This document shows positions 1 to 64,000 of a DNA stretch of 64,000 nt, piece after piece (position 1 is the stretch's first letter; each line of letters opens with the position of its first letter). Source of the stretch: Polyangiales bacterium (GTDB lineage: Bacteria > Myxococcota_A > Polyangia > Polyangiales > JAFGIB01); NCBI GenBank assembly GCA_036382515.1, contig DASVHQ010000289.1, positions 8,176 through 72,175 of the forward strand, read 5' to 3'. Below the pieces are notes generated by a model. That model saw only the letters and a program-made list of their open reading frames with translations, was not told the origin of the DNA and searched no databases. The position numbers and the translations under genes were made by a program.

Positions 1-948
1 CTTTGCGCTGCTCTGTACGAGGCCCGCGCGCACGCTCGCATACCAGAGCACCAGCGCCACGCAGATCATCGAGACCGACTCGACCACCGAATACAGCAGA
101 GCATCAAGGCGGATCGAGCGGTAGTTGGCCTGACGGTGCTCGTCGTTGATCGTTCGGTATTCGGCCGCGCTCGGGGCCTCGCGCCCGTAGGCTTGCACGA
201 TCTGCACGCCCTGCACTTGCTCGGAGAGGTACGAATTGAGCTCGGAGATGCGAGCGCGGATGTCACGGAAGGCCTCGCGCGCGCGTCGGCGGATCATCTC
301 CACCGCGATGCCCAGCGGCGGCAGAGCGATGAACGTGATGAGGCTCAGGCGGTAGTCGAGCGCCAGCATGAAGCCGATGACGCCCAGCAAGGTGACGATG
401 TCGGCCACGGCCATCACCGCACCGGACGAGAAGATCTCGCCTAGCGAGTCGACGTCGTTGGTGACGCGCGTGAGCACGCGGCCGATCGGCGTTCGGTCGT
501 AGTAGCCGATGGTCATGCGCTGCGCGTGGCGGAACACGTCGCGGCGCAGGTCGGCCATGCTGCGCTGTCCGGCCAGCTGCATGGCGTAGGTCTCGCCGAA
601 GCCGACGATGAACTCGACGAAGAGCGCGACCGTGAACCAGGTCATAGCGCTCGCCCAGGCGGTCTCGCTGTGCTGGACCAGCACCGAATCGAGCGTGTGC
701 TTCACCAGGTAGGGTTGTAGCAGCGTGGCCAGCGATGAAATGGGCACAAGGCACATGGAGAAGACGAGCATCGGCCACTGCGGTCGCAAGTACGGGACGA
801 GGCTCTTGAGCAGTCCCAGGTCACGCAGCGTCGGCGGCTCGTCGGGCGAGCGCTCGCGCGCGGTTGCGGCCGGCGTCGGTGCGACGCTGGTCGGCGCGGC
901 TGCGGGCGGCCGCGCTGCGTCTTCGGTGGTCGCCGCGGTCTTGGCCAC
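1..948 (-). CDS. ABC exporter subunit, transmembrane-domain part (3' end beyond window edge)
   Basis: Not in the ORF track because it is open at the window edge. Manual minus-strand translation from GTG at 948 is in frame to position 1 and reads ...LRPQWPMLVFSMCLVPISSLATLLQPYLVKHTLD...GYYDRTPIGRVLTRVTNDVDSLGEIFSSG..., which is typical of a type-I ABC exporter membrane domain. It starts 5 nt after the stop of the upstream ABC gene. Confidence 0.8.
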   Translation of the reverse strand, partial: MAKTAATTEDAARPPAAAPTSVAPTPAATARERSPDEPPTLRDLGLLKSLVPYLRPQWPMLVFSMCLVPISSLATLLQPYLVKHTLDSVLVQHSETAWASAMTWFTVALFVEFIVGFGETYAMQLAGQRSMADLRRDVFRHAQRMTIGYYDRTPIGRVLTRVTNDVDSLGEIFSSGAVMAVADIVTLLGVIGFMLALDYRLSLITFIALPPLGIAVEMIRRRAREAFRDIRARISELNSYLSEQVQGVQIVQAYGREAPSAAEYRTINDEHRQANYRSIRLDALLYSVVESVSMICVALVLWYASVRAGLVQSSAK

Positions 949-953
949 GTCGT

Positions 954-2702
954 TCACAGCGCACCCAGCTCTTCCTCGAGCCGTTGCCGGGCGGACAGAC
1001 TGGCATACAGCCCACCGCGCGCCAGCAGCGTGGCGTGGTCGCCCTGCTCCACCACCTTGCCCGCGTCCAGCACGAGGATCTGCTCGCAGCGCTGCGCGGC
1101 CGCGATCCGGTTGGTGACCAGCACGAAGCTACGACCCTTGCCGGCTTGCTCCAGCGAATCCAGGATGCGTGCCTCGGTCTTGGCGTCCACGGCGCTCAGC
1201 GGGTCGTCCATGATCAACACGCGCGGCTCGGACAACAGTGCTCGCGCCAGGGCCACGCGCTGCTTCTGGCCGCCTGACAGCTGCACACCGCGCTCGCCGA
1301 CCACGGTCTGCCAGCCGTCCGAGAGTTCGTCGATCTCGTCTTCCACGCTGGCGGCGCGCGCGGCCTGCCGGATGCGCTGGCGTGCGTGTTCGGACGCGGT
1401 CTCGGGCAGCGCGTAGCCGATGTTCTGTGCGACGGTCTGCGAGAACAGGAACGCTTCTTGTTGCGCGAAGCCCACAGTCTTACGCAGCTCGCGCAGCTTC
1501 AGCTGCGTGACGTCGTCGCCGTCGAGAAACACGCTGCCCGCGGGCGTCGGCAGGATGCGGGCCAAGAGCGCCGCGAGCGTGCTCTTGCCACTGCCGGTGC
1601 GGCCGACGATCGCGAGCGAACTCTGCGCGGGCAGGTCGAAGCTCACGTCTTGCAGCACCGGCCTGCCCGCGTACGCGTAGTTGAGGCCCTGGACGCGCAA
1701 TGCGCCCGCCTGTCTCGGGCTCCTGGCGCATTTCGAGTCGGAGATGTCTGGCTCGGCTTCGAGGATCTCGCGCACGCGGTTGAACGATGCGCGGCCACGC
1801 TGCAGCACGGCCATGATGTAGCCCAGGCCCATCGTCGGCCACTTGAGGGACTCGACGTAGGCCAGGAACGCCACGAGCGTGCCGACCGTGAGTGTGCCGT
1901 TGCGCACGGCGGCCGTGCCGCGGAACAGCACGGCCAGTGTGCCGAGCGACGCGACGCCCACCATGAGCGGCCAGGTGAAGCCGCGTAGCACAACCAGCCC
2001 CATGTTCTTCTGCAGAGCGTTCTGGTTGGCTTCCTCGAACAGCGCTTCTTGTTGGGCTTCGGCGCCGAACGCGCGCACCAGGCGCACACCGGCCAGGGCT
2101 TCCTGCACGCGTGAAGACAGCGCGCCGAGAGCCTCCTGCGAGGCCTGACTGCGCGAGAACATCTGCTTGCCGAGCAGCCGCGCCACCAGCACCAGCAGCG
2201 GCAGCGGCGCCACCGCCCACAGCGTGAGCTCGGGCGAGAGCGCGAGCATCAAGGCGAGTGCCAGACTGTAGGCGAACACCGAGTTGACGATGTTCAGCAG
2301 CCCGAAGCCGACCATCACGCGCACCTGCGCGAGATCGTTGATCGCACGGCTCATGGTGTCGCCCGTCGGCATGCGCTGAAAGAACGACGGGCCGAGCTGG
2401 TGTAGCCGCGCCAGCAGGTCGTTGCGCAGCTCGAACTCCACGTCGCGGCCCACGTTGAACACGGTCGTGCGCGACACCGTGCGCACCACGCCCATGCCCG
2501 CGGCGAGCAGCCCGACCAGCGCCGCGCTGCCGGCCACGCGTCCGAGCGCGCCCGAGACCAGGGCATCGACGGCATCCTTGAGCAGCCACGGGATGCTCTT
2601 GTCGAGCGCGTTGGTGATCAACAAAAGGCCCATGCCCTGCCACAGCCTTGCGCTGTGCGGTCGCACGTATGAGCCGAGCGTGCGCGGAGCGGCGGCTGTC
2701 AT
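954..2702 (-). CDS. ABC exporter, fused permease/ATPase (MsbA/MDR-like), probable heterodimer partner of the downstream gene
   Basis: ORF 954..2813. Walker A GRTGSGKST, signature LSGGQKQRVALARALL, Walker B VLIMDDPLSAVD, with an N-terminal exporter TMD. Start moved to ATG 2702 (MTAAAPRTLGSYVRP) because the upstream extension is Arg/Pro-rich and looks non-coding. Confidence 0.9.
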   Translation of the reverse strand: MTAAAPRTLGSYVRPHSARLWQGMGLLLITNALDKSIPWLLKDAVDALVSGALGRVAGSAALVGLLAAGMGVVRTVSRTTVFNVGRDVEFELRNDLLARLHQLGPSFFQRMPTGDTMSRAINDLAQVRVMVGFGLLNIVNSVFAYSLALALMLALSPELTLWAVAPLPLLVLVARLLGKQMFSRSQASQEALGALSSRVQEALAGVRLVRAFGAEAQQEALFEEANQNALQKNMGLVVLRGFTWPLMVGVASLGTLAVLFRGTAAVRNGTLTVGTLVAFLAYVESLKWPTMGLGYIMAVLQRGRASFNRVREILEAEPDISDSKCARSPRQAGALRVQGLNYAYAGRPVLQDVSFDLPAQSSLAIVGRTGSGKSTLAALLARILPTPAGSVFLDGDDVTQLKLRELRKTVGFAQQEAFLFSQTVAQNIGYALPETASEHARQRIRQAARAASVEDEIDELSDGWQTVVGERGVQLSGGQKQRVALARALLSEPRVLIMDDPLSAVDAKTEARILDSLEQAGKGRSFVLVTNRIAAAQRCEQILVLDAGKVVEQGDHATLLARGGLYASLSARQRLEEELGAL

Positions 2703-2709
2703 GCGCGCT

Positions 2710-4107
2710 TCATCCTCGGGCTTGGGCGTCGCGATCCGGACGCGGGCTCTTCTGCGCGGTGCGCTCGAGGCCGCGCCACATCTGGTGTGCCTTGCCGGCG
2801 GCATGCGTGTCACCGATGGCTTCGAGCAGGGCGGGCATCACCAGTTGCACCTTGGTGTGCTGCTTGAGCACGGCGTCGAGCGCCGCGCGAAACGTCTTCA
2901 GGTCCACGTCAGCTGGCACCACGAGCTTGCCGTACACCAGACGATGTGGCTCCGGCGCGCCGTGCTCGTGCTTGCGCATGTGATCGCCGCTGGCGCAGCG
3001 TGCGCACAGTTGCTCGATGCGCGCTCGGTGCACGAACAGCAGCGCTTCGCTCGGCAACGCGGCACCGAAGGCCTGCACGTCGCCGGCCTCGTGCTCGAGC
3101 GCGACGAAGCGCAGGCGTCGCTCGTCGCCCTTTCGTAGCACCGAGAGCAGCGCGAAGCGCGGCACAGGCCGGCCCTCGTGCTCGGTGATGCCGATGGGCG
3201 TGCCGTCCCAGAGCACGAGGTCGCCGTAGTCGACGGAGGCATCGCGGAACGTGGTGCTTTGCACGACGCCATGGCACGGGCTCAGCGGGCTCACCCAGAC
3301 GAGCTCGAAGGCCACGGCGCGATCGATGCCCGCGTCGTCGGTGCCGTGACCGGTGCCGATGGTCGCGGCGCGCACCTGTACCGGCGGCAGCCCCTCCACC
3401 AGCGGCATGCCGCTGGGCGACAGCGTTGCGGGCATACCCAGCGCACGCAGTGCTTCTACGGCCAGCTCACCGCGACCGAGCGCGGTCGCGCAGATCGCGA
3501 TGTTCCACAGCACGCCCTTGCGATCGCCCAGCAGCGCACGGGCACGCTCGCTGGCTTGCAGCGCCTCGGACCACGCATGGCGGGCCTTGTGCACGAGGCC
3601 GAGGTTGAACCACCAATCCCCGTTGTTCGGATGGCAGGCCAGCGCGGCCTGGCAGCTCGCCAGGGCTTCGTCGTGCAGGTGCGCCAGGCGCAACGCGTTG
3701 CCGCGCGTCATGTGCAGGTAGCCAGCCACGTCCGGGTTCGCCTTGTCGGCGGCCGACAAGCCCTCGAGGGCGTGCTGGGCTGCCTGTGCTGCCAGCTGTG
3801 CGGGACCATCGGCCTGGGGAGGCTCGTCCGGCGCTTTCAGCTCGGCCGCGCGCACCAGCGCGTCGCAGGCCGCCATCACCATGCGTGGCTCGTTCGGCCA
3901 GCGCGCGAGGATGCGCTGGACCTGGGCACGCAGCCCGTCGCGGCCCGGCGTGATGCGCAAGAGCGTGAGCCAGGCCAAGGCCAGGTCCGCGTCGGCGTCG
4001 ATCGAGGGCGCGAAAGGTGCGAGCGCCGCCCACGCGCGTTCGGGCTCGCGCTGCTTCAGCGCTTTTTCGACTTCGGTGAGAGCTCGCTGGATGGGGTTCA
4101 CTGGCAT
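2710..4107 (-). CDS. hypothetical protein, TPR-like helical N-terminal half plus unknown C-terminal domain
   Basis: ORF 2710..4155. The helical-repeat region (…DEALASCQAALACHPNNGDWWFNLGLVHKARHAWSEALQASERA…) looks TPR-like. The C-terminal ~200 aa match no motif I recognise. ATG 4107 (MPVNPIQ) is preferred; GTG 4155 is possible. Confidence 0.6.
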   Translation of the reverse strand: MPVNPIQRALTEVEKALKQREPERAWAALAPFAPSIDADADLALAWLTLLRITPGRDGLRAQVQRILARWPNEPRMVMAACDALVRAAELKAPDEPPQADGPAQLAAQAAQHALEGLSAADKANPDVAGYLHMTRGNALRLAHLHDEALASCQAALACHPNNGDWWFNLGLVHKARHAWSEALQASERARALLGDRKGVLWNIAICATALGRGELAVEALRALGMPATLSPSGMPLVEGLPPVQVRAATIGTGHGTDDAGIDRAVAFELVWVSPLSPCHGVVQSTTFRDASVDYGDLVLWDGTPIGITEHEGRPVPRFALLSVLRKGDERRLRFVALEHEAGDVQAFGAALPSEALLFVHRARIEQLCARCASGDHMRKHEHGAPEPHRLVYGKLVVPADVDLKTFRAALDAVLKQHTKVQLVMPALLEAIGDTHAAGKAHQMWRGLERTAQKSPRPDRDAQARG

Positions 4108-4314
4108 GGTTGGCTCGGCGCCCGAGAGCGATAGCAGGCTTTCGGCGGCGCGCACATGGATTGGAGGTCGCCTTCCAAGGGTCGTGCTCGTGACGAGCCC
4201 GTTACGGTGTACACTGACTGCTCGTGGGCGGGTCCAGTCGGGCGCGCGGCCATGAGGTGCGTGTCCCGGGGGATGCGCTGGGTTTGGGGTCGGAGCGTAG
4301 TACGCAGGAAACCC

Positions 4315-5071
4315 GTGTCACTGCCACGCATCGCATACGGCCGTACCGATATCGGCAAACGCCGCAGCTCGAACGAGGACGCCTTTCTCGTCGATGACGC
4401 GCTCGGCTTGTACGTCGTGGCCGACGGCATGGGCGGCCACAGCTCCGGTGAGGTCGCCAGCGCAGCGGCGGTCGAGGTGCTGCACGGCATGGTGCAGCGC
4501 GAACGCGAGAACCTGTCCGCGCTGCTGCAGCTGCCACGCGACTCGAGCGTGCAGCCTGGCAGCATGCCGCCGGTGATGCACAAGGCGCTGCGCATCCTGG
4601 AGAGCGCGGTGCAGGCTGCCACCTATATGGTCTTCGGCCTGAGCGAAGCGAACCCAGAGCAACGTGGCATGGGCACCACGCTCTCGGCCCTGCTCTTGGG
4701 TGGGGAGTTTGCGCTCACGGCGCAGGTCGGCGACAGCCGTGTGTACATGGTGCGCGACGGGCAGACCGCGCAGATCACCGAAGACCACACATTGATCGCC
4801 TGGCAGCTCAAGAAGGGTTTGATCACGCCGGAAGAGGCGCGGGTCTCGCGCCAGAAGAACGTGATCACCCGCGCGGTCGGTTCGCGCGACTACGTGCAGG
4901 TCGACACCAACCTCGTGGTGATCCAGCGGGGCGACGCCTTCCTGCTTTGCTCGGACGGGTTGCACGGCTACGTAACCGATCCGGAGATCGCTACGCTCCT
5001 GCAACTGCCACCGCCGGATGCGACCGAGCAGCTGATCCAACTCGCAAATCAGCGCGGCGGCCGCGACAACA

Positions 5072-5100
<29 letters not shown>
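4315..5100 (+). CDS. PP2C-family Ser/Thr protein phosphatase
   Basis: ORF 4156..5100. Motifs RTDIGKRRSSNEDAF, VVADGMGGHSSGEVAS, LLCSDGL, GGRDNITSVAV. Start set at GTG 4315 (AGGA 5 nt upstream); ATG 4252 or 4273 are alternatives. Confidence 0.85.
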
Positions 5101-6580
<1,480 letters not shown>

Positions 6581-6654
6581 CGTTGGAGCTCCATGCTCTG
6601 ACGATAGCGCACGCCCGCGGGCTTGCCGAGTTGCTGAGTGCTCGTGGCTGCGGC

Positions 6655-8409
<1,755 letters not shown>

Positions 8410-8600
8410 ATGTGTCTAGGGAACCTTTCTAGCTGAGCCGAAGCTCCACGGTGTCGAACCGTCGTCACGCGGCGAAGGCGCCGCCCTCAGGTTGGTCGAT
8501 GCGCTGTTGCGTCTGGGAGAGGCTCACCCACACGCGCGCCGTTTGTCAGGTACTGCTGCGAAAACGCACAAAGCGAGTCATCGCCTTGTCGGGCGCGGGA

Positions 8601-8628
8601 ACTTAACAGGGGGGTATGGCCCTGTCAA
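8601..8628 (-). promoter_or_regulatory. candidate sigma70-type promoter for rpsA
   Basis: Minus strand reads TTGACA (8628..8623), a 16-nt spacer, then TTAAGT (8606..8601). It lies 9 nt after the cmk stop and would give a ~190-nt rpsA leader. Confidence 0.35.
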
Positions 8629-8636
8629 CCGAACGA

Positions 8637-9326
8637 TCACGCGCCCTTGCCGCGTGCAATTTCGGCCAGACGGGTCACCACGAGGTCGATGTCCATCGCG
8701 GTGGTGTCCACGAGGATGGCGTCATCGGCGGGGCGTAGCGGCGCGACGGCTCGACCTTGGTCCTGTGCATCACGCGCCCGGATTTCTTCCAGGGTTTTCG
8801 CGAAGTCGGCCTGGACCCCGCGCCCCGCCAGCTCACGCACGCGCCGATCAGCACGCGTTTGATCGGCGGCCGTGAGGAACACCTTGGCCTCGGCGTCGGG
8901 GAAGACGACCGTACCGATGTCGCGACCTTCGAGCACGACGCCGCCGTCCTGGCCGAGCCGACGCTGCAGCTCGAGCAGCGCGGCGCGCACCTCGGCGTGC
9001 TTGGACACGTCGCTGGCGCCCATCGATATTTCTGGCGAGCGGATCTCTGCCGAGCGGTCTTTGCCGTCGATGAGCAAACTGGGTGCGCCGGTTTCGCTCG
9101 CCGCGAAGCGCAGATCGAGCCGGGCCGTGAGCGCGCCCAGCGCCGGGCCGTCGGTCCAGGCGGTGCCGCGCTCGCGGGCTGCGAGCGCGACGCCACGGTA
9201 CAGCGCACCCGTGTCGACCAGCACAAAGCCCAGGCGCTGCGCCAGCTTCAGCGCCACGGTGCTCTTGCCGGCACCGGCTGGTCCGTCGATGGCGATGACT
9301 GGGCGGGTGCGCGTGCGGGTCGTCAC
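8637..9326 (-). CDS. cmk: cytidylate kinase
   Basis: VIAIDGPAGAGKSTVALKLAQRLGFVLVDTGALYR and EGRDIGTVVFPDAE. The start overlaps the upstream stop (ATGA). Confidence 0.95.
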   Translation of the reverse strand: MTTRTRTRPVIAIDGPAGAGKSTVALKLAQRLGFVLVDTGALYRGVALAARERGTAWTDGPALGALTARLDLRFAASETGAPSLLIDGKDRSAEIRSPEISMGASDVSKHAEVRAALLELQRRLGQDGGVVLEGRDIGTVVFPDAEAKVFLTAADQTRADRRVRELAGRGVQADFAKTLEEIRARDAQDQGRAVAPLRPADDAILVDTTAMDIDLVVTRLAEIARGKGA

Positions 9327-10699
9327 TTGTCGGGTGTTCCTTGCAAGAAGATGTCGGCGCCGAGCGCCTGCAGCGCTTCGAGGAAACCAGGATGAGCTTG
9401 TAGCAGCGCAGCGACGCCCTGCTCAACCACGCTCTCCCCCTCACCTGCCAGGCCCGCCACCACGGCGGCCATGACGAGCTGCGGGTCGTCGCTGGCCAGC
9501 ACGGCGCCGGTCGTGGGGTGGCGCAACTTGGTCACGCACAGCGCACCCGCCTTTTGCGTGGCGTCGATGCCCGTCGCGCGCAAGACGCCAAGCAACGCGC
9601 TGGCGTGTGGATCGTGGTCGGCCAGCAGCGGGTCCACGTCGTAGAGCTGTGCACCGCGCTGGGCGAAGCTGCCCAGCACGGCCAGCGCGGGCACTTCATC
9701 GCGCCCGCGCAGCAGCACTTCGCCGTCGAGCACGCCGCCGCGCAACGGGCGATGCCGCACGATCAGGTCGGCTATCGGCTCGCGGCCGGCGTCGCCGCGC
9801 GGCAGCACCTGCACGTCGGCGCCCCACAGGCGCAGCGCGTCGAAGTAGCCCGTGCGTGCGGGGTTGATGCCGACACCGCCGAGCGCGATGCGGCTGCCAG
9901 GCACGACCAGACATGCGGCCGACAGGTATGCGGCGCAGGTCGTGCAGCCCGGCAGCGCAAGCGCAGGCTGCGCCGGGATGTGGTGGTCCCAGTCGCGTGG
10001 CTCGAAGCACACGACGCTGCCGACGCGGCGCAGCGGCAAGCCGAGCATCACCATGGCGCGCTCGAGGTGATCCGGCGAGACCGTGGGCTCGCTCAGCAGT
10101 GTCGAGCCGGCGGCGAAGAGCGCGCTCACTAGCACGGCGCCTTTGGCGGCGGCGTCGGCTGCGGGCAGCTCGCAGTCGAGCGCGCTGAGTTGCTCACCGT
10201 CGACCAGTGGCGCGATGGCGAGCGGTGGTGTCGCTGGCGCGCCAGCGTGGCTGCTACGCCCGGCGATCTGCGCCCCGCGAGCGCGCAGTGGGCCAACGAT
10301 GCGCTCGACCGAGCGTAGAGCGAGGCTCTCGTGCACCAGCAGGCGTGTGCCGAAGCGCTGTGCGCCGATCAGTCCGGCCAGCAGCGCGAGCGCCGTGTAC
10401 GAACGCCCTGCGTCGAGCGCAGCGCTGGGCATGCGCAACCCATCCGTGCCGACACCGGTGATGCGCAGCGCTTCGGCGTCGGTTTCGATCGGCACGCCGA
10501 GCGCGCGCAGCGCGGTCAGCAAGCTGCCGAGGTGCGAGTCGAGTGGCGCGTCCGGCCAGAGCAAGGCACCGGGGCCATCGGCCAGCGCAGCCAGCACCAA
10601 CGCACGTTGCGCGACTTCGGCATCGAGTGGAACGCGAACGCTGCCGGACAGTGCGCGGCCAGGGCGAACGCGTAGGCTCGCGCTAGTGCGTTCGGTCAC
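9323..10699 (-). CDS. EPSP-synthase (AroA/EPT) family protein with degenerate active-site motifs; probably not a functional 3-phosphoshikimate 1-carboxyvinyltransferase
   Basis: ORF 9323..10906. The real start is GTG 10699, in a GTGA overlap with the upstream stop. Collinear by eye with class II EPSPS (LSGSVRVP..QRALVLAALADG, SL.LR..ERIVGPLRARG, NPARTGYFDALRLWGADVQV, HPGFLEAL). The catalytic motifs are substituted (see finding). Confidence 0.85.
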   Translation of the reverse strand: MTERTSASLRVRPGRALSGSVRVPLDAEVAQRALVLAALADGPGALLWPDAPLDSHLGSLLTALRALGVPIETDAEALRITGVGTDGLRMPSAALDAGRSYTALALLAGLIGAQRFGTRLLVHESLALRSVERIVGPLRARGAQIAGRSSHAGAPATPPLAIAPLVDGEQLSALDCELPAADAAAKGAVLVSALFAAGSTLLSEPTVSPDHLERAMVMLGLPLRRVGSVVCFEPRDWDHHIPAQPALALPGCTTCAAYLSAACLVVPGSRIALGGVGINPARTGYFDALRLWGADVQVLPRGDAGREPIADLIVRHRPLRGGVLDGEVLLRGRDEVPALAVLGSFAQRGAQLYDVDPLLADHDPHASALLGVLRATGIDATQKAGALCVTKLRHPTTGAVLASDDPQLVMAAVVAGLAGEGESVVEQGVAALLQAHPGFLEALQALGADIFLQGTPDK

Positions 10700-11778
10700 G
10701 GTGCCGGCCCGGCCTGCTTCGCGGGAGCCTTGCACTGCGGCGGATCCATGCCTTGCAACATGCCGGCGACACGCTTCTCGATGCTCTCGAGGTCGTCCTG
10801 CCCGATCGGGAAATCCAGCTGGGCCACCTCGGCTTGCGCGCGGACCTTCGCAGCGTCGAGCACGTCGGGGAAGCCGGCGAGGTGCGCGAACACGCCGACC
10901 TGCCACAGCCAGTCGTTGACTAGCTTCACCACCGAGTCAGCCTGTTCGGCCGAGCCGAGCTGCATCGCGACCGCCAGGCGCAACCCTGCCTTCGCGTCGA
11001 GCGCGAGCGCAAGCGGCGCGTGGCTGACGTTGTGCCCGAGTGATGGGGCGCCCACGGCGCCGAGCTCGGCTTCGACCACTTCGGCGGTCGGGCCGGACGG
11101 CTGCACCTGGGCACATACGGTCTTGTGCTGGCAGTCGATGCGTTCGGCCAGCGCGCGGGTTGCGCTACCGTCCAGCCAGCGCGGGTGAGCCTCGAAGCTG
11201 ATCAAGTCGAGCGAAGCATCGAGCCAACGGCCGCTTCCCAGGATCAGCAGATGCTCATCGAGCTGCGCCGCGGACAGCAGACCCGCGTCCGTGACAGAGA
11301 AGCGTCCGTGCATGCGGTGGCTGCGTGGCTTGGCGGTCGCGCCGCGGTCCTGATCGGCGAGCAGATCGAGTGCGCGCTCCACGTCGTTCGCGCCGTACTT
11401 GCCCTGCAAGAGCACGAGAAGATCGACGGGCTGGTTCGCTGTGCTGCGGCCCGCGAAGACGATGCGCGCGCTTTGCCCGGTGAGCCAGGTGAGGTCGTCG
11501 CTGCGCAGGCACGAGTGCTCTTGCGCCCAGCCACGCCAGGTGGGGAAGCTCTTGGACGCGGCAAGCTCGACGACGTCGACCGTTGCCACAAGCGAGGCGT
11601 CAGCTGGAACGAGCGCCAGCGCATCGGCCGGCACGGGCGCCTCGCGTGGCGCGGGTGCAGCGTCGCGGATGGCTGCGCTCGGTGCAGCCGGCCCGGGCGC
11701 GACGCCGCGGGTTCCCGCGCAGGCGCACAGGACCGACAGAAGCAGACAGGACGTAGTCTTCGCGTGCATGGGCGGCAT
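10696..11778 (-). CDS. hypothetical lipoprotein
   Basis: N-terminus MPPMHAKTTSCLLLSVLCACAG has a signal peptide plus a lipobox-like Cys. No recognisable enzymatic motif and no GxGxxG. Its stop overlaps the AroA-like start. Confidence 0.7.
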   Translation of the reverse strand: MPPMHAKTTSCLLLSVLCACAGTRGVAPGPAAPSAAIRDAAPAPREAPVPADALALVPADASLVATVDVVELAASKSFPTWRGWAQEHSCLRSDDLTWLTGQSARIVFAGRSTANQPVDLLVLLQGKYGANDVERALDLLADQDRGATAKPRSHRMHGRFSVTDAGLLSAAQLDEHLLILGSGRWLDASLDLISFEAHPRWLDGSATRALAERIDCQHKTVCAQVQPSGPTAEVVEAELGAVGAPSLGHNVSHAPLALALDAKAGLRLAVAMQLGSAEQADSVVKLVNDWLWQVGVFAHLAGFPDVLDAAKVRAQAEVAQLDFPIGQDDLESIEKRVAGMLQGMDPPQCKAPAKQAGPAP

Positions 11779-11819
11779 GCTACACCGTTCTGCGTGGCAG
11801 CTGCGCTGCGCGTGCTCGC

Positions 11820-12914
11820 TCAGGTCTTGGCCAGCGCGTGCGGCAGGGCCGCGAGTAGCCGGTCGTTTTCGGCGGGCAAGCCGATGCTGATGCGCAGGTG
11901 GCGGTCGAGGGGCGCGCCGAACGGACGCACGATGACGCCCTGCCGCAGCAGCTTGTCGTAGACGGCGAAGGAGGGTTGCCCCAGGCCCACGCAGACGAAG
12001 TTTGCCTGACTGGGCGCGACCGATAGCCCCATGCCCTGAAGCGCAGCGCTGACACGGCCGCGCTCGCTGCGGTTGAGCTCTACGTAGCGCGCGACGTACG
12101 CGGCGTCGTCGAGGGAGGCGAGCGCCGCGGCTTGCGCCAGCGAGCCCACGTTGAACGGCGCGCGCACGCGGTCGAGGTAGCTCACGATTTCCTGGCTCGC
12201 CACGGCATAGCCCACGCGCAGCGCCGCCAGGCCGTGCGCCTTGGAGAACGTGCGCAGCACGACCAGACGTTCGTGCAGGTGGCGCATGCGCAGTGCCGAG
12301 GCGAAATCGGGCGCGTCCGCGAACTCGAAGTAGGCCTCGTCCACGACCGGCACGACGCTCCTCGGCAACGCGCGCAAGAAGTCCGCAAGCTCGGCTTTCG
12401 CGATGTGCGTGCTGGTTGGGTTGTTGGGATTGTCGAGGAACACCAGCTTGGTGTTGGGCCGCAGCGCGGCGTGCATCGCCGGTAGGTCCCAGTACAAGGC
12501 GTCGCGCAGCGGGACCTCTGTCATCGGCACGTTCGCGATGCGCAGCGACATCCCGTAGCAGACGAAGCTCGGTGCGCCGATCACGGCGTGATCGCTGGGG
12601 TCCGCCAGGGTGCGCACCAGCAGGTCGATCAGCTCGTTGGATCCGCAGCCAAACGCCAGCTCGCCCGGGCTCACGCCATGCTGCGCGGCCAGGCGCATGC
12701 GCAGCGCATGAGCGTGTGCGTCGGGATAGCGATGGAGCTCGGCGCTCGCTCGCGCGACCGCCTGCAGCACTTTCGGTGAAGGGCCGAGGGGGTTTTCGTT
12801 GCTCGCCAGCTTCACGGCGCCGTGGATGCCGAGCTCGCGCTCCAGCTCCTCGACGGGCTTGCCCGGGACGTACGGCTTGACGGCGGCGATGTGCGGCGCG
12901 ACCAGCGGTTTCAA
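11820..12914 (-). CDS. hisC: histidinol-phosphate / aromatic aminotransferase (class II PLP)
   Basis: KLASNENPLGPSP, DEAYFEF, and PLP-lysine motif TFSKAHGLAALRVGY. TTG start one nt after the pheA stop. Confidence 0.9.
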   Translation of the reverse strand: MKPLVAPHIAAVKPYVPGKPVEELERELGIHGAVKLASNENPLGPSPKVLQAVARASAELHRYPDAHAHALRMRLAAQHGVSPGELAFGCGSNELIDLLVRTLADPSDHAVIGAPSFVCYGMSLRIANVPMTEVPLRDALYWDLPAMHAALRPNTKLVFLDNPNNPTSTHIAKAELADFLRALPRSVVPVVDEAYFEFADAPDFASALRMRHLHERLVVLRTFSKAHGLAALRVGYAVASQEIVSYLDRVRAPFNVGSLAQAAALASLDDAAYVARYVELNRSERGRVSAALQGMGLSVAPSQANFVCVGLGQPSFAVYDKLLRQGVIVRPFGAPLDRHLRISIGLPAENDRLLAALPHALAKT

Positions 12915-12915
12915 C

Positions 12916-14061
12916 TCAGCGCTCCTTCAGGTTCGGGTAGCTGCCGAGCACCTTGACATACCTGCCTGCGGTTCGCAGCTCCTCGATGGAGGCGAGCACC
13001 GAACGATCGGTGATGTGACCATCGACCTCGACCAGGATCAGGTAGCGGAACTCCCAGCCGCGCGCCGGCCGCGTCTCCAGGCGCGAGAGGTTGATCTTGC
13101 GGTCGGCGAACGGGCGCAGGCAATCGATCAGCACGCCGGGCGCGTCGTGCAACGCGATCGCAATGGCGGTTCGGTCGGAGCCCGTGCGCGCTGGGAAGTC
13201 GTGGCCCACGACGACGTAGCGCGTGTCGAGATCCGCGACGTCTTCGATGGAGCTCTCGATCGGCGTGAGACCGGCGAGCTCGGCCGCGACGTCGGTGCCG
13301 AGCGCGGCCGCGTCGGCTTCGGCCGTGGCGTGCTCGGCAGCCAGCATGTGACCGTGCGTGTCGATCAGCACCGCCTCCGGGAAGCGTCGCGACAGGTACT
13401 TCTCGCAGGCCGCGAGCGCGCTTGGTGCAGCGTAGATCTTCTTCACGTCCGAGGCTCTGCCAGACTTCGACATCAGGTGGAACGCGCGACGGATCGGAAC
13501 CTCTGCGGAGATCTTCACCTCGCTGCGCGCCAGCAGGTTGAGGGTCTGAGTCACAGCGCCGTCGTATGAGGTCTCGAACGGCAGAAGCCCGAACGCGGCG
13601 TGCCCGCGATCGAGCTCGGCGAGCAGGGCTTCTGCGCTGTCCACGGCGCGCAGGTGGGCGGTCGCGCCGAAGTGTTTGCGCGCGGCCAAATGGCCGAAGC
13701 CGCCGGCTTGCCCCGCATACACGACCTCGATCGGCGCGATCACGCTTGCGCACGCCGACAGCACTTCCTTCATCACGGAGCGCACGGCGTCCTTCGGGAA
13801 CACGCGCACGCGCTCGATGATGCGACCGATCACTTCGCTGTCGCGCGGCAACGTGAAATACGCGTCAGGTGCGCGGCCACGCAGCTCGGCAAGGGCCGCG
13901 ACTGCACTGGCTCGTGCGCTGAGCGCGTCGGCCAGTGCCTGGTCGGCCGACTCGACGGCTGCGCGAATCTCGTCGAACTGCTGCTTCGCGTCGTTCATGC
14001 CGAAATCATACACGCGCTCGCTCGGGCGTGCACTGCGGGCGGCGGTCACAGGCGCGGTCAC
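12916..14061 (-). CDS. pheA: chorismate mutase / prephenate dehydratase (P-protein)
   Basis: N-terminal CM-like helix region, a PDT domain (VVYAGQAGGFGHLAARKHFG ... DTRYVVV) and an ACT domain (INLSRLETRPARGWEFRYLILVEVDGH). ATG 13998 (MNDAKQQ) is an alternative start. Confidence 0.85.
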   Translation of the reverse strand: MTAPVTAARSARPSERVYDFGMNDAKQQFDEIRAAVESADQALADALSARASAVAALAELRGRAPDAYFTLPRDSEVIGRIIERVRVFPKDAVRSVMKEVLSACASVIAPIEVVYAGQAGGFGHLAARKHFGATAHLRAVDSAEALLAELDRGHAAFGLLPFETSYDGAVTQTLNLLARSEVKISAEVPIRRAFHLMSKSGRASDVKKIYAAPSALAACEKYLSRRFPEAVLIDTHGHMLAAEHATAEADAAALGTDVAAELAGLTPIESSIEDVADLDTRYVVVGHDFPARTGSDRTAIAIALHDAPGVLIDCLRPFADRKINLSRLETRPARGWEFRYLILVEVDGHITDRSVLASIEELRTAGRYVKVLGSYPNLKER

Positions 14062-14077
14062 CCGCTGTCACGGTCAG

Positions 14078-16699
14078 TCACTTTGCTGGCAGCAGGGCTC
14101 GCAGGCGGGCGAGCGCGACGAGCGCATCGATCGGGGTAAGTCGATCGAGGTCGAGCTCGCGCAACGTGGCCTCCACGGCGGACTCCGGCGCTGTCACCGG
14201 CACGGGCGCGAAGATCTCCAGCTGCGCGCCACTTGCGGCGCCGGGGTGTGGCAGTCGGTGCACACTCGGACCGAGCGTGCCCGTGCCCTCCAGCTCGTGC
14301 AGGATCGCACGCGCGCGGGCCAGCACGATCTCTGGGACACCTGCCAGCCGTGCCACCGCCACGCCGTAGCTGCGGTTGGCGCCCCCGGCCACCAAACGGT
14401 GCAGGAACACCACGTTCTCACCGTGTTCCTTCGCGGCCACGTTGTAGTTGACCACACCGCTGCGCAGTTCCGCGAGATCACACAGCTCGTGGTAGTGCGT
14501 GGCGAACATCGCCCGGCAACCGATCACGTCGTGCAGATACTCGGCCACCGCCCAGGCGATCGAGAGGCCATCGTAGGTGCTGGTCCCTCGACCGATCTCG
14601 TCGAGGATCACGAGTGAACGCCGCGTGGCACCGATCAGGATGTTCGCGGTCTCGCGCATCTCGATCATGAACGTGCTCTGGCCCGCGGCCAGATTGTCGC
14701 TCGCACCGACCCGCGTGTAGATGCGATCGCATAGCCCTACCCGTGCGCGCTTGGCAGGCACGAAGCTCCCGGCCTGCGCCATGATCACGGCCAGCGCGAC
14801 CTGACGCATCGTGGTCGACTTGCCCGCCATGTTGGGCCCGGTGATCACCATCAAGCGGTCGCTCTCGACATCGAGCCGCACGTCGTTGGGCACGAACTGC
14901 CCGTGCGCCACGACGCGCTCCACGATGGGATGGCGCGCTTCTTCCAGCTCGAGCACGAGCGAGTCGTCGACCTGCGGTCGCACGTAGTCGTTGCGGTGGG
15001 CGATGTCGGCGAGAGCCGCGTGCACGTCGACCTCCGCGATGCGCTGCGCCAGCGTTCGCAAGCGCGGTGCCTGCTGGCCGGCCTGCTTGCGCAACGCCAC
15101 AAACAGCTCGTTCTCCAGCGATCGCAGACGCTCGTCGGCATTGAGGATCTTGGCCTGCACGGCGTCGAGCTCGTCGGTGGTGAAGCGCTCGGCTCCGGCG
15201 ACCGTCTGCTTGCGCCGGTATTCGGCTGGCACGGCGCCGGCCTTCGAGCGCGTGATCTCGATGTAGTAGCCGAACACTCGCGTGTAGCGGATCTTGAGCG
15301 AAGAAATGCCCGTTGCGGCTCGCTCGCGTCCCTCCAGGCGCAGGATTACGTCCTTGCTCGAGGTGCTCAGCTCGCGCAGCTCGGCGATTTGAGGCGCGTG
15401 CTCGGCGCGGAAGATGTCGCCGTTGGCGGCGCTGATCGGCGGCTCGTCCACCAGCGCTTCGGCCAGCTGCGCGCGCACGTCGCTGCAGCTGTCGGCGGGC
15501 GCGAGCTCGGCCAGCGCGTCGGGCAGCGGCTGGCTGCCCCGCTGCTTCAGCATGTCGGTGATGCGCTGCGTGCGCCCCAGCGCTTCGCGGATCGCGCCGA
15601 GGTCGCGTGGTGTTGCGATGCCGAGCGACGCCCGCGTCGCCAGCCGTTCGAGGTCGCCGAGACCCGCGAGCTCGCTGCGAATTGCGTCGCGGAACGTGGC
15701 GTCGGCCACGAAGGCCTCCACGTTGTCGTGGCGACGCCGGATGGCATCGACTTGCGTGAGCGGTGCGAGCAAGCGCCGACGCAAGAGCCGCGCGCCCATC
15801 GGCGTCTTCGTCACGTCGAGGAAGTGCAGGAGCGAACCCTTGCGATCTCCGGAGAGCGTCGTCGCTAGCTCCAGGTTGCGGATCGCGGCATCGTCGAGCG
15901 CGAGTTCCGCGCGCGCATCGTAGGGAACGATGCGCTGCACATCGAGGCGAGTGCCCGGCTGCGCATCGAGCGCATACTTGAGCGCGAGCGCTGCGGCGTC
16001 TTGGCCCGCGGGTCCCACCGCCGCGTCTTGCAGCAGCGCCTGGATCTCGGGCTCGGCCCGTGCCGCCCCGAGCCTTGATGCATCGAGCATGCGCAGCGTG
16101 GCACGCGGTAGCACGCGGCGCAGCTGATCCGCGAACGCACGCAGCGGCTCGGGCACCAGCAGCTCACGCACGTCGGCGCGCACGAGCTCCGCGAGGGCTT
16201 CGGCTTCGGAGCCGAGCTCGGTTGCGCGCACCTCGGCCGCCCCGAGCTCGAACAGCGCGAGTCCGAGACCCTGGGCGCCGCGGGTCACCGCGCCCAGGTA
16301 GTTCGCTGCGCGTGCGTCGAGCGCGTCCGCATCGAGCACGAGCGCAGGCGTCACGACGCGCACGACTTCGCGCGCGACGATGCCCTTGACCTTCGACGGG
16401 TCCTCCATCTGCTCGCAGATGGCCACGCGCTGGCCCTGCTCGATCAAGCGCGCGATGTAGCTAGCCGCTGCGTGGTGCGGCACGCCCGCCATCGGGATGG
16501 CGATGCCCTCGCTGTCTGCACCGCGCGAGGTGAGCGTCAGGTCCAGCAGCGACGACGCCAGCACGGCGTCCTCGAAGAACATCTCGTAGAAGTCGCCGAG
16601 CCGGAAGAAGAGAATCGCGTCAGGATGGGCTTCCTTCGCGCGGAAGAACTGCTCCATCGCGGGGGAACGGCGCGGTCGTTTGCCCTTGTTCTCCGCCAC
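14078..16699 (-). CDS. mutS: DNA mismatch repair protein MutS
   Basis: 873 aa. Mismatch-binding GDFYEMF and Walker A GPNMAGKSTTMRQ. GTG start 6 nt after the upstream stop. Confidence 0.97.
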   Translation of the reverse strand: MAENKGKRPRRSPAMEQFFRAKEAHPDAILFFRLGDFYEMFFEDAVLASSLLDLTLTSRGADSEGIAIPMAGVPHHAAASYIARLIEQGQRVAICEQMEDPSKVKGIVAREVVRVVTPALVLDADALDARAANYLGAVTRGAQGLGLALFELGAAEVRATELGSEAEALAELVRADVRELLVPEPLRAFADQLRRVLPRATLRMLDASRLGAARAEPEIQALLQDAAVGPAGQDAAALALKYALDAQPGTRLDVQRIVPYDARAELALDDAAIRNLELATTLSGDRKGSLLHFLDVTKTPMGARLLRRRLLAPLTQVDAIRRRHDNVEAFVADATFRDAIRSELAGLGDLERLATRASLGIATPRDLGAIREALGRTQRITDMLKQRGSQPLPDALAELAPADSCSDVRAQLAEALVDEPPISAANGDIFRAEHAPQIAELRELSTSSKDVILRLEGRERAATGISSLKIRYTRVFGYYIEITRSKAGAVPAEYRRKQTVAGAERFTTDELDAVQAKILNADERLRSLENELFVALRKQAGQQAPRLRTLAQRIAEVDVHAALADIAHRNDYVRPQVDDSLVLELEEARHPIVERVVAHGQFVPNDVRLDVESDRLMVITGPNMAGKSTTMRQVALAVIMAQAGSFVPAKRARVGLCDRIYTRVGASDNLAAGQSTFMIEMRETANILIGATRRSLVILDEIGRGTSTYDGLSIAWAVAEYLHDVIGCRAMFATHYHELCDLAELRSGVVNYNVAAKEHGENVVFLHRLVAGGANRSYGVAVARLAGVPEIVLARARAILHELEGTGTLGPSVHRLPHPGAASGAQLEIFAPVPVTAPESAVEATLRELDLDRLTPIDALVALARLRALLPAK

Positions 16700-16705
16700 G
16701 TCGCA

Positions 16706-19693
16706 TCACTGGTAGGTCATTCCGATCACCGAAGTGAACGGATCGAGCGGGATCGGCGCGAGCCCACGAATCGCGGGGTCGACCATGTACAGCTGCTGGT
16801 CGATGTCGTTGAAGCGCAGGAAGTTGGGCAGCACTCCGTGGTAGGAGCTGTAGCCGTAAGAGTTCGCATCGAGCACGACCTGCGGAACCGACGGCGGCAG
16901 GCCGATGGTCAAGGTGGTGCCGAGGTCGGGGCGAACGCGCTGGTCGATCTGAAACGCGATCACCGCATTCTCGAAGCGGGTCCGGTCATACGCGCGCGCG
17001 TTGCGCAGTGGGCTCTGTGCGCGGTCCTCCACACAGCGGCCCGAGCTGTCGGTGACGACGCGGTGCGAGAAGCTGCCGGTGCGCCGATCGATGACGGTAT
17101 ACGAGTTACGAGTCCGCACTGCGTAGGTCATCAACATGTCGCGGAAGCACTGGCGCACGAAGCTGTAGCTGGTGGAGCTCACGCCGCTGACCTTTGCGAC
17201 CATATCGCTGCCGATGACGAGGCGGTCGGCGAACGAGCGGGTGATCGGGAAGGCGATCTCGACGTCACCCGCGACGCGAGCGTTGTCGAGCGAAACGCAC
17301 TCCTCGGCGAGTGTATGGCCGGCAGTTCCGACGCGCTTTGCGCCCTCGGGCCAGTCGGTCGTCACGAGCTTGCTCGTGATCACGAGCTGATCTCCGTCGT
17401 GGTGCTCGGCCTTGAGGTCGTCGCTGCCGAGCACGCCGGCCTTGCAGAAGTTCGCCTCGCCCGCGAACTCAAGCTGACCCGTCTTGGAATCGGCGCTCCC
17501 CGCGTCCACGAAGCGCCCATGGCCGCCCTGAGTACCCGGCAGGATGCCTTCGAAGGTCGCATCCCAAAGGCCGACGGCGATCCAAGGGTCGGCGGGGGCG
17601 CACACGCGCGAGTCGCGCTTGAGATCGTGACAGAGTTGGCCGAGCGTGATCGACGGTGTCACAGCGCTGTTGTCGCCGCTGGCGGCGGCATCCAATCCCG
17701 CATCGAGCACCGCTGATTTGCCCGCGTCCGCGGTCTTCGCCGTCGCCGCGTCAGCGGTGGCCGTGGAGGCCGCGCCGGCCTGGATGCCACCGTCTACCAG
17801 GTTCGCGATCGTCAGCTGGTCCGGAAATGCCGGGAACTTGTTCGCCCCGCAAGTGATACACGCGAGTTGCTCGATCTCGGGGCTGTCGACGGTGCCGTCC
17901 GCGTTCACCAGGAAATGCCCGGTGCCGATGGTGAAGACCGGTGGGTAGTTGCCAGTCGTCGGTGCCAGGATCGGCGCCGGCTGCGTGAGGTCGATGGCCG
18001 CGAGCAGGCGCGGTCGGTGCCGCACCACGGGGTACGGGCAGGTGTGGCATTCGGCCAGCGCCAGATCGTGCACGTCCACGATGCGCACCGTGCCGTCGCT
18101 GATGCCGACGGCGACGAAGACACCGCGCAGCCGCGAGCTGGCCTGCGCCGTATTCGTGCTGTCGGTGCAGTAAAGGCGCGGATCACTGGCCGCCATGTTG
18201 CTGAGGTCGGCAGGCGCGCACGCGAGCTTCTTCGTCTTTGTGTTCTCCGTGAGCACCGAATCATCGAGCGAGATCAGCTCGAGCCCCGGGTCGGTGATGC
18301 CATAGAGCTGACGCAGCCGCGCATAGGGCGCCACGGAGGTCTGATCGAAGCCGTGCAACGGGTTGTTAGTGTCGTAGATGCCGCGCACGACCTCGATCGA
18401 GGTTGCCACCGGCTGCCCGGTGGTGAGCCTGATACCGGTCGCGCCCGGTGGGCCGAACGCGATGCGGTCGGGGCGCGAGCTAGGTTCGGAGCTCACCGAC
18501 AGCACGCGATTGCCCTGGGTGACCAAGACCGACCCGTCGGTCGCGTCGATGGCGTAGACGTACTGGGTCTCCCCGGTGAAGTGCGAGCGACCGCAGTCTC
18601 CGCCGACGAGCTTGGTCGGTACCGGCGGGGTGACGGCGAGCGCGCTCGTCGGGACGCCCGTGACGATGGGTGCGAGCACTGCGGCGCCGAGATTGCCGGC
18701 CTTGATGGCGTCGAGATCGAACGAGTGGATGATGGGCAGCGTTGCGTCGGCCACCAGCAAGCGTCGCACGCAGGGCGTGCCGGCTCGGCAGAAGGCATCG
18801 ACAGTCAGGGCCATGGGCCGAGGGGTTTTCGTCGCGGCGTCGGCCGGGATCGAGGTCGCGACTTTCTTCGGCGCAGGTAGCAAGAGCTGGGAGTCACACG
18901 CCTTCTGGTACGGCTCGCTCTCGGTGCCTCCGGCCGTGCTCGGCGTGGCTTTCGCAAGCGACTGGGTCAGCGGAATCAGCTGCGAAGCGGGCGTGTCGAG
19001 CGTGCCTTCCACGCAGTTGGCGCGCGCGCCGCCGCCCGCTGGCGACGTGCAGCGCTGAATCGGCAAGCGCAGCAGCGCTCCGGCGTCGGCGAAGGCCACG
19101 AAGAGTGCGTCCTCGTCGGGCGACATCTCCATCGCGCTTGGGCTCTGCGCGCCGAGTGCGGCCATGCCCGGCAGCACGAAGCGCACAGTCTGCAGCACCG
19201 GGTCTTCTCCGACATCGAGATGTCTGAACGCCGCCGTCTTGAGCACCGTGAGATCACGCGAACCTGCGTTCGCCACGTAAGTGACTTCCGGCCGATGGCG
19301 CGCAACGGCGATGGCCACGGGCAGCTCGCCCACGGGCACGAAGGTGTAGCCTGGGATGTCCGGTCGGCTGTCGATCACGCTCTTGTTACGCAGATCCACG
19401 GCAGCGACCTCACCGCGGCTCGTCTGGGCGAGCAGCGCATGCATGGCCGTGCTGGTGTCCGGGCCACAGATCGTGGCTGCGGGCCTGCCCACCGTCGTCG
19501 CGCCCGCGGCGACCGTCGGATAGCAGCACTCGATGGGCACCGGCAGCGGGTTGTTGCCGTCCTGCGTCTGGATACACACGAACGCCACGGCACCCGGACG
19601 ATCGAAGGTGGGCGGCGACGGAGGCGGCACCTGGTTTCCGCACCCCACGAGCCAAACCGCGAAGCATCCCAGCGTCCACAGCCAGCGCGTCAT
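16706..19693 (-). CDS. large hypothetical lipoprotein (995 aa), beta-propeller-like N-terminal region
   Basis: MTRWLWTLGCFAVWLVGCGNQ is a lipoprotein signal. Contains YVANAGSRDLTVLK-type strands. No enzymatic motif recognised. Confidence 0.75.
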   Translation of the reverse strand: MTRWLWTLGCFAVWLVGCGNQVPPPSPPTFDRPGAVAFVCIQTQDGNNPLPVPIECCYPTVAAGATTVGRPAATICGPDTSTAMHALLAQTSRGEVAAVDLRNKSVIDSRPDIPGYTFVPVGELPVAIAVARHRPEVTYVANAGSRDLTVLKTAAFRHLDVGEDPVLQTVRFVLPGMAALGAQSPSAMEMSPDEDALFVAFADAGALLRLPIQRCTSPAGGGARANCVEGTLDTPASQLIPLTQSLAKATPSTAGGTESEPYQKACDSQLLLPAPKKVATSIPADAATKTPRPMALTVDAFCRAGTPCVRRLLVADATLPIIHSFDLDAIKAGNLGAAVLAPIVTGVPTSALAVTPPVPTKLVGGDCGRSHFTGETQYVYAIDATDGSVLVTQGNRVLSVSSEPSSRPDRIAFGPPGATGIRLTTGQPVATSIEVVRGIYDTNNPLHGFDQTSVAPYARLRQLYGITDPGLELISLDDSVLTENTKTKKLACAPADLSNMAASDPRLYCTDSTNTAQASSRLRGVFVAVGISDGTVRIVDVHDLALAECHTCPYPVVRHRPRLLAAIDLTQPAPILAPTTGNYPPVFTIGTGHFLVNADGTVDSPEIEQLACITCGANKFPAFPDQLTIANLVDGGIQAGAASTATADAATAKTADAGKSAVLDAGLDAAASGDNSAVTPSITLGQLCHDLKRDSRVCAPADPWIAVGLWDATFEGILPGTQGGHGRFVDAGSADSKTGQLEFAGEANFCKAGVLGSDDLKAEHHDGDQLVITSKLVTTDWPEGAKRVGTAGHTLAEECVSLDNARVAGDVEIAFPITRSFADRLVIGSDMVAKVSGVSSTSYSFVRQCFRDMLMTYAVRTRNSYTVIDRRTGSFSHRVVTDSSGRCVEDRAQSPLRNARAYDRTRFENAVIAFQIDQRVRPDLGTTLTIGLPPSVPQVVLDANSYGYSSYHGVLPNFLRFNDIDQQLYMVDPAIRGLAPIPLDPFTSVIGMTYQ

Positions 19694-21111
19694 TTGAACT
19701 CCTGAACCGGTCGTGGCGAGCCGAGCGTTGCGATCACCTCGGCCGAGGTCGGGCCCGCATGGGCTCCCTGCACCACCGGCGCGAGATCGAGGATGCGAAC
19801 CACCGATGAACGGAAGTCCGCGACGTACAGGCGCTTGCGCACGTCGTCGATGCCAAGCTCGAACGGCCCGCTGAGGTTGTGGACGATGGAGAGCACCTCG
19901 CCATCCAGCAAGTCGATCACGTAGATCTCGCGCGCGTCGAAGCAGCTGACGACCACGACCGAGCGTCCGGCCACGTGGCCCAGAGTCAGGCGCGAAGGAC
20001 CTGCCCCGACCAGCACCGTTCTGCGTGCCGGTGCGCTGACCGCGTTGCCGACGTCCGACGTCTGAATCTGTGGCACGTCGACCCAGAGCAGCGCTGCGGG
20101 GTTTCGGCTGATGACGAGAGCCTGCCCGGGGAGCTCGTCCGTGAATGCCAAGCTGCGCGTGTCGAGGGTGGCACTCACGCCGTCGATGTCGAGGATGCCG
20201 TCATCGTATAGGGCCGACTGCTGCGTCGCTCCGAGGTTCAGCGCGACGCCGACGCGGCCAAGCACCTTCGGGCCACTGCCAGCTGCGGTCAGCCGATCGT
20301 GCACGCTGAAGTAGGCGCGTCGCGTGCGGTGATCGAACGCGATGGCGGTGGGTTCTTGCACGAGGCCAGTGACCACGTCGACGAGCGTCGGGCCGAGAGT
20401 CTGTCCGCTCTCGGCCTGCTCCAGGAAGAGGCTGACCTGCCCGCCGCGATGTGCGACCAGCACGAAGTCGCCCTTCAGCTTGCCGGCATTCGGGTCGGCA
20501 GTTTGATCGGGCTCGAGCAAGTCGCGGGCATTGCCGGTCGCGAGGGCGATGCCTTCTGGCGGATAGCTCAGGTTCCGCGGGTTCTGCAGCGGGTCGCCGC
20601 GTTGGTGGTCGGGGTCGCAGTGGCGGCCGGTGTTGCCGCAGCGCAGCAAGCCATCCGCATTCTTCTTCACATCCACGGTCTCATCGGTCTCGATGAACGT
20701 GAGGCTCGCGTCGGCGCGATTCGTCATGTAGAGGTGCTTGTGATCGCCCGACGGCGCGACGCCGGTCGCGAACGAGCTCACGAGCACTTCGTCCACGAGG
20801 AAGCTCGTGGGGTCGATCTTGCAGTCGATGCCGGGGGCGCTGGCGCACTGACGAGCAATCTGCTTGTCCAGAGCCGCGAGGTCGTAAGCCTGCACGCTGC
20901 CGCCGTTGTAGCGCAGGTCGAAGTTCGAGTTGATCAGGTACAGGAAGCGAGGCGCCGCGCTGCTGCTCTGCCCCGAGAGCGCAAGCGCCGTGGGGAAGTA
21001 CAGGAGCCCACGCGGCGGGTCGTCGCCCGGGTTATTGAGGTTGCAGGCGCTGCTCGTCAGCACGAGGCAAGCCAGCAAGAATATGGAACAAAGTGATGCG
21101 GCACGACGCAT
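19690..21111 (-). CDS. hypothetical lipoprotein (473 aa), beta-propeller-like
   Basis: MRRAASLCSIFLLACLVLTSSACNL is a lipoprotein signal. Contains LYVADFRSSVVRILDL-type repeats. 4-nt overlap with the downstream lipoprotein gene. Confidence 0.75.
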   Translation of the reverse strand: MRRAASLCSIFLLACLVLTSSACNLNNPGDDPPRGLLYFPTALALSGQSSSAAPRFLYLINSNFDLRYNGGSVQAYDLAALDKQIARQCASAPGIDCKIDPTSFLVDEVLVSSFATGVAPSGDHKHLYMTNRADASLTFIETDETVDVKKNADGLLRCGNTGRHCDPDHQRGDPLQNPRNLSYPPEGIALATGNARDLLEPDQTADPNAGKLKGDFVLVAHRGGQVSLFLEQAESGQTLGPTLVDVVTGLVQEPTAIAFDHRTRRAYFSVHDRLTAAGSGPKVLGRVGVALNLGATQQSALYDDGILDIDGVSATLDTRSLAFTDELPGQALVISRNPAALLWVDVPQIQTSDVGNAVSAPARRTVLVGAGPSRLTLGHVAGRSVVVVSCFDAREIYVIDLLDGEVLSIVHNLSGPFELGIDDVRKRLYVADFRSSVVRILDLAPVVQGAHAGPTSAEVIATLGSPRPVQEFK

Positions 21112-21187
21112 GGCGTGCGCACCGTAGTCGGTCGCGACAGCGCCCGCAACCCAGTGCTGCAGTCGCGCTCGACTGTCCCGCGGCAGC

Positions 21188-21238
21188 CGGCGGCGGCGGG
21201 CGGCGGCGGCGGGCGGCGGCGGGCGGCGGCGGGCGGCG
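21188..21238. repeat. intergenic G/C-only tandem repeat, about 4.5 copies of GGGCGGCGGC
   Basis: Read directly: cggcggcggcggg cggcggcggcggg cggcggcggg cggcggcggg cggcg. There are four GGG runs on the plus strand, which is the template strand for the flanking genes. Confidence 0.9.
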
Positions 21239-21255
21239 AAAGGCCTAGCGGCTGC

Positions 21256-22851
21256 TCAGTTCCACGGATCGAGCACTTCGGTCTGGACGCGGCCGCTCTT
21301 TTGACCGCCCGCTGCCGCGGGCTTGTCGCCTGCAGGCGCGGCGCCGTTCTTGCTCTTGGGCTTGGAGGAGCCTGCGTGCGTGCTCGCGCGCGGCTCCTCG
21401 GCCTTGGGCTTCTGCGTGAGCTTGACGGTGAGCGTGTCTTCGGTGAGCGCGGAGATCACGATCGCCTTGCTCTCGTAGCCAGTCGCGCGCAGCTCGAGGT
21501 GCAGCTGCTTGTCGCCGTCGGGCTTGGCCACCGTGTACGGCGCGTTGCCGACCAGCGAGCCGTCTACGTAGACCTCGGCCCCCGCAGGTTCGGCCGCGAC
21601 GGTGACTTTGACGGGTGCAGCCGCAGGCGCCGCTGGTGGCGCGGCTGCCGGTTGCGGTGCCTGTTCGGCAGGCTTGGCTGGGTCGCTGGCAGGCTTCACG
21701 ACGTTCGCGGCCTCGCTGCCCTTGCCGCCCGACATCATCGCGACCACGCCGCCCACCACCAGCAGCGCGACCACGCCGATGCCGATGTACAGCGGCGTCT
21801 TGTTCTTGCGCAGCGCGAGCTCGGGCTGTCCCATGCCGACGCTGACGCGCGCCTCGACGCCGGTCAGCGTGGCCTGTCCACCGGCGGCGCGATCGACGCG
21901 CTCCATCACGGCCTTGGGCGTGAGCCCGTGCTCGATGGCCTCGAGATCGGCGGCTAGCTCCGCCATGGTCTGGTAGCGGACATCGGCCTTCTTCTGCAGG
22001 CACTTCAGGATCACAGCTTCGAGCGCGGGCGGCACGTCGACAGGCGGCGGAAGGTCGTGCGGTGCGATCGGGTTTTCGTAGAGGTGCTTGGTGAGGATGC
22101 CCATCAAGTTGTCGGCATCGAACGGCACCTTGCCCGTGGCCATCTCGTACAGGATCACGCCGACCGCGTAGATGTCGGTGCGATGATCGACGTTGGTGCC
22201 AGCGCACTGCTCGGGAGACATGTAGTGCGGCGTTCCGAACACCTGGCCCGCTTGGGTGAGCTTGCTGGTGTTGCCGCCGACCTTCGCGATACCGAAGTCG
22301 AGAACCTTGACGAAGTCTTTTTCCGAACCGCGCTCCACCAGCTGCACGTTGTCGGGCTTCATGTCGCGGTGGACGATGCCGATTTCGTGGGCTGCGCCGA
22401 GTGCGCCCGCCAGCTGCTTCACCACGCGGATCGTGCGCTCGGGCGGGAACTTGCCCTGAGCCATCGCGTCGGTGAGCGAACGCCCACTGAGGAACTCCAT
22501 CACGAAGTACGTGGAGCCGTCGGGCAGCGAGCCGAAGTCACTGATGTCGATGATGTGTTGGTTACCGATCGCCGATGCGCTCTGCGCTTCTTGCCGGAAG
22601 CGGGCCACGATCTCGTCGTTCTTCGAGACCTCGGGCCGCAGCACCTTGATCGCCAGAGCCTTGCCGAGCGTGGTGTGCACCGCCTTGTAGACGATGCCCA
22701 TGCCGCCTTCGCCCAGGACCTTCTCGACCCGGTAGCGACCGTCCAGAACCTGACCGATGAGCGGGTCGTTCACGTGCCTGCTGTGCACTCCGGTCGGGGC
22801 GGCCCCGGCGCCCGCCGCGGCCTGCGTGCCGTTTCCACCTTGTTCAGACAT
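21256..22851 (-). CDS. Ser/Thr protein kinase with TM segment and C-terminal PEGA-like domain
   Basis: Kinase motifs ALAIKVL, HRDMKPDNV, DFGIAK, YMSPEQ. TM segment IGIGVVALLVVGGVVAMM. PEGA-like VKVTVAAEPAGAEVYVDGSLVGNAPY. ATG 22851 with AAGGA upstream. Confidence 0.9.
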   Translation of the reverse strand: MSEQGGNGTQAAAGAGAAPTGVHSRHVNDPLIGQVLDGRYRVEKVLGEGGMGIVYKAVHTTLGKALAIKVLRPEVSKNDEIVARFRQEAQSASAIGNQHIIDISDFGSLPDGSTYFVMEFLSGRSLTDAMAQGKFPPERTIRVVKQLAGALGAAHEIGIVHRDMKPDNVQLVERGSEKDFVKVLDFGIAKVGGNTSKLTQAGQVFGTPHYMSPEQCAGTNVDHRTDIYAVGVILYEMATGKVPFDADNLMGILTKHLYENPIAPHDLPPPVDVPPALEAVILKCLQKKADVRYQTMAELAADLEAIEHGLTPKAVMERVDRAAGGQATLTGVEARVSVGMGQPELALRKNKTPLYIGIGVVALLVVGGVVAMMSGGKGSEAANVVKPASDPAKPAEQAPQPAAAPPAAPAAAPVKVTVAAEPAGAEVYVDGSLVGNAPYTVAKPDGDKQLHLELRATGYESKAIVISALTEDTLTVKLTQKPKAEEPRASTHAGSSKPKSKNGAAPAGDKPAAAGGQKSGRVQTEVLDPWN

Positions 22852-23108
22852 GCCAAGCGGTCCTTGCTGCGGTGTCCAAGAGTGTGACCCAACCCCAAAC
22901 GACGTGCGACGACCGGCCACGAAAGTCGTTCACACTGGTAAGAAAGACAGCTTCTCATGATTGGTCATTCGCGCAGGACGGTCAAGTTCCGCCCGGGCTT
23001 TCGCATCGCTGAATCTGCACGGATTCCCGCGTTGCGCGCCGGCCCGCGGCTTTCGCCCGTATAGCGTGCGCTGCGCACCCGCGCCCACGTTGGCGCCACC
23101 GGCGGTGC

Positions 23109-24269
23109 TCAGTCTTCGTCCTCGATCTCGAAGACCTCGCGGTCGGTGTTCGGTGTAGCGTCCGCGTGCTCGGAAGCTTCAGGCTCGGGTGCGCCCAGGT
23201 GGTCGTCCCGGACAGCGGCTTCGCTCTCGGCGGGCGGCGACGACGGCTCGGCGCCGCCCTCTTCTTCCTCGACGCGCTTGGCCGCCTCCGCAATCGCGAA
23301 CAGCTCCTCGTCGCCGATCTCCGGCAGCTCGTCGGCCGCAGCGGCTTCGCTGCTGTCCTGTGCCGCCGCTGCGAAGTCGGCTGATTCTCCGGTCTTGCGC
23401 TGGAAGAGCGCGCGGTTCTCCTCGGTCAGGTCGGTGAACTCACGCAGGGTCGGCAGCTCCTGCATGCCGCGCAGACCGAAGAACTCCAGGAAGTAGGGGG
23501 CCGTGCCGTACAGCAGCGGGCGCCCGGGTTCGTCCTTGCGGCCCAGGATCTTCAGCAGGCCTCGCTCCAGCAACACCTTGAGGGCGGAGCCGCTGTCGAC
23601 GCCCCGTACGTCGTCAATCTCGGGCCGCGTGATCGGCTGCCGGTACGCGACCAGGGCCAGGGTTTCCAGCTGCGCGCGCGTCAGGCGAACGGGTCGTGCC
23701 GCCACCAAATCTCGCACGAACGGCGCGCTTGCCGCCGCCGAGCGGAACTGGAAACCGCTGGACACCTCGACGAGCTCGATGCCGCGGCCCGAGTACTCTT
23801 GCACCAGCTCCAGCAAGAGCTCGCGCACTTCGGCCGACTTCGCTTTCACGATGCGGGCCAGTTGCTGGGCCGTGATGATCTGGTCGGAGACGAAGACCAA
23901 GCTCTCGAGCACACGCTTCAGGTGCTCGCGGGTCTTGGGCGCCTCTGCGGGCGGCTCGGTCCGGATCGGCTCCGCTTCGGCGTCGCTGTCGGCGTCGGCG
24001 TCTGTGTCGTGGGCTGCGTCCGTGTCGGTGTCCGGCGCTTCGTCCGCGTCCACTGCGGTCGACTCTGCGGTCCCTGCGTCCTGCGCGCGCAGCTCGGAGA
24101 CCTCGGACACCAGCTCTGGCGCTGCGTCTTGCGGGGTGTCGTCCGCCACGGGTTCGACTTCGGCTTCGCTGCTCGCGCGGTTCGACTCGGACGCGGACTC
24201 GCTCGTCGCGCTATCTTCCGGCGTCGTCGGTGCTTCGGCAGGTCGTCTGCTGCGTTTGCGAGGGTTCAT
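23109..24269 (-). CDS. scpB: segregation and condensation protein B with long acidic N- and C-terminal extensions
   Basis: Core LESLVFVSDQIITAQQLA...LETLALVAYRQPITRPEIDDVRGVDSGSALKVLLERGLL...GRPLLYGT. ATGA overlap with the scpA stop. Confidence 0.9.
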   Translation of the reverse strand: MNPRKRSRRPAEAPTTPEDSATSESASESNRASSEAEVEPVADDTPQDAAPELVSEVSELRAQDAGTAESTAVDADEAPDTDTDAAHDTDADADSDAEAEPIRTEPPAEAPKTREHLKRVLESLVFVSDQIITAQQLARIVKAKSAEVRELLLELVQEYSGRGIELVEVSSGFQFRSAAASAPFVRDLVAARPVRLTRAQLETLALVAYRQPITRPEIDDVRGVDSGSALKVLLERGLLKILGRKDEPGRPLLYGTAPYFLEFFGLRGMQELPTLREFTDLTEENRALFQRKTGESADFAAAAQDSSEAAAADELPEIGDEELFAIAEAAKRVEEEEGGAEPSSPPAESEAAVRDDHLGAPEPEASEHADATPNTDREVFEIEDED

Positions 24270-25381
24270 AGGTCGGTCTCGTCAATCAGAGCCTGCGTGG
24301 CCGGCTCGGTTGAAGTCGGTCGTAGCTCGCCAGCGGTGTCGTCGGGCGCCATCGGGGCTGGCACCGTGTCAGCTGCATCGGCAGCATCGGTGACTTCGGT
24401 CGTGTCGGTGGCCTCAGCGACGCCCGTGGCTTCAGCGTCGTCGGTAGTCTCAGCGGCGACAGTCCCCTCGGTCGGCGAGGCGAGTGATTCTTCTTCGGCC
24501 TGGCTCGCGAGCGCCGCGACGTCCGGCGATTCAGCCTCCACGTCGGGGTGCGCTTGCGGCTCCGTGTCGGACGGGACGAACGGCTCGCGCGGGCCGCGTT
24601 CCGAGGCGGGCGGTATCGTGGGCGCATCCGCGTCGAGCAGCGCGTATTGCACGTGCAGCGGCGACGCCGGATCCGACTGGTAGATGCGCGTCATGCGCAG
24701 CTTGGTCATCTCGAGCAGCGCCATGAACGTGACCACGACTTCGTAGCGCGTGCGATCCCCTTCGAACAGCTCCTCGAACGTGCACTCGCGCTTGCTGCGC
24801 AGCAGGTCGGCAAGCTGCGAGATGCGCTCGTGGATGGTGATGCGTTCGGCGCTGACCTCGAGCGCCACGCGACCCTTGACGCGCTTGAGGATGCCCTGGA
24901 ACGCGTCGAGCAGCTTGTAGATCTCGATCTGCGCGAGCGGCGCAGGACCCTGTGCTTCGGGCGCGGGCATGCCGCGTGCGAACACGTCGCGACCCTCGAG
25001 TGGACGTGCGCCCAGCTCTTCGGCCGCGGCGCGGTACTTTTGGTACTCGAGCAGGCGCCGGATCAGCTCCTCGCGTGGGTCGCCCAGGTAGACCTCGTCC
25101 GGTTCATCGGGCTGGTCGAGCGGCGACGGCGGCAAGAGCATCTTGGACTTGATGTGCGCGAGCGTCGCCGCCATCAGCAGGTACTCGCTGGCGACGTCGA
25201 GATCGAGCTCGCGCATCATGCCGAGGTACTCGAGGTAGCGCTCGGTCACGAACGAGATCGGCAGATCCAGAATCGGTAGCTCGTGCTTCCTGATCAGGTG
25301 CAAGAGCAGGTCGAGCGGCCCCTCGAAAGTCGGGAGCTGGATGCGGAACTGCGCATCTGCTGGGATGGTCGGCTCGTCCAT
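24266..25381 (-). CDS. scpA: segregation and condensation protein A with acidic low-complexity C-terminal tail
   Basis: FRIQLPTFEGPLDLLLHLIRKHELPILDLPISFVTERYLEYL. Confidence 0.9.
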   Translation of the reverse strand: MDEPTIPADAQFRIQLPTFEGPLDLLLHLIRKHELPILDLPISFVTERYLEYLGMMRELDLDVASEYLLMAATLAHIKSKMLLPPSPLDQPDEPDEVYLGDPREELIRRLLEYQKYRAAAEELGARPLEGRDVFARGMPAPEAQGPAPLAQIEIYKLLDAFQGILKRVKGRVALEVSAERITIHERISQLADLLRSKRECTFEELFEGDRTRYEVVVTFMALLEMTKLRMTRIYQSDPASPLHVQYALLDADAPTIPPASERGPREPFVPSDTEPQAHPDVEAESPDVAALASQAEEESLASPTEGTVAAETTDDAEATGVAEATDTTEVTDAADAADTVPAPMAPDDTAGELRPTSTEPATQALIDETDL

Positions 25382-25604
25382 GACGGGGCGGGGAGCTAAC
25401 TATCTCCGGCAGCCGGGTGTCAACGTTCGCCGCGTCACAATGCGGTATCACGGCCCATAGAGGTGGGCATCAACCCTACCCGTTCGTTCACGCCACTACC
25501 AAGCGTCTGCGCAAAGGGGTGTTCGGCATTGATGCCTGGCACGAAGATCGGCACTCTCTTCAGGTGACCCTGCCATTTTCCAGAGTGCACGGAGCGGCAC
25601 CGGG

Positions 25605-27164
25605 ATGAGCCAAGCATGCGCGCGCTGCGGGGGCCAAGTGACCCAGGGCTCCGCGGTGTGCGGGCGCTGTGGAGCACGTCTGCCCGCACCTGCGCAGAAC
25701 AGCGCCGCCGGCTGGGGCGGGCTCGACATCGAGCGCAACGCCTTGCCGCAGTCGGGGGCAACGTCCAACACGTTGTCAGGTGCGCGCGCGCCGGCCTCGT
25801 CGCGGACCACAGGCACGCGGCGCGCAAATCCCGAGGCGAGCGCGGCGTCGCAGCGCATGCCGGCGTCGCCTGCGTCGCCCAACTCGCGGTCCCTGGCCAC
25901 GCAGCGCTCCTCCGTGACGCGCGCTAGCGCCCCGGGCAATCAGGCAGCGGCCAGCGCTGCTGCTGCGGCGCGCGTGGCGGCCGTCGTGCAGTCGACGCCT
26001 GCAGCCGTTCCCGGTGTCAGAACGAATGCGGACCAAGCCCTCTCCGGCGTGAATGGCTACGGTGACCTCGAGAATCTCACCGGCTTCGACGGTGCGCCGG
26101 CCCTCGACCTGGTCTCCGTTCCGCCCCCTCGCCCCGCGTCGTCGCCACCCGCGGCGCAGACACCCGCTTCGCTGGAGCGCAGTCGGGCCGACCAAGCGCG
26201 CGCGCTGGCCGCCTACGGCGATGCGCCCAAGAAGCTGTACCAGACGGTTCCGTATTTCATTCGTGTGCTCATGCGCAAGCGCGAGCTCGATGCGGAGCTG
26301 GCGTCGATCACGCCAATGCGCAAGCGGCTGGACGGCCAAGCCGAAGATGCGATGTGCGCGCTCGCGGAGCTGTACTACGGCCAGCGCACCGACCCGCGGC
26401 TGAAGCCCCTGGCGCAGCAGCTGCGCGTGGTGGCCGAGAGTCAGAGCCACGTCGGCGCAGAGGAAGCCGCCGGCGCGCGCGTCGCGGAGCAGCACAAGCG
26501 CGAGATCGACCGCGTCTTGGCCGACATCCACAAGCTCGAACGGCAAGCGGAGCCCCTGCGCAAGCGCGAAGCGGAAGCTCAGCACCGGGCCGATACGCAC
26601 AAGGCACAGATCCGCCGCAACGAGGCGCTGGTGCGCAAGGCCGAGGCCGAGATCAAGGCACTCAAGACCTCCACGGATGTGACGGCCATCGACCGCATCA
26701 CCGCGCTCGAGGCGGATCGGCAGGCGCATCACGGCGAGATCCAGACGCTGAACGTGCAACTTTTGCCATTGCAGGAAGACCTGGGCGCCCTGCGGCGCGA
26801 GCTCGCCAAGCAACTGGGCACCATCACCGCGCTCCACGAGGAGCAGCGCAAGCTCAGCTCCGTGGCGGACCGCGAAACGCAGCGCCATCGCTTGACCACC
26901 GGTGGTGCGCGCACCGCCCACCGCGAAGCCCTGCGGTCGCTGGCGACCGCTGCCTTGCGCGCGCAGCTCGGTGGTTTCTTTCCCGAGCAGGCGAAGGTCG
27001 CCGTCGAGGCCGAACAGCGGGCTGCGAAGAAGCGCGAGGCGGAGGAGGTGCAGCGAGCCGCCGCGAGCGCCTACGACGACGCCAAGTACAAGCAGGGCAT
27101 GTTCATTTTGGTTGGCGGCACCGCGTTCGTCTTTTTGGTGTTCGCAGGGCTCATCGTGCTCTGA
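25605..27164 (+). CDS. hypothetical protein: N-terminal zinc ribbon, disordered region, long coiled coil, C-terminal TM anchor
   Basis: MSQACARCGGQVTQGSAVCGRCG has CxxC...CxxC. About 250 aa are heptad-like and charged. The C-terminus is FILVGGTAFVFLVFAGLIVL. Confidence 0.7.
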   Translation: MSQACARCGGQVTQGSAVCGRCGARLPAPAQNSAAGWGGLDIERNALPQSGATSNTLSGARAPASSRTTGTRRANPEASAASQRMPASPASPNSRSLATQRSSVTRASAPGNQAAASAAAAARVAAVVQSTPAAVPGVRTNADQALSGVNGYGDLENLTGFDGAPALDLVSVPPPRPASSPPAAQTPASLERSRADQARALAAYGDAPKKLYQTVPYFIRVLMRKRELDAELASITPMRKRLDGQAEDAMCALAELYYGQRTDPRLKPLAQQLRVVAESQSHVGAEEAAGARVAEQHKREIDRVLADIHKLERQAEPLRKREAEAQHRADTHKAQIRRNEALVRKAEAEIKALKTSTDVTAIDRITALEADRQAHHGEIQTLNVQLLPLQEDLGALRRELAKQLGTITALHEEQRKLSSVADRETQRHRLTTGGARTAHREALRSLATAALRAQLGGFFPEQAKVAVEAEQRAAKKREAEEVQRAAASAYDDAKYKQGMFILVGGTAFVFLVFAGLIVL

Positions 27165-27193
27165 GTTGGCAGCGCGCGTCGAGCCCGCGCAGC

Positions 27194-27667
27194 TCACGCA
27201 TCGAGCGCATCGAGCGCTTCGAGCACGGCGTCGACGTGGCCCTTGACCTTCACCTTGCGGAAGATCTTCTTCACCTTGCCCGCCGGGTCGATCACCACGG
27301 TGGTGCGGATCACCCCGACGCTCTTCTTGCCGTACAGCGTCTTCTCGCCCCAGGCGTCGTACTTCTCGAGCACCTCGTGGTCGGGGTCGCTCAGCAGCGG
27401 GAAGGCCAGGCCGTACTTCTGGCCGAACTTGCAGTGTGACTCGATCGAGTCGCGGCTGACGCCGAGCACCACGGCATTGCGCTTCTTCAGCTGCGGCAAC
27501 GCCTTCTGGAAGTCCTGGGCCTCGAGCGTGCAGCCCGGCGTGCTGTCCTTCGGGTAGAAGTAGAGCACCACGGACTTACCGGCGAAGTCCTTGAGCGACA
27601 CCTTGCCGCCGCCGGAGCTGGCGAGCGTGAATGCTGGCGCGCGCTTGTCTTCTTCGAGCATGGCCAT
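27194..27667 (-). CDS. bcp: peroxiredoxin Bcp (thiol peroxidase)
   Basis: KSVVLYFYPKDSTPGCTLEAQDF. Confidence 0.92.
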   Translation of the reverse strand: MAMLEEDKRAPAFTLASSGGGKVSLKDFAGKSVVLYFYPKDSTPGCTLEAQDFQKALPQLKKRNAVVLGVSRDSIESHCKFGQKYGLAFPLLSDPDHEVLEKYDAWGEKTLYGKKSVGVIRTTVVIDPAGKVKKIFRKVKVKGHVDAVLEALDALDA

Positions 27668-27833
27668 TCTCCTGGCAGAGCCGCGTGGGCTCGTTGCGAG
27701 GGCCTAGACCTGCATGCGGCACGGCCAACTGTCAATGGTGGGAGCAGCCGCAGGGCGCGCCGCGCCGGCTTCGACCGGCGCAAACGCGTGTCTTGTAGGG
27801 TTGGCCGCCGCTCGGTGTTAATCTGTTCGGACG

Positions 27834-28523
27834 ATGGCCCAGACGCTGGTGATCGGCGACGTCCACGGTTGTTTGCACGAGCTCGAGGATCTGCTCGATG
27901 CATGTGCCTATGCCTCGGGCGATCAGCTGATCCTGGTCGGGGATCTGGTCGCCAAGGGTCCGGACTCGCGTGGCGTGCTTCGGCTTGTGCGCCAGCTGAA
28001 AGCCCGGGCGGTGCGGGGCAATCACGACCAAGCCGTGCTGCGCTGGCATGCAGCGCTGCACGCTGGCACGGCGCCGACCCAGGGCACGCATCACTTGCGC
28101 CTCGCGCGCTCGCTCGACGCCGACGACTGGTCCGTGCTGCTGGCATTGCCGCTGTTTCTGCGCCTGCCGGAGCACGCAGCGATCGTCGTGCATGCGGGGC
28201 TGGTGCCGGGCATCGAGCTGGAACACCAGGCCCCGGACTTACTCATGAACATGCGGACGCTGCGCGCTGACGGCACCGGCTCGCGTCGTGCCGAGGACGG
28301 CGTGCTGTGGGGCTCGCGCTGGCGGGGCCCGGACCTGGTGCTCTTCGGACACCACGCGCTGGCGGGCTTGCAGCGTCACCCACACGCAGTCGGCCTCGAC
28401 ACCGGCTGCGTGTACGGCGGCAAGCTCAGCGCCTACGTCCTGCCGCAGGCACGCGTGGTGTCGGTGCCTGCCCGTGACGTCTACGTTCCGATCGACAGCG
28501 AACCGCCGAAAGGCTCGTCGTGA
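27834..28523 (+). CDS. PPP-family metallophosphoesterase (ApaH/PrpE-like)
   Basis: LVIGDVHGCLHEL, LVGDLVAKGPDS, RGNHD, VVHAG, LFGHHA. Confidence 0.85.
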   Translation: MAQTLVIGDVHGCLHELEDLLDACAYASGDQLILVGDLVAKGPDSRGVLRLVRQLKARAVRGNHDQAVLRWHAALHAGTAPTQGTHHLRLARSLDADDWSVLLALPLFLRLPEHAAIVVHAGLVPGIELEHQAPDLLMNMRTLRADGTGSRRAEDGVLWGSRWRGPDLVLFGHHALAGLQRHPHAVGLDTGCVYGGKLSAYVLPQARVVSVPARDVYVPIDSEPPKGSS

Positions 28524-28891
28524 GCCTGCCGGTGCCCGCGCAACCGGCGCGCGTGTTTGCGGCCAGCTTGGCCGTGCTCGACGAGCAAGTTGTCGTGGTG
28601 GTGCCGCTCGCACCCGATGCCGACGCACGCCCGCGCGAGGCCATCGTGTTGCGCGACGAACGCGGTGTGCTGCGTGCATATCGCAACCTGTGCCAGCACT
28701 TGCCGGTGCCTCTCGATGCCGGCTCGCGACGCTTCATCTTCTCCGGCTACCTGCTGTGTGGCACCCATGGCGCGCGCTACCGTCTCGCTGACGGGCTGTG
28801 CGTGCATGGTCCGTGCCTTGGCAAGGCGCTGCGCGTGCTGGAGATCGAGTGCGTCGGTGACCAGCTCTTCGTGCTCGACGCTGGCCAGTGA
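28520..28891 (+). CDS. Rieske [2Fe-2S] domain protein
   Basis: CQH...(19 aa)...CGTH followed by GPC. GTGA overlap with the phosphoesterase stop. Confidence 0.8.
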   Translation: MSLPVPAQPARVFAASLAVLDEQVVVVVPLAPDADARPREAIVLRDERGVLRAYRNLCQHLPVPLDAGSRRFIFSGYLLCGTHGARYRLADGLCVHGPCLGKALRVLEIECVGDQLFVLDAGQ

Positions 28892-28974
28892 GCCGCGCTC
28901 TGCACGCCGCTGCCCTCGTCGGCAGCGCAACGGCAAGCCGGTCGGCGCTCACGGCACGCTCACGCGAGACACGC

Positions 28975-29841
28975 TCACGCGAGACTGGTGGCCACGGGTC
29001 CTGCGCCGCGTACGGCGGCCGGTGCCGAACGCACACCCAGCCGCGCCCAAGGCACGTCTTCGCTGTGCTGCAGGATCTCGCGTCGCGCCGTGAGCACCTC
29101 GCAGCCGGTCTTCGTGACTACGATCGTATGCTCGAACTGCGCCGACAGCGAGCGGTCGGCCGTGAGCACGGTCCACTCGTCCTCGAGGACTTCGCAGGCG
29201 TAGTCGCCGAGGTTGATCATGGGCTCGATCGTGAACACCATGCCGGCCTTCAGGCGCTTGCCGCTGCCGCGCGTGCCGTAGTGCGGCACCTGCGGGGCGG
29301 TGTGGAATTCACGGCCGATGCCATGGCCCACGTAGTCGCGCACCACGGAGCAGCCCTGGGCCTCGGCATAGCTCTGGATGGCTGCGCCGATGTCGCCGAT
29401 GCGTGCGCCCTCGCATACCTCGGCGATGCCCAGCTCGAGACAATGGCGCGCGACCTCGGTCACGCGCTTGGCGTCTTCGCCGGGCGTTCCGACGTAGAAC
29501 GTGGCGCTGGTGTCGCCGTGAAAGCCGTTCTTGGCCGGCAGGTACGAGGTGACGTCCACGTTCACGATGTCGCCGTCGTGCAGCGTGCGCTTGCTCGGGA
29601 TGCCGTGGCACACGGTCTCGTTGACGCTCGTGCACACGCTCTTGGGAAAGCCGTGATAGTTGAGCGGCGACGGCCACGCGCCGTGCTTGACCGTGTAGTC
29701 GTGCACCAACGTGTTGATCTCGTCGGTCGTGACGCCCGCCTGGATGTGCCGGCCCACCATCACCAACGTGTCGGCGGCCAGCTGACAGGCCTGGCGCATC
29801 CGCTCCAGCATGGACGGAGTCATGATTTCAATCGCGCTCAA
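28975..29841 (-). CDS. map: methionine aminopeptidase type I
   Basis: Metal-ligand motifs DIVNVDVT, HGIGREFH, FTIEP, QFEHT. TTG 29841 has GGGGAG 6 nt upstream; ATG 29823 is an alternative. Confidence 0.93.
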   Translation of the reverse strand: MSAIEIMTPSMLERMRQACQLAADTLVMVGRHIQAGVTTDEINTLVHDYTVKHGAWPSPLNYHGFPKSVCTSVNETVCHGIPSKRTLHDGDIVNVDVTSYLPAKNGFHGDTSATFYVGTPGEDAKRVTEVARHCLELGIAEVCEGARIGDIGAAIQSYAEAQGCSVVRDYVGHGIGREFHTAPQVPHYGTRGSGKRLKAGMVFTIEPMINLGDYACEVLEDEWTVLTADRSLSAQFEHTIVVTKTGCEVLTARREILQHSEDVPWARLGVRSAPAAVRGAGPVATSLA

Positions 29842-29933
29842 AGCTCACTCCCCAGCGCACAAACCTAGGGTCTGCCGAGTGTTGCGGCAACCCCGGGCGG
29901 CCTCGCGCACAGAGCGACAGCGGCTCGCCGAGC

Positions 29934-30071
29934 TCAAATCGAAGCCAGCGTGTAGATGATCGTCACGCACGTGCCCAGAAACGCCAAACCAAAGCCGAAC
30001 AAGCGGGGTCCGGTCCAGTAAGCCTCTTCGCGCGCGATGCGTGCGCTGCGTGCCTCGTCCGATTCACTCAC
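29934..30071 (-). CDS. candidate 45-aa single-pass membrane protein
   Basis: Not in the ORF track (under 60 aa, GTG start). Manual translation: VSESDEARSARIAREEAYWTGPRLFGFGLAFLGTCVTIIYTLASI*. Strong SD GGGAGG lies 6 nt before GTG 30071. Confidence 0.4.
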   Translation of the reverse strand: MSESDEARSARIAREEAYWTGPRLFGFGLAFLGTCVTIIYTLASI

Positions 30072-30184
30072 GGCGTGCCTCCCTGCAGAGTCGGCGGGTT
30101 CTTACCTGTGCCAGGCGGCGGCGTCAATCGCGGACCTGCACGGGCACCCGGTGTCGGCGGCCGCGCCCGGGGGCTCGCGGCGCC

Positions 30185-30223
30185 GGAAAAAGAAAACGGC
30201 CCGACGGGGGCATCCGTCGGACC
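30185..30223 (-). terminator. intrinsic (Rho-independent) terminator
   Basis: Minus-strand RNA: GGUCCGACGG-AUGCCC-CCGUCGGGCC (10-bp stem with one G-U pair) followed by GUUUUCUUUUUCC. It lies 56 nt after the stop of the 58-aa ORF. Confidence 0.6.
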
Positions 30224-30279
30224 GTCAAAGGCGTGCTCGAGCTGGCAGGCGCCGAGCACGCACAAGATTGTGGGTGGGC

Positions 30280-30456
30280 TCAGTCGAAGTCGAGCTCGGC
30301 CGGTGCGCGCTCGGTCCAGTCGTCGTGGCCCGCTGTGAAGGTCGCCTCCGCCTCGAGGTCGGCGACCGAGAAGCCGACCTTCTGCATCGGTCGCAGCTCT
30401 TCTCGCTCGAACTCCGCGAACGACCCGTAGTTCTTTGGAACGCCAAACGGAATCAT
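30280..30456 (-). CDS. small acidic hypothetical protein (58 aa)
   Basis: ORF 30280..30465. ATG 30456 has GGAGGG 8 nt upstream. Sequence MIPFGVPKNYGSFAEFEREELRPMQKVGFSVADLEAEATFTAGHDDWTERAPAELDFD. Third codon positions are mostly G/C, and it is followed by its own terminator. Confidence 0.55.
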   Translation of the reverse strand: MIPFGVPKNYGSFAEFEREELRPMQKVGFSVADLEAEATFTAGHDDWTERAPAELDFD

Positions 30457-30653
30457 CGGCAACACCCTCCTGTCGGGGGACGCTTGAGGCCGCGCATCAT
30501 GATCGAGACCCGCACCAGCGGAGACCCTATCCAGCCGCGCCGTGGAGGACTACAGTGTCCTACACCGTCGCAGACGCTACCACCGTCGCGCACCTCAACA
30601 AAAAAAGCAGCACGTTGAATCCGCGGTAGGTGGTTGCTAGTAGACTGCCGCCG

Positions 30654-31424
30654 ATGAGCCGCGTGGTCGCCATATCGAATCAGAAAGGCGGCGTGGGTAA
30701 GACCACGACCGCGGTGAACCTCGCGGCTAGCCTGGCGGTGGCCGAGCAGCGCGTGCTGTTGGTCGATGTCGATCCGCAGGGCAACGCTTCGAGCGGCGTG
30801 GGCGCGTCCGACCGTTCCATCGAACGCTCGCTCTATCCCGTGCTGTTTCGCGAGGCCACGATCCGCGACGTGGCGCGCCCCACGGAGCTGCCGTTTCTGC
30901 AGGTGGTGCCGGCGTGCCGCGATCTTGCCGGTGTCGAGATCGAGCTGGTGGATGCGCCGGACCGAGCGATGCGCTTGCGCGAAGCGCTCGAGCCGGTGCG
31001 CAACGACTACGACTTCATCTTCGTCGACTGCCCGCCCTCGCTCGGCGTGCTCACCATCAACGCGCTGGTCGCCGCCGACGTGGTGCTCGTGCCGATGCAG
31101 GCCGAGTACTACGCGCTCGAGGGCCTGTCGGATCTGGTCGGCACGATCGATCGCGTGCGCGGCACGCTGAACCCGGCGCTGCAGCTCGACGGTGTGCTGC
31201 TGACGATGTTCGACCCGCGCAACAACCTCTCCAACCAGGTCGCAGACGAGGTGCGCAAGCACTTCCACGTGTTCGAGACCGTGATTCCGCGCAACGTGCG
31301 TCTGGCCGAAGCTCCCTCCTACGGACGCCCCGCGATCCTGTACGATGCGGGCTCGCGCGGGTCACATGGCTATCTGAGCCTGGCGCGTGAGATCCTCGAT
31401 CAGCGCCCACTGGCGCGCGCTTGA
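30654..31424 (+). CDS. parA: chromosome partitioning ATPase ParA/Soj
   Basis: VVAISNQKGGVGKTTTAVNLAASLA...LLVDVDPQGNASSG. Confidence 0.95.
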   Translation: MSRVVAISNQKGGVGKTTTAVNLAASLAVAEQRVLLVDVDPQGNASSGVGASDRSIERSLYPVLFREATIRDVARPTELPFLQVVPACRDLAGVEIELVDAPDRAMRLREALEPVRNDYDFIFVDCPPSLGVLTINALVAADVVLVPMQAEYYALEGLSDLVGTIDRVRGTLNPALQLDGVLLTMFDPRNNLSNQVADEVRKHFHVFETVIPRNVRLAEAPSYGRPAILYDAGSRGSHGYLSLAREILDQRPLARA

Positions 31425-31426
31425 GT

Positions 31427-31485
31427 GAGAGATCGCGGAGCAGCCTTCGGCTCTCCGCTTGAATGAGATACCGCGGAGCAGCCTT
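31427..31485 (+). repeat. direct repeat in the parA-parB spacer (GAGAT..CGCGGAGCAGCCTT, two copies)
   Basis: The core CGCGGAGCAGCCTT occurs at 31434-31447 and 31472-31485. The second copy supplies GGAG and the TTG start of parB. GCGGAG...CTCCGC between the copies can pair. Confidence 0.7.
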
Positions 31486-32366
31486 TGAACGACGCGAACA
31501 AGCGACGCCTGGGACGTGGCCTCGATGCGCTCTTGCCGGCGAGCGCGTTACCGACTGCGGGCAACGCACCGATCGCGGCCGCTGCGGCTGACGGCTTTCG
31601 CGCCAAGATCGAAGACCTCCACCCCAACCGTGCTCAGCCGCGCACGCGCTTCGACGACGCGGCGCTCACCGAGCTCACTACCTCGATCAAAGAGATTGGC
31701 GTGCTCGAGCCGATCCTGGTGCGTAGGCGTGCTCAGGGTGGCTACGAGATCGTGGCGGGCGAGCGGCGCTGGCGTGCGGCGCAGCGCGCGGGCTTGCGCG
31801 AAGTGCCCGTGTACGTGCGCGAGCTGACGGAGAAGCGTGCGTTCGAGGCCGCGCTCGTCGAGAACATCCAGCGCGAGGATCTCAATCCGCTCGAGACGGC
31901 GCGTGCGTTCCAGCGCTTGCTGGAGGAAGACGGGCACTCGCACGAGACGATCGCTGCGCTGATTGGCAAGGATCGTTCGACCGTCGCCAATGCGTTGCGC
32001 CTGTTGAAGTTGCCCGAGTCGGTGATCGATCTGATCGAGACCAAGGAGCTGAGCGAGGGGCACGGTCGCGCGCTGCTCGGCGCCGGCGATGTGGCCACGA
32101 TGCAGAAGCTCGCTCGCGAGGCCATCGCGGGCGGTTGGAGCGTGCGCGAGACCGAACGGCGTGCGCGCAGCGTGGCCCAGCAGAAGCAGGCCGCAGCGCA
32201 GATCCAGCCCAAGTCGCCCAACACGCGCGACCTCGAGGAGCGGTTGACGCGCAGCGTCGGCACGCGTGTGACGGTGGCCGACCGCAAGGGCAAGGGCCAC
32301 CTGAACATCGCGTTCTCGAGCTACGACGAGCTCGATCGCTTGATCGAGATTTTCGAGAAACGCTGA
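31485..32366 (+). CDS. parB: chromosome partitioning protein ParB/Spo0J
   Basis: RGLDALL, IGVLEPILVRR, YEIVAGERRWRAAQRAG, HTH region. TTG start. Confidence 0.95.
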   Translation: MNDANKRRLGRGLDALLPASALPTAGNAPIAAAAADGFRAKIEDLHPNRAQPRTRFDDAALTELTTSIKEIGVLEPILVRRRAQGGYEIVAGERRWRAAQRAGLREVPVYVRELTEKRAFEAALVENIQREDLNPLETARAFQRLLEEDGHSHETIAALIGKDRSTVANALRLLKLPESVIDLIETKELSEGHGRALLGAGDVATMQKLAREAIAGGWSVRETERRARSVAQQKQAAAQIQPKSPNTRDLEERLTRSVGTRVTVADRKGKGHLNIAFSSYDELDRLIEIFEKR

Positions 32367-32418
32367 GCGCTGCCGCCGTGCGCGGCGGTGCGACGCACGC
32401 GAGCTTCAAGCGCAGGCG

Positions 32419-33282
32419 CTAGCGCTTGGCCGCTTCGCGCGCTTCGGCGGCGGCGAGCGTGTTGGACAGCAGCATCGCGATGGTCATCGGACCGACGCCA
32501 CCGGGCACCGGCGTGATCCAGCTCGCGCGCTCCTTGGCCGCGTCGAAGGCTACGTCGCCGTGCAGCTTGCCATCGGCGCCGCGGTTGATGCCCACGTCGA
32601 TCACGACGGCACCGGGTTTCACCCACTCACCGCGCACGAGTGCTTCCTTGCCGACGGCCGCGATCAGGATGTCGGCTTCGGCGCAGACCTTGTCGAGGTC
32701 TTTGGTGCGCGAGTGAGCGATGGTCACGGTGGCGTGACGTGCCAAGAGCAGCTGCGCGATCGGCTTGCCGACGAGCGTGCTGCGACCGACCACGACGGCG
32801 CGCTTGCCGAACGGGTCGTAGCCGACCTCATCGAGCAGGCGCATGCAGCCCATGGGCGTGCAAGGCACCAGGCCCGGCCGGCCTAGACACAAGAGACCTG
32901 CGTTCACGGGTGTGAGGCCATCGACGTCTTTGCCCGGATCGATGGTGCCGATCACGGCTTCGGCATCGATGTGCTTGGGCAGAGGCATCTGAACCAGGAT
33001 GCCGTCGACCGCGGGATCCGCGTTGAGTTGCGCCACGAGCGCGAGCAACTTGGCTTGCGAGGTGTCAGCGGGCAGCCGATGCACGGCGCCACGCATCCCG
33101 ACCTTCACGCTGTCGCGTTCCTTGTTGCGTACGTAGACCTGCGAGGCAGGGTCCTCGCCGACCAGCACCACGTCGAGCCCGGGTGCGCGTCCGTACTTTT
33201 GCGTGAACGCCGCGACGCGACCGGTGACTTCGGCCTGGACCTTCGCTGCGATCGCCTTGCCGTCGATGAGCTGTGCCGTCAT
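32419..33282 (-). CDS. folD: bifunctional methylene-THF dehydrogenase / methenyl-THF cyclohydrolase
   Basis: [15 protein letters not shown]..., [28 protein letters not shown] 33282 chosen over the upstream extension. Confidence 0.95.
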
Positions 33283-33340
33283 GGGGACCCTCGTTGTGGG
33301 CGCCATGACTATCAGCCCTGCGCGCGGCTGGGAAGTGTGC

Positions 33341-34276
33341 TCAGGGCGCAGCGCTGGGGTTGCGCGCCCGGCGCGCGAGCACGGGCCATGCGGCTGCAAC
33401 CGCGCCGAGGATCAGCACGCCGATCAGCTGCGAGGTGCTCAGCCCCAGGAGCGCACCGCGATCATCGGCGCGCAGGTACTCCACAAAGAAGCGCAGCACC
33501 GCGTAAAGCGCGAGGAAAAGCAGCAGCACCTGACCGTCGAAGCGTTTCCTGGGCAACGCGTAGGCGATGAGCCAGGCCGCGAGCGCGAGGCAACCGGCCG
33601 CTTCGTAGAGCTGTGTCGGGTGCACGGGCAGCGAGACGAGGTTCTTGCTCGTGATCAATCCAGCTTGGAACTGCGCGTAGCTGGCGGGCGAGCCTGCGGG
33701 GAAGGCGATCCCGAAATGACTGTGCGTCGGGAGCCCGAAGCAGCAGCCGCCGAGGAAACAACCGAGGCGCCCGAAGAAGATGCCCAGCGGCAGCACGGCG
33801 CCGACCATGTCGACGCCTTTGCCCACCGGGAAGCGCTCGCGCTTGAGGAACGCGATGCCGGCGACGGTGGCGACGAGCAGCCCGCCGTAGTAGGCGAGCC
33901 CGCCGTTCCAGAACTCCGCCCAGGCAAAGCAGTCGCGCTGCACGGCGTGGCACAGCTGGGTTGCGAGGTCCCAGCGACCGCTCAGCTCCTTGCATTCGGC
34001 GGCGCTGTCGACGGCGCGCCAGACCACGGCGTCGGGGTTGGTGCACAGGTGCACGTAGTCCCAGAAGTAGCCGTCGGCGATCACGTGCAAGAGCCGCCCG
34101 CCGAGCACGCCGGTGATCAGCGACAAGAGGCTGAGGTCGATGATGATCTCGTGATCGAGGCCGCTGCGCTTGGCCAGGCGTGCGGCGACGAAGGTCGCGG
34201 CCGCGAAGCCGAACATCAGCATCACGAAGTAAGCCGGCAGCGGCTCGCCGAACAGCTCGCCGAAGCTAGGCTTCAT
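33341..34276 (-). CDS. lgt: prolipoprotein diacylglyceryl transferase
   Basis: [36 protein letters not shown]. Confidence 0.92.
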
Positions 34277-34303
34277 GCGTGCTCCAGCTCCAAGCGGGCT
34301 CGC

Positions 34304-34981
34304 TCACCGGCCCGGCGACTGCGCGGGCTTCTGGGCTTTGCGCGCTGCGTCGGCCTGGGTGGCAGCGGCTTTCTGCGGCGAGAGGAAGCCTTCGATCAGC
34401 AACAGGATCACGCCGACGGTGATGGTGGAGTCGGCCACATTGAAGGTGGGCCACGAGTGCTCCACCCCGTGGCGGATGAAGAAGGCGTGGATGAAGTCGA
34501 CCACGTAGCCGAGCCTGAAACGATCCACGAGGTTGCCGATGGCACCCGAGGCGATGAGCGGCACGCTGATGGCGAACAGGCGCCCGCCGTAGCCGGTCAC
34601 GAAGAGCCACAAGAGGCCGATGGTGGCGGCAATCGCGGCCGGTGCGAAGAGCGCGGTGCGAACCCACGCCGGGCTGCCCACCAGCATGCTAAATGCGGCC
34701 CCGCAGTTCTCGGCGTAGGCGAGCTCGAGGTAGTCAGGCACGAGGACGAGCGGGGCCAGCGGCCTGCGCTGCGGCTCGATGCGCTCGTAGGGGGTGCCGA
34801 CCGCCACGGGTACGCAGAGCTTGCCACGGGGTGGCTGAGCGCGGGAGAGGCTGGTCTGGGCCCAGTGCTTGGAGCCGAGGTCGGCCCAGGTGCAGACCGC
34901 CAACGCGACCAGGCACACGGAGATGGAGAGCGGCGACCGACGAGGGCGCACGGCGGCGGAGGTTTGGGGGGCGGCTGACAT
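34304..34981 (-). CDS. lspA: lipoprotein signal peptidase II (copy 2)
   Basis: ENCGAAFS, GNLVDR, VVDF, FNVAD. ATG 34981. Confidence 0.9.
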   Translation of the reverse strand: MSAAPQTSAAVRPRRSPLSISVCLVALAVCTWADLGSKHWAQTSLSRAQPPRGKLCVPVAVGTPYERIEPQRRPLAPLVLVPDYLELAYAENCGAAFSMLVGSPAWVRTALFAPAAIAATIGLLWLFVTGYGGRLFAISVPLIASGAIGNLVDRFRLGYVVDFIHAFFIRHGVEHSWPTFNVADSTITVGVILLLIEGFLSPQKAAATQADAARKAQKPAQSPGR

Positions 34982-35057
34982 GAGGTGGCTCCCGAGCAGA
35001 CAGGAAGTAGCCGATGTACGAGGGGAGCGCAAAGTGGAAATGCCCCGCGCCCGAGTA

Positions 35058-35579
35058 TCAGGCGTGTGGCGGGTTGGTCCGGGGCGCGGCCTGCCCTGCT
35101 CCGCCGCTTGCGGCTCGCAGGTACCACAGCAGCGAGACGAGGCCAGCGGCGATCAGCACATCGGCGAAGTTGAAGGTCGCCCAGTGGAAGATGTCGCCGA
35201 GGTGCAGATGCACGAAGTCCGTGACTTCACCCGTGCGCACGCGGTCGATGAGGTTGCCGGCCGCGCCCGCGCACAGGAGCGTGAGCGCCCAGCGCAGCGT
35301 GCGCTCCGCCTCGGAGCTTCGGCGCAACAGCCGCAGCATGAGCGCGATGATTACGAGGCTGCCGACCACGAACGCGTTGCGACGTAGCGCTTCGGGCAGG
35401 TGGCTGCCCAGACCGAAGAACGCGCCGCGATTGTGCAAGAGGCGCAGCTCGCAGCAGCACTGCACGAGCTGGATGATTCCGCGCCGCGGCAGCTCGGCTC
35501 GCGCCCAGGCCTTGCCGAGCTGATCGAGGATCACGGCCGCGCCGGCAAACAGCGCGAGCCGTGCCAGCGACTTGTTCAC
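35058..35579 (-). CDS. lspA: lipoprotein signal peptidase II (copy 1, coupled to ileS)
   Basis: HNRGAFFG, GNLIDR, VTDF, FNFAD. GTG 35579 is in a GTGA overlap with the ileS stop. Confidence 0.88.
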   Translation of the reverse strand: MNKSLARLALFAGAAVILDQLGKAWARAELPRRGIIQLVQCCCELRLLHNRGAFFGLGSHLPEALRRNAFVVGSLVIIALMLRLLRRSSEAERTLRWALTLLCAGAAGNLIDRVRTGEVTDFVHLHLGDIFHWATFNFADVLIAAGLVSLLWYLRAASGGAGQAAPRTNPPHA

Positions 35580-38482
35580 GGCGGCGAGCCGAGCGCCGTG
35601 ATCACCTGGGCACAGCGCTCGCACAGCTCCGGGTGGGCGGCGTGCGTGCCGACGTCGTCGCGGTGCCGCCAACAGCGGCTGCATTGGGGCGAGCTGGTCT
35701 TGCGCAGCTCCACCGCCACGCTCGGGCCCGAGCGCAACTCGACCGAGGCGATGGCGAACACCTCGGCGAGATCAGTCGCGAGCGTGGCGAGCTGTGCGCG
35801 CGTGGCCTCCGGCAGCGTGAGCACGGCGGCGACCTCGCGGCGATGGCCGATCTCCTTGGCTTTCACCTTGGGCTCGAGCGCGGCGTTGAGCGCGTCGCGC
35901 ACCGAGAAGAGTTGCTCGCCGGCGTCGAGCAGCTGGCGGTCGGCTTCCGTGAGCGGGCTGGCTTGCAGCTTGGCATCCAGGAACACCGAGCCATCCTGCT
36001 CGCCTGGCAGACAGCGGTAGGCTTCGTCGGCGGTGAACGACACGATCGGCGCCAGCGCCGCAATCGTGCCGCGCGCGATGGCATCGAGCGTGGCCTGACA
36101 CGAGCGCCGTCGCGCTGCGTTCTCGCCATCGCAGTACAACCGGTCCTTCACCACGTCGAGGTAGAACTGCGACCACGGCCCGACGCACAGCTCGACGGTG
36201 CGGTGGTAGACGGTGCGGAAGTCGTAGCGCTCGTAGGCGGTCACGACCTCGTACAGGTACTGGCGCATGCGGGCTTGCGCCCAGGCGTCGAGTGGCTCGA
36301 TCGCCGGCGTTGCGGCCTGGCGATCGAAGTCGTGGAGGTTGCCGAGCAGGAAGCGCAGCGTGTTGCGGATCTTGAAGTACGCGTCGGACACCTGCTTGAG
36401 GTGCTCGTTCGAGAAGCGCACGTCGCCGCGGAAGTCCTCGTACGCAACCCACAGCCGCAGGAGCTCCGCGCCCTGTTGCTTGATGAGCTTCTCGGGCTCG
36501 ATGTACTCGACCTTTTCGCCGGCTTCCTGGCGCCTGCGCAGCTCGCTCTTGGAGTACGGCCGGCCCTGGTCGTCGCAGACGAAACCATGCGTGAGCACAC
36601 GCTTGTACGGTGCACGCCCGAGCACGGCGGCGCCCACGAGCAGCGACGAGTGAAACCAGCCGCGGTGTTGATCGGAGCCTTCGAGGTAGAGATCCACGGG
36701 CACGCCGAAGCCCGCCTCGGTACTGCGCATGGTCGACCAGAACGAGGCGCCCGACTCGAACCACACGTCGAGGATGCTGGTGTCTTTGGAGAACTCGCTG
36801 CCGCCGCACTGCGCGCAGCGGTAGTTGGCGGGCACGAGCGCGCTCGCCTCCTTCGTGAACCAGGCGTCGGCGCCTTCTGCGCCGATGACGCGGCTGACGT
36901 GGGCCACCAGTATTTCGTCGAGCGAGACATGCGCGCACTGCTTGCAGTGCAGCGCCGGGATGGGCACACCCCAGGCGCGCTGTCGCGAGATGCACCAGTC
37001 GGGACGATCGGCGAGCATGCCGTGGATGCGGTCGCGACCCCACTCCGGGATGAAGCCGCTCGGTGTCTTGCCCTCTTGATCTGGCAGATCACGGCCGCCT
37101 GCGATGGCTTCGATCTCGTCGAGCGCGACCTGGCGCAGTGTCTTCAGGTCGTCGCGGCCCTGCATCGGCGTGTCGAGCGCGATGAACCACTGCGTGGTGG
37201 CACGGAACACGATGGGGTTCTTGCAGCGCCAGCATGCGGGGTAGCTGTGCTGGAGCACATCGCCTTCGCGGTTGGCGAGCACGCCCTGCTCTGCCAGGAA
37301 ATGCACGATGCGTGGGTTCGCCTCGAGCACGTGCAGGCCGCGCCACTCTTCGCGCACTTCGTTCGTGAAGCGTGCGGCTTCGTCGACGGGCGCGAAGGTG
37401 TCCAGGCCGTGCGTTTGGCCGAGCGAGTAGTCGTCGGCGCCGTGGCCGGGCGCGGTGTGAACCAGGCCGGTGCCGGTGTCGAGTGTGACGTAGTCTGCTG
37501 GCAGGAGCGGCGATGCCCGGTCCTCGAACGGATGCTGCGCGATGAGGCCCACGAGCTCGCTGCCCGGGACCATACGCCCGATGATCGACAGCTCGCTGTG
37601 CGTGGCCTTGGCGACCGTCTCGATCAACGCGCGCGCCACGATCCACAGCTCGCCGCCCACCTGCACGGCCGCGTATTCGTGGTTGGGATGCACAGCGATC
37701 GCGAGGTTCGCGGGCAGCGTCCAGGGCGTGGTCGTCCAGATCAGCGCGTACGCCTCGAGCTTGCTCTCGGCACCGCTCAAGCCGAAGCGCTGCGCGAGCG
37801 TGGCGTGCGCTTCCCCGACCACCGGGAACTTCACATAGATGCTCGGGGACGCGTGGTCGATGTACTCGACCTCGGCCTCGGCGAGCGCGGTCTTGCAGCG
37901 GCCGCACCAGTGCACCGGCTTCTTGCCGCGGTACACGAGGCCATGGCGCACGAACGCGCCCAGCGCCTCCACGATGCCCTGCTCGAAGCTCGGCGTGAGC
38001 GTGAGGTACGGCTCGGCCCAGGTGCCGAACACGCCCAGGCGCTTGAACTCCTCGCGCTGTACGTCGACCCACTTCTCGGCTTCTTTGCGGCAGGCCGAAC
38101 GCACGATGTTCTGACTCAGCTCGGCCTTCTTGCCCGCCAGCGCACGCTCCACGCCAAGCTCGATCGGCAAGCCGTGGCAATCCCAGCCGGGCACGAACTT
38201 CGTGTAGCGCCCGGCGAGCGTCTGGTACTTGACGACGATGTCTTTGAGGATCTTGTTGAGGATGTGCCCGTAGTGAATGTGCCCGTTCGCGTACGGCGGG
38301 CCATCGTGAAACACGTAGCGCGGGCCGCCAGCGCGGGCTTCCAGCGCACGCTCGTAGATGCGCTCACGTTGCCAGCGTGCCAGCGTCTCCGGTTCGCGCT
38401 GCGCCAGGTTGGCGCGCATCGGGAAGTCCGTCTGCGGCAACCTGATCGTGTCTTTGTATTGCGCGCGCTCGCGTTCGGCCAC
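35576..38482 (-). CDS. ileS: isoleucyl-tRNA synthetase
   Basis: YKDTIRLPQTDFPMRANL, HIGH region PPYANGHIHYGH, C-terminal zinc motif CSRCW...CERC. GTG 38482 preceded by GAGG. Confidence 0.96.
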   Translation of the reverse strand: MAERERAQYKDTIRLPQTDFPMRANLAQREPETLARWQRERIYERALEARAGGPRYVFHDGPPYANGHIHYGHILNKILKDIVVKYQTLAGRYTKFVPGWDCHGLPIELGVERALAGKKAELSQNIVRSACRKEAEKWVDVQREEFKRLGVFGTWAEPYLTLTPSFEQGIVEALGAFVRHGLVYRGKKPVHWCGRCKTALAEAEVEYIDHASPSIYVKFPVVGEAHATLAQRFGLSGAESKLEAYALIWTTTPWTLPANLAIAVHPNHEYAAVQVGGELWIVARALIETVAKATHSELSIIGRMVPGSELVGLIAQHPFEDRASPLLPADYVTLDTGTGLVHTAPGHGADDYSLGQTHGLDTFAPVDEAARFTNEVREEWRGLHVLEANPRIVHFLAEQGVLANREGDVLQHSYPACWRCKNPIVFRATTQWFIALDTPMQGRDDLKTLRQVALDEIEAIAGGRDLPDQEGKTPSGFIPEWGRDRIHGMLADRPDWCISRQRAWGVPIPALHCKQCAHVSLDEILVAHVSRVIGAEGADAWFTKEASALVPANYRCAQCGGSEFSKDTSILDVWFESGASFWSTMRSTEAGFGVPVDLYLEGSDQHRGWFHSSLLVGAAVLGRAPYKRVLTHGFVCDDQGRPYSKSELRRRQEAGEKVEYIEPEKLIKQQGAELLRLWVAYEDFRGDVRFSNEHLKQVSDAYFKIRNTLRFLLGNLHDFDRQAATPAIEPLDAWAQARMRQYLYEVVTAYERYDFRTVYHRTVELCVGPWSQFYLDVVKDRLYCDGENAARRRSCQATLDAIARGTIAALAPIVSFTADEAYRCLPGEQDGSVFLDAKLQASPLTEADRQLLDAGEQLFSVRDALNAALEPKVKAKEIGHRREVAAVLTLPEATRAQLATLATDLAEVFAIASVELRSGPSVAVELRKTSSPQCSRCWRHRDDVGTHAAHPELCERCAQVITALGSPP

Positions 38483-38528
38483 GTTTCTCACCTCGCGTAT
38501 TCGGCGATTTCCGCTTGGAATTCGCCGG

Positions 38529-38556
38529 TTTCTACCATGCGACCCCGCGATGTCAA
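38529..38556 (-). promoter_or_regulatory. candidate sigma70-type promoter for ileS
   Basis: Minus strand reads TTGACA (38556..38551), a 16-nt spacer, then TAGAAA (38534..38529). It lies about 45 nt upstream of the ileS start. Confidence 0.3.
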
Positions 38557-39753
38557 AGCGGTTCGGCTGCGCCGTAGCCGCCACCGCCCGGGGTCTCGAT
38601 GCGGATGCGCTCGCCCGCCCGCACGTTCACGCTGGCGCATGCGCCGAGCTCGCGGCCCTGATGCAGGTTCTTGCCGGGAGCACCGGCGCTGCCGCCCGCG
38701 AGGCCGAACGGGGAGCGCGTGCGTCGGCTCGAGAGGATCGAGACCTCGAGCGGGGCGAGCGCTTCGAGCTCGCGCACCACTCCGTCGCCGCCGTGGAAGC
38801 GGCCCGCGCCCCCCGAGCCACGGCGCAGCCCAAAGCTCCACAGTCGCACGGGATAGCGGCTCTCGAGCACCTCGGCGTCAGTGATGCGCGTGTTCGTCAT
38901 GTGCGTGTGAACACCCGAGGCGCCGGGTAGCGCTGTTCGAGCAGCACCGAGCGGATCGTGGCTTCGTCCAGCACGCCATCGCGCACGATGCGCAGCGCAC
39001 GAAACACGGCGCCCTCTTCTTTCAGACAGGTCAAAAACGGCGGCATCGAGCCGGGCGTGACACTGCCGATGTCCGCGTGATGTCCGCGGCTGGCACTCCA
39101 GAACGTGGGCGTGCTCCCGCGCGTCGTGGCCACGCGCCACGCTGACCTTGCGGATGGCCTCCGCCATGTGCTCGACGGCGATCTCGAAAAAGCCTGCCGC
39201 GACGCCGTACGGACCGCGTGCGTCGCCCTACTCGGTCAAGCGCTGCACGATGGCGCTGACCGCCTGCCATGCGCGTTCACGCTGCAGCGCGAACGGAAGA
39301 CGTTCGTCGGGCAAGCGTCCGAGCACGACGTTCACATCCGTCAGCGTGAGTTCATGGGCCTCTGCGCGGCCGTAGCACAGCGGGCCCGGCACGGCGCCTG
39401 CGCTCTCGCACGATCCGCAGCGCAAACAGATCCGGGCGCGTCTGGTCGCCAATCTCGAGCAGATCGGCGAAGCCTCGCGTGGTGACGAGCGCGGTGCGCG
39501 CGCCACGACCCTCGAGCAGCGCGTTGGTCGCGAGCGTGGTCCCCATGCGCAGCTCGCAGGGCGGGATCGGCACGCCCTCTGCCAGCCCGAGCAGCTCGCG
39601 CACACCGTCGATCGGTGCGCGGTCTGACGACAGCAGCTTCGCCACGCGCACGCTGCCATCTCGTGGGTCGACGCCGATGCAGTCGGTGAACGTACCGCCG
39701 CGATCGATGAACACCCGGTACTGCCCGCCGCTGCTCGGCCCGTGGCTCATCAT
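38553..39753 (-). pseudogene. decayed 5-oxoprolinase / hydantoinase A+B gene relic
   Basis: Hydantoinase/oxoprolinase pieces lie in different frames: [14 protein letters not shown]...[43 protein letters not shown] (39352-39753); [30 protein letters not shown]; [20 protein letters not shown]; [20 protein letters not shown]; [18 protein letters not shown]...[17 protein letters not shown]...ETPGGGGYG (38553-38900). About 1.2 kb remain where an intact gene needs several-fold more. Confidence 0.8.
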
Positions 39754-39771
39754 GGTCGCCGCGTCACCGCG

Positions 39772-40296
39772 TCACTCGCCCGAGGCGCGTGCGCGCCGAC
39801 GTTCGCGCTGGACGATGGGCGCCATCTCTTTTTGTGCGCTCGCGGGCTCGAGGAGGATCACTTCGTCCTGATTGCTGTGCAGCGCGCCTGCGGCGACGAA
39901 GCTCTCCATGGCCGCCACCGGAGCGCTGCGTTCGGTGCTGCGACCGGGCAGGACGATCGCCGTGGTGCGCACCTTGGCGCGCGAAACCACGTCGAACATG
40001 CGCACCGTCGCCGGCAAGAGCGAGTCCGGTCCGAACTCGGCTTGAGGGCCGAGGCCGAAGAGAAAGAGCTTGTCGATGCTGAAGCCGGGTCGCAGCGGCA
40101 CGAGCACGGTCTCGCCAAGCTCCCCGCCCACGAAGCCGCGCACGATCATCTTCGAGACGAAGCCCGACAGCCGCCAGTCGATGAGACCGAGCGCGCCGCA
40201 CAGCGGCCGCTCGTCGCTGAAGAACGGCGCGAGGATCGCCTCGCACTTGAGCGCATCGAGGTGCTTCCACTCGGGCGAAAGGAACCGGACGTCCAT
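39772..40296 (-). CDS. conserved hypothetical protein (weak resemblance to the M17 aminopeptidase N-terminal, macro-like domain)
   Basis: ORF 39772..40296, 174 aa. Coding-like composition, but no catalytic motif recognised. Confidence 0.55.
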
Positions 40297-40311
40297 GGCG
40301 CGGCCCCCCGT

Positions 40312-40737
40312 TCAGTCCTTGTGCACGTCGGCGGCGATGCGGTCGAGCACGCCATTCACGAACGCCGCGCTCTCCTCGTTGCCGAAGCGTTTCGCGAGCT
40401 CGACCGATTCGTTCAGCGTCACGCGGCTCGGCACCGCGGCCACGTGCAGTAGCTCGTAGGCGCCCAGGCGGATGATGTTGCGGTCGACGCGAGCCATGCG
40501 CTCCAGGCGCCAGTGCTTGCTCACGGCGCGGATCCGCTCGTCGATTGCCTCACGCGTTTCGCCGTAGCCGCGCACCAGCTCGTTGGCGAAGTCTTGGCCT
40601 TCGGGCGCCTGACCTTCGGGCGTGGCTGCCATGTTGGCCCAGAACAGCTCGATGGCCCGTTCGGCGTCCACGCCGGCGACGTCCATCTGATAGAGCATCT
40701 GCACGGCCGCTTCTCTGGCTTTACGTCGCGAGCCCAT
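40312..40737 (-). CDS. nusB: transcription antitermination factor NusB
   Basis: MGSRRKAREAAVQMLYQMDV.... Confidence 0.93.
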   Translation of the reverse strand: MGSRRKAREAAVQMLYQMDVAGVDAERAIELFWANMAATPEGQAPEGQDFANELVRGYGETREAIDERIRAVSKHWRLERMARVDRNIIRLGAYELLHVAAVPSRVTLNESVELAKRFGNEESAAFVNGVLDRIAADVHKD

Positions 40738-40838
40738 GGTTCTTCAAGGAGCCTGCCTTCGGCTGCAGGCGCCGCGCGCATCATAGCTGGTTTCGCTCGC
40801 GACGCACGTTCGGCGCAGGCTGCTCGATGCGTGGTGGC

Positions 40839-41348
40839 TCAGCGGCCGCGCGCGCGTGCGGGCGCGAGGCCTTGGCCTGCCAGCTGCGAGACCAGGCTCG
40901 CCATCTCGAGCGCAGACAGCGCGCATTCGCTGCCCTTGTTTCCGGCTTTGGTTCCGGCGCGCTCGATGGCTTGCTCGATCGTCTCGGTCGTGAGCACGCC
41001 GAAGATCACGGGCACGCCGCTGTTCATGGCCACCTGTCCGCAGCCCTTGGCGGCCTCGCCGGCCACGTGCTCGAAGTGCGCGGTCGCGCCCCGGATCACG
41101 CAACCCAGCGCGAGGATGGCGTGCACCTTGCCGCTGTCGGCGATGCGCTTGCAGGCCACCGGGATCTCGAACGCGCCCGGCACGCGCACGAGGCTGATCC
41201 GCGTGTCGTCCACGCCGTGTCGGCGCAGCGTGTCGAGCGCGCCGTCGACCAGCCGATCGACGATGAACTCGTTGAACCGCGCCGCGACGATGGCGAAGCG
41301 CGCGTCCTTGGGCGCGTTGTAGTTACCTTCGATGATCTGCACGGGCAT
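40839..41348 (-). CDS. ribH: 6,7-dimethyl-8-ribityllumazine synthase
   Basis: [21 protein letters not shown]...[12 protein letters not shown]...[16 protein letters not shown]. Confidence 0.95.
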
Positions 41349-41355
41349 GGCTTCC

Positions 41356-42525
41356 TCAGTGGGTCGTACGCACAGGGTTCTTCTTGTCGTCGGTTTCGGT
41401 CGGGGTGCGCAGCAGTACCTGCTCGAGCACCTCGAGCTCGAAGCCGTCGACGGCGACGATGCGGCTGACGCGGTTGGTGAGCACGCGCATCTTGCGCACG
41501 CCCAGGTCCATCAACACCTGCGAGCCGAAGCCGACTTCACGCAGCACGACCTCGTGCGCGGGTGCGGGCCGGATGCTCGTGGCCTCTCGCCCCAGGTGGT
41601 ATTCGAGGTCCGAGGCCAGGTCGCCGCGCGGCGGGATGTAGAGAATCACGCCCTTACCTTCTTGCTCGATGCGCGCGATCGCCTCCGAAGCAAGCACGCG
41701 CGTGCCGTGACGCGCACCAAACACGTCGCCCAGCACGGAACCCATCTGCACGCGCACCAGCGTCGGTGACGCGTCGATCTCGCCGAGCGTCAGCGCCAAC
41801 ATTTGGTTGTAGCCGCGGTCGCCCTCGGTCTCGTAGACGTGTAGCTGCCAGGCGCGCTGGCCAGGCGGCAGCGCGATCTCTCCGCTCGAGACCTTGCGGA
41901 CCAGTCGCTCGTTCTGCAGCCGGTACTGGATCAGATCGGCGATCGACAAGATCCGCAACCCGTGGGTCTGGGCGAAGCGCTCGAGGTCGCTCATGCGCGC
42001 CATGCTGCCGTCGTCGTTCATGATCTCGCAGATCACGCCTGCCGGGCTGCGCCCGGCGAGTCGCGCGAGGTCGACCGAGCCTTCGGTGTGACCCGCTCGC
42101 TGCAGCACGCCACCGGACGCCGCACGCAGCGGGAAGATGTGCCCCGGGCTCACGATGTCGTCGGCCTTGGCGCGCTTGGCGACGGCGACCTTCACGGTGT
42201 GCGCACGGTCGGCCGCGCTGATGCCCGTGGTGACTCCGTGTCGGGCCTCGATCGAGACCGTGAACGCCGTGCCGCTCTTGGTCTGGTTGTCGTCGACCAT
42301 CATGGGTAAGCCGAGCTCATCCACCTTGCCGGGCTCGAGCGTGAGGCAGATCAGACCGCGTCCGAAGCGGGCCATGAAGTTCACAGCGTCGGGCGTCACG
42401 AGGTCGGCGGCCATCACGAGGTCGCCCTCGTTCTCGCGTTGCTCGTCGTCGACCATGACAACCATCTTGCCGGCCGCGATGTCTTCGAGCGCGCGATGCA
42501 CGCGTTCGATGGCGTTACTACGCAT
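41356..42525 (-). CDS. ribB: 3,4-dihydroxy-2-butanone-4-phosphate synthase with a C-terminal RibA-like domain lacking the zinc/catalytic motifs (RibBX-type)
   Basis: The RibB half is intact ([33 protein letters not shown]). In the C-terminal half, the expected VRVHSECLTGD...RCDCG is [11 protein letters not shown]...RHGTR and QEGRGIG is absent. ATG 42525 with GAGGAA upstream. Confidence 0.85.
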
Positions 42526-42642
42526 GTGTGTTCCTCGGCTGTGCGTCCCGGGGTACGCGGGTGACGTAGACATAGCGTCCCGGGCACATGGGGTCCAGGG
42601 TAGCGTCTTTCCGCGCCCTCCAAGACTGAACGCGCGTGAGGG

Positions 42643-43761
42643 TCAACGCACGGTTGCAACGTGATCGAGGTCGCCCGTGAAGAGCACATCATCCCCATGT
42701 CGCTCGATGCGCAGGGCGCGCAGCTGCCAAGCCTGCGCGATCAGCCTTCGACCCTTGCCCTGGGCGAGCGGGACGGCGCGTGCGTCACCCAGGAGCTTGG
42801 GCGCGACCCAGATCGCGGCGCGGTCGACGAGGCCCGCGTCGAGCAACGCCCCGTGGACCTGCGCGCCCCCTTCGACGAGCAAGCGCACCACGTCGCGCTT
42901 CGCGAGCTCGCGCAGCACGCGGCGCAGGTGGAGCCCGCCACCTCGGCTCGCGGGCACCTCGACGAGCTCGATGCCTGCCTTGGCCAGCGCACGCGCCTTG
43001 GCTGCGCTCGCCGCCTTGGCGTGGAAGATCACGGTGCGGACTTGATCGGCGCTTTGCACCAGCTTCGAGCGCAGCGGCGTGCGCAGGTGTGAGTCGAGCA
43101 CGACGCGCATCGGATTGCGGCCACGTACCCGGCGCACGGTCAGCTCCGGATTGTCTGCGAGCACGGTGCCCACGCCGACCAGCACGGCGTCGGACTTGGC
43201 GCGCAGCTGGTGTGCGTGCTTGCGCGCTCGCTCGCCCGTGATCCACTTGGAATCGCCGCCGCGCGCGGCCAGCCGCCCGTCGAGCGTGACCGCCGCCTTG
43301 AGCGTCACGTACGGCATGCGGTGCAGCATGAACTTCTCGAAGTCGGCGATCAGCCAGCGCGCGCGCTCGCGCTCCACGCCGAGCACCACCTTCACGCCGT
43401 TGCGCCGCAGCCGCCGCGAGCTGCCGGGTACGTGCGGTGCCGGGTCTTCGCAGCCGACCACGACGCGCGCGATTCCGGCGGCGACAATGGCCTCGGTGCA
43501 GGGCGGCGTGCGGCCATGATGATTGCAGGGCTCGAAGGTCACGTAGAGCGTGGCGCCGCGCGCGCGCTTGCCGGCCAGCTGCAGCGCGACCACCTCGGCG
43601 TGCGGGCCACCACAGCGCGCGTGGTAGCCCACGCTGATGATCTCGGTGCCGCGCGCCACGACCGCGCCCACGTGGGGGTTTGGGCTGGGGTCGCCGCGCT
43701 CGGCCGCACGCAGCGCGCGCCGCATCATGCGCGTGTCGAGCTTTTCGTGCGCGTCACTCAC
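42643..43761 (-). CDS. ribD: riboflavin biosynthesis deaminase/reductase
   Basis: HAEVVAL...[12 protein letters not shown] deaminase motif plus a reductase domain. Confidence 0.93.
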
Positions 43762-44224
43762 TGTCGTTCTTCGGCTGCGTCAGCAGGTGTGAGAGCTCGG
43801 CCATGAACTCGTGGATGTCCTTGAAACTTCGGTACACGCTCGCGAAGCGCACGTAGGCCACCTGGTCGAGCTCCTTCAAGCCGCGCATCACGACTTCGCC
43901 GATGCGCGACGAGTCGATCTCCTTGTCGCCCGACTCCACCAGATCACGCTCGATCTTGTCGACCAGCGCCTCGAGCTTGTCGAAGGGCACCGGGCGCTTC
44001 TCGCAGGCGCGGCGCAGGCCGGCCATCACCTTCAGGCGGTCGAAAGGCTCGCGCCGGCCGTCTTTCTTCACGACCATCGGCAGCACCAGCTCGATGCGCT
44101 CGTAGGTCGTGAAGCGACGCGTGCAGCGCTCGCACTCACGGCGGCGGCGCGTCACCTCGTCGCCCTGTGAGAGGCGTGAGTCGATCACCTTGTTGTCGAT
44201 GCAGGCACAGAACGGGCACTTCAT
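43754..44224 (-). CDS. nrdR: transcriptional repressor NrdR
   Basis: [19 protein letters not shown]...[13 protein letters not shown] zinc ribbon plus ATP-cone. Confidence 0.95.
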
Positions 44225-44264
44225 GGCGCGCGCAACCTAATACGATGGGGTGCCAGGGTTCAAC

Positions 44265-45572
44265 TCATGCTTGCTCCGAGGCCGGGCCACGCACCAAACG
44301 AACGACCGCCTCGACGTGCGCCGTCTGGGGAAACATGTCGAGCACGTGCGCGCGGTCAATCAGGAACCCGAGGGCACGCAGGGCACGCAAATCTCGCCCG
44401 AGCGTAGTCATGTGGCACGACACGTAAACGACGCGAGCCGGCTTGTGACGCGCGACGAGCGTGGCCAGTGATGCTGCGCCGGCGCGGGGCGGGTCCAGCA
44501 CCAGCACGTCGAACCGTCCGGTCACCTCGAGCTGCTCGGTGCTGCCCGCGATGACTCGTACGCTGGCAAGCCCGCGTTCGGCCAGGTTCGCGCGGCAGGA
44601 CTCGGCCGCGCGTGCGTCGGCTTCCACGGCGCAGAGCGAGGCCGCAAGCGGCGCCAGCGCCACCGTGAAGTTGCCGTGACCGGCGTACAGCTCGAGCACA
44701 GCGCTGCTGGCAGGCTGCGCGAGCTCCACCACCAGCTCCGAGAGGCGTCGGTTCACGGCGCTGTTGGCCTGTGAGAAGCCGGTCGCCGCGGCGCGCAACG
44801 GCAGACCATCGAGCCCCACGCTCTGTGCTTCCACCACGCCATAGGTCGCGGCAGCCCCCTGCTCCACGCGCAGCGCCACGCCGGCGATGCTCGGCTGCTC
44901 CGACAGCGTCTGCGCCGCCTTGTACACCTGGGACGTGGCGGGCTGGTCGCAGTCGACGCTCACGACCACCTGTTCGCCTCGCGCCCGCTGCAGCTCGATC
45001 TCACCCGTGCCTTGCAGGTGCGGGAGGAGCCGCGCTCGCACGGCGCCGAGGGCCGTGTCGAGCTGGGTCTCCAGCACCGGGCAGCTCGCGACATCGACGA
45101 TCGTGTGCGACTGCGCGGCGCGGTAACCGAGCAACACCTGCCCGCCGACGCGACGAAACGACATGCGCACCCGGCGCCGGTAGTGGAGCGCCGCGCCCAC
45201 GTCTTCCATCACGGCGACCACGCCCGGTGCGCACACGCCTTCGATCGCGCGCTGCACGTGCGCGAGCTTGAGGCGGCGCGCGGCCGCGGCTTGCAGAGCC
45301 ATCAACGGGCACCCGCCGCAGCGTTCGGCCAGCCCGCACGCGGGGGCGACTCGGTCGGGCGAGGCTTCGGTGACCTCGACGACGCTGCCGCGCAGCACGC
45401 CTTGGCTGCGCGCTTCCACGAGCACGCGCACCTGCTCGCCGGGCAAGCCGCCGCGCGCCATCACCAGGCCCTGCTCGGTCTCGATCACCGCCTCGCCGGC
45501 CTGCGTCACATCCCGCACCCGCCCCGCGAGCGCGGGTTGCGACGAGCGGTTGGGTCGGGGGCGGCGGTTCAC
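44265..45572 (-). CDS. RumA/TrmA-family RNA (uracil-5)-methyltransferase
   Basis: Fe-S cysteines CGLAERCGGCPL, a SAM fold, and the catalytic-Cys motif YVSCHMTTLGRD. Confidence 0.85.
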   Translation of the reverse strand: MNRRPRPNRSSQPALAGRVRDVTQAGEAVIETEQGLVMARGGLPGEQVRVLVEARSQGVLRGSVVEVTEASPDRVAPACGLAERCGGCPLMALQAAAARRLKLAHVQRAIEGVCAPGVVAVMEDVGAALHYRRRVRMSFRRVGGQVLLGYRAAQSHTIVDVASCPVLETQLDTALGAVRARLLPHLQGTGEIELQRARGEQVVVSVDCDQPATSQVYKAAQTLSEQPSIAGVALRVEQGAAATYGVVEAQSVGLDGLPLRAAATGFSQANSAVNRRLSELVVELAQPASSAVLELYAGHGNFTVALAPLAASLCAVEADARAAESCRANLAERGLASVRVIAGSTEQLEVTGRFDVLVLDPPRAGAASLATLVARHKPARVVYVSCHMTTLGRDLRALRALGFLIDRAHVLDMFPQTAHVEAVVRLVRGPASEQA

Positions 45573-45601
45573 GGGCGAGTTATAGCAGTCGGTCCGGAGT
45601 C

Positions 45602-46666
45602 CTAGACGATGTAGCCGCCGCCGACGACCCGGTCACCCGCGTAGACGACCGCCGCCTGTCCCGGCGCGATGGCCTGCTGGGGCGTCGTGAAGTGCGCAAA
45701 GAATCCGGACTCGGTGGGCGTGACCAGCGCTTCGGCGGCGCTGTGGTGCGAGCGGATCCGCACCTGGCCCTGGAACGGCGTGGCCGGCTTGGCCGCCGTC
45801 CACACCACCGACTGCGCTTGCAACTCCCCGCGCGACAACGCTTCCGCGGAGCCGACCACGACCTGCCGCGTATCGGGTATCACCTTCAGAACGTAGCGTG
45901 GAGTCGGCCCCGGTATTCCGATGCCGCGCCGCTGCCCGATGGTGAAGCCTTCGACCCCCTGGTGTTTGCCCAGCACCCTTCCTGTGTCATCCACGATGTC
46001 GCCGGCCTGCCCTGCATCGGCGGCGTGTCGTTGGAGAAACCCGCGGATGTCGCCGTCCGGCACGAAGCACAGCTCCTGCGAGTCGGGCTTGTTCCAGTTG
46101 GGCAGGCCGAAGCGCTTGGCCACCTCGCGCGCGTCTTCCTTGCGCAGCTCGCCGAGCGGGAGCACGAGGTGCCGCAGCACATCCTGCGGCACGCCGAAGA
46201 GGAAGTAGCTCTGGTCCTTGTCGGGATCGAGGCCGCGCAGCAGCTCCATGCTGCCATCCGCGTTCGGCTGCACGCGCGCGTAGTGCCCCGTGGCCAGTAG
46301 GCTCGCCCCGAAGCTCTGGGCCAACTGCCACAGCCGGGCGAGCTTCACGTGTTGGTTGCACGCCACGCACGGGATCGGCGTCTTGCCTGCGAGGTTGGTC
46401 TCGATGAAGGGTTCGACCACCTGGCTGCGGAAGGCCTGGCGCTCGTCGATCACGTAGTGCGGCAGGCCAAGCAGGTCGCACGTGCGCCGCGCGTCGTCGC
46501 GATCCTCGGGCGCGCAGCAGCGGCCGACCTTGTCCTCACCTTCCGCGTCCCACAGGTGCAGGGTCACGCCCACCACCTCGTGGCCTTGCTCCTTGAGCAG
46601 CGCGGCGGCGAGGGACGAGTCTACACCGCCGCTCATCGCGACAAGCACGCGTGTCGGGCTCGACAT
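45602..46666 (-). CDS. mnmA: tRNA 2-thiouridine(34) synthase
   Basis: PP-loop VLVAMSGGVDSS and catalytic cysteines in PCVACNQHVK and SQELCFV. ATG 46696 is an alternative start. Confidence 0.95.
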   Translation of the reverse strand: MSSPTRVLVAMSGGVDSSLAAALLKEQGHEVVGVTLHLWDAEGEDKVGRCCAPEDRDDARRTCDLLGLPHYVIDERQAFRSQVVEPFIETNLAGKTPIPCVACNQHVKLARLWQLAQSFGASLLATGHYARVQPNADGSMELLRGLDPDKDQSYFLFGVPQDVLRHLVLPLGELRKEDAREVAKRFGLPNWNKPDSQELCFVPDGDIRGFLQRHAADAGQAGDIVDDTGRVLGKHQGVEGFTIGQRRGIGIPGPTPRYVLKVIPDTRQVVVGSAEALSRGELQAQSVVWTAAKPATPFQGQVRIRSHHSAAEALVTPTESGFFAHFTTPQQAIAPGQAAVVYAGDRVVGGGYIV

Positions 46667-46840
46667 GGGACGCTCCTGTTGCCGCATGGACGGCACGAGG
46701 TCAAGCAGGCTTTCTCTTCAAAGGAACGCGATCGTCTCAGCGTACCGCACCGTGAAAACCTACAATTTCATGGCGTTCAGACCCGAAGCGCGGTTTGTGC
46801 TGAGGCTTTAGCCCGCGAGCTCGACAGCACTTGAAGATTG

Positions 46841-47974
46841 TCACGCGGGCGGCCGCGCGACCACTCGGCGCAGCGCGGTCAGCACGGATTCCACATCACT
46901 TTCGGTGCTTTCGACGCCGAAGCTCAGACGCAGTGCCGAGCCAGCGCGCCACGCTTCGTCAGGGTACATGGCGGCCAACACGCGCGACGGCTCGCTTGTG
47001 CCGGAGGAGCATGCTGCGCCGCTGCTGCAGGCGATCCCTTCGATGTCGAGCGCAGCGATGAGCGCCTCGCCGCGCCAGCCGCGCCAGCTGGAGTTGCTGA
47101 CGGTGGCCACGCGCGCGCCGTCGGCCGCGTTGCTGAGGCCGCCCAGTTCGCGCAGCCCACGCTCGACCGCGTCGCGTAGCGCTGCGATGCGAGGCTGGGC
47201 CGCCACGCGCTCCGCAGCCAGCTCGCATGCGAGACCGAAGCCGACTTGCGCCACGACGTCGGGGGTGCCGGCGCGTCGACCGCGTTCCTGCGCGCCGCCG
47301 AGCATGCGCGGCGAGAGCTGCACGCTCCTTCGCACCCACAGGGCGCCCGCGCCAGCCGGTCCTCCGAGCTTGTGCGCGGCGAAGGCCAGCACGTCGGCGC
47401 CGAGCGCGGCGACATTGACGGGTAACTTACCCAGCGCCTGCGTGGCGTCGATGATGCACAGCGCACCCGCGCTCCGGCACGCCTCTGCGTAGGCCTGCAC
47501 TGGCAAGATGGTCCCGGTTTCATGGTTGACCCACTGCACGACGAGCATGCGGGTGTCGGCCGTGAAGCACGCGCGTAGCGCGGCGGCGTCGGGAGCTCTG
47601 CCGGCGGGCACCGCGAACCACGAGACCGTGGCTCGACCGGATGACTCGCAGTGGCGCAGCGGCTCGGCGGCTGCCGGATGCTCGATCGTGCTCGCGACTA
47701 CGTGGACGGTTGACGCCGCCGGAAAGCTGTCCACCACGCCCAACACGCCGAGGTTGCATGCCTCCGTGCCGCCGCCGGTCAGCACCACGTCGGCGGGGCT
47801 CGCCCCGATGGCTGCCGCCACGTGCTGACGCGCCTGCTCGAGCAGTGCGCGACTCTGGCGGCCGGGGCCGTGGATGCTGGCAGGGTTCGCCCAGCCTTGC
47901 GCGCGCGCGGCGTCCATCGCGCAGAGCACACGCGGGTCGGTCGGCGTGGCCGCGTGGTGGTCGAGGTAGATCAG
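46841..47974 (-). CDS. NifS/IscS-type cysteine desulfurase (YrvO-like partner of MnmA), apparent CTG start
   Basis: (L)IYLDHHAATPTDPRV..., the PLP motif AHKLGGPAG and the active-site loop SSGAACSSG. The 584-aa ORF in the track (46841..48595) is this gene plus an out-of-frame readthrough of the kinase 3' end. There is no ATG, GTG or TTG in frame near the conserved N-terminus. Confidence 0.85.
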   Translation of the reverse strand: MIYLDHHAATPTDPRVLCAMDAARAQGWANPASIHGPGRQSRALLEQARQHVAAAIGASPADVVLTGGGTEACNLGVLGVVDSFPAASTVHVVASTIEHPAAAEPLRHCESSGRATVSWFAVPAGRAPDAAALRACFTADTRMLVVQWVNHETGTILPVQAYAEACRSAGALCIIDATQALGKLPVNVAALGADVLAFAAHKLGGPAGAGALWVRRSVQLSPRMLGGAQERGRRAGTPDVVAQVGFGLACELAAERVAAQPRIAALRDAVERGLRELGGLSNAADGARVATVSNSSWRGWRGEALIAALDIEGIACSSGAACSSGTSEPSRVLAAMYPDEAWRAGSALRLSFGVESTESDVESVLTALRRVVARPPA

Positions 47975-49278
47975 GCCTGCGGCTCCCGGCGAGCGGGCCG
48001 CGGCCGCACTGTCAGCGAGATGGCGGTGCCGGGCAGATTCCGACCTGCCACGGTCTGCTGTGGCGGGCTGCGCACCTCGATGCTGCCGCCCAGGGCCTCG
48101 GCCACGTGGCGCGCATACGCCAAGCCCAGCCCGACGCCGCCGTGCATGCGCGTGCGCGATCCGTCGACCTGATAGAACGGCTCCAGGATGCGCTTCTGCT
48201 CTGCGTCCGAGATGCCCGGTCCGCTGTCGGCCACCACGACCTGATAGCGAGCTTCGGCGCTCTCGGTGCCGCCGACGCTGCGAATGCCGACGGCCACCTC
48301 GGCGCCACGCGGCGAGAACTTCGCGGCATTGTCGAGGATGTGCACCATGGCGCGGCGCAGCTTGTCGGGATCGCCGCGCGCGGGCATCTCCACCTGGACG
48401 TCTTCGCAGACCACGCGGATGCCGGCCTGCTTGAAGCGAGGCGCCGTCTCCGTGATGGCGCGCTGTACGACGTCGGCGAAGTCGTAGTTGCGCTCGTACA
48501 GGTGCAGCCTGCCGGTTTCCAGGTGGCTCACGTCGAGCAAGGTGTCGATCAGCGAGCGCAGCTTCTGGGTCGAGGTGCTGATCGACTCCAGGCACTTGCG
48601 CTGCAGCGGCGTGAGCGGGCCAGCCTCTTCGTCCAGCAGCAAGCGCAGATAGCCCACGACGGGCGTCATGGGCGTCGCGAACTCGTGGCTCAGGTTCTGC
48701 AAGAACATCTGCCGCAGCTGAGCGCTGGCCTCGAGCTTGGCGTTGGCCTGCGACAGGCCAGCGACGGTCTGCTCCAGGCGCCCGACGATCTTCTGGGAGC
48801 GCGTGCGCAGGATCTCGGCGCTGTCGCTGTCGCGTTCGGTGCGCTCACTGTGGCCGGCCAGGTACTTTGCCACCTGCTCCGCGAAGCGCTTGGCGTCGAT
48901 CGGCTTTTCGATCAGGCCGTCGGCACCCATGGCGAGGCTGGTCTCGCGGTCGCCCTCGGCGGTGATGGCCACGATGGGTTTGCCCTGCATGCTTGGCATG
49001 CCGCGCAGGCGCAGCGTGACCTCGTAGCCGTCGAGATCGGGGATGTTGATGTCGACGAGCACGGCGTCGGGGCGCTGTGCCTCGGCCAGCCGAATGCCCT
49101 CGAGGCCGCTCTCGGCGTCGATCACCTCGTGGCCTGCGGCCGAGAGGAGCTTCCGAACGAGCAACCGGTTGACCGGGTCATCCTCGATGTGCAGGACGCG
49201 CGCCACGTCGGCGGAGCCTATCACCGGCGCGCCGACCACGTCGATTTCGATGCCAGTGCGTCGAGGTGAGCCGTTCAT
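47971..49278 (-). CDS. hybrid response-regulator receiver / histidine kinase (REC-HisKA-HATPase, no sensor domain seen)
   Basis: REC: VLHIEDDPVNR...AVLVDINIPDLDG...KPIVAITA. HisKA: LSHEFATPMT. N box: ILDNAAKFSP. G boxes: DSGPGI, GGVGLGLAY. ATG 49278. Confidence 0.9.
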   Translation of the reverse strand: MNGSPRRTGIEIDVVGAPVIGSADVARVLHIEDDPVNRLLVRKLLSAAGHEVIDAESGLEGIRLAEAQRPDAVLVDINIPDLDGYEVTLRLRGMPSMQGKPIVAITAEGDRETSLAMGADGLIEKPIDAKRFAEQVAKYLAGHSERTERDSDSAEILRTRSQKIVGRLEQTVAGLSQANAKLEASAQLRQMFLQNLSHEFATPMTPVVGYLRLLLDEEAGPLTPLQRKCLESISTSTQKLRSLIDTLLDVSHLETGRLHLYERNYDFADVVQRAITETAPRFKQAGIRVVCEDVQVEMPARGDPDKLRRAMVHILDNAAKFSPRGAEVAVGIRSVGGTESAEARYQVVVADSGPGISDAEQKRILEPFYQVDGSRTRMHGGVGLGLAYARHVAEALGGSIEVRSPPQQTVAGRNLPGTAISLTVRPRPARREPQA

Positions 49279-49394
49279 CCGTGCAGGCTTGCGTAGCGGC
49301 AGACGGCCCGGTATCTGGTCAGCCTGCGACGGCCCCTTTGCGTAGAACCCCGCACAGCCGTGCCGATCGCGCGCCGAGACCAAGAAACAACGAC

Positions 49395-51511
49395 ATGCCA
49401 AGCACGCACGACAAGCTCCTGGCCGAGTTCCCCGACACCACCTACCAAGCCTGGCGCCAGCAGGTCGACAAGGACCTCAAGGGTGGCGACTTCCAAAAAC
49501 GCCTGGTGACGAAGCTGCTCGACGGCTTCGACGTCCAGCCGCTGTACGCGCCGAAGGCTGGCGCTGCGGGCGCCGATGCCGCTGGCTTCGCGGGCTTGCC
49601 TCCGTACCGGCGCGGCGCTGTGGCGGTCGGCCGTCACGGCGCCCGCTGGGACATTCGCACGCTGCACGATCAGAGCGATCTCGCGCAGCTCAAGGCTGAC
49701 CTGGCCGCGGACCTCGGGCGCGGTGCGCGCTCGCTGTGGCTGCGCTTCGATGCGACGGTGCGCTTCGGGCTCGATCAGGACGCCGCACGCACGGGTGCGA
49801 AGCTCGATGGCATCCCGTGCAGCTCGGCGCAGCAGCTCGAGCAAGTGCTGGCCGGCGTGGATCTGGCGGCCGTGCCGCTGATGCTCGACGCGGGCGGCAA
49901 TGCTCCCGCGCTCGCCGCGATGGCCTTCAGCGTGGCGCGCAAGCGTGGCATCCCCTTGACCTCGCTGCAGGGCAGCCTCGCGTGCGATCCACTGGGCGCC
50001 GTCGCTCGCGACGGCACCCTGCCCCACAGCATCGACGTCGCGCGCGCGCTCAGCGTCGAGCTAGTGCGCTTCGTGGCGGAGCATGCGCCCGCGCTGCGCA
50101 GCATGGTTGTGAGCACGAGCCCCTACCACGACGCGGGCGCCAGCAGCGCGCAAGAGATCGCGTACGCGCTTTCGACCGGCGTCGGCTACCTGCGCTGGCT
50201 CACGCAAGCCGGTGTCGACGTGGCGACAGCGGCCCGGCAGATCGGTTTCACCTACAGCATCGGAGGCGATCTCTTCCTGGAGCTCGCGAAGCTGCGTGCC
50301 GCGCGGCTGTGCTGGAGCAAGCTCGTGGCCGCGTGCGGCGGCGACGCAGCCGCGCAGAACACCACGCTGCACGCGATCACCTCGCGTCGCACCAAGACCG
50401 TGCGCGATCCGTGGGTGAACATGCTGCGCACCACGACCGAAGCGTTCTCCGCCATGGCCGGCGGCGCAGACTCGCTGACCACGCGCGGCTTCGACGAGGC
50501 TCTGGGGCCGAGCGAGGCGTTTGCTCGGCGTATCGCGCGCAACGTGCAGGTCGTGCTGAACGAGGAGGCGCACGTCACGCGTGTCGCCGATCCGGCCGGT
50601 GGCAGCTACTACCTCGAGGCGCTCACCGACGAGCTGGCGCGTACGGCGTGGGCGGCGTTCCAGCAGATCGAAGCGCAGGGCGGCATGCAGCAGGCGTTGA
50701 TCTCGGGCGCGGTGGCCAAGCAGATCGCGGAGGTCGCCGACAAGCGCAATGCGGCCGTGCGCAGGCGCACAGCCCCGGTGCTCGGCGTGAGCGAGTACGC
50801 GAACCTCGCCGAGGAGCCGGTGGTCCGAGTCGCCGCGGATCAGGCGAAGTTGCGCGCCGAGCAGGTGGCCGAGGTCACGCGTTTGCGTGCGGCCCATCCA
50901 CAAGCGGCTGCGGTCGCGCCGCTCGTGAAGGCGCGCGCTGCCGGTCACGGCGTGTTGCAAGCTGCCATCGATGCGGCGGCCGCGGGTGCATCCATCGGCG
51001 CGCTCAGCGCTGCGCTCGGCGCGGGCGCTGCGCCCATCTACATCGAGCCGCTGCCCGTGCGGAGCAACGCCGAGCTCTACGAGGCACTGCGCACGCGTTG
51101 CGACGCCCACACCGCGAAGACCGGCAAGCGTCCGACGGCGTTCTTGTGCAACCTCGGCGCCATCCCGCAGCACAAGGCTCGCTCGGCCTTCTCGACGGGC
51201 TTCATGAACGCCGGCGGGGTCGGCGTCGTCGACAACGATGGTTTCGGCGTGGCGCAGGCCGCGGTCGAAGCGTTCGCCGCCTCCGGTGCGACGCTGGCCG
51301 TGATCTGCGGGACCGACGATCAATATCCGCAGTGGGTGCCAGAGCTCGTGCCGCTGCTACGCCAGAGAGGCGCACGCGAGGTCGTGCTGGCGGGTCGCCC
51401 CGGCGATCACGAGGCGGCCTTCAAGCAGGCGGGCGTCGGTAGCTTCATCTTCGTCGGCTCGGACGTCGTCGCCACGCTCAGCACACTCCTCGATCGCATC
51501 GGAGTCGCGTC

Positions 51512-51515
<4 letters not shown>
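49395..51515 (+). CDS. mutA: methylmalonyl-CoA mutase small (beta) subunit
   Basis: Mutase-fold homolog lacking the DxHxxG B12 motif. ATG 49395. ATGA overlap with the large subunit. Confidence 0.88.
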
Positions 51516-53690
<2,175 letters not shown>

Positions 53691-53710
<20 letters not shown>

Positions 53711-54770
53711 GCGCCCGGCGGCGACGTCGTTCGAGGAGCCAGGCGTGGCTGCGCCTGTCGAGCCGCAGCCCATACCGGGCCCGCGCCGGCAGAAGCTCTC
53801 GCTGGCCGACTACGTGACCGGTGTGCGCGGCTGCGATCGCGCCGTGCTCGGCCGCGCGATCACACTCATCGAGAGCAATGCCAAACGCGATCAAGAGCTT
53901 GCGCAACGCGTGCTCGTGGAACTCTTGCCGTTCACCGGCAAGTCGCAGCGCATCGGCATCACGGGTGTGCCCGGCGTCGGCAAGAGCACGTTCATCGAAG
54001 CCTTCGGCAGCAACCTCACTGCGCAGGGCCATCGCGTGGCGGTGCTCGCCGTCGATCCGACCAGTGGCATCACGGGCGGCAGCATCCTCGGCGACAAGAC
54101 GCGCATGACGCGCCTGGCGCGCGATCCCAATGCGTTCGTGCGCCCTTCCCCCTCGTCGGGCTCGCTCGGGGGCGTGGGTCGCAAGACGCGCGAGACCATG
54201 CTGGTGTGCGAGGCCGCTGGCTTCGACGTGATCCTGGTCGAGACCGTGGGCGTGGGCCAATCGGAGACGATGGTCGCCGACATGGTCGACTTCTTCCTGG
54301 TGTTGATGCTGACGAACGCCGGCGACGAGCTGCAGGGGATCAAGCGCGGCATCATGGAGCTCGCCGATCTGATCGCCGTCAACAAGGCCGAGGCCGATGC
54401 CAGCGCCGCACGCCACGCCAAGCGCGAGTACATGGCCGCGCTGCGCTTGATGCGCGGCACGCACGCCGACTGGAAGCCGCCGGTGCTCACGATCAGCGGT
54501 CTGCAGAATCAGGGCCTCGACGTGCTCTGGGAGAAGATCGGCGAGCATCGCGAGCTCTTCGAGAAGAACGGCGAAGCGCAGCGCAAGCGTCGCGAGCAGA
54601 TGCGACGCTGGATGTGGAGCATGGTGGACGACCGCGTGCTGCGCGCGCTGCGCGAGCACCCGGCCGTGGCGGCTTTGGCCGAGGCGTTGCAAAGCGATGT
54701 GCTCGAAGGCCGACTCACCGCGACCCTCGGGGCCGAGGCGATTCTGCGCGCGTTCGGCATCGATCGCTGA
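53691..54770 (+). CDS. meaB: methylmalonyl-CoA mutase-associated G-protein chaperone
   Basis: [28 protein letters not shown]. Confidence 0.93.
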
Positions 54771-54849
54771 CGCCCAAGAACCCTGACGAGCCTGCGCCGC
54801 GCCGCGCAGACCCATCGGGACCCTTGAACTTCCGCCACTGCCTCTTGGG

Positions 54850-56748
54850 CTAGGCTTCGACCGGCTCTTCGTCCGAGCCCTCGGTTTCGTCCTCTGACGA
54901 TTCCTCGTCGATCTCGTCCGGCATGTCGTCGTGCTCGAAGGGCACGTCGATCTCGTCCTCGCCGCGCTCGTCGGCTTCGCCGACGGCGTCGTCGGCTTCG
55001 CCTGCCTCGCGCTGCGATTCGTCGAGCTCCTCGTCCCAGTCGGCATCGGTCGGCTGGGCTCGGGTTGTCGGCTCCGACTGCACGCGCTCGGACCCCTCGG
55101 ATTGGCGCTGTTCGCCAGCTTCGTTGCCCTGCGCGTCGCGCGCCGCTTCGCCGCGCTCTTCGCCACCGCGCCCGCGGTCATCGTCGGAACGCTCGGTAGA
55201 ACCCTGCGCTTCGCGATCGCGGCGCCGCGGCTCCGGTGCGCGCTCGCGCTGTTCGCGCTCACGCAGCTCGCGCTGCTCGCTGTTGTCACCGAGCGCCTCG
55301 AGCAGATCCAGGTCCAGCTCGTGGTGCGCGATCGCCTGTGTGCGTACGGCCACGCCGACACGCTCCATCGCGGTGGCGATGGCCATGCCGTCGAACAACG
55401 CGCATGGTGCCGCACCCGCCATCGCCGCTTCGTCGCGTGCGCCGCTCGTCATGCGGCCCGTGCTCAGAATCCAGGCACTGCTGGCTTGCCCGTAGTGATG
55501 CAACGCGCCGCGCACCTCGACCACCGTGTCGCGATCGATCTCACGCGCCGTGCGCACGACCACGATCGCCAGGCGGGTCTCTTCGCTGCCACGCTTGAGC
55601 GTGCCCGCGAAGTGGAACTCGGAGACGCTGCTGCCGGGACGGCGCACCGCACGCAGAGCCGTCACGCCCTCGGCGTTGAGCCACGTGGCAATCAGCTCGG
55701 CAAAACCTGCCGCGGGCAGGATGCCGAACTTTTGGATGAGCGTGCGGCGCAGCTCGACGCCGTAGCGCTCGGCGGCCGCGAGCAAGTCTTGCTCGACGCG
55801 CGCCAGGGGCCTTGGCAGGAGCCACTCGGTCAATGAGAGCCGACCGCCACGCACGCGGAAGCGAGAGTGTGTGCGGGTGAGCTCGGCGCGCGAGATGTCC
55901 GCGCGCACGGAGGCGGCGATGGTCGGGGCCAGCCCGGCGGGGTTGCCGCTCAATCGGCCACGGCGCACGAGCAACTCGGCCACGCGTACGAACGTATGCG
56001 GCCCGTGGTCGCCACGCGACAGCACGCTCCACACGGCGTCCGCCAGGTCCTTGCCCAGCAGGTCACCGTCGGCCGGCTGCCGGTTCCAGTCGAGCTGCGC
56101 GGTCTCTTCGACCCGACCGCGGTCGCGATCGCGGTCTCGATCACGGCCGTGGTCACGACCGTTGTCACGCATGCGATCTCGACCCTGGTCGCGCGGTAGA
56201 TCCCGCGGCCGCTCGCGGATCGGCTCGCGTGGAGCCTCGACCCGCACGGGCAGCTCGGGTGCGCCCTCGGGACGATCACCACCCTTGCCTCGGCGACGTC
56301 GGCGCCGCCTGCGACGCCCGTTCTTGTCCTCTTCGCTGCCTTCCTTCTCGAGGCCTGCGAGGATCGGATCGTCGTCGCCTTCTTCCTCGGGAAAGACGTC
56401 GCCGCCAGGCAGCTGGGCTACGACCGGCTCGGGCTTGGGGGCAGCCACTGCGCCCGGTTCTTCGATGGTGGCTTCGGCTTCGTTGGCTGCAGCTGCCGCA
56501 GCCGCCGCAGCGAAGTCTTCCAGCGCAGATTCGCGGATCGCGAACACGCCAGGTTTCACCTTCATGATCGGTGCCTGGCCGCGGTCCTTCTTGACCATCA
56601 TGGCGAGGCGCGAACTCATCGTCACTTCGGGCGTCTTGCCCACGTGCGAGAGCAGGTTTTTTTCGATCGCGAGCTCGGTGATCCTCTTGTAGTGCAGCGG
56701 TTCTCCGGCGCTACGCAGGACCTCCAGCGCCGCTTCCGTAAAAGTCAT
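54850..56748 (-). CDS. HARE-HTH domain protein with charged low-complexity linker, Mrr-like (restriction-endonuclease-fold) domain and acidic tail
   Basis: N-terminus MTFTEAALEVLRSAGEPLHYKRITELAIEKNLLSHVGKTPEVTMSSRL resembles the RNAP-delta/HARE-HTH type. Linker contains RRRRRRRRRGKGG...RDRDRDRDRGR. Central region is FAELIATWLNAEG...RLAIVVVRTAREI...VEVRGAL. The last ~120 aa are strongly acidic. Confidence 0.6.
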   Translation of the reverse strand: MTFTEAALEVLRSAGEPLHYKRITELAIEKNLLSHVGKTPEVTMSSRLAMMVKKDRGQAPIMKVKPGVFAIRESALEDFAAAAAAAAANEAEATIEEPGAVAAPKPEPVVAQLPGGDVFPEEEGDDDPILAGLEKEGSEEDKNGRRRRRRRRRGKGGDRPEGAPELPVRVEAPREPIRERPRDLPRDQGRDRMRDNGRDHGRDRDRDRDRGRVEETAQLDWNRQPADGDLLGKDLADAVWSVLSRGDHGPHTFVRVAELLVRRGRLSGNPAGLAPTIAASVRADISRAELTRTHSRFRVRGGRLSLTEWLLPRPLARVEQDLLAAAERYGVELRRTLIQKFGILPAAGFAELIATWLNAEGVTALRAVRRPGSSVSEFHFAGTLKRGSEETRLAIVVVRTAREIDRDTVVEVRGALHHYGQASSAWILSTGRMTSGARDEAAMAGAAPCALFDGMAIATAMERVGVAVRTQAIAHHELDLDLLEALGDNSEQRELREREQRERAPEPRRRDREAQGSTERSDDDRGRGGEERGEAARDAQGNEAGEQRQSEGSERVQSEPTTRAQPTDADWDEELDESQREAGEADDAVGEADERGEDEIDVPFEHDDMPDEIDEESSEDETEGSDEEPVEA

Positions 56749-56896
56749 TGAGTATGCTCGTTTCAGTAGGAAAAAGTTGCGAGAGTGTCGCGGAAGCTAA
56801 CACCTGGCCCCCAGCAGCGCAAACGCCAGCGTCAACCTGGCTGGCCCCGTCGCGTTGCGCTTCCCTTGGGCGCGGTGCTGCGCTATGTCGCGCGCG

Positions 56897-57172
56897 ATGG
56901 CCGACATTCGCGTCGAGCGTAAGCACGGATTGGGCAAAGAGGCAGCCCTCGCAGCCGCGCTGCAGGTCGCCGATCGCCTCAAGGAAAAGGCCCAGGTCGG
57001 CTATCGGGTCAACGGTGACACCATCGAGTTCGAGCGCACCGGAGCGAAGGGGCGCATCATCGTATCCGAAGACACCGTCGTCGCGGAAGTGCAGCTGGGC
57101 CTCTTGCTGAGACCGATGCGCAGCCTGGTCGAAGCCAAGATCGACGAGTACTTCGCGCGGTACATGAAATGA
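56897..57172 (+). CDS. small PHA-system protein family (PHA_gran_rgn-like)
   Basis: MADIRVERKHGLGKEAALAAALQVADRLKEK...GDTIEFERTGAKGRIIVSEDTVVAEVQLGLLLRPM... matches my recollection of this ~90-aa family. Confidence 0.55.
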   Translation: MADIRVERKHGLGKEAALAAALQVADRLKEKAQVGYRVNGDTIEFERTGAKGRIIVSEDTVVAEVQLGLLLRPMRSLVEAKIDEYFARYMK

Positions 57173-57314
57173 TCGCGCCACGACGTTTTTTTGACTGGTA
57201 CAGGCTCGTGGCTGTATCCGGAAAGGGTGAGCGTGCACGCAGCAGCAGCACCGTGAATGACGTGAGCTTCGGGCCGCGTCGCTCATGGCGACGCCGCCCA
57301 CGAAGGGAGCCGAC

Positions 57315-58319
57315 ATGAAGGACAAACGTATCGGGATCCTGATGGGCGGGATGAGCGCCGAACGGGAGGTCTCCGTGACCACGGGGAACGCGGTCTACCA
57401 GGCACTGACGGAGCGCGGTTACATCGCCACCAAGGTGTTCGTGGATCGCGACATCGATCAAGTGCTGCGACAGGAGCCCATCGACGTGGCCTTCCTGGCG
57501 TTGCACGGCTCGTACGGCGAAGATGGCTGCATCCAGGGTTTGCTCGAGATCCTGCAGATCCCGTACACCGGCGCTGGCGTGACCGAGAGCGCGCTGGCGA
57601 TGGACAAGCTCAAGACCAAGGAGCTGTTCCGGCTGCACAACGTGCCCACGCCGCCCTACTACGCGCTGCACGCCGAGCAACTTGGCGAGCTCGCCGAGAT
57701 CCACGGCTCGTTCGGCTACCCGGCCTTCGTGAAGCCGCGTCGGCAGGGCTCGAGCATCGGCGCCGGCTGCGCGCGGGATCTCGAGGATCTACGCCTGCGC
57801 TGTGAAGAAGCCGCGCGCTTCGACAGCTCCATCCTGGTCGAGCGCTTCATCGAGGGTCGCGAAGTGGCAGTCGGTCTGCTCGACGGCCGTGCCATGGGCG
57901 CCATCGAGATCGTGCCCAAGCACGGCGTCTACGACTACAAGTCGAAGTACCAGGCGGGCCGAAGCGAGTATCATTTCCCCGCGCGCTTGCCTCCGACGCG
58001 CTACGCGGGCGTGCTTCGCATCGCCGAGCGTGCAGTGCGTGCCGTGGGCGCCGAGGGCGCGACGCGCGTCGACATCCTCGTCTCCGAGGGCGAGAACGAG
58101 TACGTGCTCGAGGTCAACACTCTGCCCGGGATGACACCCACCTCGCTCCTGCCCAAGATCGCGGCCGGCTCCGGCTACGACTTCGGCGACCTGTGTGAAG
58201 CCATTCTGGACCGCGCCTCGCTCAAGCTCGGCCGGCTCTCCCACGCATCGGCTTCGTCGTATCCGGAAGCGAGCGACGTCATCGTGAGCGCCGGCGCTGA
58301 AGCGCGCGACGTCGCGTAG
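57315..58319 (+). CDS. ddl: D-alanine--D-alanine ligase
   Basis: RIGILMGGMSAEREVS, ATP-grasp core, EVNTLPGMT. ATG 57315 with AAGGGAG upstream. Confidence 0.94.
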   Translation: MKDKRIGILMGGMSAEREVSVTTGNAVYQALTERGYIATKVFVDRDIDQVLRQEPIDVAFLALHGSYGEDGCIQGLLEILQIPYTGAGVTESALAMDKLKTKELFRLHNVPTPPYYALHAEQLGELAEIHGSFGYPAFVKPRRQGSSIGAGCARDLEDLRLRCEEAARFDSSILVERFIEGREVAVGLLDGRAMGAIEIVPKHGVYDYKSKYQAGRSEYHFPARLPPTRYAGVLRIAERAVRAVGAEGATRVDILVSEGENEYVLEVNTLPGMTPTSLLPKIAAGSGYDFGDLCEAILDRASLKLGRLSHASASSYPEASDVIVSAGAEARDVA

Positions 58320-58326
58320 CAAATGC

Positions 58327-59346
58327 TCAACGACTCGTCGCTTCGGGAGGCGCAGCGTCGCGCTTGCCAAGCCACAGGCCGGCTTCTCCGCCGGCGCTGA
58401 TCACGTCCGCCCGGTAGACGAGCAGCGTCACTTCGCCGGCGCCCGTCTGCGCTTCGGACTCGATGGCCAGGTCGCCGGGCTCGTGCACGCACAGCTGCAC
58501 AGCGGCGCCTGCGTGGCCGCCTGCGCCCGCGCCAAGCTCAGCGCCGTGCTGGTCGAGCACGCGCACGGCGAGCTCGCTGATGCCCGCGTCGCCGAAGGCC
58601 GCAATCGTGTAGCACTTGCCGATTTGCACCGGCAGGCTGGTACGCACGCGCTCGCGTTCGGCGATCTTGAACACGAGCGGGTCGCGCACGGCCTCGAAGC
58701 CATGCTTGCGCAGGCCTTCCGCGAGACTGGTGGCGGCGTCTTCTTCGAGCTCGTGCGAGCCCACCGCTTCGGCAAAGGCGGGCCGTCCGCCGAGGACCCG
58801 CGCCACCGGTCCCAGCGCGCTGCGCGGGCCGCTGAACGATGCAACCACGAACGAACCGTCACCCTCGTAGAGCTGCACCACGTAGTACAGCATCTTCGCC
58901 ACGGGCCCGGCACAGGTCTGGATGGTCGGATGCGCGTTCGGCTCGGAGTCGACCGCGAGCAGCTCGCCCTCTGGCGTGTACAGGGCGGCGTCCACGTCCT
59001 GTACGGTCTTGGTGGCCAGGGCGAGCCAGGTCACGCAGCTGTTGGCGGCGACGTGCACGGCGAAGGTCGCGTGGTTCCCGCTTGGCAGGAAGCCCGTGTA
59101 CCGGTCCGGCCCCGGCTGCACGCCGAGCTGTGCGAGCACGCCGCTGATGCGCGCGACCACGGGCGCCAGACTGGGCGCCAGCGCGGCATCCGACGCACCT
59201 GCGGCGGTGCTTGCCGGAGAAGCCGTGGGTCGCGCAGTGGCCAGCCCCCCGGCACCCGAGCAGCCGAGGCACGCAGCGATCAGCGCGCCGCACAGCCTGC
59301 GCAGCGCGCGCCCGGCCAAGTGTCGATGTCTCGCGACCTGCCTCAA
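58327..59346 (-). CDS. secreted/lipoprotein with two ~70-aa two-cysteine repeat modules (PPC-like)
   Basis: Signal ...RRLCGALIAACLGCSG. TTG start at 59346 or 59319. Modules begin NSCVTWLALATKTVQDVDAALYTPEG... and GKCYTIAAFGDAGISELAVRVLDQHG.... Confidence 0.7.
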   Translation of the reverse strand: MRQVARHRHLAGRALRRLCGALIAACLGCSGAGGLATARPTASPASTAAGASDAALAPSLAPVVARISGVLAQLGVQPGPDRYTGFLPSGNHATFAVHVAANSCVTWLALATKTVQDVDAALYTPEGELLAVDSEPNAHPTIQTCAGPVAKMLYYVVQLYEGDGSFVVASFSGPRSALGPVARVLGGRPAFAEAVGSHELEEDAATSLAEGLRKHGFEAVRDPLVFKIAERERVRTSLPVQIGKCYTIAAFGDAGISELAVRVLDQHGAELGAGAGGHAGAAVQLCVHEPGDLAIESEAQTGAGEVTLLVYRADVISAGGEAGLWLGKRDAAPPEATSR

Positions 59347-60680
59347 GGGTGCTCCTGTTCTGCGGCTGCATCTCGTCCGAGCACCACGAGCAGGCGCGAA
59401 GCGCCATGCGCTTCGCGAGCGCGCACCGACAGCTGCAGCGCTTGCTGCGCGGTCGCGCAGTGGTACACGAGCGGAGCGCGCGCGGCGGCGGCATCGGTCG
59501 CCAGCAGCTCCCCGCGCTCGTCGGTGAGCCCGAGCTCCAGCGCTCCGGGTTTCGTCTCACCCACGGCCACGGCGGCGACCGCGTAGCACGCTGCCTCAGG
59601 CAAGCGCAGTGGCAGCCTCAGGATCTCCGCCGGGCTCACGATGGCTGTGGTCAGCAGCTGGGCGTGCATGCCGTGCTGCAGCATGCGCCGCGCCGTCTCT
59701 GCGTAGGCGATGCGGGCGGTTTCGTCGACGCCGGGCGGCAAGCGGGCGTCAGGCTCCTGCAACTCGAACGCTTGCACGCTGTACGCCCCCGCACCCTGGA
59801 ACACGGAGACATCCGCGATGTAGTGCGCCGGCGCGCTGGCGCAGAGCTTCACCATCGCGTTGCGTCGACGCGTCGTATCAGCCATCAGCGGCTCCGCGAA
59901 CAGGCGCGGCCCACCGAACATGCGCAGGTCCAGATCGACCACGTCGCGGCTGCCCACCGCGACCAGCGCATAGCAGTGCGCTGCATCCAGTTGCATGCCG
60001 CGAGCTTCGTGCTGCCCCGCCGCAAGCGTTCCGTACGCCAGGAGTGCGCCCGGTTTGTAGCCCAGCGGCGCGAGCGCAGCGCGCGTGTGCTCCATCTCTT
60101 CAGGGATGGAACGCGCCGCCGGCTCCGGCCCCACGTCGATCGCCGCAGGCCGCGGCTCGCCGATCCACGGGCAGCCGTCGAGTAGAGCAAGCGCGGCCAT
60201 GGGTTCGCTCGCATGGCCGAGCACTGCATAGCTGACCTCGCCCTGCCCATCCATCACGCGCAGCGTCACGAACACGCGGTCACCCGCGCGACCGCAGTAC
60301 AGGGCGTAGGGTTTCGCGCTCGGCCCGTCGGCGCGGGCTACCGTTCGGCCGTCTTCGGCGTTCACGCGCAGATCGATGTCTTGCACGTACTTCGCACCCA
60401 CTGCGATGAACGCCGCGCAGTCGTCTTGCGCGAGCACGTACGGATGCACTCGCACGTCGCCCGCCAGGAAGAACTCTTCGGACGGCGCTTGCAGCCAGTG
60501 CGAGCCCTCGTGGTGCTCGGTCTGCGCCTGCGCCGCGGTCAAGCATTCGTGCGCCGAGCCGGCCGCGGCATCGAGCGCTAGCGCCGCTGTTGGCGGCAGC
60601 AGCACGAGCCACGCCAGCACGCACTGAGCGGTCAGGGCTGACGAGCGGAGGAGTTGGTGCTGGCGTGAGCCGTGGCGCAT
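59343..60680 (-). CDS. secreted protein with three copies of the same two-cysteine repeat module
   Basis: Signal ...CVLAWLVLLPPTAALA|LD. Modules begin DDCAAFIAVGAKYVQDIDLRV..., AHCYALVAVGSRDVVDLDLRM..., AACYAVAAVAVGE.... An upstream start at 60725 is possible. Confidence 0.7.
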   Translation of the reverse strand: MRHGSRQHQLLRSSALTAQCVLAWLVLLPPTAALALDAAAGSAHECLTAAQAQTEHHEGSHWLQAPSEEFFLAGDVRVHPYVLAQDDCAAFIAVGAKYVQDIDLRVNAEDGRTVARADGPSAKPYALYCGRAGDRVFVTLRVMDGQGEVSYAVLGHASEPMAALALLDGCPWIGEPRPAAIDVGPEPAARSIPEEMEHTRAALAPLGYKPGALLAYGTLAAGQHEARGMQLDAAHCYALVAVGSRDVVDLDLRMFGGPRLFAEPLMADTTRRRNAMVKLCASAPAHYIADVSVFQGAGAYSVQAFELQEPDARLPPGVDETARIAYAETARRMLQHGMHAQLLTTAIVSPAEILRLPLRLPEAACYAVAAVAVGETKPGALELGLTDERGELLATDAAAARAPLVYHCATAQQALQLSVRAREAHGASRLLVVLGRDAAAEQEHP

Positions 60681-60822
60681 GCAGGCGTTCTTGGATAGAG
60701 GGTAGCGCCCGCCACGCCGCGGCACCGGCCGATTCTGCCCAGGCGCTGTCCGGGGGCGCCGAGAAGTGGGTTCTTGACATTTCCGATAGGCTTAACCAGA
60801 TTCCCTCGGTCAGCCCAGTCGC

Positions 60823-61278
60823 ATGAAGCTCTCGAGCAAAGGTCTCTACGGGGTGCAGGCCATCTTCCACTTGGCCTTCCACGCCGACGGCGCAGAAGCG
60901 CAAATCAAGGAGATCTGTGAGCGCCAGGCCATCCCGCCACGCTTCCTGGAGCAGGTGTTTCAGGACCTGCGCAAGGCCGGCATCGTGACCTCCAGGCGCG
61001 GTCCCCGCGGCGGCTACAAGCTGGCCCAGCCGCCCGAGCGAATCCGGCTCGGTGACATCATTCGGGCGCTGGAAGGCCCCGTCCAGCTGCTGCCCGCCGG
61101 CCGGCACAAAGAACCCACCGAATCCTCGAGCCACGCAGTCGCGCAAGACATTTTCAAGGGGCTTTCCAGCGGCATCGAAGCCTGCTTGGATGCCGTCACC
61201 GTGGCGGACATGTGCAGCAAGGCGGAGGCGCTGGGCATCGCCCGCCGCCCCCCGCCCGCTTACGTCTACGCCATCTAG
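60823..61278 (+). CDS. Rrf2-family transcriptional regulator (CymR-like, no Fe-S cysteine triad)
   Basis: MKLSSKGLYGVQAIFHLA...IPPRFLEQVFQDLRKAGIVTSRRGPRGGYKLA. The region after the wHTH lacks the three IscR-type cysteines. Confidence 0.88.
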   Translation: MKLSSKGLYGVQAIFHLAFHADGAEAQIKEICERQAIPPRFLEQVFQDLRKAGIVTSRRGPRGGYKLAQPPERIRLGDIIRALEGPVQLLPAGRHKEPTESSSHAVAQDIFKGLSSGIEACLDAVTVADMCSKAEALGIARRPPPAYVYAI

Positions 61279-61318
61279 TCGGTACAAACCCTGGCCGGAC
61301 AACCCTGCTCGGACAAAC

Positions 61319-62245
61319 ATGGTCGCGCCAGTCATCAACTCCCCGCTCGAGCTCGTCGGCCACACGCCGTTGATACGGCTGAACCGTGTCGTAACTGACA
61401 CGGGTGCCACCGTCTGGGGCAAGGCCGAGCAGATGAACCCCGGAGGCTCGGTCAAGGACCGAATCTGCCTGGCCATGATCGAGCAGGCCGAGCAGCAAGG
61501 CCGCATCAAGCCGGGCGCCACCATCGTCGAGCCCACCTCCGGCAACACCGGCATCGGTCTGGCGCTGGTCTGCGCCATCAAGGGGTATCGGCTCGTGCTG
61601 ACCATGCCCGAGAGCATGTCGCTGGAGCGGCGTGCGCTGCTGCAGGCCTACGGCGCGAAGATCGTGCTCACGCCCGCCGAGCAAGTCATGGAAGGTGCCA
61701 TCGCCGCGGCGCGCGAGATCGTCGAGAGCGAGGGCGCGTTCATGCCCATGCAGTTCGACAACCCGGCCAACCCGGAGAGCCACGGCGTGCATACCGCCGC
61801 CGAGATCCTCGAGTCGCTCGGTGAGCTGCGCGTGCACACCTTCGTGGCTGCCGTGGGCACCGGAGGCACGGTCAGCGGTGTGGGCAAGCGGTTGAAACAG
61901 CACGATTCGAAGATCCGCATCATCGCGGTCGAGCCCGAGAGCTCGCAGGTGCTAGCCGGCGGCGAGCCGGGTCCCACCAAGATCCAGGGCATCGGTGCCG
62001 GCTTCATCCCGAAGAACTTCGATCGCAGCGTGGTCGACGAAGTGCTGCACGTGAGCGACCGCGCCGCCTACGACATGAAGGTCCGGCTGGCGCGCGAGGA
62101 AGGCTTGCTGGTCGGCATCAGCGCCGGCGCGAACGTGGTCGCCGCCGCACGCGTCGCCGCTGCGCTCGGACCGGACCAGCACGTCGTGACGGTGCTCTGC
62201 GACACCGGTGAGCGCTACTTCAGCCTGGACGAGTACTTCGCATGA
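61319..62245 (+). CDS. cysK: cysteine synthase A (O-acetylserine sulfhydrylase)
   Basis: GHTPLIRLNRV, NPGGSVKDRI (PLP lysine), TSGNTGIGLA, GTGGTVSG. ATG 61319. Confidence 0.93.
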   Translation: MVAPVINSPLELVGHTPLIRLNRVVTDTGATVWGKAEQMNPGGSVKDRICLAMIEQAEQQGRIKPGATIVEPTSGNTGIGLALVCAIKGYRLVLTMPESMSLERRALLQAYGAKIVLTPAEQVMEGAIAAAREIVESEGAFMPMQFDNPANPESHGVHTAAEILESLGELRVHTFVAAVGTGGTVSGVGKRLKQHDSKIRIIAVEPESSQVLAGGEPGPTKIQGIGAGFIPKNFDRSVVDEVLHVSDRAAYDMKVRLAREEGLLVGISAGANVVAAARVAAALGPDQHVVTVLCDTGERYFSLDEYFA

Positions 62246-63297
62246 GCTCGCTGGCGGACAAGCGCGTGCTCTTGGTGGGGGCCGGCGGGCTCGGCTCACC
62301 GGTGGCACTGGTGCTGGCCGCGAGCGGGGTCGGCGCGATCGAGATCGCGGACGACGATCGGGTCTCGGCGACCAACCTGCACCGTCAGCTGCTGTACGGC
62401 GCCGCGGACGTCGGCCGTTCCAAGGCCATCGCCGCCTGTGAACGCGTGACGCGGGTCGCCAGCGAGGCTGGAAACTTGACAAGCGCTGTTGCACGTGAAA
62501 TGCGCTTCGACCCAGGTGTCGACCCTGAATCACTGCGCAAATTCGCGGTAGTGGTCGACGGAGTCGACAATTTCCCGAGCAAGTTCCTGCTCGCAGACGC
62601 CTGCGCGATCGCTGGTGTGCCGTGTGTGCAGGGTGGCGCGGTCCGCTGGGGTGGCTGGGCTCTGGCCAGCGTGCCTGGGCGCGGCCCCTGCTTGCGCTGC
62701 GTGTTCGAGGACATTCCGCAGGGCCCCGACCGTGGCTGCGCCGAAGCGGGCGTGGTCGGGCCGGTCGTCGGGGTGATCGGGGCGCTGCAAGCCGCGCTGG
62801 CGCTGCGCCTCTTGCACGGCGACCTCGACGCGGCCGGAGCCCTCTACCACTACGACGGGCTCGCCGGCTCGTTGCGCCGGACCCGAGTGGCGCGTTCGGC
62901 TACTTGCCGCTTGTGCGCCGGCGAAATTCGCGATTTGAAGGCGGACCGCTACCTCCCGCGCGAGTGCGCGGCCGAAGGCACGTACGCGGCATCTACATCG
63001 AGGAGAAACACCATGGCCATCACCGTTCGCGTTCCCACCCCGTTGCGCACCCTCACCCAAGGCAAAGACGAAGTCGAAGCCAAGGGCGCAACCATCCGCG
63101 AGCTCATCGAAGACCTCGAGCGCAACCATCCAGGGCTCAAGGAACGGCTGTGCGACGACAAGGGCGTGCGTCGCTTCGTGAACATCTACCAAAACGAGGA
63201 AGACATCCGCTTCCTCGAAGGGCTCGACACCAAGCTGAAGGATGGCGACTCGATCAGCATCGTGCCTGCCATCGCTGGCGGAGCCTCGGGCGGCTGA
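62242..63297 (+). CDS. ThiF/MoeB-type adenylyltransferase (E1-like, N-terminal helix absent) fused in frame to a MoaD/ThiS/CysO-type sulfur-carrier domain
   Basis: One open frame. E1 motifs: VGAGGLGS, DDDRVSATNLHRQ, VVDGVDNF, CLRC and CRLC. An 11-aa linker is followed by a 94-aa beta-grasp ending PAIAGGASGG*. ATGA overlap with the cysK stop. Confidence 0.85.
   Translation: MSSLADKRVLLVGAGGLGSPVALVLAASGVGAIEIADDDRVSATNLHRQLLYGAADVGRSKAIAACERVTRVASEAGNLTSAVAREMRFDPGVDPESLRKFAVVVDGVDNFPSKFLLADACAIAGVPCVQGGAVRWGGWALASVPGRGPCLRCVFEDIPQGPDRGCAEAGVVGPVVGVIGALQAALALRLLHGDLDAAGALYHYDGLAGSLRRTRVARSATCRLCAGEIRDLKADRYLPRECAAEGTYAASTSRRNTMAITVRVPTPLRTLTQGKDEVEAKGATIRELIEDLERNHPGLKERLCDDKGVRRFVNIYQNEEDIRFLEGLDTKLKDGDSISIVPAIAGGASGG
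63013..63297 (+). CDS. possible independently translated CysO/MoaD-like sulfur carrier (internal start within the fusion frame)
   Basis: AGGAGA at 63001-63006 lies 6 nt before ATG 63013. MAITVRVPTPLRTL...VNIYQNEEDIRFLEGLDTKLKDGDSISIVPAIAGGASGG resembles archaeal-type MoaD/CysO. Confidence 0.55.
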   Translation: MAITVRVPTPLRTLTQGKDEVEAKGATIRELIEDLERNHPGLKERLCDDKGVRRFVNIYQNEEDIRFLEGLDTKLKDGDSISIVPAIAGGASGG

Positions 63298-63299
63298 AC

Positions 63300-63680
63300 G
63301 TGCTCAGCGACCACGAAAAACAGTTGTACGCGCGGCATCTGCTGCTTTTGGAGATCGGCGAGCGCGGGCAAGAGAAGCTGTGTGCGGCGCAGGTCGCAAT
63401 GGCGCAGCTGGGCGACGCGCGTGCGAGCGCGGTGGCCCGCGAGTATCTGCAGCGAGGGGGCACGAGCTGCGCTGCCGCCGTCAGCGGCGGCACGCAGGTC
63501 GAGTTGGCGCTGCCCGATGCCAGCGCTGTGGACGCGCTCGCGGGTGATCCGAGGCTGCAACACGCAGCCGCGTGGCTCGCGGGCTCGTTCGCCGCGGTCG
63601 AGGCGATCAAGCAGATCGTCGGCGTCGGCCGTGCGGGGGCGATCCCCGAAACCTTCTCTCTTTCTTCGGAGGTCGGTTGA
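63300..63680 (+). CDS. 126-aa degenerate ThiF/MoeB-like protein (N-terminal helix and C-terminal helix retained, nucleotide loop degenerate, core missing)
   Basis: GTG 63300 lies 2 nt after the carrier stop, and the stop overlaps the next ATG. VLSDHEKQLYARHLLLLEIGERGQEKLCAAQVAMAQLGDARASAVAREYLQRGG compares with MoeB [50 protein letters not shown]. The C-terminal WLAGSFAAVEAIKQIVGVG compares with GVIGSLQAMEAIKMLAGYG. Confidence 0.55.
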   Translation: MLSDHEKQLYARHLLLLEIGERGQEKLCAAQVAMAQLGDARASAVAREYLQRGGTSCAAAVSGGTQVELALPDASAVDALAGDPRLQHAAAWLAGSFAAVEAIKQIVGVGRAGAIPETFSLSSEVG

Positions 63681-64000
63681 TGGCACGTCCGCTTCGCATG
63701 AGCTCGGTGGTCGATGCCGTGGGGCAAACACCGCTGGTGCGCCTGCATCACATCGGTCGCGACAGCCCCGGCGTGAAGGTGTTTCTGAAGCTCGAGTACA
63801 TGAATCCCGGCGGCTCGGTGAAGGACCGTCCGGCGTTGCAGATGATGAAAGACGCCATCGCCGATGGGCGCCTGACGCGCGACAAGATCTTGATCGACGC
63901 CACCAGTGGCAACACCGGCGTGGCGTACTCGATCTTCGGCGCGGCGCTCGGCTATCGCATCGCGCTCGTCATGCCCGCCAACGTGTCGCAGGCGCGCAAG
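63680..64000 (+). CDS. cysM: cysteine synthase paralog (CysM-like), 5' part; continues beyond window
   Basis: Not in the ORF track (open at the edge). MARPLRMSSVVDAVGQTPLVRLHHI...LEYMNPGGSVKDRPALQMM...DATSGNTGVAYS. Confidence 0.85.
   Translation, partial: MARPLRMSSVVDAVGQTPLVRLHHIGRDSPGVKVFLKLEYMNPGGSVKDRPALQMMKDAIADGRLTRDKILIDATSGNTGVAYSIFGAALGYRIALVMPANVSQARK

Follow-up and report, generated by a model that had tools for sequence, protein, structure and literature searches.

An aroA-like gene of uncultured Polyangia that probably encodes a maintained, non-catalytic protein with the EPSP synthase fold

The gene that occupies the aroA position upstream of cmk in this stretch of Polyangiales DNA (the window, that is the whole 64 kb that was analysed) raises the question of what role an EPSP synthase (EPSPS) fold plays without substrate binding, and where the real EPSPS of such an organism is located. 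An earlier note on this DNA had claimed that the encoded protein was collinear with class II EPSPS while most of its hallmark motifs differed. The protein was aligned with HMMER to solved class II EPSPS (3rmt and 3roi/3slh, E ~1e-51) and placed in a 120-sequence MAFFT alignment, and both alignments confirmed the collinearity and the listed motif changes (Table 1; residue numbers for K22, S23 and the other active-site positions are those of E. coli). Of 16 substrate-binding and catalytic residues scored, 12 were replaced in the window protein (K22, S23, N94, G96, R100, S169, Q171, K340, E341, R344, H385, and R386), and R27, R124, S197, and D313 were kept. Retention of R124 and of the aspartate of the IDE/RDE motif had been proposed before and was borne out, with E314 of the D313/E314 pair and S197 as further kept residues. 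Since the replaced positions were 100% conserved across 87 canonical homologues, the pattern of motif loss was far beyond chance. The loss of Lys411, offered as additional evidence, proved uninformative, because in the 120-sequence MAFFT alignment that column was unconserved even in canonical class II relatives. In the motif around S197 the arginine after the serine (R198) was also lost. Some of the substitutions were shared by the relatives that carry the same defect, hereafter the degenerate clade: S169->D was invariant (28/28 members) and A105, the R100->A replacement, was conserved in 96%. The D313/E314 pair was only 57% conserved across the clade, and within the subclade to which the window protein belongs the D313 column read D, E, T, A, T.

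The ORF was intact over its whole length, and the N-terminus of its product agreed with those of its homologues (alignment A1). The protein passed the gathering threshold of PF00275 (108.1 bits over residues 11-442, threshold 22.8), a model on which canonical AroA scored 390-430 bits. Scored against the EPSPS family models, a check proposed in the note, the protein fell below the curated cut-off of the AroA equivalog TIGR01356 (134.3 bits against 287.25); canonical sister proteins reached 355-360 bits on this model and other degenerate members 95-253. It also failed the MurA models (TIGR01072, 17.9 vs 392.7 bits; NF006873, 18.9 vs 297) and the bifunctional AroA/Cmk model NF008816 (26.8 bits, 943 required). 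The expectation that automatic annotation would call the gene aroA was right for JGI/IMG, where homologues with the same defect are labelled '3-phosphoshikimate 1-carboxyvinyltransferase', but not for NCBI, where the exact window protein is named 'hypothetical protein VF331_18405' (P0001 is accession HEX7479782.1). In one published scheme a class II EPSPS carries all class markers of the active site when aligned to the Coxiella enzyme cbEPSPS (Leino et al., bioRxiv 10.1101/2020.05.27.118265), and for proteins of this kind the paper offers just an 'unclassified' bin. In the alignment to 3roi/3slh active-site residues of the Coxiella enzyme were replaced in the window protein, which under that scheme would probably be 'unclassified' (bioRxiv 10.1101/2020.05.27.118265).

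Table 1. Positions in the window of the aroA-like gene, its neighbours, and its motifs
Feature	Position	Strand	Remark
Putative EPSP-synthase-fold pseudoenzyme CDS	9323..10699	-	458 aa + stop, GTG start; ORF and translation
cmk (cytidylate kinase), downstream, translationally coupled	8637..9326	-	PF02224, 225 bits; conserved adjacency
Lipoprotein-like ORF, 360 aa	10696..11778	-	Invariant lipobox Cys20; no Pfam match
GTGA overlap, lipoprotein ORF stop / aroA-like GTG start	10696..10699	-	
GTGA overlap, aroA-like stop / cmk GTG start	9323..9326	-	
Residues 23-32, VPLDAEVAQR, for VPGDKSISHR	10604..10633	-	K22->A, S23->E; R27 kept
Residues 97-105, AGRSYTALA, for xGNSGTxxR	10385..10411	-	N94->R, G96->Y, R100->A
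Residues 182-186, DAAAK, for SAQVK	10142..10156	-	S169->D; Lys kept
Residues 208-214, SPDHLER, canonical SRDHTER	10058..10078	-	S197 and D-H-x-E-R core kept
Residues 303-322, DAGREPIADLIVRHRPLRGG	9734..9793	-	D303, R306, R320, G322; candidate new functional surface
Residues 333-337, RDEVP	9689..9703	-	D313/E314 pair kept in window protein
Residues 358-364, LLADHDP, for LRVKETDR	9608..9628	-	R338, K340, E341, D343, R344 lost
Residues 403-410, SDDPQLVM, for xGDHRxAM	9470..9493	-	H385->P, R386->Q

Looking for the substitutions in orthologues, as the note had suggested, revealed that the active-site defect was common to a large Polyangia clade. At least 28 full-length degenerate relatives were found. 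Among representatives of clusters at 50% identity, about 33 more of the top 147 carried the defect. The defect was present in 13 of 80 metagenome loci and in 4-5 of 19 GTDB genome loci, counts that sample loci still carrying an aroA homologue and that lineages with the gene deleted would escape. All degenerate relatives that could be placed were uncultured Polyangia, and the gene is maintained in a sizeable group of myxobacteria from soil. Within the degenerate clade identity is down to 42-56%, and more than 30 independent assemblies carry the ORF intact. In the trees, which were built by neighbour-joining only, the 28 full-length members formed one clade adjoining canonical Sandaracinaceae-type aroA. 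Two to three further lineages look to have degenerated independently (P0090; P0092 with P0150; possibly P0067/P0077).

The gene occupied the ancestral slot, (mutS-pheA-hisC)-lipoprotein ORF-aroA-cmk-rpsA, in 25/25 degenerate loci with readable flanks, and the order mutS-pheA-hisC-lipoORF-aroA(-like)-cmk-rpsA-AI2E-PP2C was common to degenerate and canonical loci. By position the aroA-like gene is orthologous to aroA, being downstream of pheA-hisC, upstream of cmk-rpsA, and coupled to the latter. The pheA-hisC-aroA-cmk-rpsA order described previously stood as an arrangement, except that the lipoprotein-like ORF sits between hisC and the aroA-like gene. This ORF matched the ORF at the canonical locus L016 (hhalign probability 98.7%) and in Polyangia is an ancestral neighbour of aroA on the upstream side. 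It was rejected both as a degenerate tyrA, since it is lipoprotein-like and also lies beside canonical aroA, and, given the same position next to canonical aroA, as a partner that the degenerate clade alone would have. Translational coupling on both sides was found as claimed, with GTGA upstream and an overlap into cmk, but the cmk junction reads GTGA (aaGTGAcg, 9326-9323) and not ATGA. The upstream 4-nt overlap also occurred in L001, L005, and L109, and the genes were non-overlapping in L002 and L003. Seven degenerate loci had gene calls across the cmk junction (L001-L005, L025, and L109), and each showed the 4-nt overlap with cmk; of two canonical loci compared, one (L106) showed it as well. 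Moreover, the aroA-like gene stayed beside cmk even at loci where pheA and hisC had left the slot, and AroA and Cmk are known as fusion proteins (P0177, P0201, and P0242; NCBIfam model NF008816). At the degenerate loci examined, no new gene neighbours suggesting a new pathway were found.

The structure of the window protein was modelled with AF2 from an alignment of degenerate members only (pLDDT 93.6, pTM 0.93), and the best Foldseek match was the liganded Coxiella AroA 3slh (TM 0.88-0.93, E = 1.7e-43). The model predicts that the two-domain inside-out alpha/beta EPT fold is intact. Selection was measured as dN/dS by NG86, a method that loses reliability once the dS of a pair exceeds ~0.8. 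The window gene versus L111 gave a dN/dS of 0.25 at a dS of 0.20, and other close degenerate pairs gave 0.19 (L028/L029) and 0.13 (L088/L097); the nearly identical strain L025 is silent on selection, because its aroA-like gene showed zero differences. Relative to cmk, the amino-acid rate was 1.93x in the degenerate clade (IQR 1.7-2.1) and 0.93x in canonical lineages, and pheA, hisC, and mutS beside the degenerate gene showed no acceleration. The aroA-like gene is under purifying selection, about twice as relaxed as that on canonical aroA.

We consider it probable, short of firmly established, that the aroA-like gene encodes a maintained, non-catalytic pseudo-EPSPS that was converted in its ancestral slot. 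As far as sequence can tell, it combines homology to an enzyme, loss of the catalytic residues, and purifying selection, the three features by which a pseudoenzyme is recognized. The shared defect, the dN/dS values of 0.13-0.25, and the high-confidence fold upheld the earlier proposal of a maintained pseudoenzyme as opposed to a frameshifted or decaying pseudogene. An ancestral Polyangia class II aroA would have lost EPSPS catalysis in place and become a maintained pseudoenzyme, in which selection would preserve a fold-dependent, non-catalytic role. The S3P- and PEP-binding residue groups were all replaced and drift among members, which would make EPSPS function impossible. Our best guess for the role is a stoichiometric partner or scaffold in the co-translated unit of lipoprotein ORF, AroA(-like) and Cmk, most plausibly with Cmk, because the overlap is kept, AroA-Cmk fusions exist, and the AroA-like protein persists without pheA and hisC in the slot; the guess draws on the order of the genes, their coupling, and fusions known from elsewhere. 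Literature searches on EPSPS pseudoenzymes, non-catalytic aroA paralogues, and AroA-Cmk fusions turned up no such protein.

The earlier note had left room for a neofunctionalised protein. In such a protein the EPT fold would accept another ligand, one that is non-phosphorylated, or carry out another reaction in a remodelled cleft. Besides the low dN/dS, several features speak for it: the replacements S169->D and R100->A have become fixed in the clade, S197, the SAQVK lysine, and the DHxER core are kept, an aromatic residue (W, F or Y) replaces G96 in 14/28 degenerate members, and 14 positions, clustered at residues 303-322 and 224-225, gained constraint. Residues 303-322 formed the one segment in which conservation within the degenerate clade exceeded that within its canonical sister clade. 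Since S169->D, R100->A, S197, and the SAQVK lysine are invariant or newly fixed and residues 303-322 are constrained, a new site for a ligand or partner is possible. However, conservation would be expected of a new active site, and the mean pairwise identity of the ligand columns was 0.39 in the degenerate clade, below the protein background of 0.52, compared to 1.00 in the sister clade; other columns conserved in the sister clade retained 0.67. Most former cleft positions differed even between closest relatives, only 5 sites were conserved but different, and at the loci examined no new neighbouring genes pointed to a new pathway. Because the ligand-contact columns now vary among members, the absence of a conserved replacement active site is favoured, and by sequence such a site is probably absent. 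We regard neofunctionalisation as unlikely, if still a serious contender, and favour it less than the pseudoenzyme.

A second alternative, to which we give rather little credence, is that the ORF is kept as an expression spacer for the passage of ribosomes into cmk and thereby for cmk-rpsA supply, for which any soluble, harmless polypeptide would suffice. The cmk overlap in 7/7 degenerate loci and in canonical L106 fits this explanation, as does the persistence of the gene with cmk where pheA and hisC are gone. But coupling needs the last codons only, yet degenerate proteins keep 430-465 aa, both domains, and 41 of the 109 canonical conserved positions, and neither the dN/dS of 0.13-0.25 nor the highly confident AF2 model from the clade's own alignment would be expected of a spacer.

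The remaining alternatives concern the source of chorismate. The strong constraint on the neighbouring pheA implies a continuing need for chorismate, so a working EPSPS of the degenerate-clade members is probably encoded elsewhere in the genome. Searches of the window and the fetched loci by tblastn with canonical AroA (P0020 and P0098) returned one copy per locus, and Pfam recognised no aro gene among the remaining 40 ORFs of the window. Among the 120 best matches listed, none was a canonical AroA of a 'MAG TPA' entry, which is weak evidence. The canonical NCBI matches P0022 and P0041 were considered as second copies, but each occupies the aroA slot of a different genome. A GTDB scan with the pattern G[PAV]LRARG found no duplicates per assembly, a result that is uninformative because the pattern cannot detect aroA of the [DE]PLRARG type. 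For a displaced functional copy among the out-of-slot canonical pheA-aroA loci (L036, L041, and L042), no physical link was shown. L042 shares its metagenome series with the degenerate locus L099 and resembles it in GC. It is improbable, in our estimate, that the clade is without a conventional EPSPS and obtains chorismate by a non-homologous enzyme or a route that has gone unrecognised, or by the aroA-like protein aided by a partner that brings in the chemistry, the fold having meanwhile acquired a new non-catalytic function. That the protein itself is still an EPSPS, through a radically altered active site or a partner supplying the missing residues, is very improbable: it occupies the aroA slot, a constrained pheA lies alongside, and no other aroA was found in the window or fetched loci, but every Lys and Arg for binding phosphate or carboxylate is replaced, as is the Glu proposed to be catalytic, the Asp at S169 would repel the S3P phosphate, and the replacements are unconserved among members. 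Recent inactivation of a gene on its way to loss, its ORF persisting in GC-rich DNA, has the least to commend it, for the doubled amino-acid rate relative to cmk would fit but the reading is refuted by dN/dS far below 1 at low divergence, by the retained fold, and by a family at 42-56% identity with intact ORFs in >30 assemblies.

If the pseudoenzyme reading holds, an IMG-style EPSPS label would lead metabolic reconstructions and glyphosate-sensitivity predictions to credit a step that the gene cannot perform, and the mislabelling would touch many soil myxobacterial MAGs. The NCBI cut-off rightly withholds the EPSPS name but leaves a 'hypothetical protein'. The locus would also be a natural experiment in which a central-metabolism enzyme became a pseudoenzyme in place, seemingly on more than one occasion within a single bacterial class, with canonical sister genes in the same slot as a built-in control.

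Compared to class II EPSPS (AroA, EC 2.5.1.19; Coxiella burnetii 3slh/3roi, Agrobacterium CP4 2gg6, and B. halodurans 3rmt), the window protein has the same two-domain fold, is collinear over its whole length at 28-31% identity, and shares the structural Gly, Pro, and Leu skeleton, the DHxER motif, and the SAQVK lysine, but lacks R198 and R338 besides the 12 replaced substrate and catalytic residues. Canonical in-slot Polyangia AroA (P0020 and P0022; L009, L016, and L106) has the same slot, flanks, and cmk coupling, is 41-46% identical, and shares the lineage motifs QxFGTR and GPLRARGA; it keeps all ligand residues and evolves at the rate of cmk, whereas the degenerate clade evolves about twice as fast. 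The AroA-Cmk fusions show the same order and tight link, with a canonical AroA part (390-430 bits on PF00275, compared to 108 for the window protein), whereas the window has two ORFs with a 4-nt overlap. MurA shares the EPT superfamily fold (Foldseek 5ujs and 2yvw, TM ~0.76) at only 15-18% identity, and the window protein scored 15-19 bits on MurA models with cut-offs of 297-552. The HisRS paralogue HisZ, which is inactive and regulates HisG, is a bacterial metabolic pseudoenzyme with a known partner. The concept is shared, in that catalytic residues are lost and the protein is kept for a non-catalytic role; HisZ is a paralogue, whereas the window protein looks like the orthologue itself after conversion in its original slot.

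The aroA-like protein was covered over its full length by PF00275, at just 108 bits compared with 390-430 bits for canonical EPSP-synthase (EPSPS) domains, and it failed the NCBIfam AroA equivalog test TIGR01356 (134.3 bits; cut-off 287.25). Its closest solved structures by HMMER were class II EPSPS (B. halodurans 3rmt, Coxiella 3roi/3slh, A. baumannii, S. pneumoniae, and CP4; E 1e-51 to 1e-38), with class I E. coli EPSPS matching at only ~1e-5. HMMER alignments, together with the 120 best database matches aligned by MAFFT, showed the changes GDKSISHR to LDAEVAQR, GNSGTxxR to GRSYTALA, SAQ to DAA, SRDHTER to SPDHLER, LRVKETDR to LLADHDP, and DHR to DPQ, with R27, R124, S197, and the D313/E314 pair (E. 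coli numbering) kept. Every substitution listed in an earlier note from the sequence alone was seen again; Lys411 to Gln no longer counts as a telling loss, since the K411 column was unconserved in canonical class II relatives in the MAFFT alignment. The automatic aroA label predicted there was found at JGI, where similarly damaged homologues are named EPSP synthase, but not at NCBI, where this Polyangiales MAG protein is 'hypothetical protein VF331_18405'. The protein is a member of the PF00275/EPT superfamily and, by position, the orthologue of class II AroA.

Features of the window and of one comparison locus (L020, in that locus's own coordinates)
Feature	Position	Strand	Description
aroA-like ORF	9323-10699	-	GTG start, 458 aa, intact
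lipoORF	10696-11778	-	Lipoprotein-like ORF, 360 aa; lipoprotein-type N-terminus, invariant Ala19-Cys20, more invariant Cys
Patch within hisC	12290-12396		107 bases holding 14 of 15 differences over 5 kb from the 99.7%-identical strain L025; 4 amino-acid changes; looks like short recombination or gene conversion, not scattered mutation
Two large ORFs	16706-21111	-	995 aa and 473 aa, directly upstream of mutS; no Pfam match
lgt and tandem lspA	33341-35684	-	lgt (33341-34276) directly adjoining two signal peptidase II genes (PF01252; 34304-35032 and 35058-35684); downstream of ileS
ileS	35576-38584
Two short adjacent ORFs	39352-40296	-	Beside nusB and rib genes; 133 aa, its match confined to the N-terminal region of hydantoinase/oxoprolinase, and 174 aa, its match confined to the N-terminal domain of M17 leucyl aminopeptidase; possible truncated domains or gene remnants
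632-aa protein	54850-56748	-	HARE-HTH and Mrr-type restriction endonuclease domains; adjoins methylmalonyl-CoA mutase/MeaB cluster
Degenerate aroA-like gene	L020:7815-9138		Long-read MAG contig CAVZVA010000009 (1.56 Mb); single frame change near 8264, sequencing indel or real frameshift

Degenerate genes (ligand residues replaced) and canonical genes (ligand residues kept) shared the arrangement mutS-pheA-hisC-lipoORF-aroA(-like)-cmk-rpsA-AI2E permease-PP2C. The earlier note had recognized this slot and the upstream GTGA coupling, but the lipoORF, instead of hisC, is the upstream coupled gene, and the junction into cmk is also a GTGA overlap instead of ATGA. The lipoORF had no Pfam or NCBIfam match, returned two matches only in a word-indexed protein search, and evolved fast, with dN/dS of 0.05-0.5 and loci only 25-41% identical to one another. 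The idea that it partners the degenerate form alone was rejected, since it is an ancestral neighbour that also adjoins canonical aroA in L009, L016, and L106 (hhalign probability 98.7%). The slot lacked hisC in four degenerate loci (L001, L087, L088, and L097) and both pheA and hisC in two more (L099 and L109); in L109, the only pheA/hisC-less locus with gene calls, the ORF-aroA-like-cmk triplet was kept with 4-nt overlaps. The shared synteny and persisting triplet indicate that the degenerate gene is a positional descendant of aroA. Upstream of mutS, L002, L003, and L005 carried Pfam-less ORFs of ~910-930 aa and ~440-480 aa at the position of the two large window ORFs, which look like a conserved pair.

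A check of orthologs, suggested in the earlier note, revealed similar damage in ~35 of the 120 best matches (table of key residues), and the remaining full-length matches carried the full canonical residue set, bar occasional conservative changes. The 28 full-length degenerate proteins (alignment A1) formed a single clade beside canonical Sandaracinaceae- and Polyangiales-type AroA in a neighbour-joining tree. A GTDB genome scan gave 19 loci, each belonging to an uncultured Polyangia or Myxococcota MAG, 4 of them clearly degenerate and a fifth degenerate with one frameshift in a long-read assembly; 13 of 80 metagenome loci were degenerate. When 1.84 billion 50%-identity representatives were searched exhaustively with a profile, ~33 of the best 147 were clearly degenerate. 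All family members came from MAGs or metagenomes. On TIGR01356 degenerate members scored 95-253 bits, all below cut-off, versus 355-360 bits for canonical sisters. Homologues P0090 and the P0092/P0150 pair were placed within another canonical clade (Polyangiaceae/Minicystis type), and P0067, P0077, and L099 formed a branch of their own. This nesting and separate branch suggest two to three losses of catalysis, in trees that were neighbour-joining only and among loci still carrying an aroA homologue. Long-branch attraction is expected to group such sequences, not separate them. One member of the degenerate clade, P0014, had two loops enlarged by insertions: ~24 residues after residue 149 of the window protein (A1 columns ~169-192) and ~45 residues around its residues 391-397 (columns ~451-503). 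L111 and the window gene differ most in these two loops, so large changes are tolerated in what was the C-terminal substrate lobe.

AlphaFold2 on the alignment of the 28 degenerate sequences only gave a pLDDT of 93.6 and a pTM of 0.93, and the top Foldseek matches were liganded, closed Coxiella AroA (3slh, TM 0.88-0.93) and CP4 with S3P, open forms being poorer (3roi 0.72, 1eps 0.49). Canonical homologues shared 109 columns conserved at 90% or more, of which 68 were no longer conserved in the degenerate clade, and 42 columns at least 95% conserved in the sister clade fell below 60%. At the 19 ligand-contact columns the degenerate clade had a mean pairwise identity of 0.39, below its protein background of 0.52 and compared with 1.00 for the sister clade, while 146 other sister-conserved columns retained 0.67. 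Even D313/E314 and R124 were conserved at only 57% and 75% across the degenerate clade. Just five sites were conserved but different (R100 to A, S169 to D, V to A185, G to R348, and V to L432). Constraint was gained at fourteen sites, clustered at residues 303-322 (REP...LRGG) and 224-225, and segment 301-330 was the sole segment more conserved in the degenerate than in the sister clade (0.60 versus 0.46); these sites are perhaps a new surface. A neofunctionalised binder or enzyme, to which such gains might belong, is nevertheless unlikely, as the variable ligand columns speak against a new active site. Of the note's two proposals, the maintained pseudoenzyme stood, with purifying selection and the fold kept, and the neofunctionalised protein fitted less well. 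The pattern is the signature of lost catalysis with the fold retained, and not of a new conserved active site.

Between the window gene and L111 (90.7% identity, dS = 0.20), dN/dS was 0.25 for the aroA-like gene, 0.07 for pheA, 0.08 for hisC, and 0.30 for the lipoORF; other close degenerate pairs gave 0.19 (L028/L029) and 0.13 (L088/L097) for the aroA-like gene. Pairs with dS above ~0.8 were saturated and left out as a basis. With the adjacent cmk as internal clock, relative dN of aroA(-like) was 1.93 in degenerate loci (IQR 1.73-2.13; 78 pairs) versus 0.93 in canonical loci (IQR 0.85-1.01; 118 pairs). The corresponding values were 0.84 versus 1.17 for pheA, 1.17 versus 1.21 for hisC, and 0.88 versus 0.95 for mutS, so that among these genes acceleration was limited to the aroA-like gene. 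Constraint was relaxed ~two-fold, and purifying selection clearly persists. Together, our results showed that the protein is EPSPS-derived, folded, and kept by selection, and that it is without a substrate-binding site.

Its role would then be non-catalytic and fold-dependent. We favour, as a guess, a partner or scaffold role linked to co-translated Cmk, because the stop/start overlap with cmk was kept (canonical L106, and 7 of 7 degenerate loci whose gene calls cover it), natural AroA-Cmk fusions exist (P0177, P0201, and P0242; NCBIfam model NF008816), and the gene stays with cmk when aromatic genes leave. A second role of AroA might be older than the loss of catalysis, which would fit repeated independent losses with the protein retained. 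That the gene is a mere translational spacer, a reading in which the overlap alone would matter, is improbable given the retained fold. It is very unlikely still to be an EPSPS despite its descent, having failed the catalytic-residue test in the residue alignment. Least probable is a decaying pseudogene; the ORF is intact, as the earlier note held in denying a frameshift.

Since pheA was among the most constrained genes at the locus, chorismate is presumably still made, and by inference a working EPSPS should exist elsewhere in the genome. No second aroA was found in the 64-kb window or in the fetched loci, and the annotated database matches belonging to this MAG included none either. Canonical Polyangia-type aroA occurred outside the usual slot in L036:2900-5347, L041, and L042, in the order M19 dipeptidase-VanY-like-pheA-aroA, without hisC or cmk. 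L042 and degenerate L099 belong to one metagenome series (Ga0105047; GC 0.688 and 0.682), and the L042-type gene may be a displaced functional copy, which is suggestive only.

Full-text searches returned no description of an EPSPS pseudoenzyme, and the published EPSPS classification (bioRxiv 10.1101/2020.05.27.118265) offers just an 'unclassified' bin, into which the protein would probably fall.

Follow-up and report, generated by a model that had tools for sequence, protein, structure and literature searches.

The cysteine pathway of Mycobacterium tuberculosis that uses CysO, CysM, Mec+ and MoeZR proceeds through adenylation of the carrier, thiocarboxylate formation, formation of an adduct by CysM and hydrolysis by Mec+ (PMC3227635). 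Sulfur carriers fused to a partner from their own pathway occur in MoaX (MoaD-MoaE) of M. tuberculosis, ThiS-ThiG and ThiS-ThiF-rhodanese (PMC4326299; PMC1779556). In these the carrier is N-terminal and its internal GG must be cut free; for MoaX, cleavage after Gly82 is required (PMC4326299). A ubiquitin fold and an E1 domain also share one chain in the Campylobacter-type Ubl-ThiF proteins (Iyer, Burroughs and Aravind 2006), where the Ubl is N-terminal, the ThiS is encoded separately next to it, and another role has been suggested for the fused Ubl (PMC1779556). The fusions described in that work are only N-terminal Ubl-ThiF, ThiS-ThiG and MoaD-MoaE (PMC1779556), and none of the papers found in our literature search describes an E1 fused to a carrier at its C-terminus. 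Asymmetric E1s, in turn, combine a catalytic E1-fold subunit with a degenerate subunit that gives an N-terminal arginine finger (PMC13139853; PMC12355090), as in SAE1/UBA2, NAE1/UBA3 and yeast Tcd1/Tcd2.

The locus studied here lies near the end of a 64,000-nt stretch of DNA from a soil myxobacterium that was analysed as a whole (the window). A single open reading frame at 62242..63297 on the + strand encodes 351 aa with no internal stop and comprises a ThiF/MoeB-type E1 (aa 1 to 244) followed by a CysO-type sulfur carrier (aa 258 to 351). In contrast to MoaX, ThiS-ThiG and ThiS-ThiF-rhodanese, the carrier lies at the C-terminus and already has a free end; in contrast to Ubl-ThiF, the C-terminal domain is a genuine carrier.

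Judged by the homologies of its neighbors, the fused gene sits in a CysO-type cysteine operon with the order Rrf2, cysK, E1~cysO, 126-aa mini-ThiF, cysM and JAB peptidase. The first gene of the cluster (60823..61278, +) encodes a CymR/IscR-like Rrf2-family regulator (Pfam Rrf2 E 1.4e-35; NCBIfam rrf2_super 117 bits against a cut-off of 73); an Rrf2 gene is also found upstream of the E1 in L033 and L035. It is followed by a cysK-type cysteine synthase, a PLP enzyme (61319..62245, +; TIGR01139 cysK, 408.9 bits against a cut-off of 350.95), the TGA of which overlaps the ATG of the E1 (ATGA). Downstream of the mini-ThiF, a cysM-type PLP enzyme (63680..64000, +; PALP E 1.4e-25) is cut by the end of the window. 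Its full length, 308 aa, was recovered from contig L029, an identical contig in the Logan data, and this protein scores 333 bits, below the TIGR01138 cysM cut-off of 394, and matches Escherichia coli CysM 2bhs (E 3.6e-69) and M. tuberculosis CysM 3dwg_A (E 2.2e-57). The same contig carries a 166-aa JAB peptidase (Prok-JAB; L029 8174-8674) downstream of the cysM-type gene and preserves the gene order PALP, E1~ThiS, 126 aa, PALP, Prok-JAB. Rfam, promoter and terminator scans returned no element inside the operon on the + strand.

A carrier, a CysM-type PLP enzyme and a JAMM/JAB peptidase are therefore encoded together with an E1, as in the M. tuberculosis set. The window cluster differs from it by the addition of a second enzyme, cysK, and of the Rrf2 regulator, and by an E1 that is itself located in the operon, lacks the N-terminal helix, is accompanied by a mini-ThiF and, in this genome only, is fused to the carrier. 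By analogy with the mycobacterial pathway, the E1 would adenylate the C-terminus of CysO, a sulfur donor other than a fused rhodanese domain would convert it to the thiocarboxylate, the CysM-type PLP enzyme would build CysO-cysteine, and the JAB peptidase would release cysteine and trim the carrier tail.

The E1 domain (62242..62973, +) was assigned using the Pfam ThiF profile, alignment with MoeB and ThiF, and Foldseek. PF00899 covers aa 3 to 223 (profile positions 17 to 237, E 5.4e-55, 186.6 bits against a cut-off of 28.1), the domain aligns with residues 25 to 247 of ThiF and 28 to 248 of MoeB, and Foldseek confirmed the fold, superposing it on ThiF 1zud and MoeB 1jw9 with a TM of 0.83 and an rmsd of about 2 A. 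In an alignment of 72 sequences, G13, G15, G16 and G18 of the P-loop, R48, K61, D109 and two CxxC motifs were invariant; the GxGGxG loop and the equivalents of MoeB R73, K86 and D130 are thus present and align with the motifs of MoeB and ThiF. The domain starts at the position of MoeB residue 28 and ThiF residue 25, and the N-terminal helix that bears the arginine finger (MoeB R14, ThiF R11) is absent. Compared with canonical E1s, it has an extra C-terminal tail of ~18 aa ending in ...RECAA. Since its scores fall under the NCBIfam equivalog cut-offs for MoeB (PRK08762, 177.5 against 449), ThiF (TIGR02356, 175.6 against 275.25) and MoeZ (136 against 647), this E1 is, by its profile scores, a distinct subfamily that is neither MoeB, ThiF nor MoeZ. 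No rhodanese domain was matched in the 351-aa protein by Pfam or NCBIfam; unlike MoeZR of M. tuberculosis, the E1 lacks a C-terminal rhodanese domain and keeps both CxxC motifs, and is in this respect MoeB-type and not MoeZ-type.

The carrier (63013..63297, +) consists of 94 aa followed by TGA. Pfam ThiS (PF02597) matches aa 262 to 347 of the fused protein (E 7e-19 to 7.8e-19, 68.6 bits against a cut-off of 22.5), and the carrier reaches 57 bits with TIGR01687, for which the cut-off is 49.5. Together with the ThiF match, this bears out the domain assignment of the preliminary description. Met1 of the carrier pairs with residue 1 both of M. tuberculosis CysO 3dwg_C (full-length alignment, E 4.4e-23) and of 4n6e_B (E 3.3e-29), which indicates that the ATG at 63013 is the orthologous carrier start. 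At the other end, a conserved ...AIAGG, aligned to the end of M. tuberculosis CysO, is followed by a four-residue tail, ASGG. The reasoning of the preliminary description on the C-terminal GG of the carrier is likewise supported.

Codon-by-codon re-reading of 62941-63030 gave GAG TGC GCG GCC GAA GGC ACG TAC GCG GCA TCT ACA TCG AGG AGA AAC ACC ATG GCC at the junction, translated as ...ECAA-EGTYAASTSRRNT-MAITV. Together with the list of open reading frames, it confirmed the earlier observation that no stop separates the ThiF/MoeB and carrier domains. The Shine-Dalgarno sequence AGGAGA (63001..63006, +), 6 nt upstream of the carrier ATG (63013-63015), was likewise found as described. The linker EGTYAASTSRRNT (62974..63012, +) spans 13 codons, namely the GAA codon 245 (62974..62976, +), which corresponds to the E1 stop of all 14 related loci, and a further 36 nt. 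Its GC3 is 0.62, compared with 0.82 and 0.80 in the flanking domains, and AlphaFold2 predicts it to be disordered (pLDDT <50 over aa 243 to 255). These two properties make the linker look noncoding, and it is, on these comparative grounds, the ancestral intergenic spacer. The linker hence does not behave as coding sequence, and the internal start signals, AGGAGA and ATG, have not been lost. The RNA near the Shine-Dalgarno sequence is less folded than shuffled sequences (z +1.58).

To place the junction in an evolutionary context, it was compared with 14 related Polyangiales/Sandaracinaceae genome loci and with the matches listed at ≥55% identity to the window protein. In all 14 loci a stop directly follows the E1 C-terminus (typically ...CAA, at about aa 244), being TGA in 12, TAA in 1 and TAG in 1, with E1 lengths of 240 to 249 aa (L005 is truncated at the contig end). 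All 106 matches listed at ≥55% identity are E1s of 230 to 265 aa that lack a carrier. The fusion is therefore not shared by orthologues across the clade, and in a neighbor-joining tree the window protein is nested among unfused E1s. The nearest relative at the protein level (80% identity) is a 244-aa E1 with a separate 94-aa carrier 57 nt downstream; at 90%, this carrier clusters together with the window protein. Spacers of 36 nt are found in L001 and L002, the two closest loci. In 5 of the 14 relatives (L001 to L005) the spacer is in frame and stop free, one mutation away from the same fusion, and SD-like sequences occupy the same place in unfused relatives. Readthrough or selenocysteine insertion at the TGA of the relatives was also considered and rejected, given that only 6 of the 14 spacers are in frame, that their lengths range from 13 to 90 nt and that their sequences are not conserved.

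These comparisons argue that the fusion is probably young and close to neutral, having arisen by loss of the E1 stop in a conserved CysO-type cysteine operon, and that it is a tolerated by-product and not a designed device. One of the two possibilities raised in the preliminary description, namely that the E1 stop was recently lost while the internal start maintains function, is thus favored by the very comparison of orthologous junctions that it had proposed: a stop in 14 of 14 loci and GAA at codon 245 of the window. The stop would have become GAA either by substitution or by loss of one base from TGA, and the old 36-nt spacer, being in frame and stop free, would then let ribosomes run from the E1 into cysO. 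The carrier Shine-Dalgarno sequence and ATG would have stayed unchanged as the ancestral initiation site, yielding mostly free 94-aa CysO from 63013, plus 351-aa E1~CysO at the lower level of E1 translation. That both the fusion and the free carrier are made is plausible from the arrangement of these signals. The fusion would be tolerated, as the carrier is joined through its N-terminus and its C-terminal glycines would be free for adenylation and thiocarboxylation after trimming of ASGG; with the carrier C-terminus free, CysO chemistry should be unblocked. Indeed, a His6 tag at the N-terminus of CysO does not prevent thiocarboxylation by its E1 (PMC3227635), which indicates that N-terminal extensions of CysO are tolerated. 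Strict neutrality fits less well with one feature: the Cys at position -3 of the E1 C-terminus, C242 in the window protein, is kept in 178 of 235 unfused E1s, and burying this conserved C-terminus in a longer chain might cost something. A recent stop loss of this kind would offer a clean snapshot of the birth of a gene fusion, in which one stop codon change in a GC-rich genome meets a spacer that is in frame and free of stops, with the downstream start intact. The fused protein would also be a natural construct for asking whether an E1 activates a ubiquitin-fold carrier on its own C-terminus.

The gene that follows the carrier, identified in the relatives by HMM searches of all frames, encodes the mini-ThiF (63300..63680, +), a 126-aa degenerate ThiF/MoeB remnant that matches positions 4 to 56 of the NCBIfam MoeB profile. 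The N-terminal helix is still present in it and bears an Arg that is invariant (18 of 18 orthologues), R12, which aligns to MoeB R14; the P-loop/Gly loop has degenerated and no catalytic core remains. A profile built from the 18 orthologues matches MoeB 1jw9_B at residues 4 to 94 and 199 to 220 (E 4.4e-7). AlphaFold2 gave a model with pLDDT 90 and pTM 0.84; Foldseek of this model against the PDB returned no significant match (best E 0.64), and the top-ranked chains were E1-like. A degenerate E1 paralogue with an arginine finger therefore lies beside a catalytic subunit without one, the same division as in SAE1/UBA2, NAE1/UBA3 and Tcd1/Tcd2, here recognized from sequence. Unlike those partners, the mini-ThiF is just 126 aa long and has lost its entire catalytic core, and the pairing with the E1 is putative. 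This split of E1 functions between a truncated catalytic subunit and the mini-ThiF is a more unusual feature than the fusion; it would bear on the origin of asymmetric E1 enzymes and deserves more attention than the fusion does. A stronger reading, in which the operon encodes a bacterial asymmetric E1 whose catalytic subunit receives the arginine-finger helix in trans from the mini-ThiF, in a manner resembling the inactive and active adenylation domains of eukaryotic E1s, with the carrier tethered as well and free carrier supplied from the internal start, we consider unlikely; under it, the locus would amount to a single-site E1 that carries its own substrate, encoded by a gene with two natural isoforms.

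The preliminary description had linked the fusion to the neighboring mini-ThiF. As genomic context this link holds, yet the mini-ThiF comes after the carrier in 14 of 14 unfused relatives, and the fused E1 of L035 has none beside it, which shows that the presence of a mini-ThiF is unrelated to the fusion.

Similar E1-carrier fusions recur sporadically in shallow lineages. Database single chains of the P0028 group and of P0008 (found in two datasets), P0038, P0111, P0140, P0141 and P0152 have the same domain order, carrier family and operon type, with PALP and JAB. They are nonetheless independent events, with linkers of 6 to >40 residues, and the event in the window is separate from them. Across the independent fusions, the Shine-Dalgarno sequence is retained in four of five and the Met in all. 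Four sources contribute nine 90%-identity clusters with the P0028-type fusion; spread through a lineage has therefore happened for at least one fusion, and a mild advantage would fit this as well. With the E1 part as the query, P0028 relatives are fused only at ≥91% identity; two relatives at 88 to 91% are unfused, as are all at ≤78%. An ancient, conserved Polyangiaceae fusion clade, also considered, was rejected on this confinement. A 2-nt indel separates fused L030 from L036, in which the two genes overlap, and the Shine-Dalgarno sequence and ATG are identical in both. In L036, translation of the carrier has to begin at the carrier's own ATG. Within this operon family, the junction between E1 and carrier flips among split, overlapping and fused states.

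This recurrence bears on whether the fusion was selected, as a self-charging E1~CysO that concentrates the carrier locally or channels sulfur, with the internal start adding free carrier in a designed two-isoform gene. Repeated origins of E1-carrier fusions that leave the C-terminal GG free speak for it, as does the spread of one such fusion through nine clusters; in addition, the ThiF-TusA-ThiS architecture of P0138 resembles an ordered sulfur relay, and the Met and usually the Shine-Dalgarno sequence are retained. However, no deep clade keeps such a fusion and every one sits among unfused relatives, and recency predicts retention of the start signals equally well. The window fusion is moreover a singleton, with a linker of intergenic composition that lacks predicted structure, and in the AlphaFold2 model of the fused chain (pTM 0.70) the linker and the C-terminal tail have pLDDT <50 and the tail is left undocked. 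Selection for such a device is for these reasons quite improbable.

It is more doubtful still that the fusion is an artifact, i.e., that genes truly separate in the organism were joined by a miscalled base, a misassembly or a minority variant at the stop codon in the MAG. The source is a third-party metagenome-assembled genome, and a single base decides (TAA to GAA, or a T lost from TGA). Against this, a separate Logan assembly of run SRR10489814 yielded contig L029, which is 100% identical across 7,578 nt, junction included. This second assembly was probably built from the same reads, but the two assemblies are different ones and show zero mismatches over 7.6 kb, and the junction lies outside any homopolymer. 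Analogous fusions in independent datasets from other lineages further show that the fused state is biologically possible.

The mechanism of the preliminary description, read as activation of the tethered carrier solely in trans (over an E1 dimer or between E1 and mini-ThiF) with a functional dependence of the fusion on the mini-ThiF, found no support and is hardly credible: although the arginine-finger helix is missing in the E1 and kept in the mini-ThiF, and E1-like enzymes use the finger of a neighboring subunit (PMC13139853), the finger is reported to be nonessential in MoeB and ThiF (PMC13139853), the mini-ThiF occurs independently of the fusion, and the tether of ~32 residues from the last zinc cysteine, 13 of them predicted to be disordered, would permit docking in cis and could in principle reach either active site of the E1 dimer.

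An identical 351-aa protein is present in NCBI as HEX7479829.1, from a third-party (TPA) MAG named "Polyangiales bacterium", where it is labelled "MoaD family protein". The filing of a 351-aa E1-carrier fusion under that name calls for caution in annotation.

The E1 and carrier genes were found to share a single open frame of 351 codons on the + strand of the window (62242-63297). Re-reading of the junction DNA base by base (...GAG TGC GCG GCC GAA GGC ACG TAC GCG GCA TCT ACA TCG AGG AGA AAC ACC ATG GCC ATC...) gave the stop-free translation ...ECAA-EGTYAASTSRRNT-MAITV..., and Pfam assigned aa 3-223 to a ThiF domain (E 5.4e-55) and aa 262-347 to a ThiS/MoaD domain (E 7e-19). This confirms the in-frame fusion claimed in the preliminary description, together with the Shine-Dalgarno (SD) sequence AGGAGA that it had noted at 63001-63006 (+), 6 nt from the carrier ATG (63013-63015, +). 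The 351-aa protein is present in NCBI as HEX7479829.1, labelled 'MoaD family protein', where its source is a 73,452-nt contig from the third-party MAG 'Polyangiales bacterium', and window positions 56423-64000 are 100% identical to a Logan contig assembled from run SRR10489814.

The fused gene belongs to a tightly packed + strand cluster that includes an Rrf2 regulator (60823-61278) and a cysK-type cysteine synthase (61319-62245; TIGR01139 408.9 vs cut-off 350.95), the TGA of which overlaps the E1 ATG (ATGA). A 126-aa ORF, the mini-ThiF (63300-63680), begins with GTG 2 nt past the carrier stop, and its own stop overlaps by 1 nt a cysM-type PLP enzyme that extends from 63680 to the window end at 64000. 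Beyond the window, the identical Logan contig carries the remainder of this 308-aa enzyme, then a 166-aa Prok-JAB peptidase. A scan of the + strand within the cluster found no sigma-70-like or terminator-like sites, and no Rfam family matched in the window. The cluster is the gene set of a CysO-dependent cysteine pathway, with differences in the E1; in Mycobacterium tuberculosis the E1 activates CysO, CysM makes the adduct and Mec+ hydrolyses it (PMC3227635). The E1/carrier pair lies between two PLP genes of the cysteine-synthase type, the upstream one being a cysK equivalog translationally coupled to the E1 via ATGA and the downstream, cysM-like one scoring under the cysM cut-off. Divergent from the cluster, two adjacent − strand genes (58327-59346 and 59343-60725; 339 and 445-460 aa) are without a Pfam family on record.

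When one genome per species was scanned, 14 loci shared the window's E1-carrier gene order; they belong to Polyangiales, Sandaracinaceae and 'Myxococcales' MAGs. The E1 frame stops directly after its C-terminus (typically ...CAA) in all 14 (12 TGA, 1 TAA, 1 TAG), giving E1s of 240-249 aa (one locus runs off the contig end), and between the stop and the carrier ATG lies a spacer of 13-90 nt that includes an SD-like sequence. In contrast, codon 245 of the window (62974-62976), directly after ...ECAA and at the relatives' stop position, is GAA, and the 36 nt between it and the carrier ATG equal the spacer length of the two closest loci (L001, L002). Either a substitution (TAA to GAA) or loss of T from TGA would give this GAA. 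In five of the 14 loci (L001-L005) the spacer is in frame and has no stop, so that one mutation would yield the same fusion. Among the best 120 protein matches, none of the 106 at 55% identity or more includes a carrier, and all of these are E1s of 230-265 aa; a neighbour-joining tree nests the window protein among them, and the three closest to it (80, 73 and 69% identity) are all unfused. On its contig the 80% relative encodes the carrier (94 aa) as a gene of its own, 57 nt downstream, and this carrier falls in the window protein's 90% cluster. The stop at the E1 end in every relative, against GAA in the window, supports the suggestion made earlier that the E1 stop was recently lost while the internal start maintains function. 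The 13-codon linker has a low GC3 (0.62 vs 0.82 for the E1, 0.80 for the carrier and 0.82 for the next gene), and aa 243-255 have pLDDT <50, the sole internal low segment of an AlphaFold2 model with mean pLDDT 90; the linker is one-time intergenic DNA. At the window's 68% GC, the computed probability that a 12-codon stretch has no stop is ~0.77.

The C-terminal 94 residues of the 351-aa protein, which make up the carrier, align with M. tuberculosis CysO (3dwg_C, E 4.4e-23) and with the CysO-like chain 4n6e_B (E 3.3e-29), their first Met falling on residue 1 of each; ATG 63013 is therefore the normal carrier start. Both alignments terminate at the conserved ...AGG, and the carrier itself ends ...AIAGG-ASGG (63277-63297). 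The tails of the relatives' carriers after the conserved GG are variable (GG with none, GGR, GGH, GGSRS, GGSWHG, GGAGRE, GGAAV), which implies that the C-terminus is trimmed; the trimming enzyme is presumably the JAB peptidase, whose gene lies two genes further on and which would also release cysteine.

E1-carrier single chains accounted for 14 of the best 120 matches. The conserved fused clade that these gave as a first impression was ruled out when the E1 part of one such chain, P0028, served as query: fusion was limited to proteins of at least 91% identity, which form nine 90% clusters drawn from JGI, ENA, NCBI and Logan, while both relatives in the 88-91% range were 236 aa and all at 78% or less were unfused. 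The relatives are 236 aa long because a 2-nt indel (AA) shifts the E1 out of frame with the carrier: in this Polyangiaceae E1, at GTAG(AA)AGAGGAGAGCCATG (L030 6655-6680 vs L036 975-1000), locus L036 reads GTAGAAAGAGGAGAGCCATGG where fused locus L030 reads GTAG--AGAGGAGAGCCATGG. The indel sets the E1 state, an in-frame fusion of 314 aa in L030 and an out-of-frame overlap of 34 nt across the carrier start in L036 (236 aa + 90 aa). SD and ATG are identical between the two; in L036 no start other than the carrier's own can produce the carrier, and the fused sister sequence has the same signals. Other proteins fused independently, through unrelated linkers, are P0008 (present in two datasets differing at a few bases), P0038, P0061, P0004 and P0111, and a library clustered at 50% identity adds P0140, P0141, P0152 and the ThiF-TusA-ThiS protein P0138. 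The carrier-start Met is kept in all these fusions, and a strong SD lies 3-6 nt upstream of the carrier start in four of the five independent junctions, those examined at the DNA level. Fusion at this junction therefore recurs, is real in several lineages and has stayed shallow in every case.

Ribosomes starting at 62242, coupled to cysK termination, would continue to 63297 and produce the E1~CysO fusion, and those on the unchanged SD would start at 63013 and produce free CysO; attached via its N-terminus, the tethered carrier would still have its C-terminus available. The RNA around the SD/ATG (62950-63050) is less stable than 193 of 200 dinucleotide shuffles (z +1.58), and this weak folding is consistent with an open, accessible initiation region. 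Thiocarboxylation of CysO by its E1 is normal when the carrier has an N-terminal His6 tag (PMC3227635), so in principle extensions at this end are tolerated. It is likely that the stop was lost recently, that free carrier is still made and that the fusion, probably near-neutral, is tolerated. Selection for the fused form is unlikely, and an artefact or minority allele more improbable still. Of the readings offered in the preliminary description, the recent stop loss is the one supported, but its obligate activation of the tethered carrier in trans is very improbable. The tether, 32 residues long counted from the last zinc-binding cysteine, is partly disordered and does not forbid cis docking; AlphaFold2 (pTM 0.70; pLDDT <50 at aa 346-351) leaves the carrier tail undocked without excluding docking.

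The window E1 aligns to residues 25-247 of Escherichia coli ThiF and 28-248 of MoeB, and therefore is without the N-terminal helices of the canonical enzymes. The E1 alignment shows no variation at the P-loop, R48, K61, D109 or either CxxC motif; scores are far under the NCBIfam cut-offs for MoeB, ThiF and MoeZ, and neither Pfam nor NCBIfam found a rhodanese domain in the 351-aa protein. E. coli MoeB and ThiF end right after the second CxxC, whereas the window E1 has an extra tail of ~18 residues (aa 227-244; 62920-62973). In unfused relatives this tail ends C-A-A or C-A-G, with a Cys among the last 6 residues in 178 of 235; three residues from the free C-terminus of a rhodanese-less E1, this conserved Cys could be a sulfur-relay arm. 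The fusion turns it internal.

The mini-ThiF matches positions 4-56 of the NCBIfam MoeB profile and had no match in Pfam. A profile of 18 orthologues matches MoeB (1jw9_B) residues 4-94 and 199-220 (E 4.4e-7); the catalytic core is missing, ...ADAR... replaces the Gly-rich loop (a degenerate P-loop), and the sole invariant arginine aligns with MoeB R14, on the N-terminal helix which the adjoining 244-aa E1 is without. Modelled alone with AlphaFold2 it reached pLDDT 90 and pTM 0.84, and Foldseek of this model against the PDB gave no significant match. MoeB R14 and ThiF R11 are arginine fingers, contributed in ThiF from the neighbouring subunit and reported as non-essential in both enzymes, and in the E1-like heterodimer of yeast Tcd1/Tcd2 the inactive partner supplies the finger (PMC13139853). 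The mini-ThiF follows the carrier in 14/14 relatives, and the tie drawn earlier between it and the tethered carrier exists at the level of gene neighbourhood but does not hinge on the fusion; in three fused loci the mini-ThiF is weaker, and L035 does not have it. This last locus (5001-6526) has a JAB gene directly after its fused, N-terminally truncated E1~carrier and contains neither a mini-ThiF nor PALP genes, so the mini-ThiF is not universally linked to truncated E1s. The combination of a truncated catalytic E1 with a finger-bearing remnant is conserved in this myxobacterial operon independently of the fusion, and the two may form an asymmetric E1 pair (heterodimer). This split is worth more follow-up than the fusion itself.

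The cluster is alike in working to the M. tuberculosis CysO pathway, from which its E1 differs in being MoeB-type (both CxxC), rhodanese-less, operon-encoded and split. Unlike the window's C-terminal carrier, those of MoaX, ThiS-ThiG and ThiS-ThiF-rhodanese are N-terminal, with the GG buried (PMC1779556; PMC4326299), as are the Ubl domains of the Ubl-ThiF proteins that Iyer et al. listed (PMC1779556). Our literature searches found no paper on C-terminal-carrier E1 fusions with a free GG. Such chains are already present in public protein sets, and the window fusion is an additional case of this recurring, uncharacterised architecture. Other single-chain combinations of these same parts in public data (P0138, P0139, P0144, P0148, P0149, P0229) are ThiF-TusA-ThiS, ThiS-rhodanese-ThiF, ThiS-ThiF-rhodanese, JAB-ThiS-rhodanese-ThiF and tandem ThiS-ThiS.
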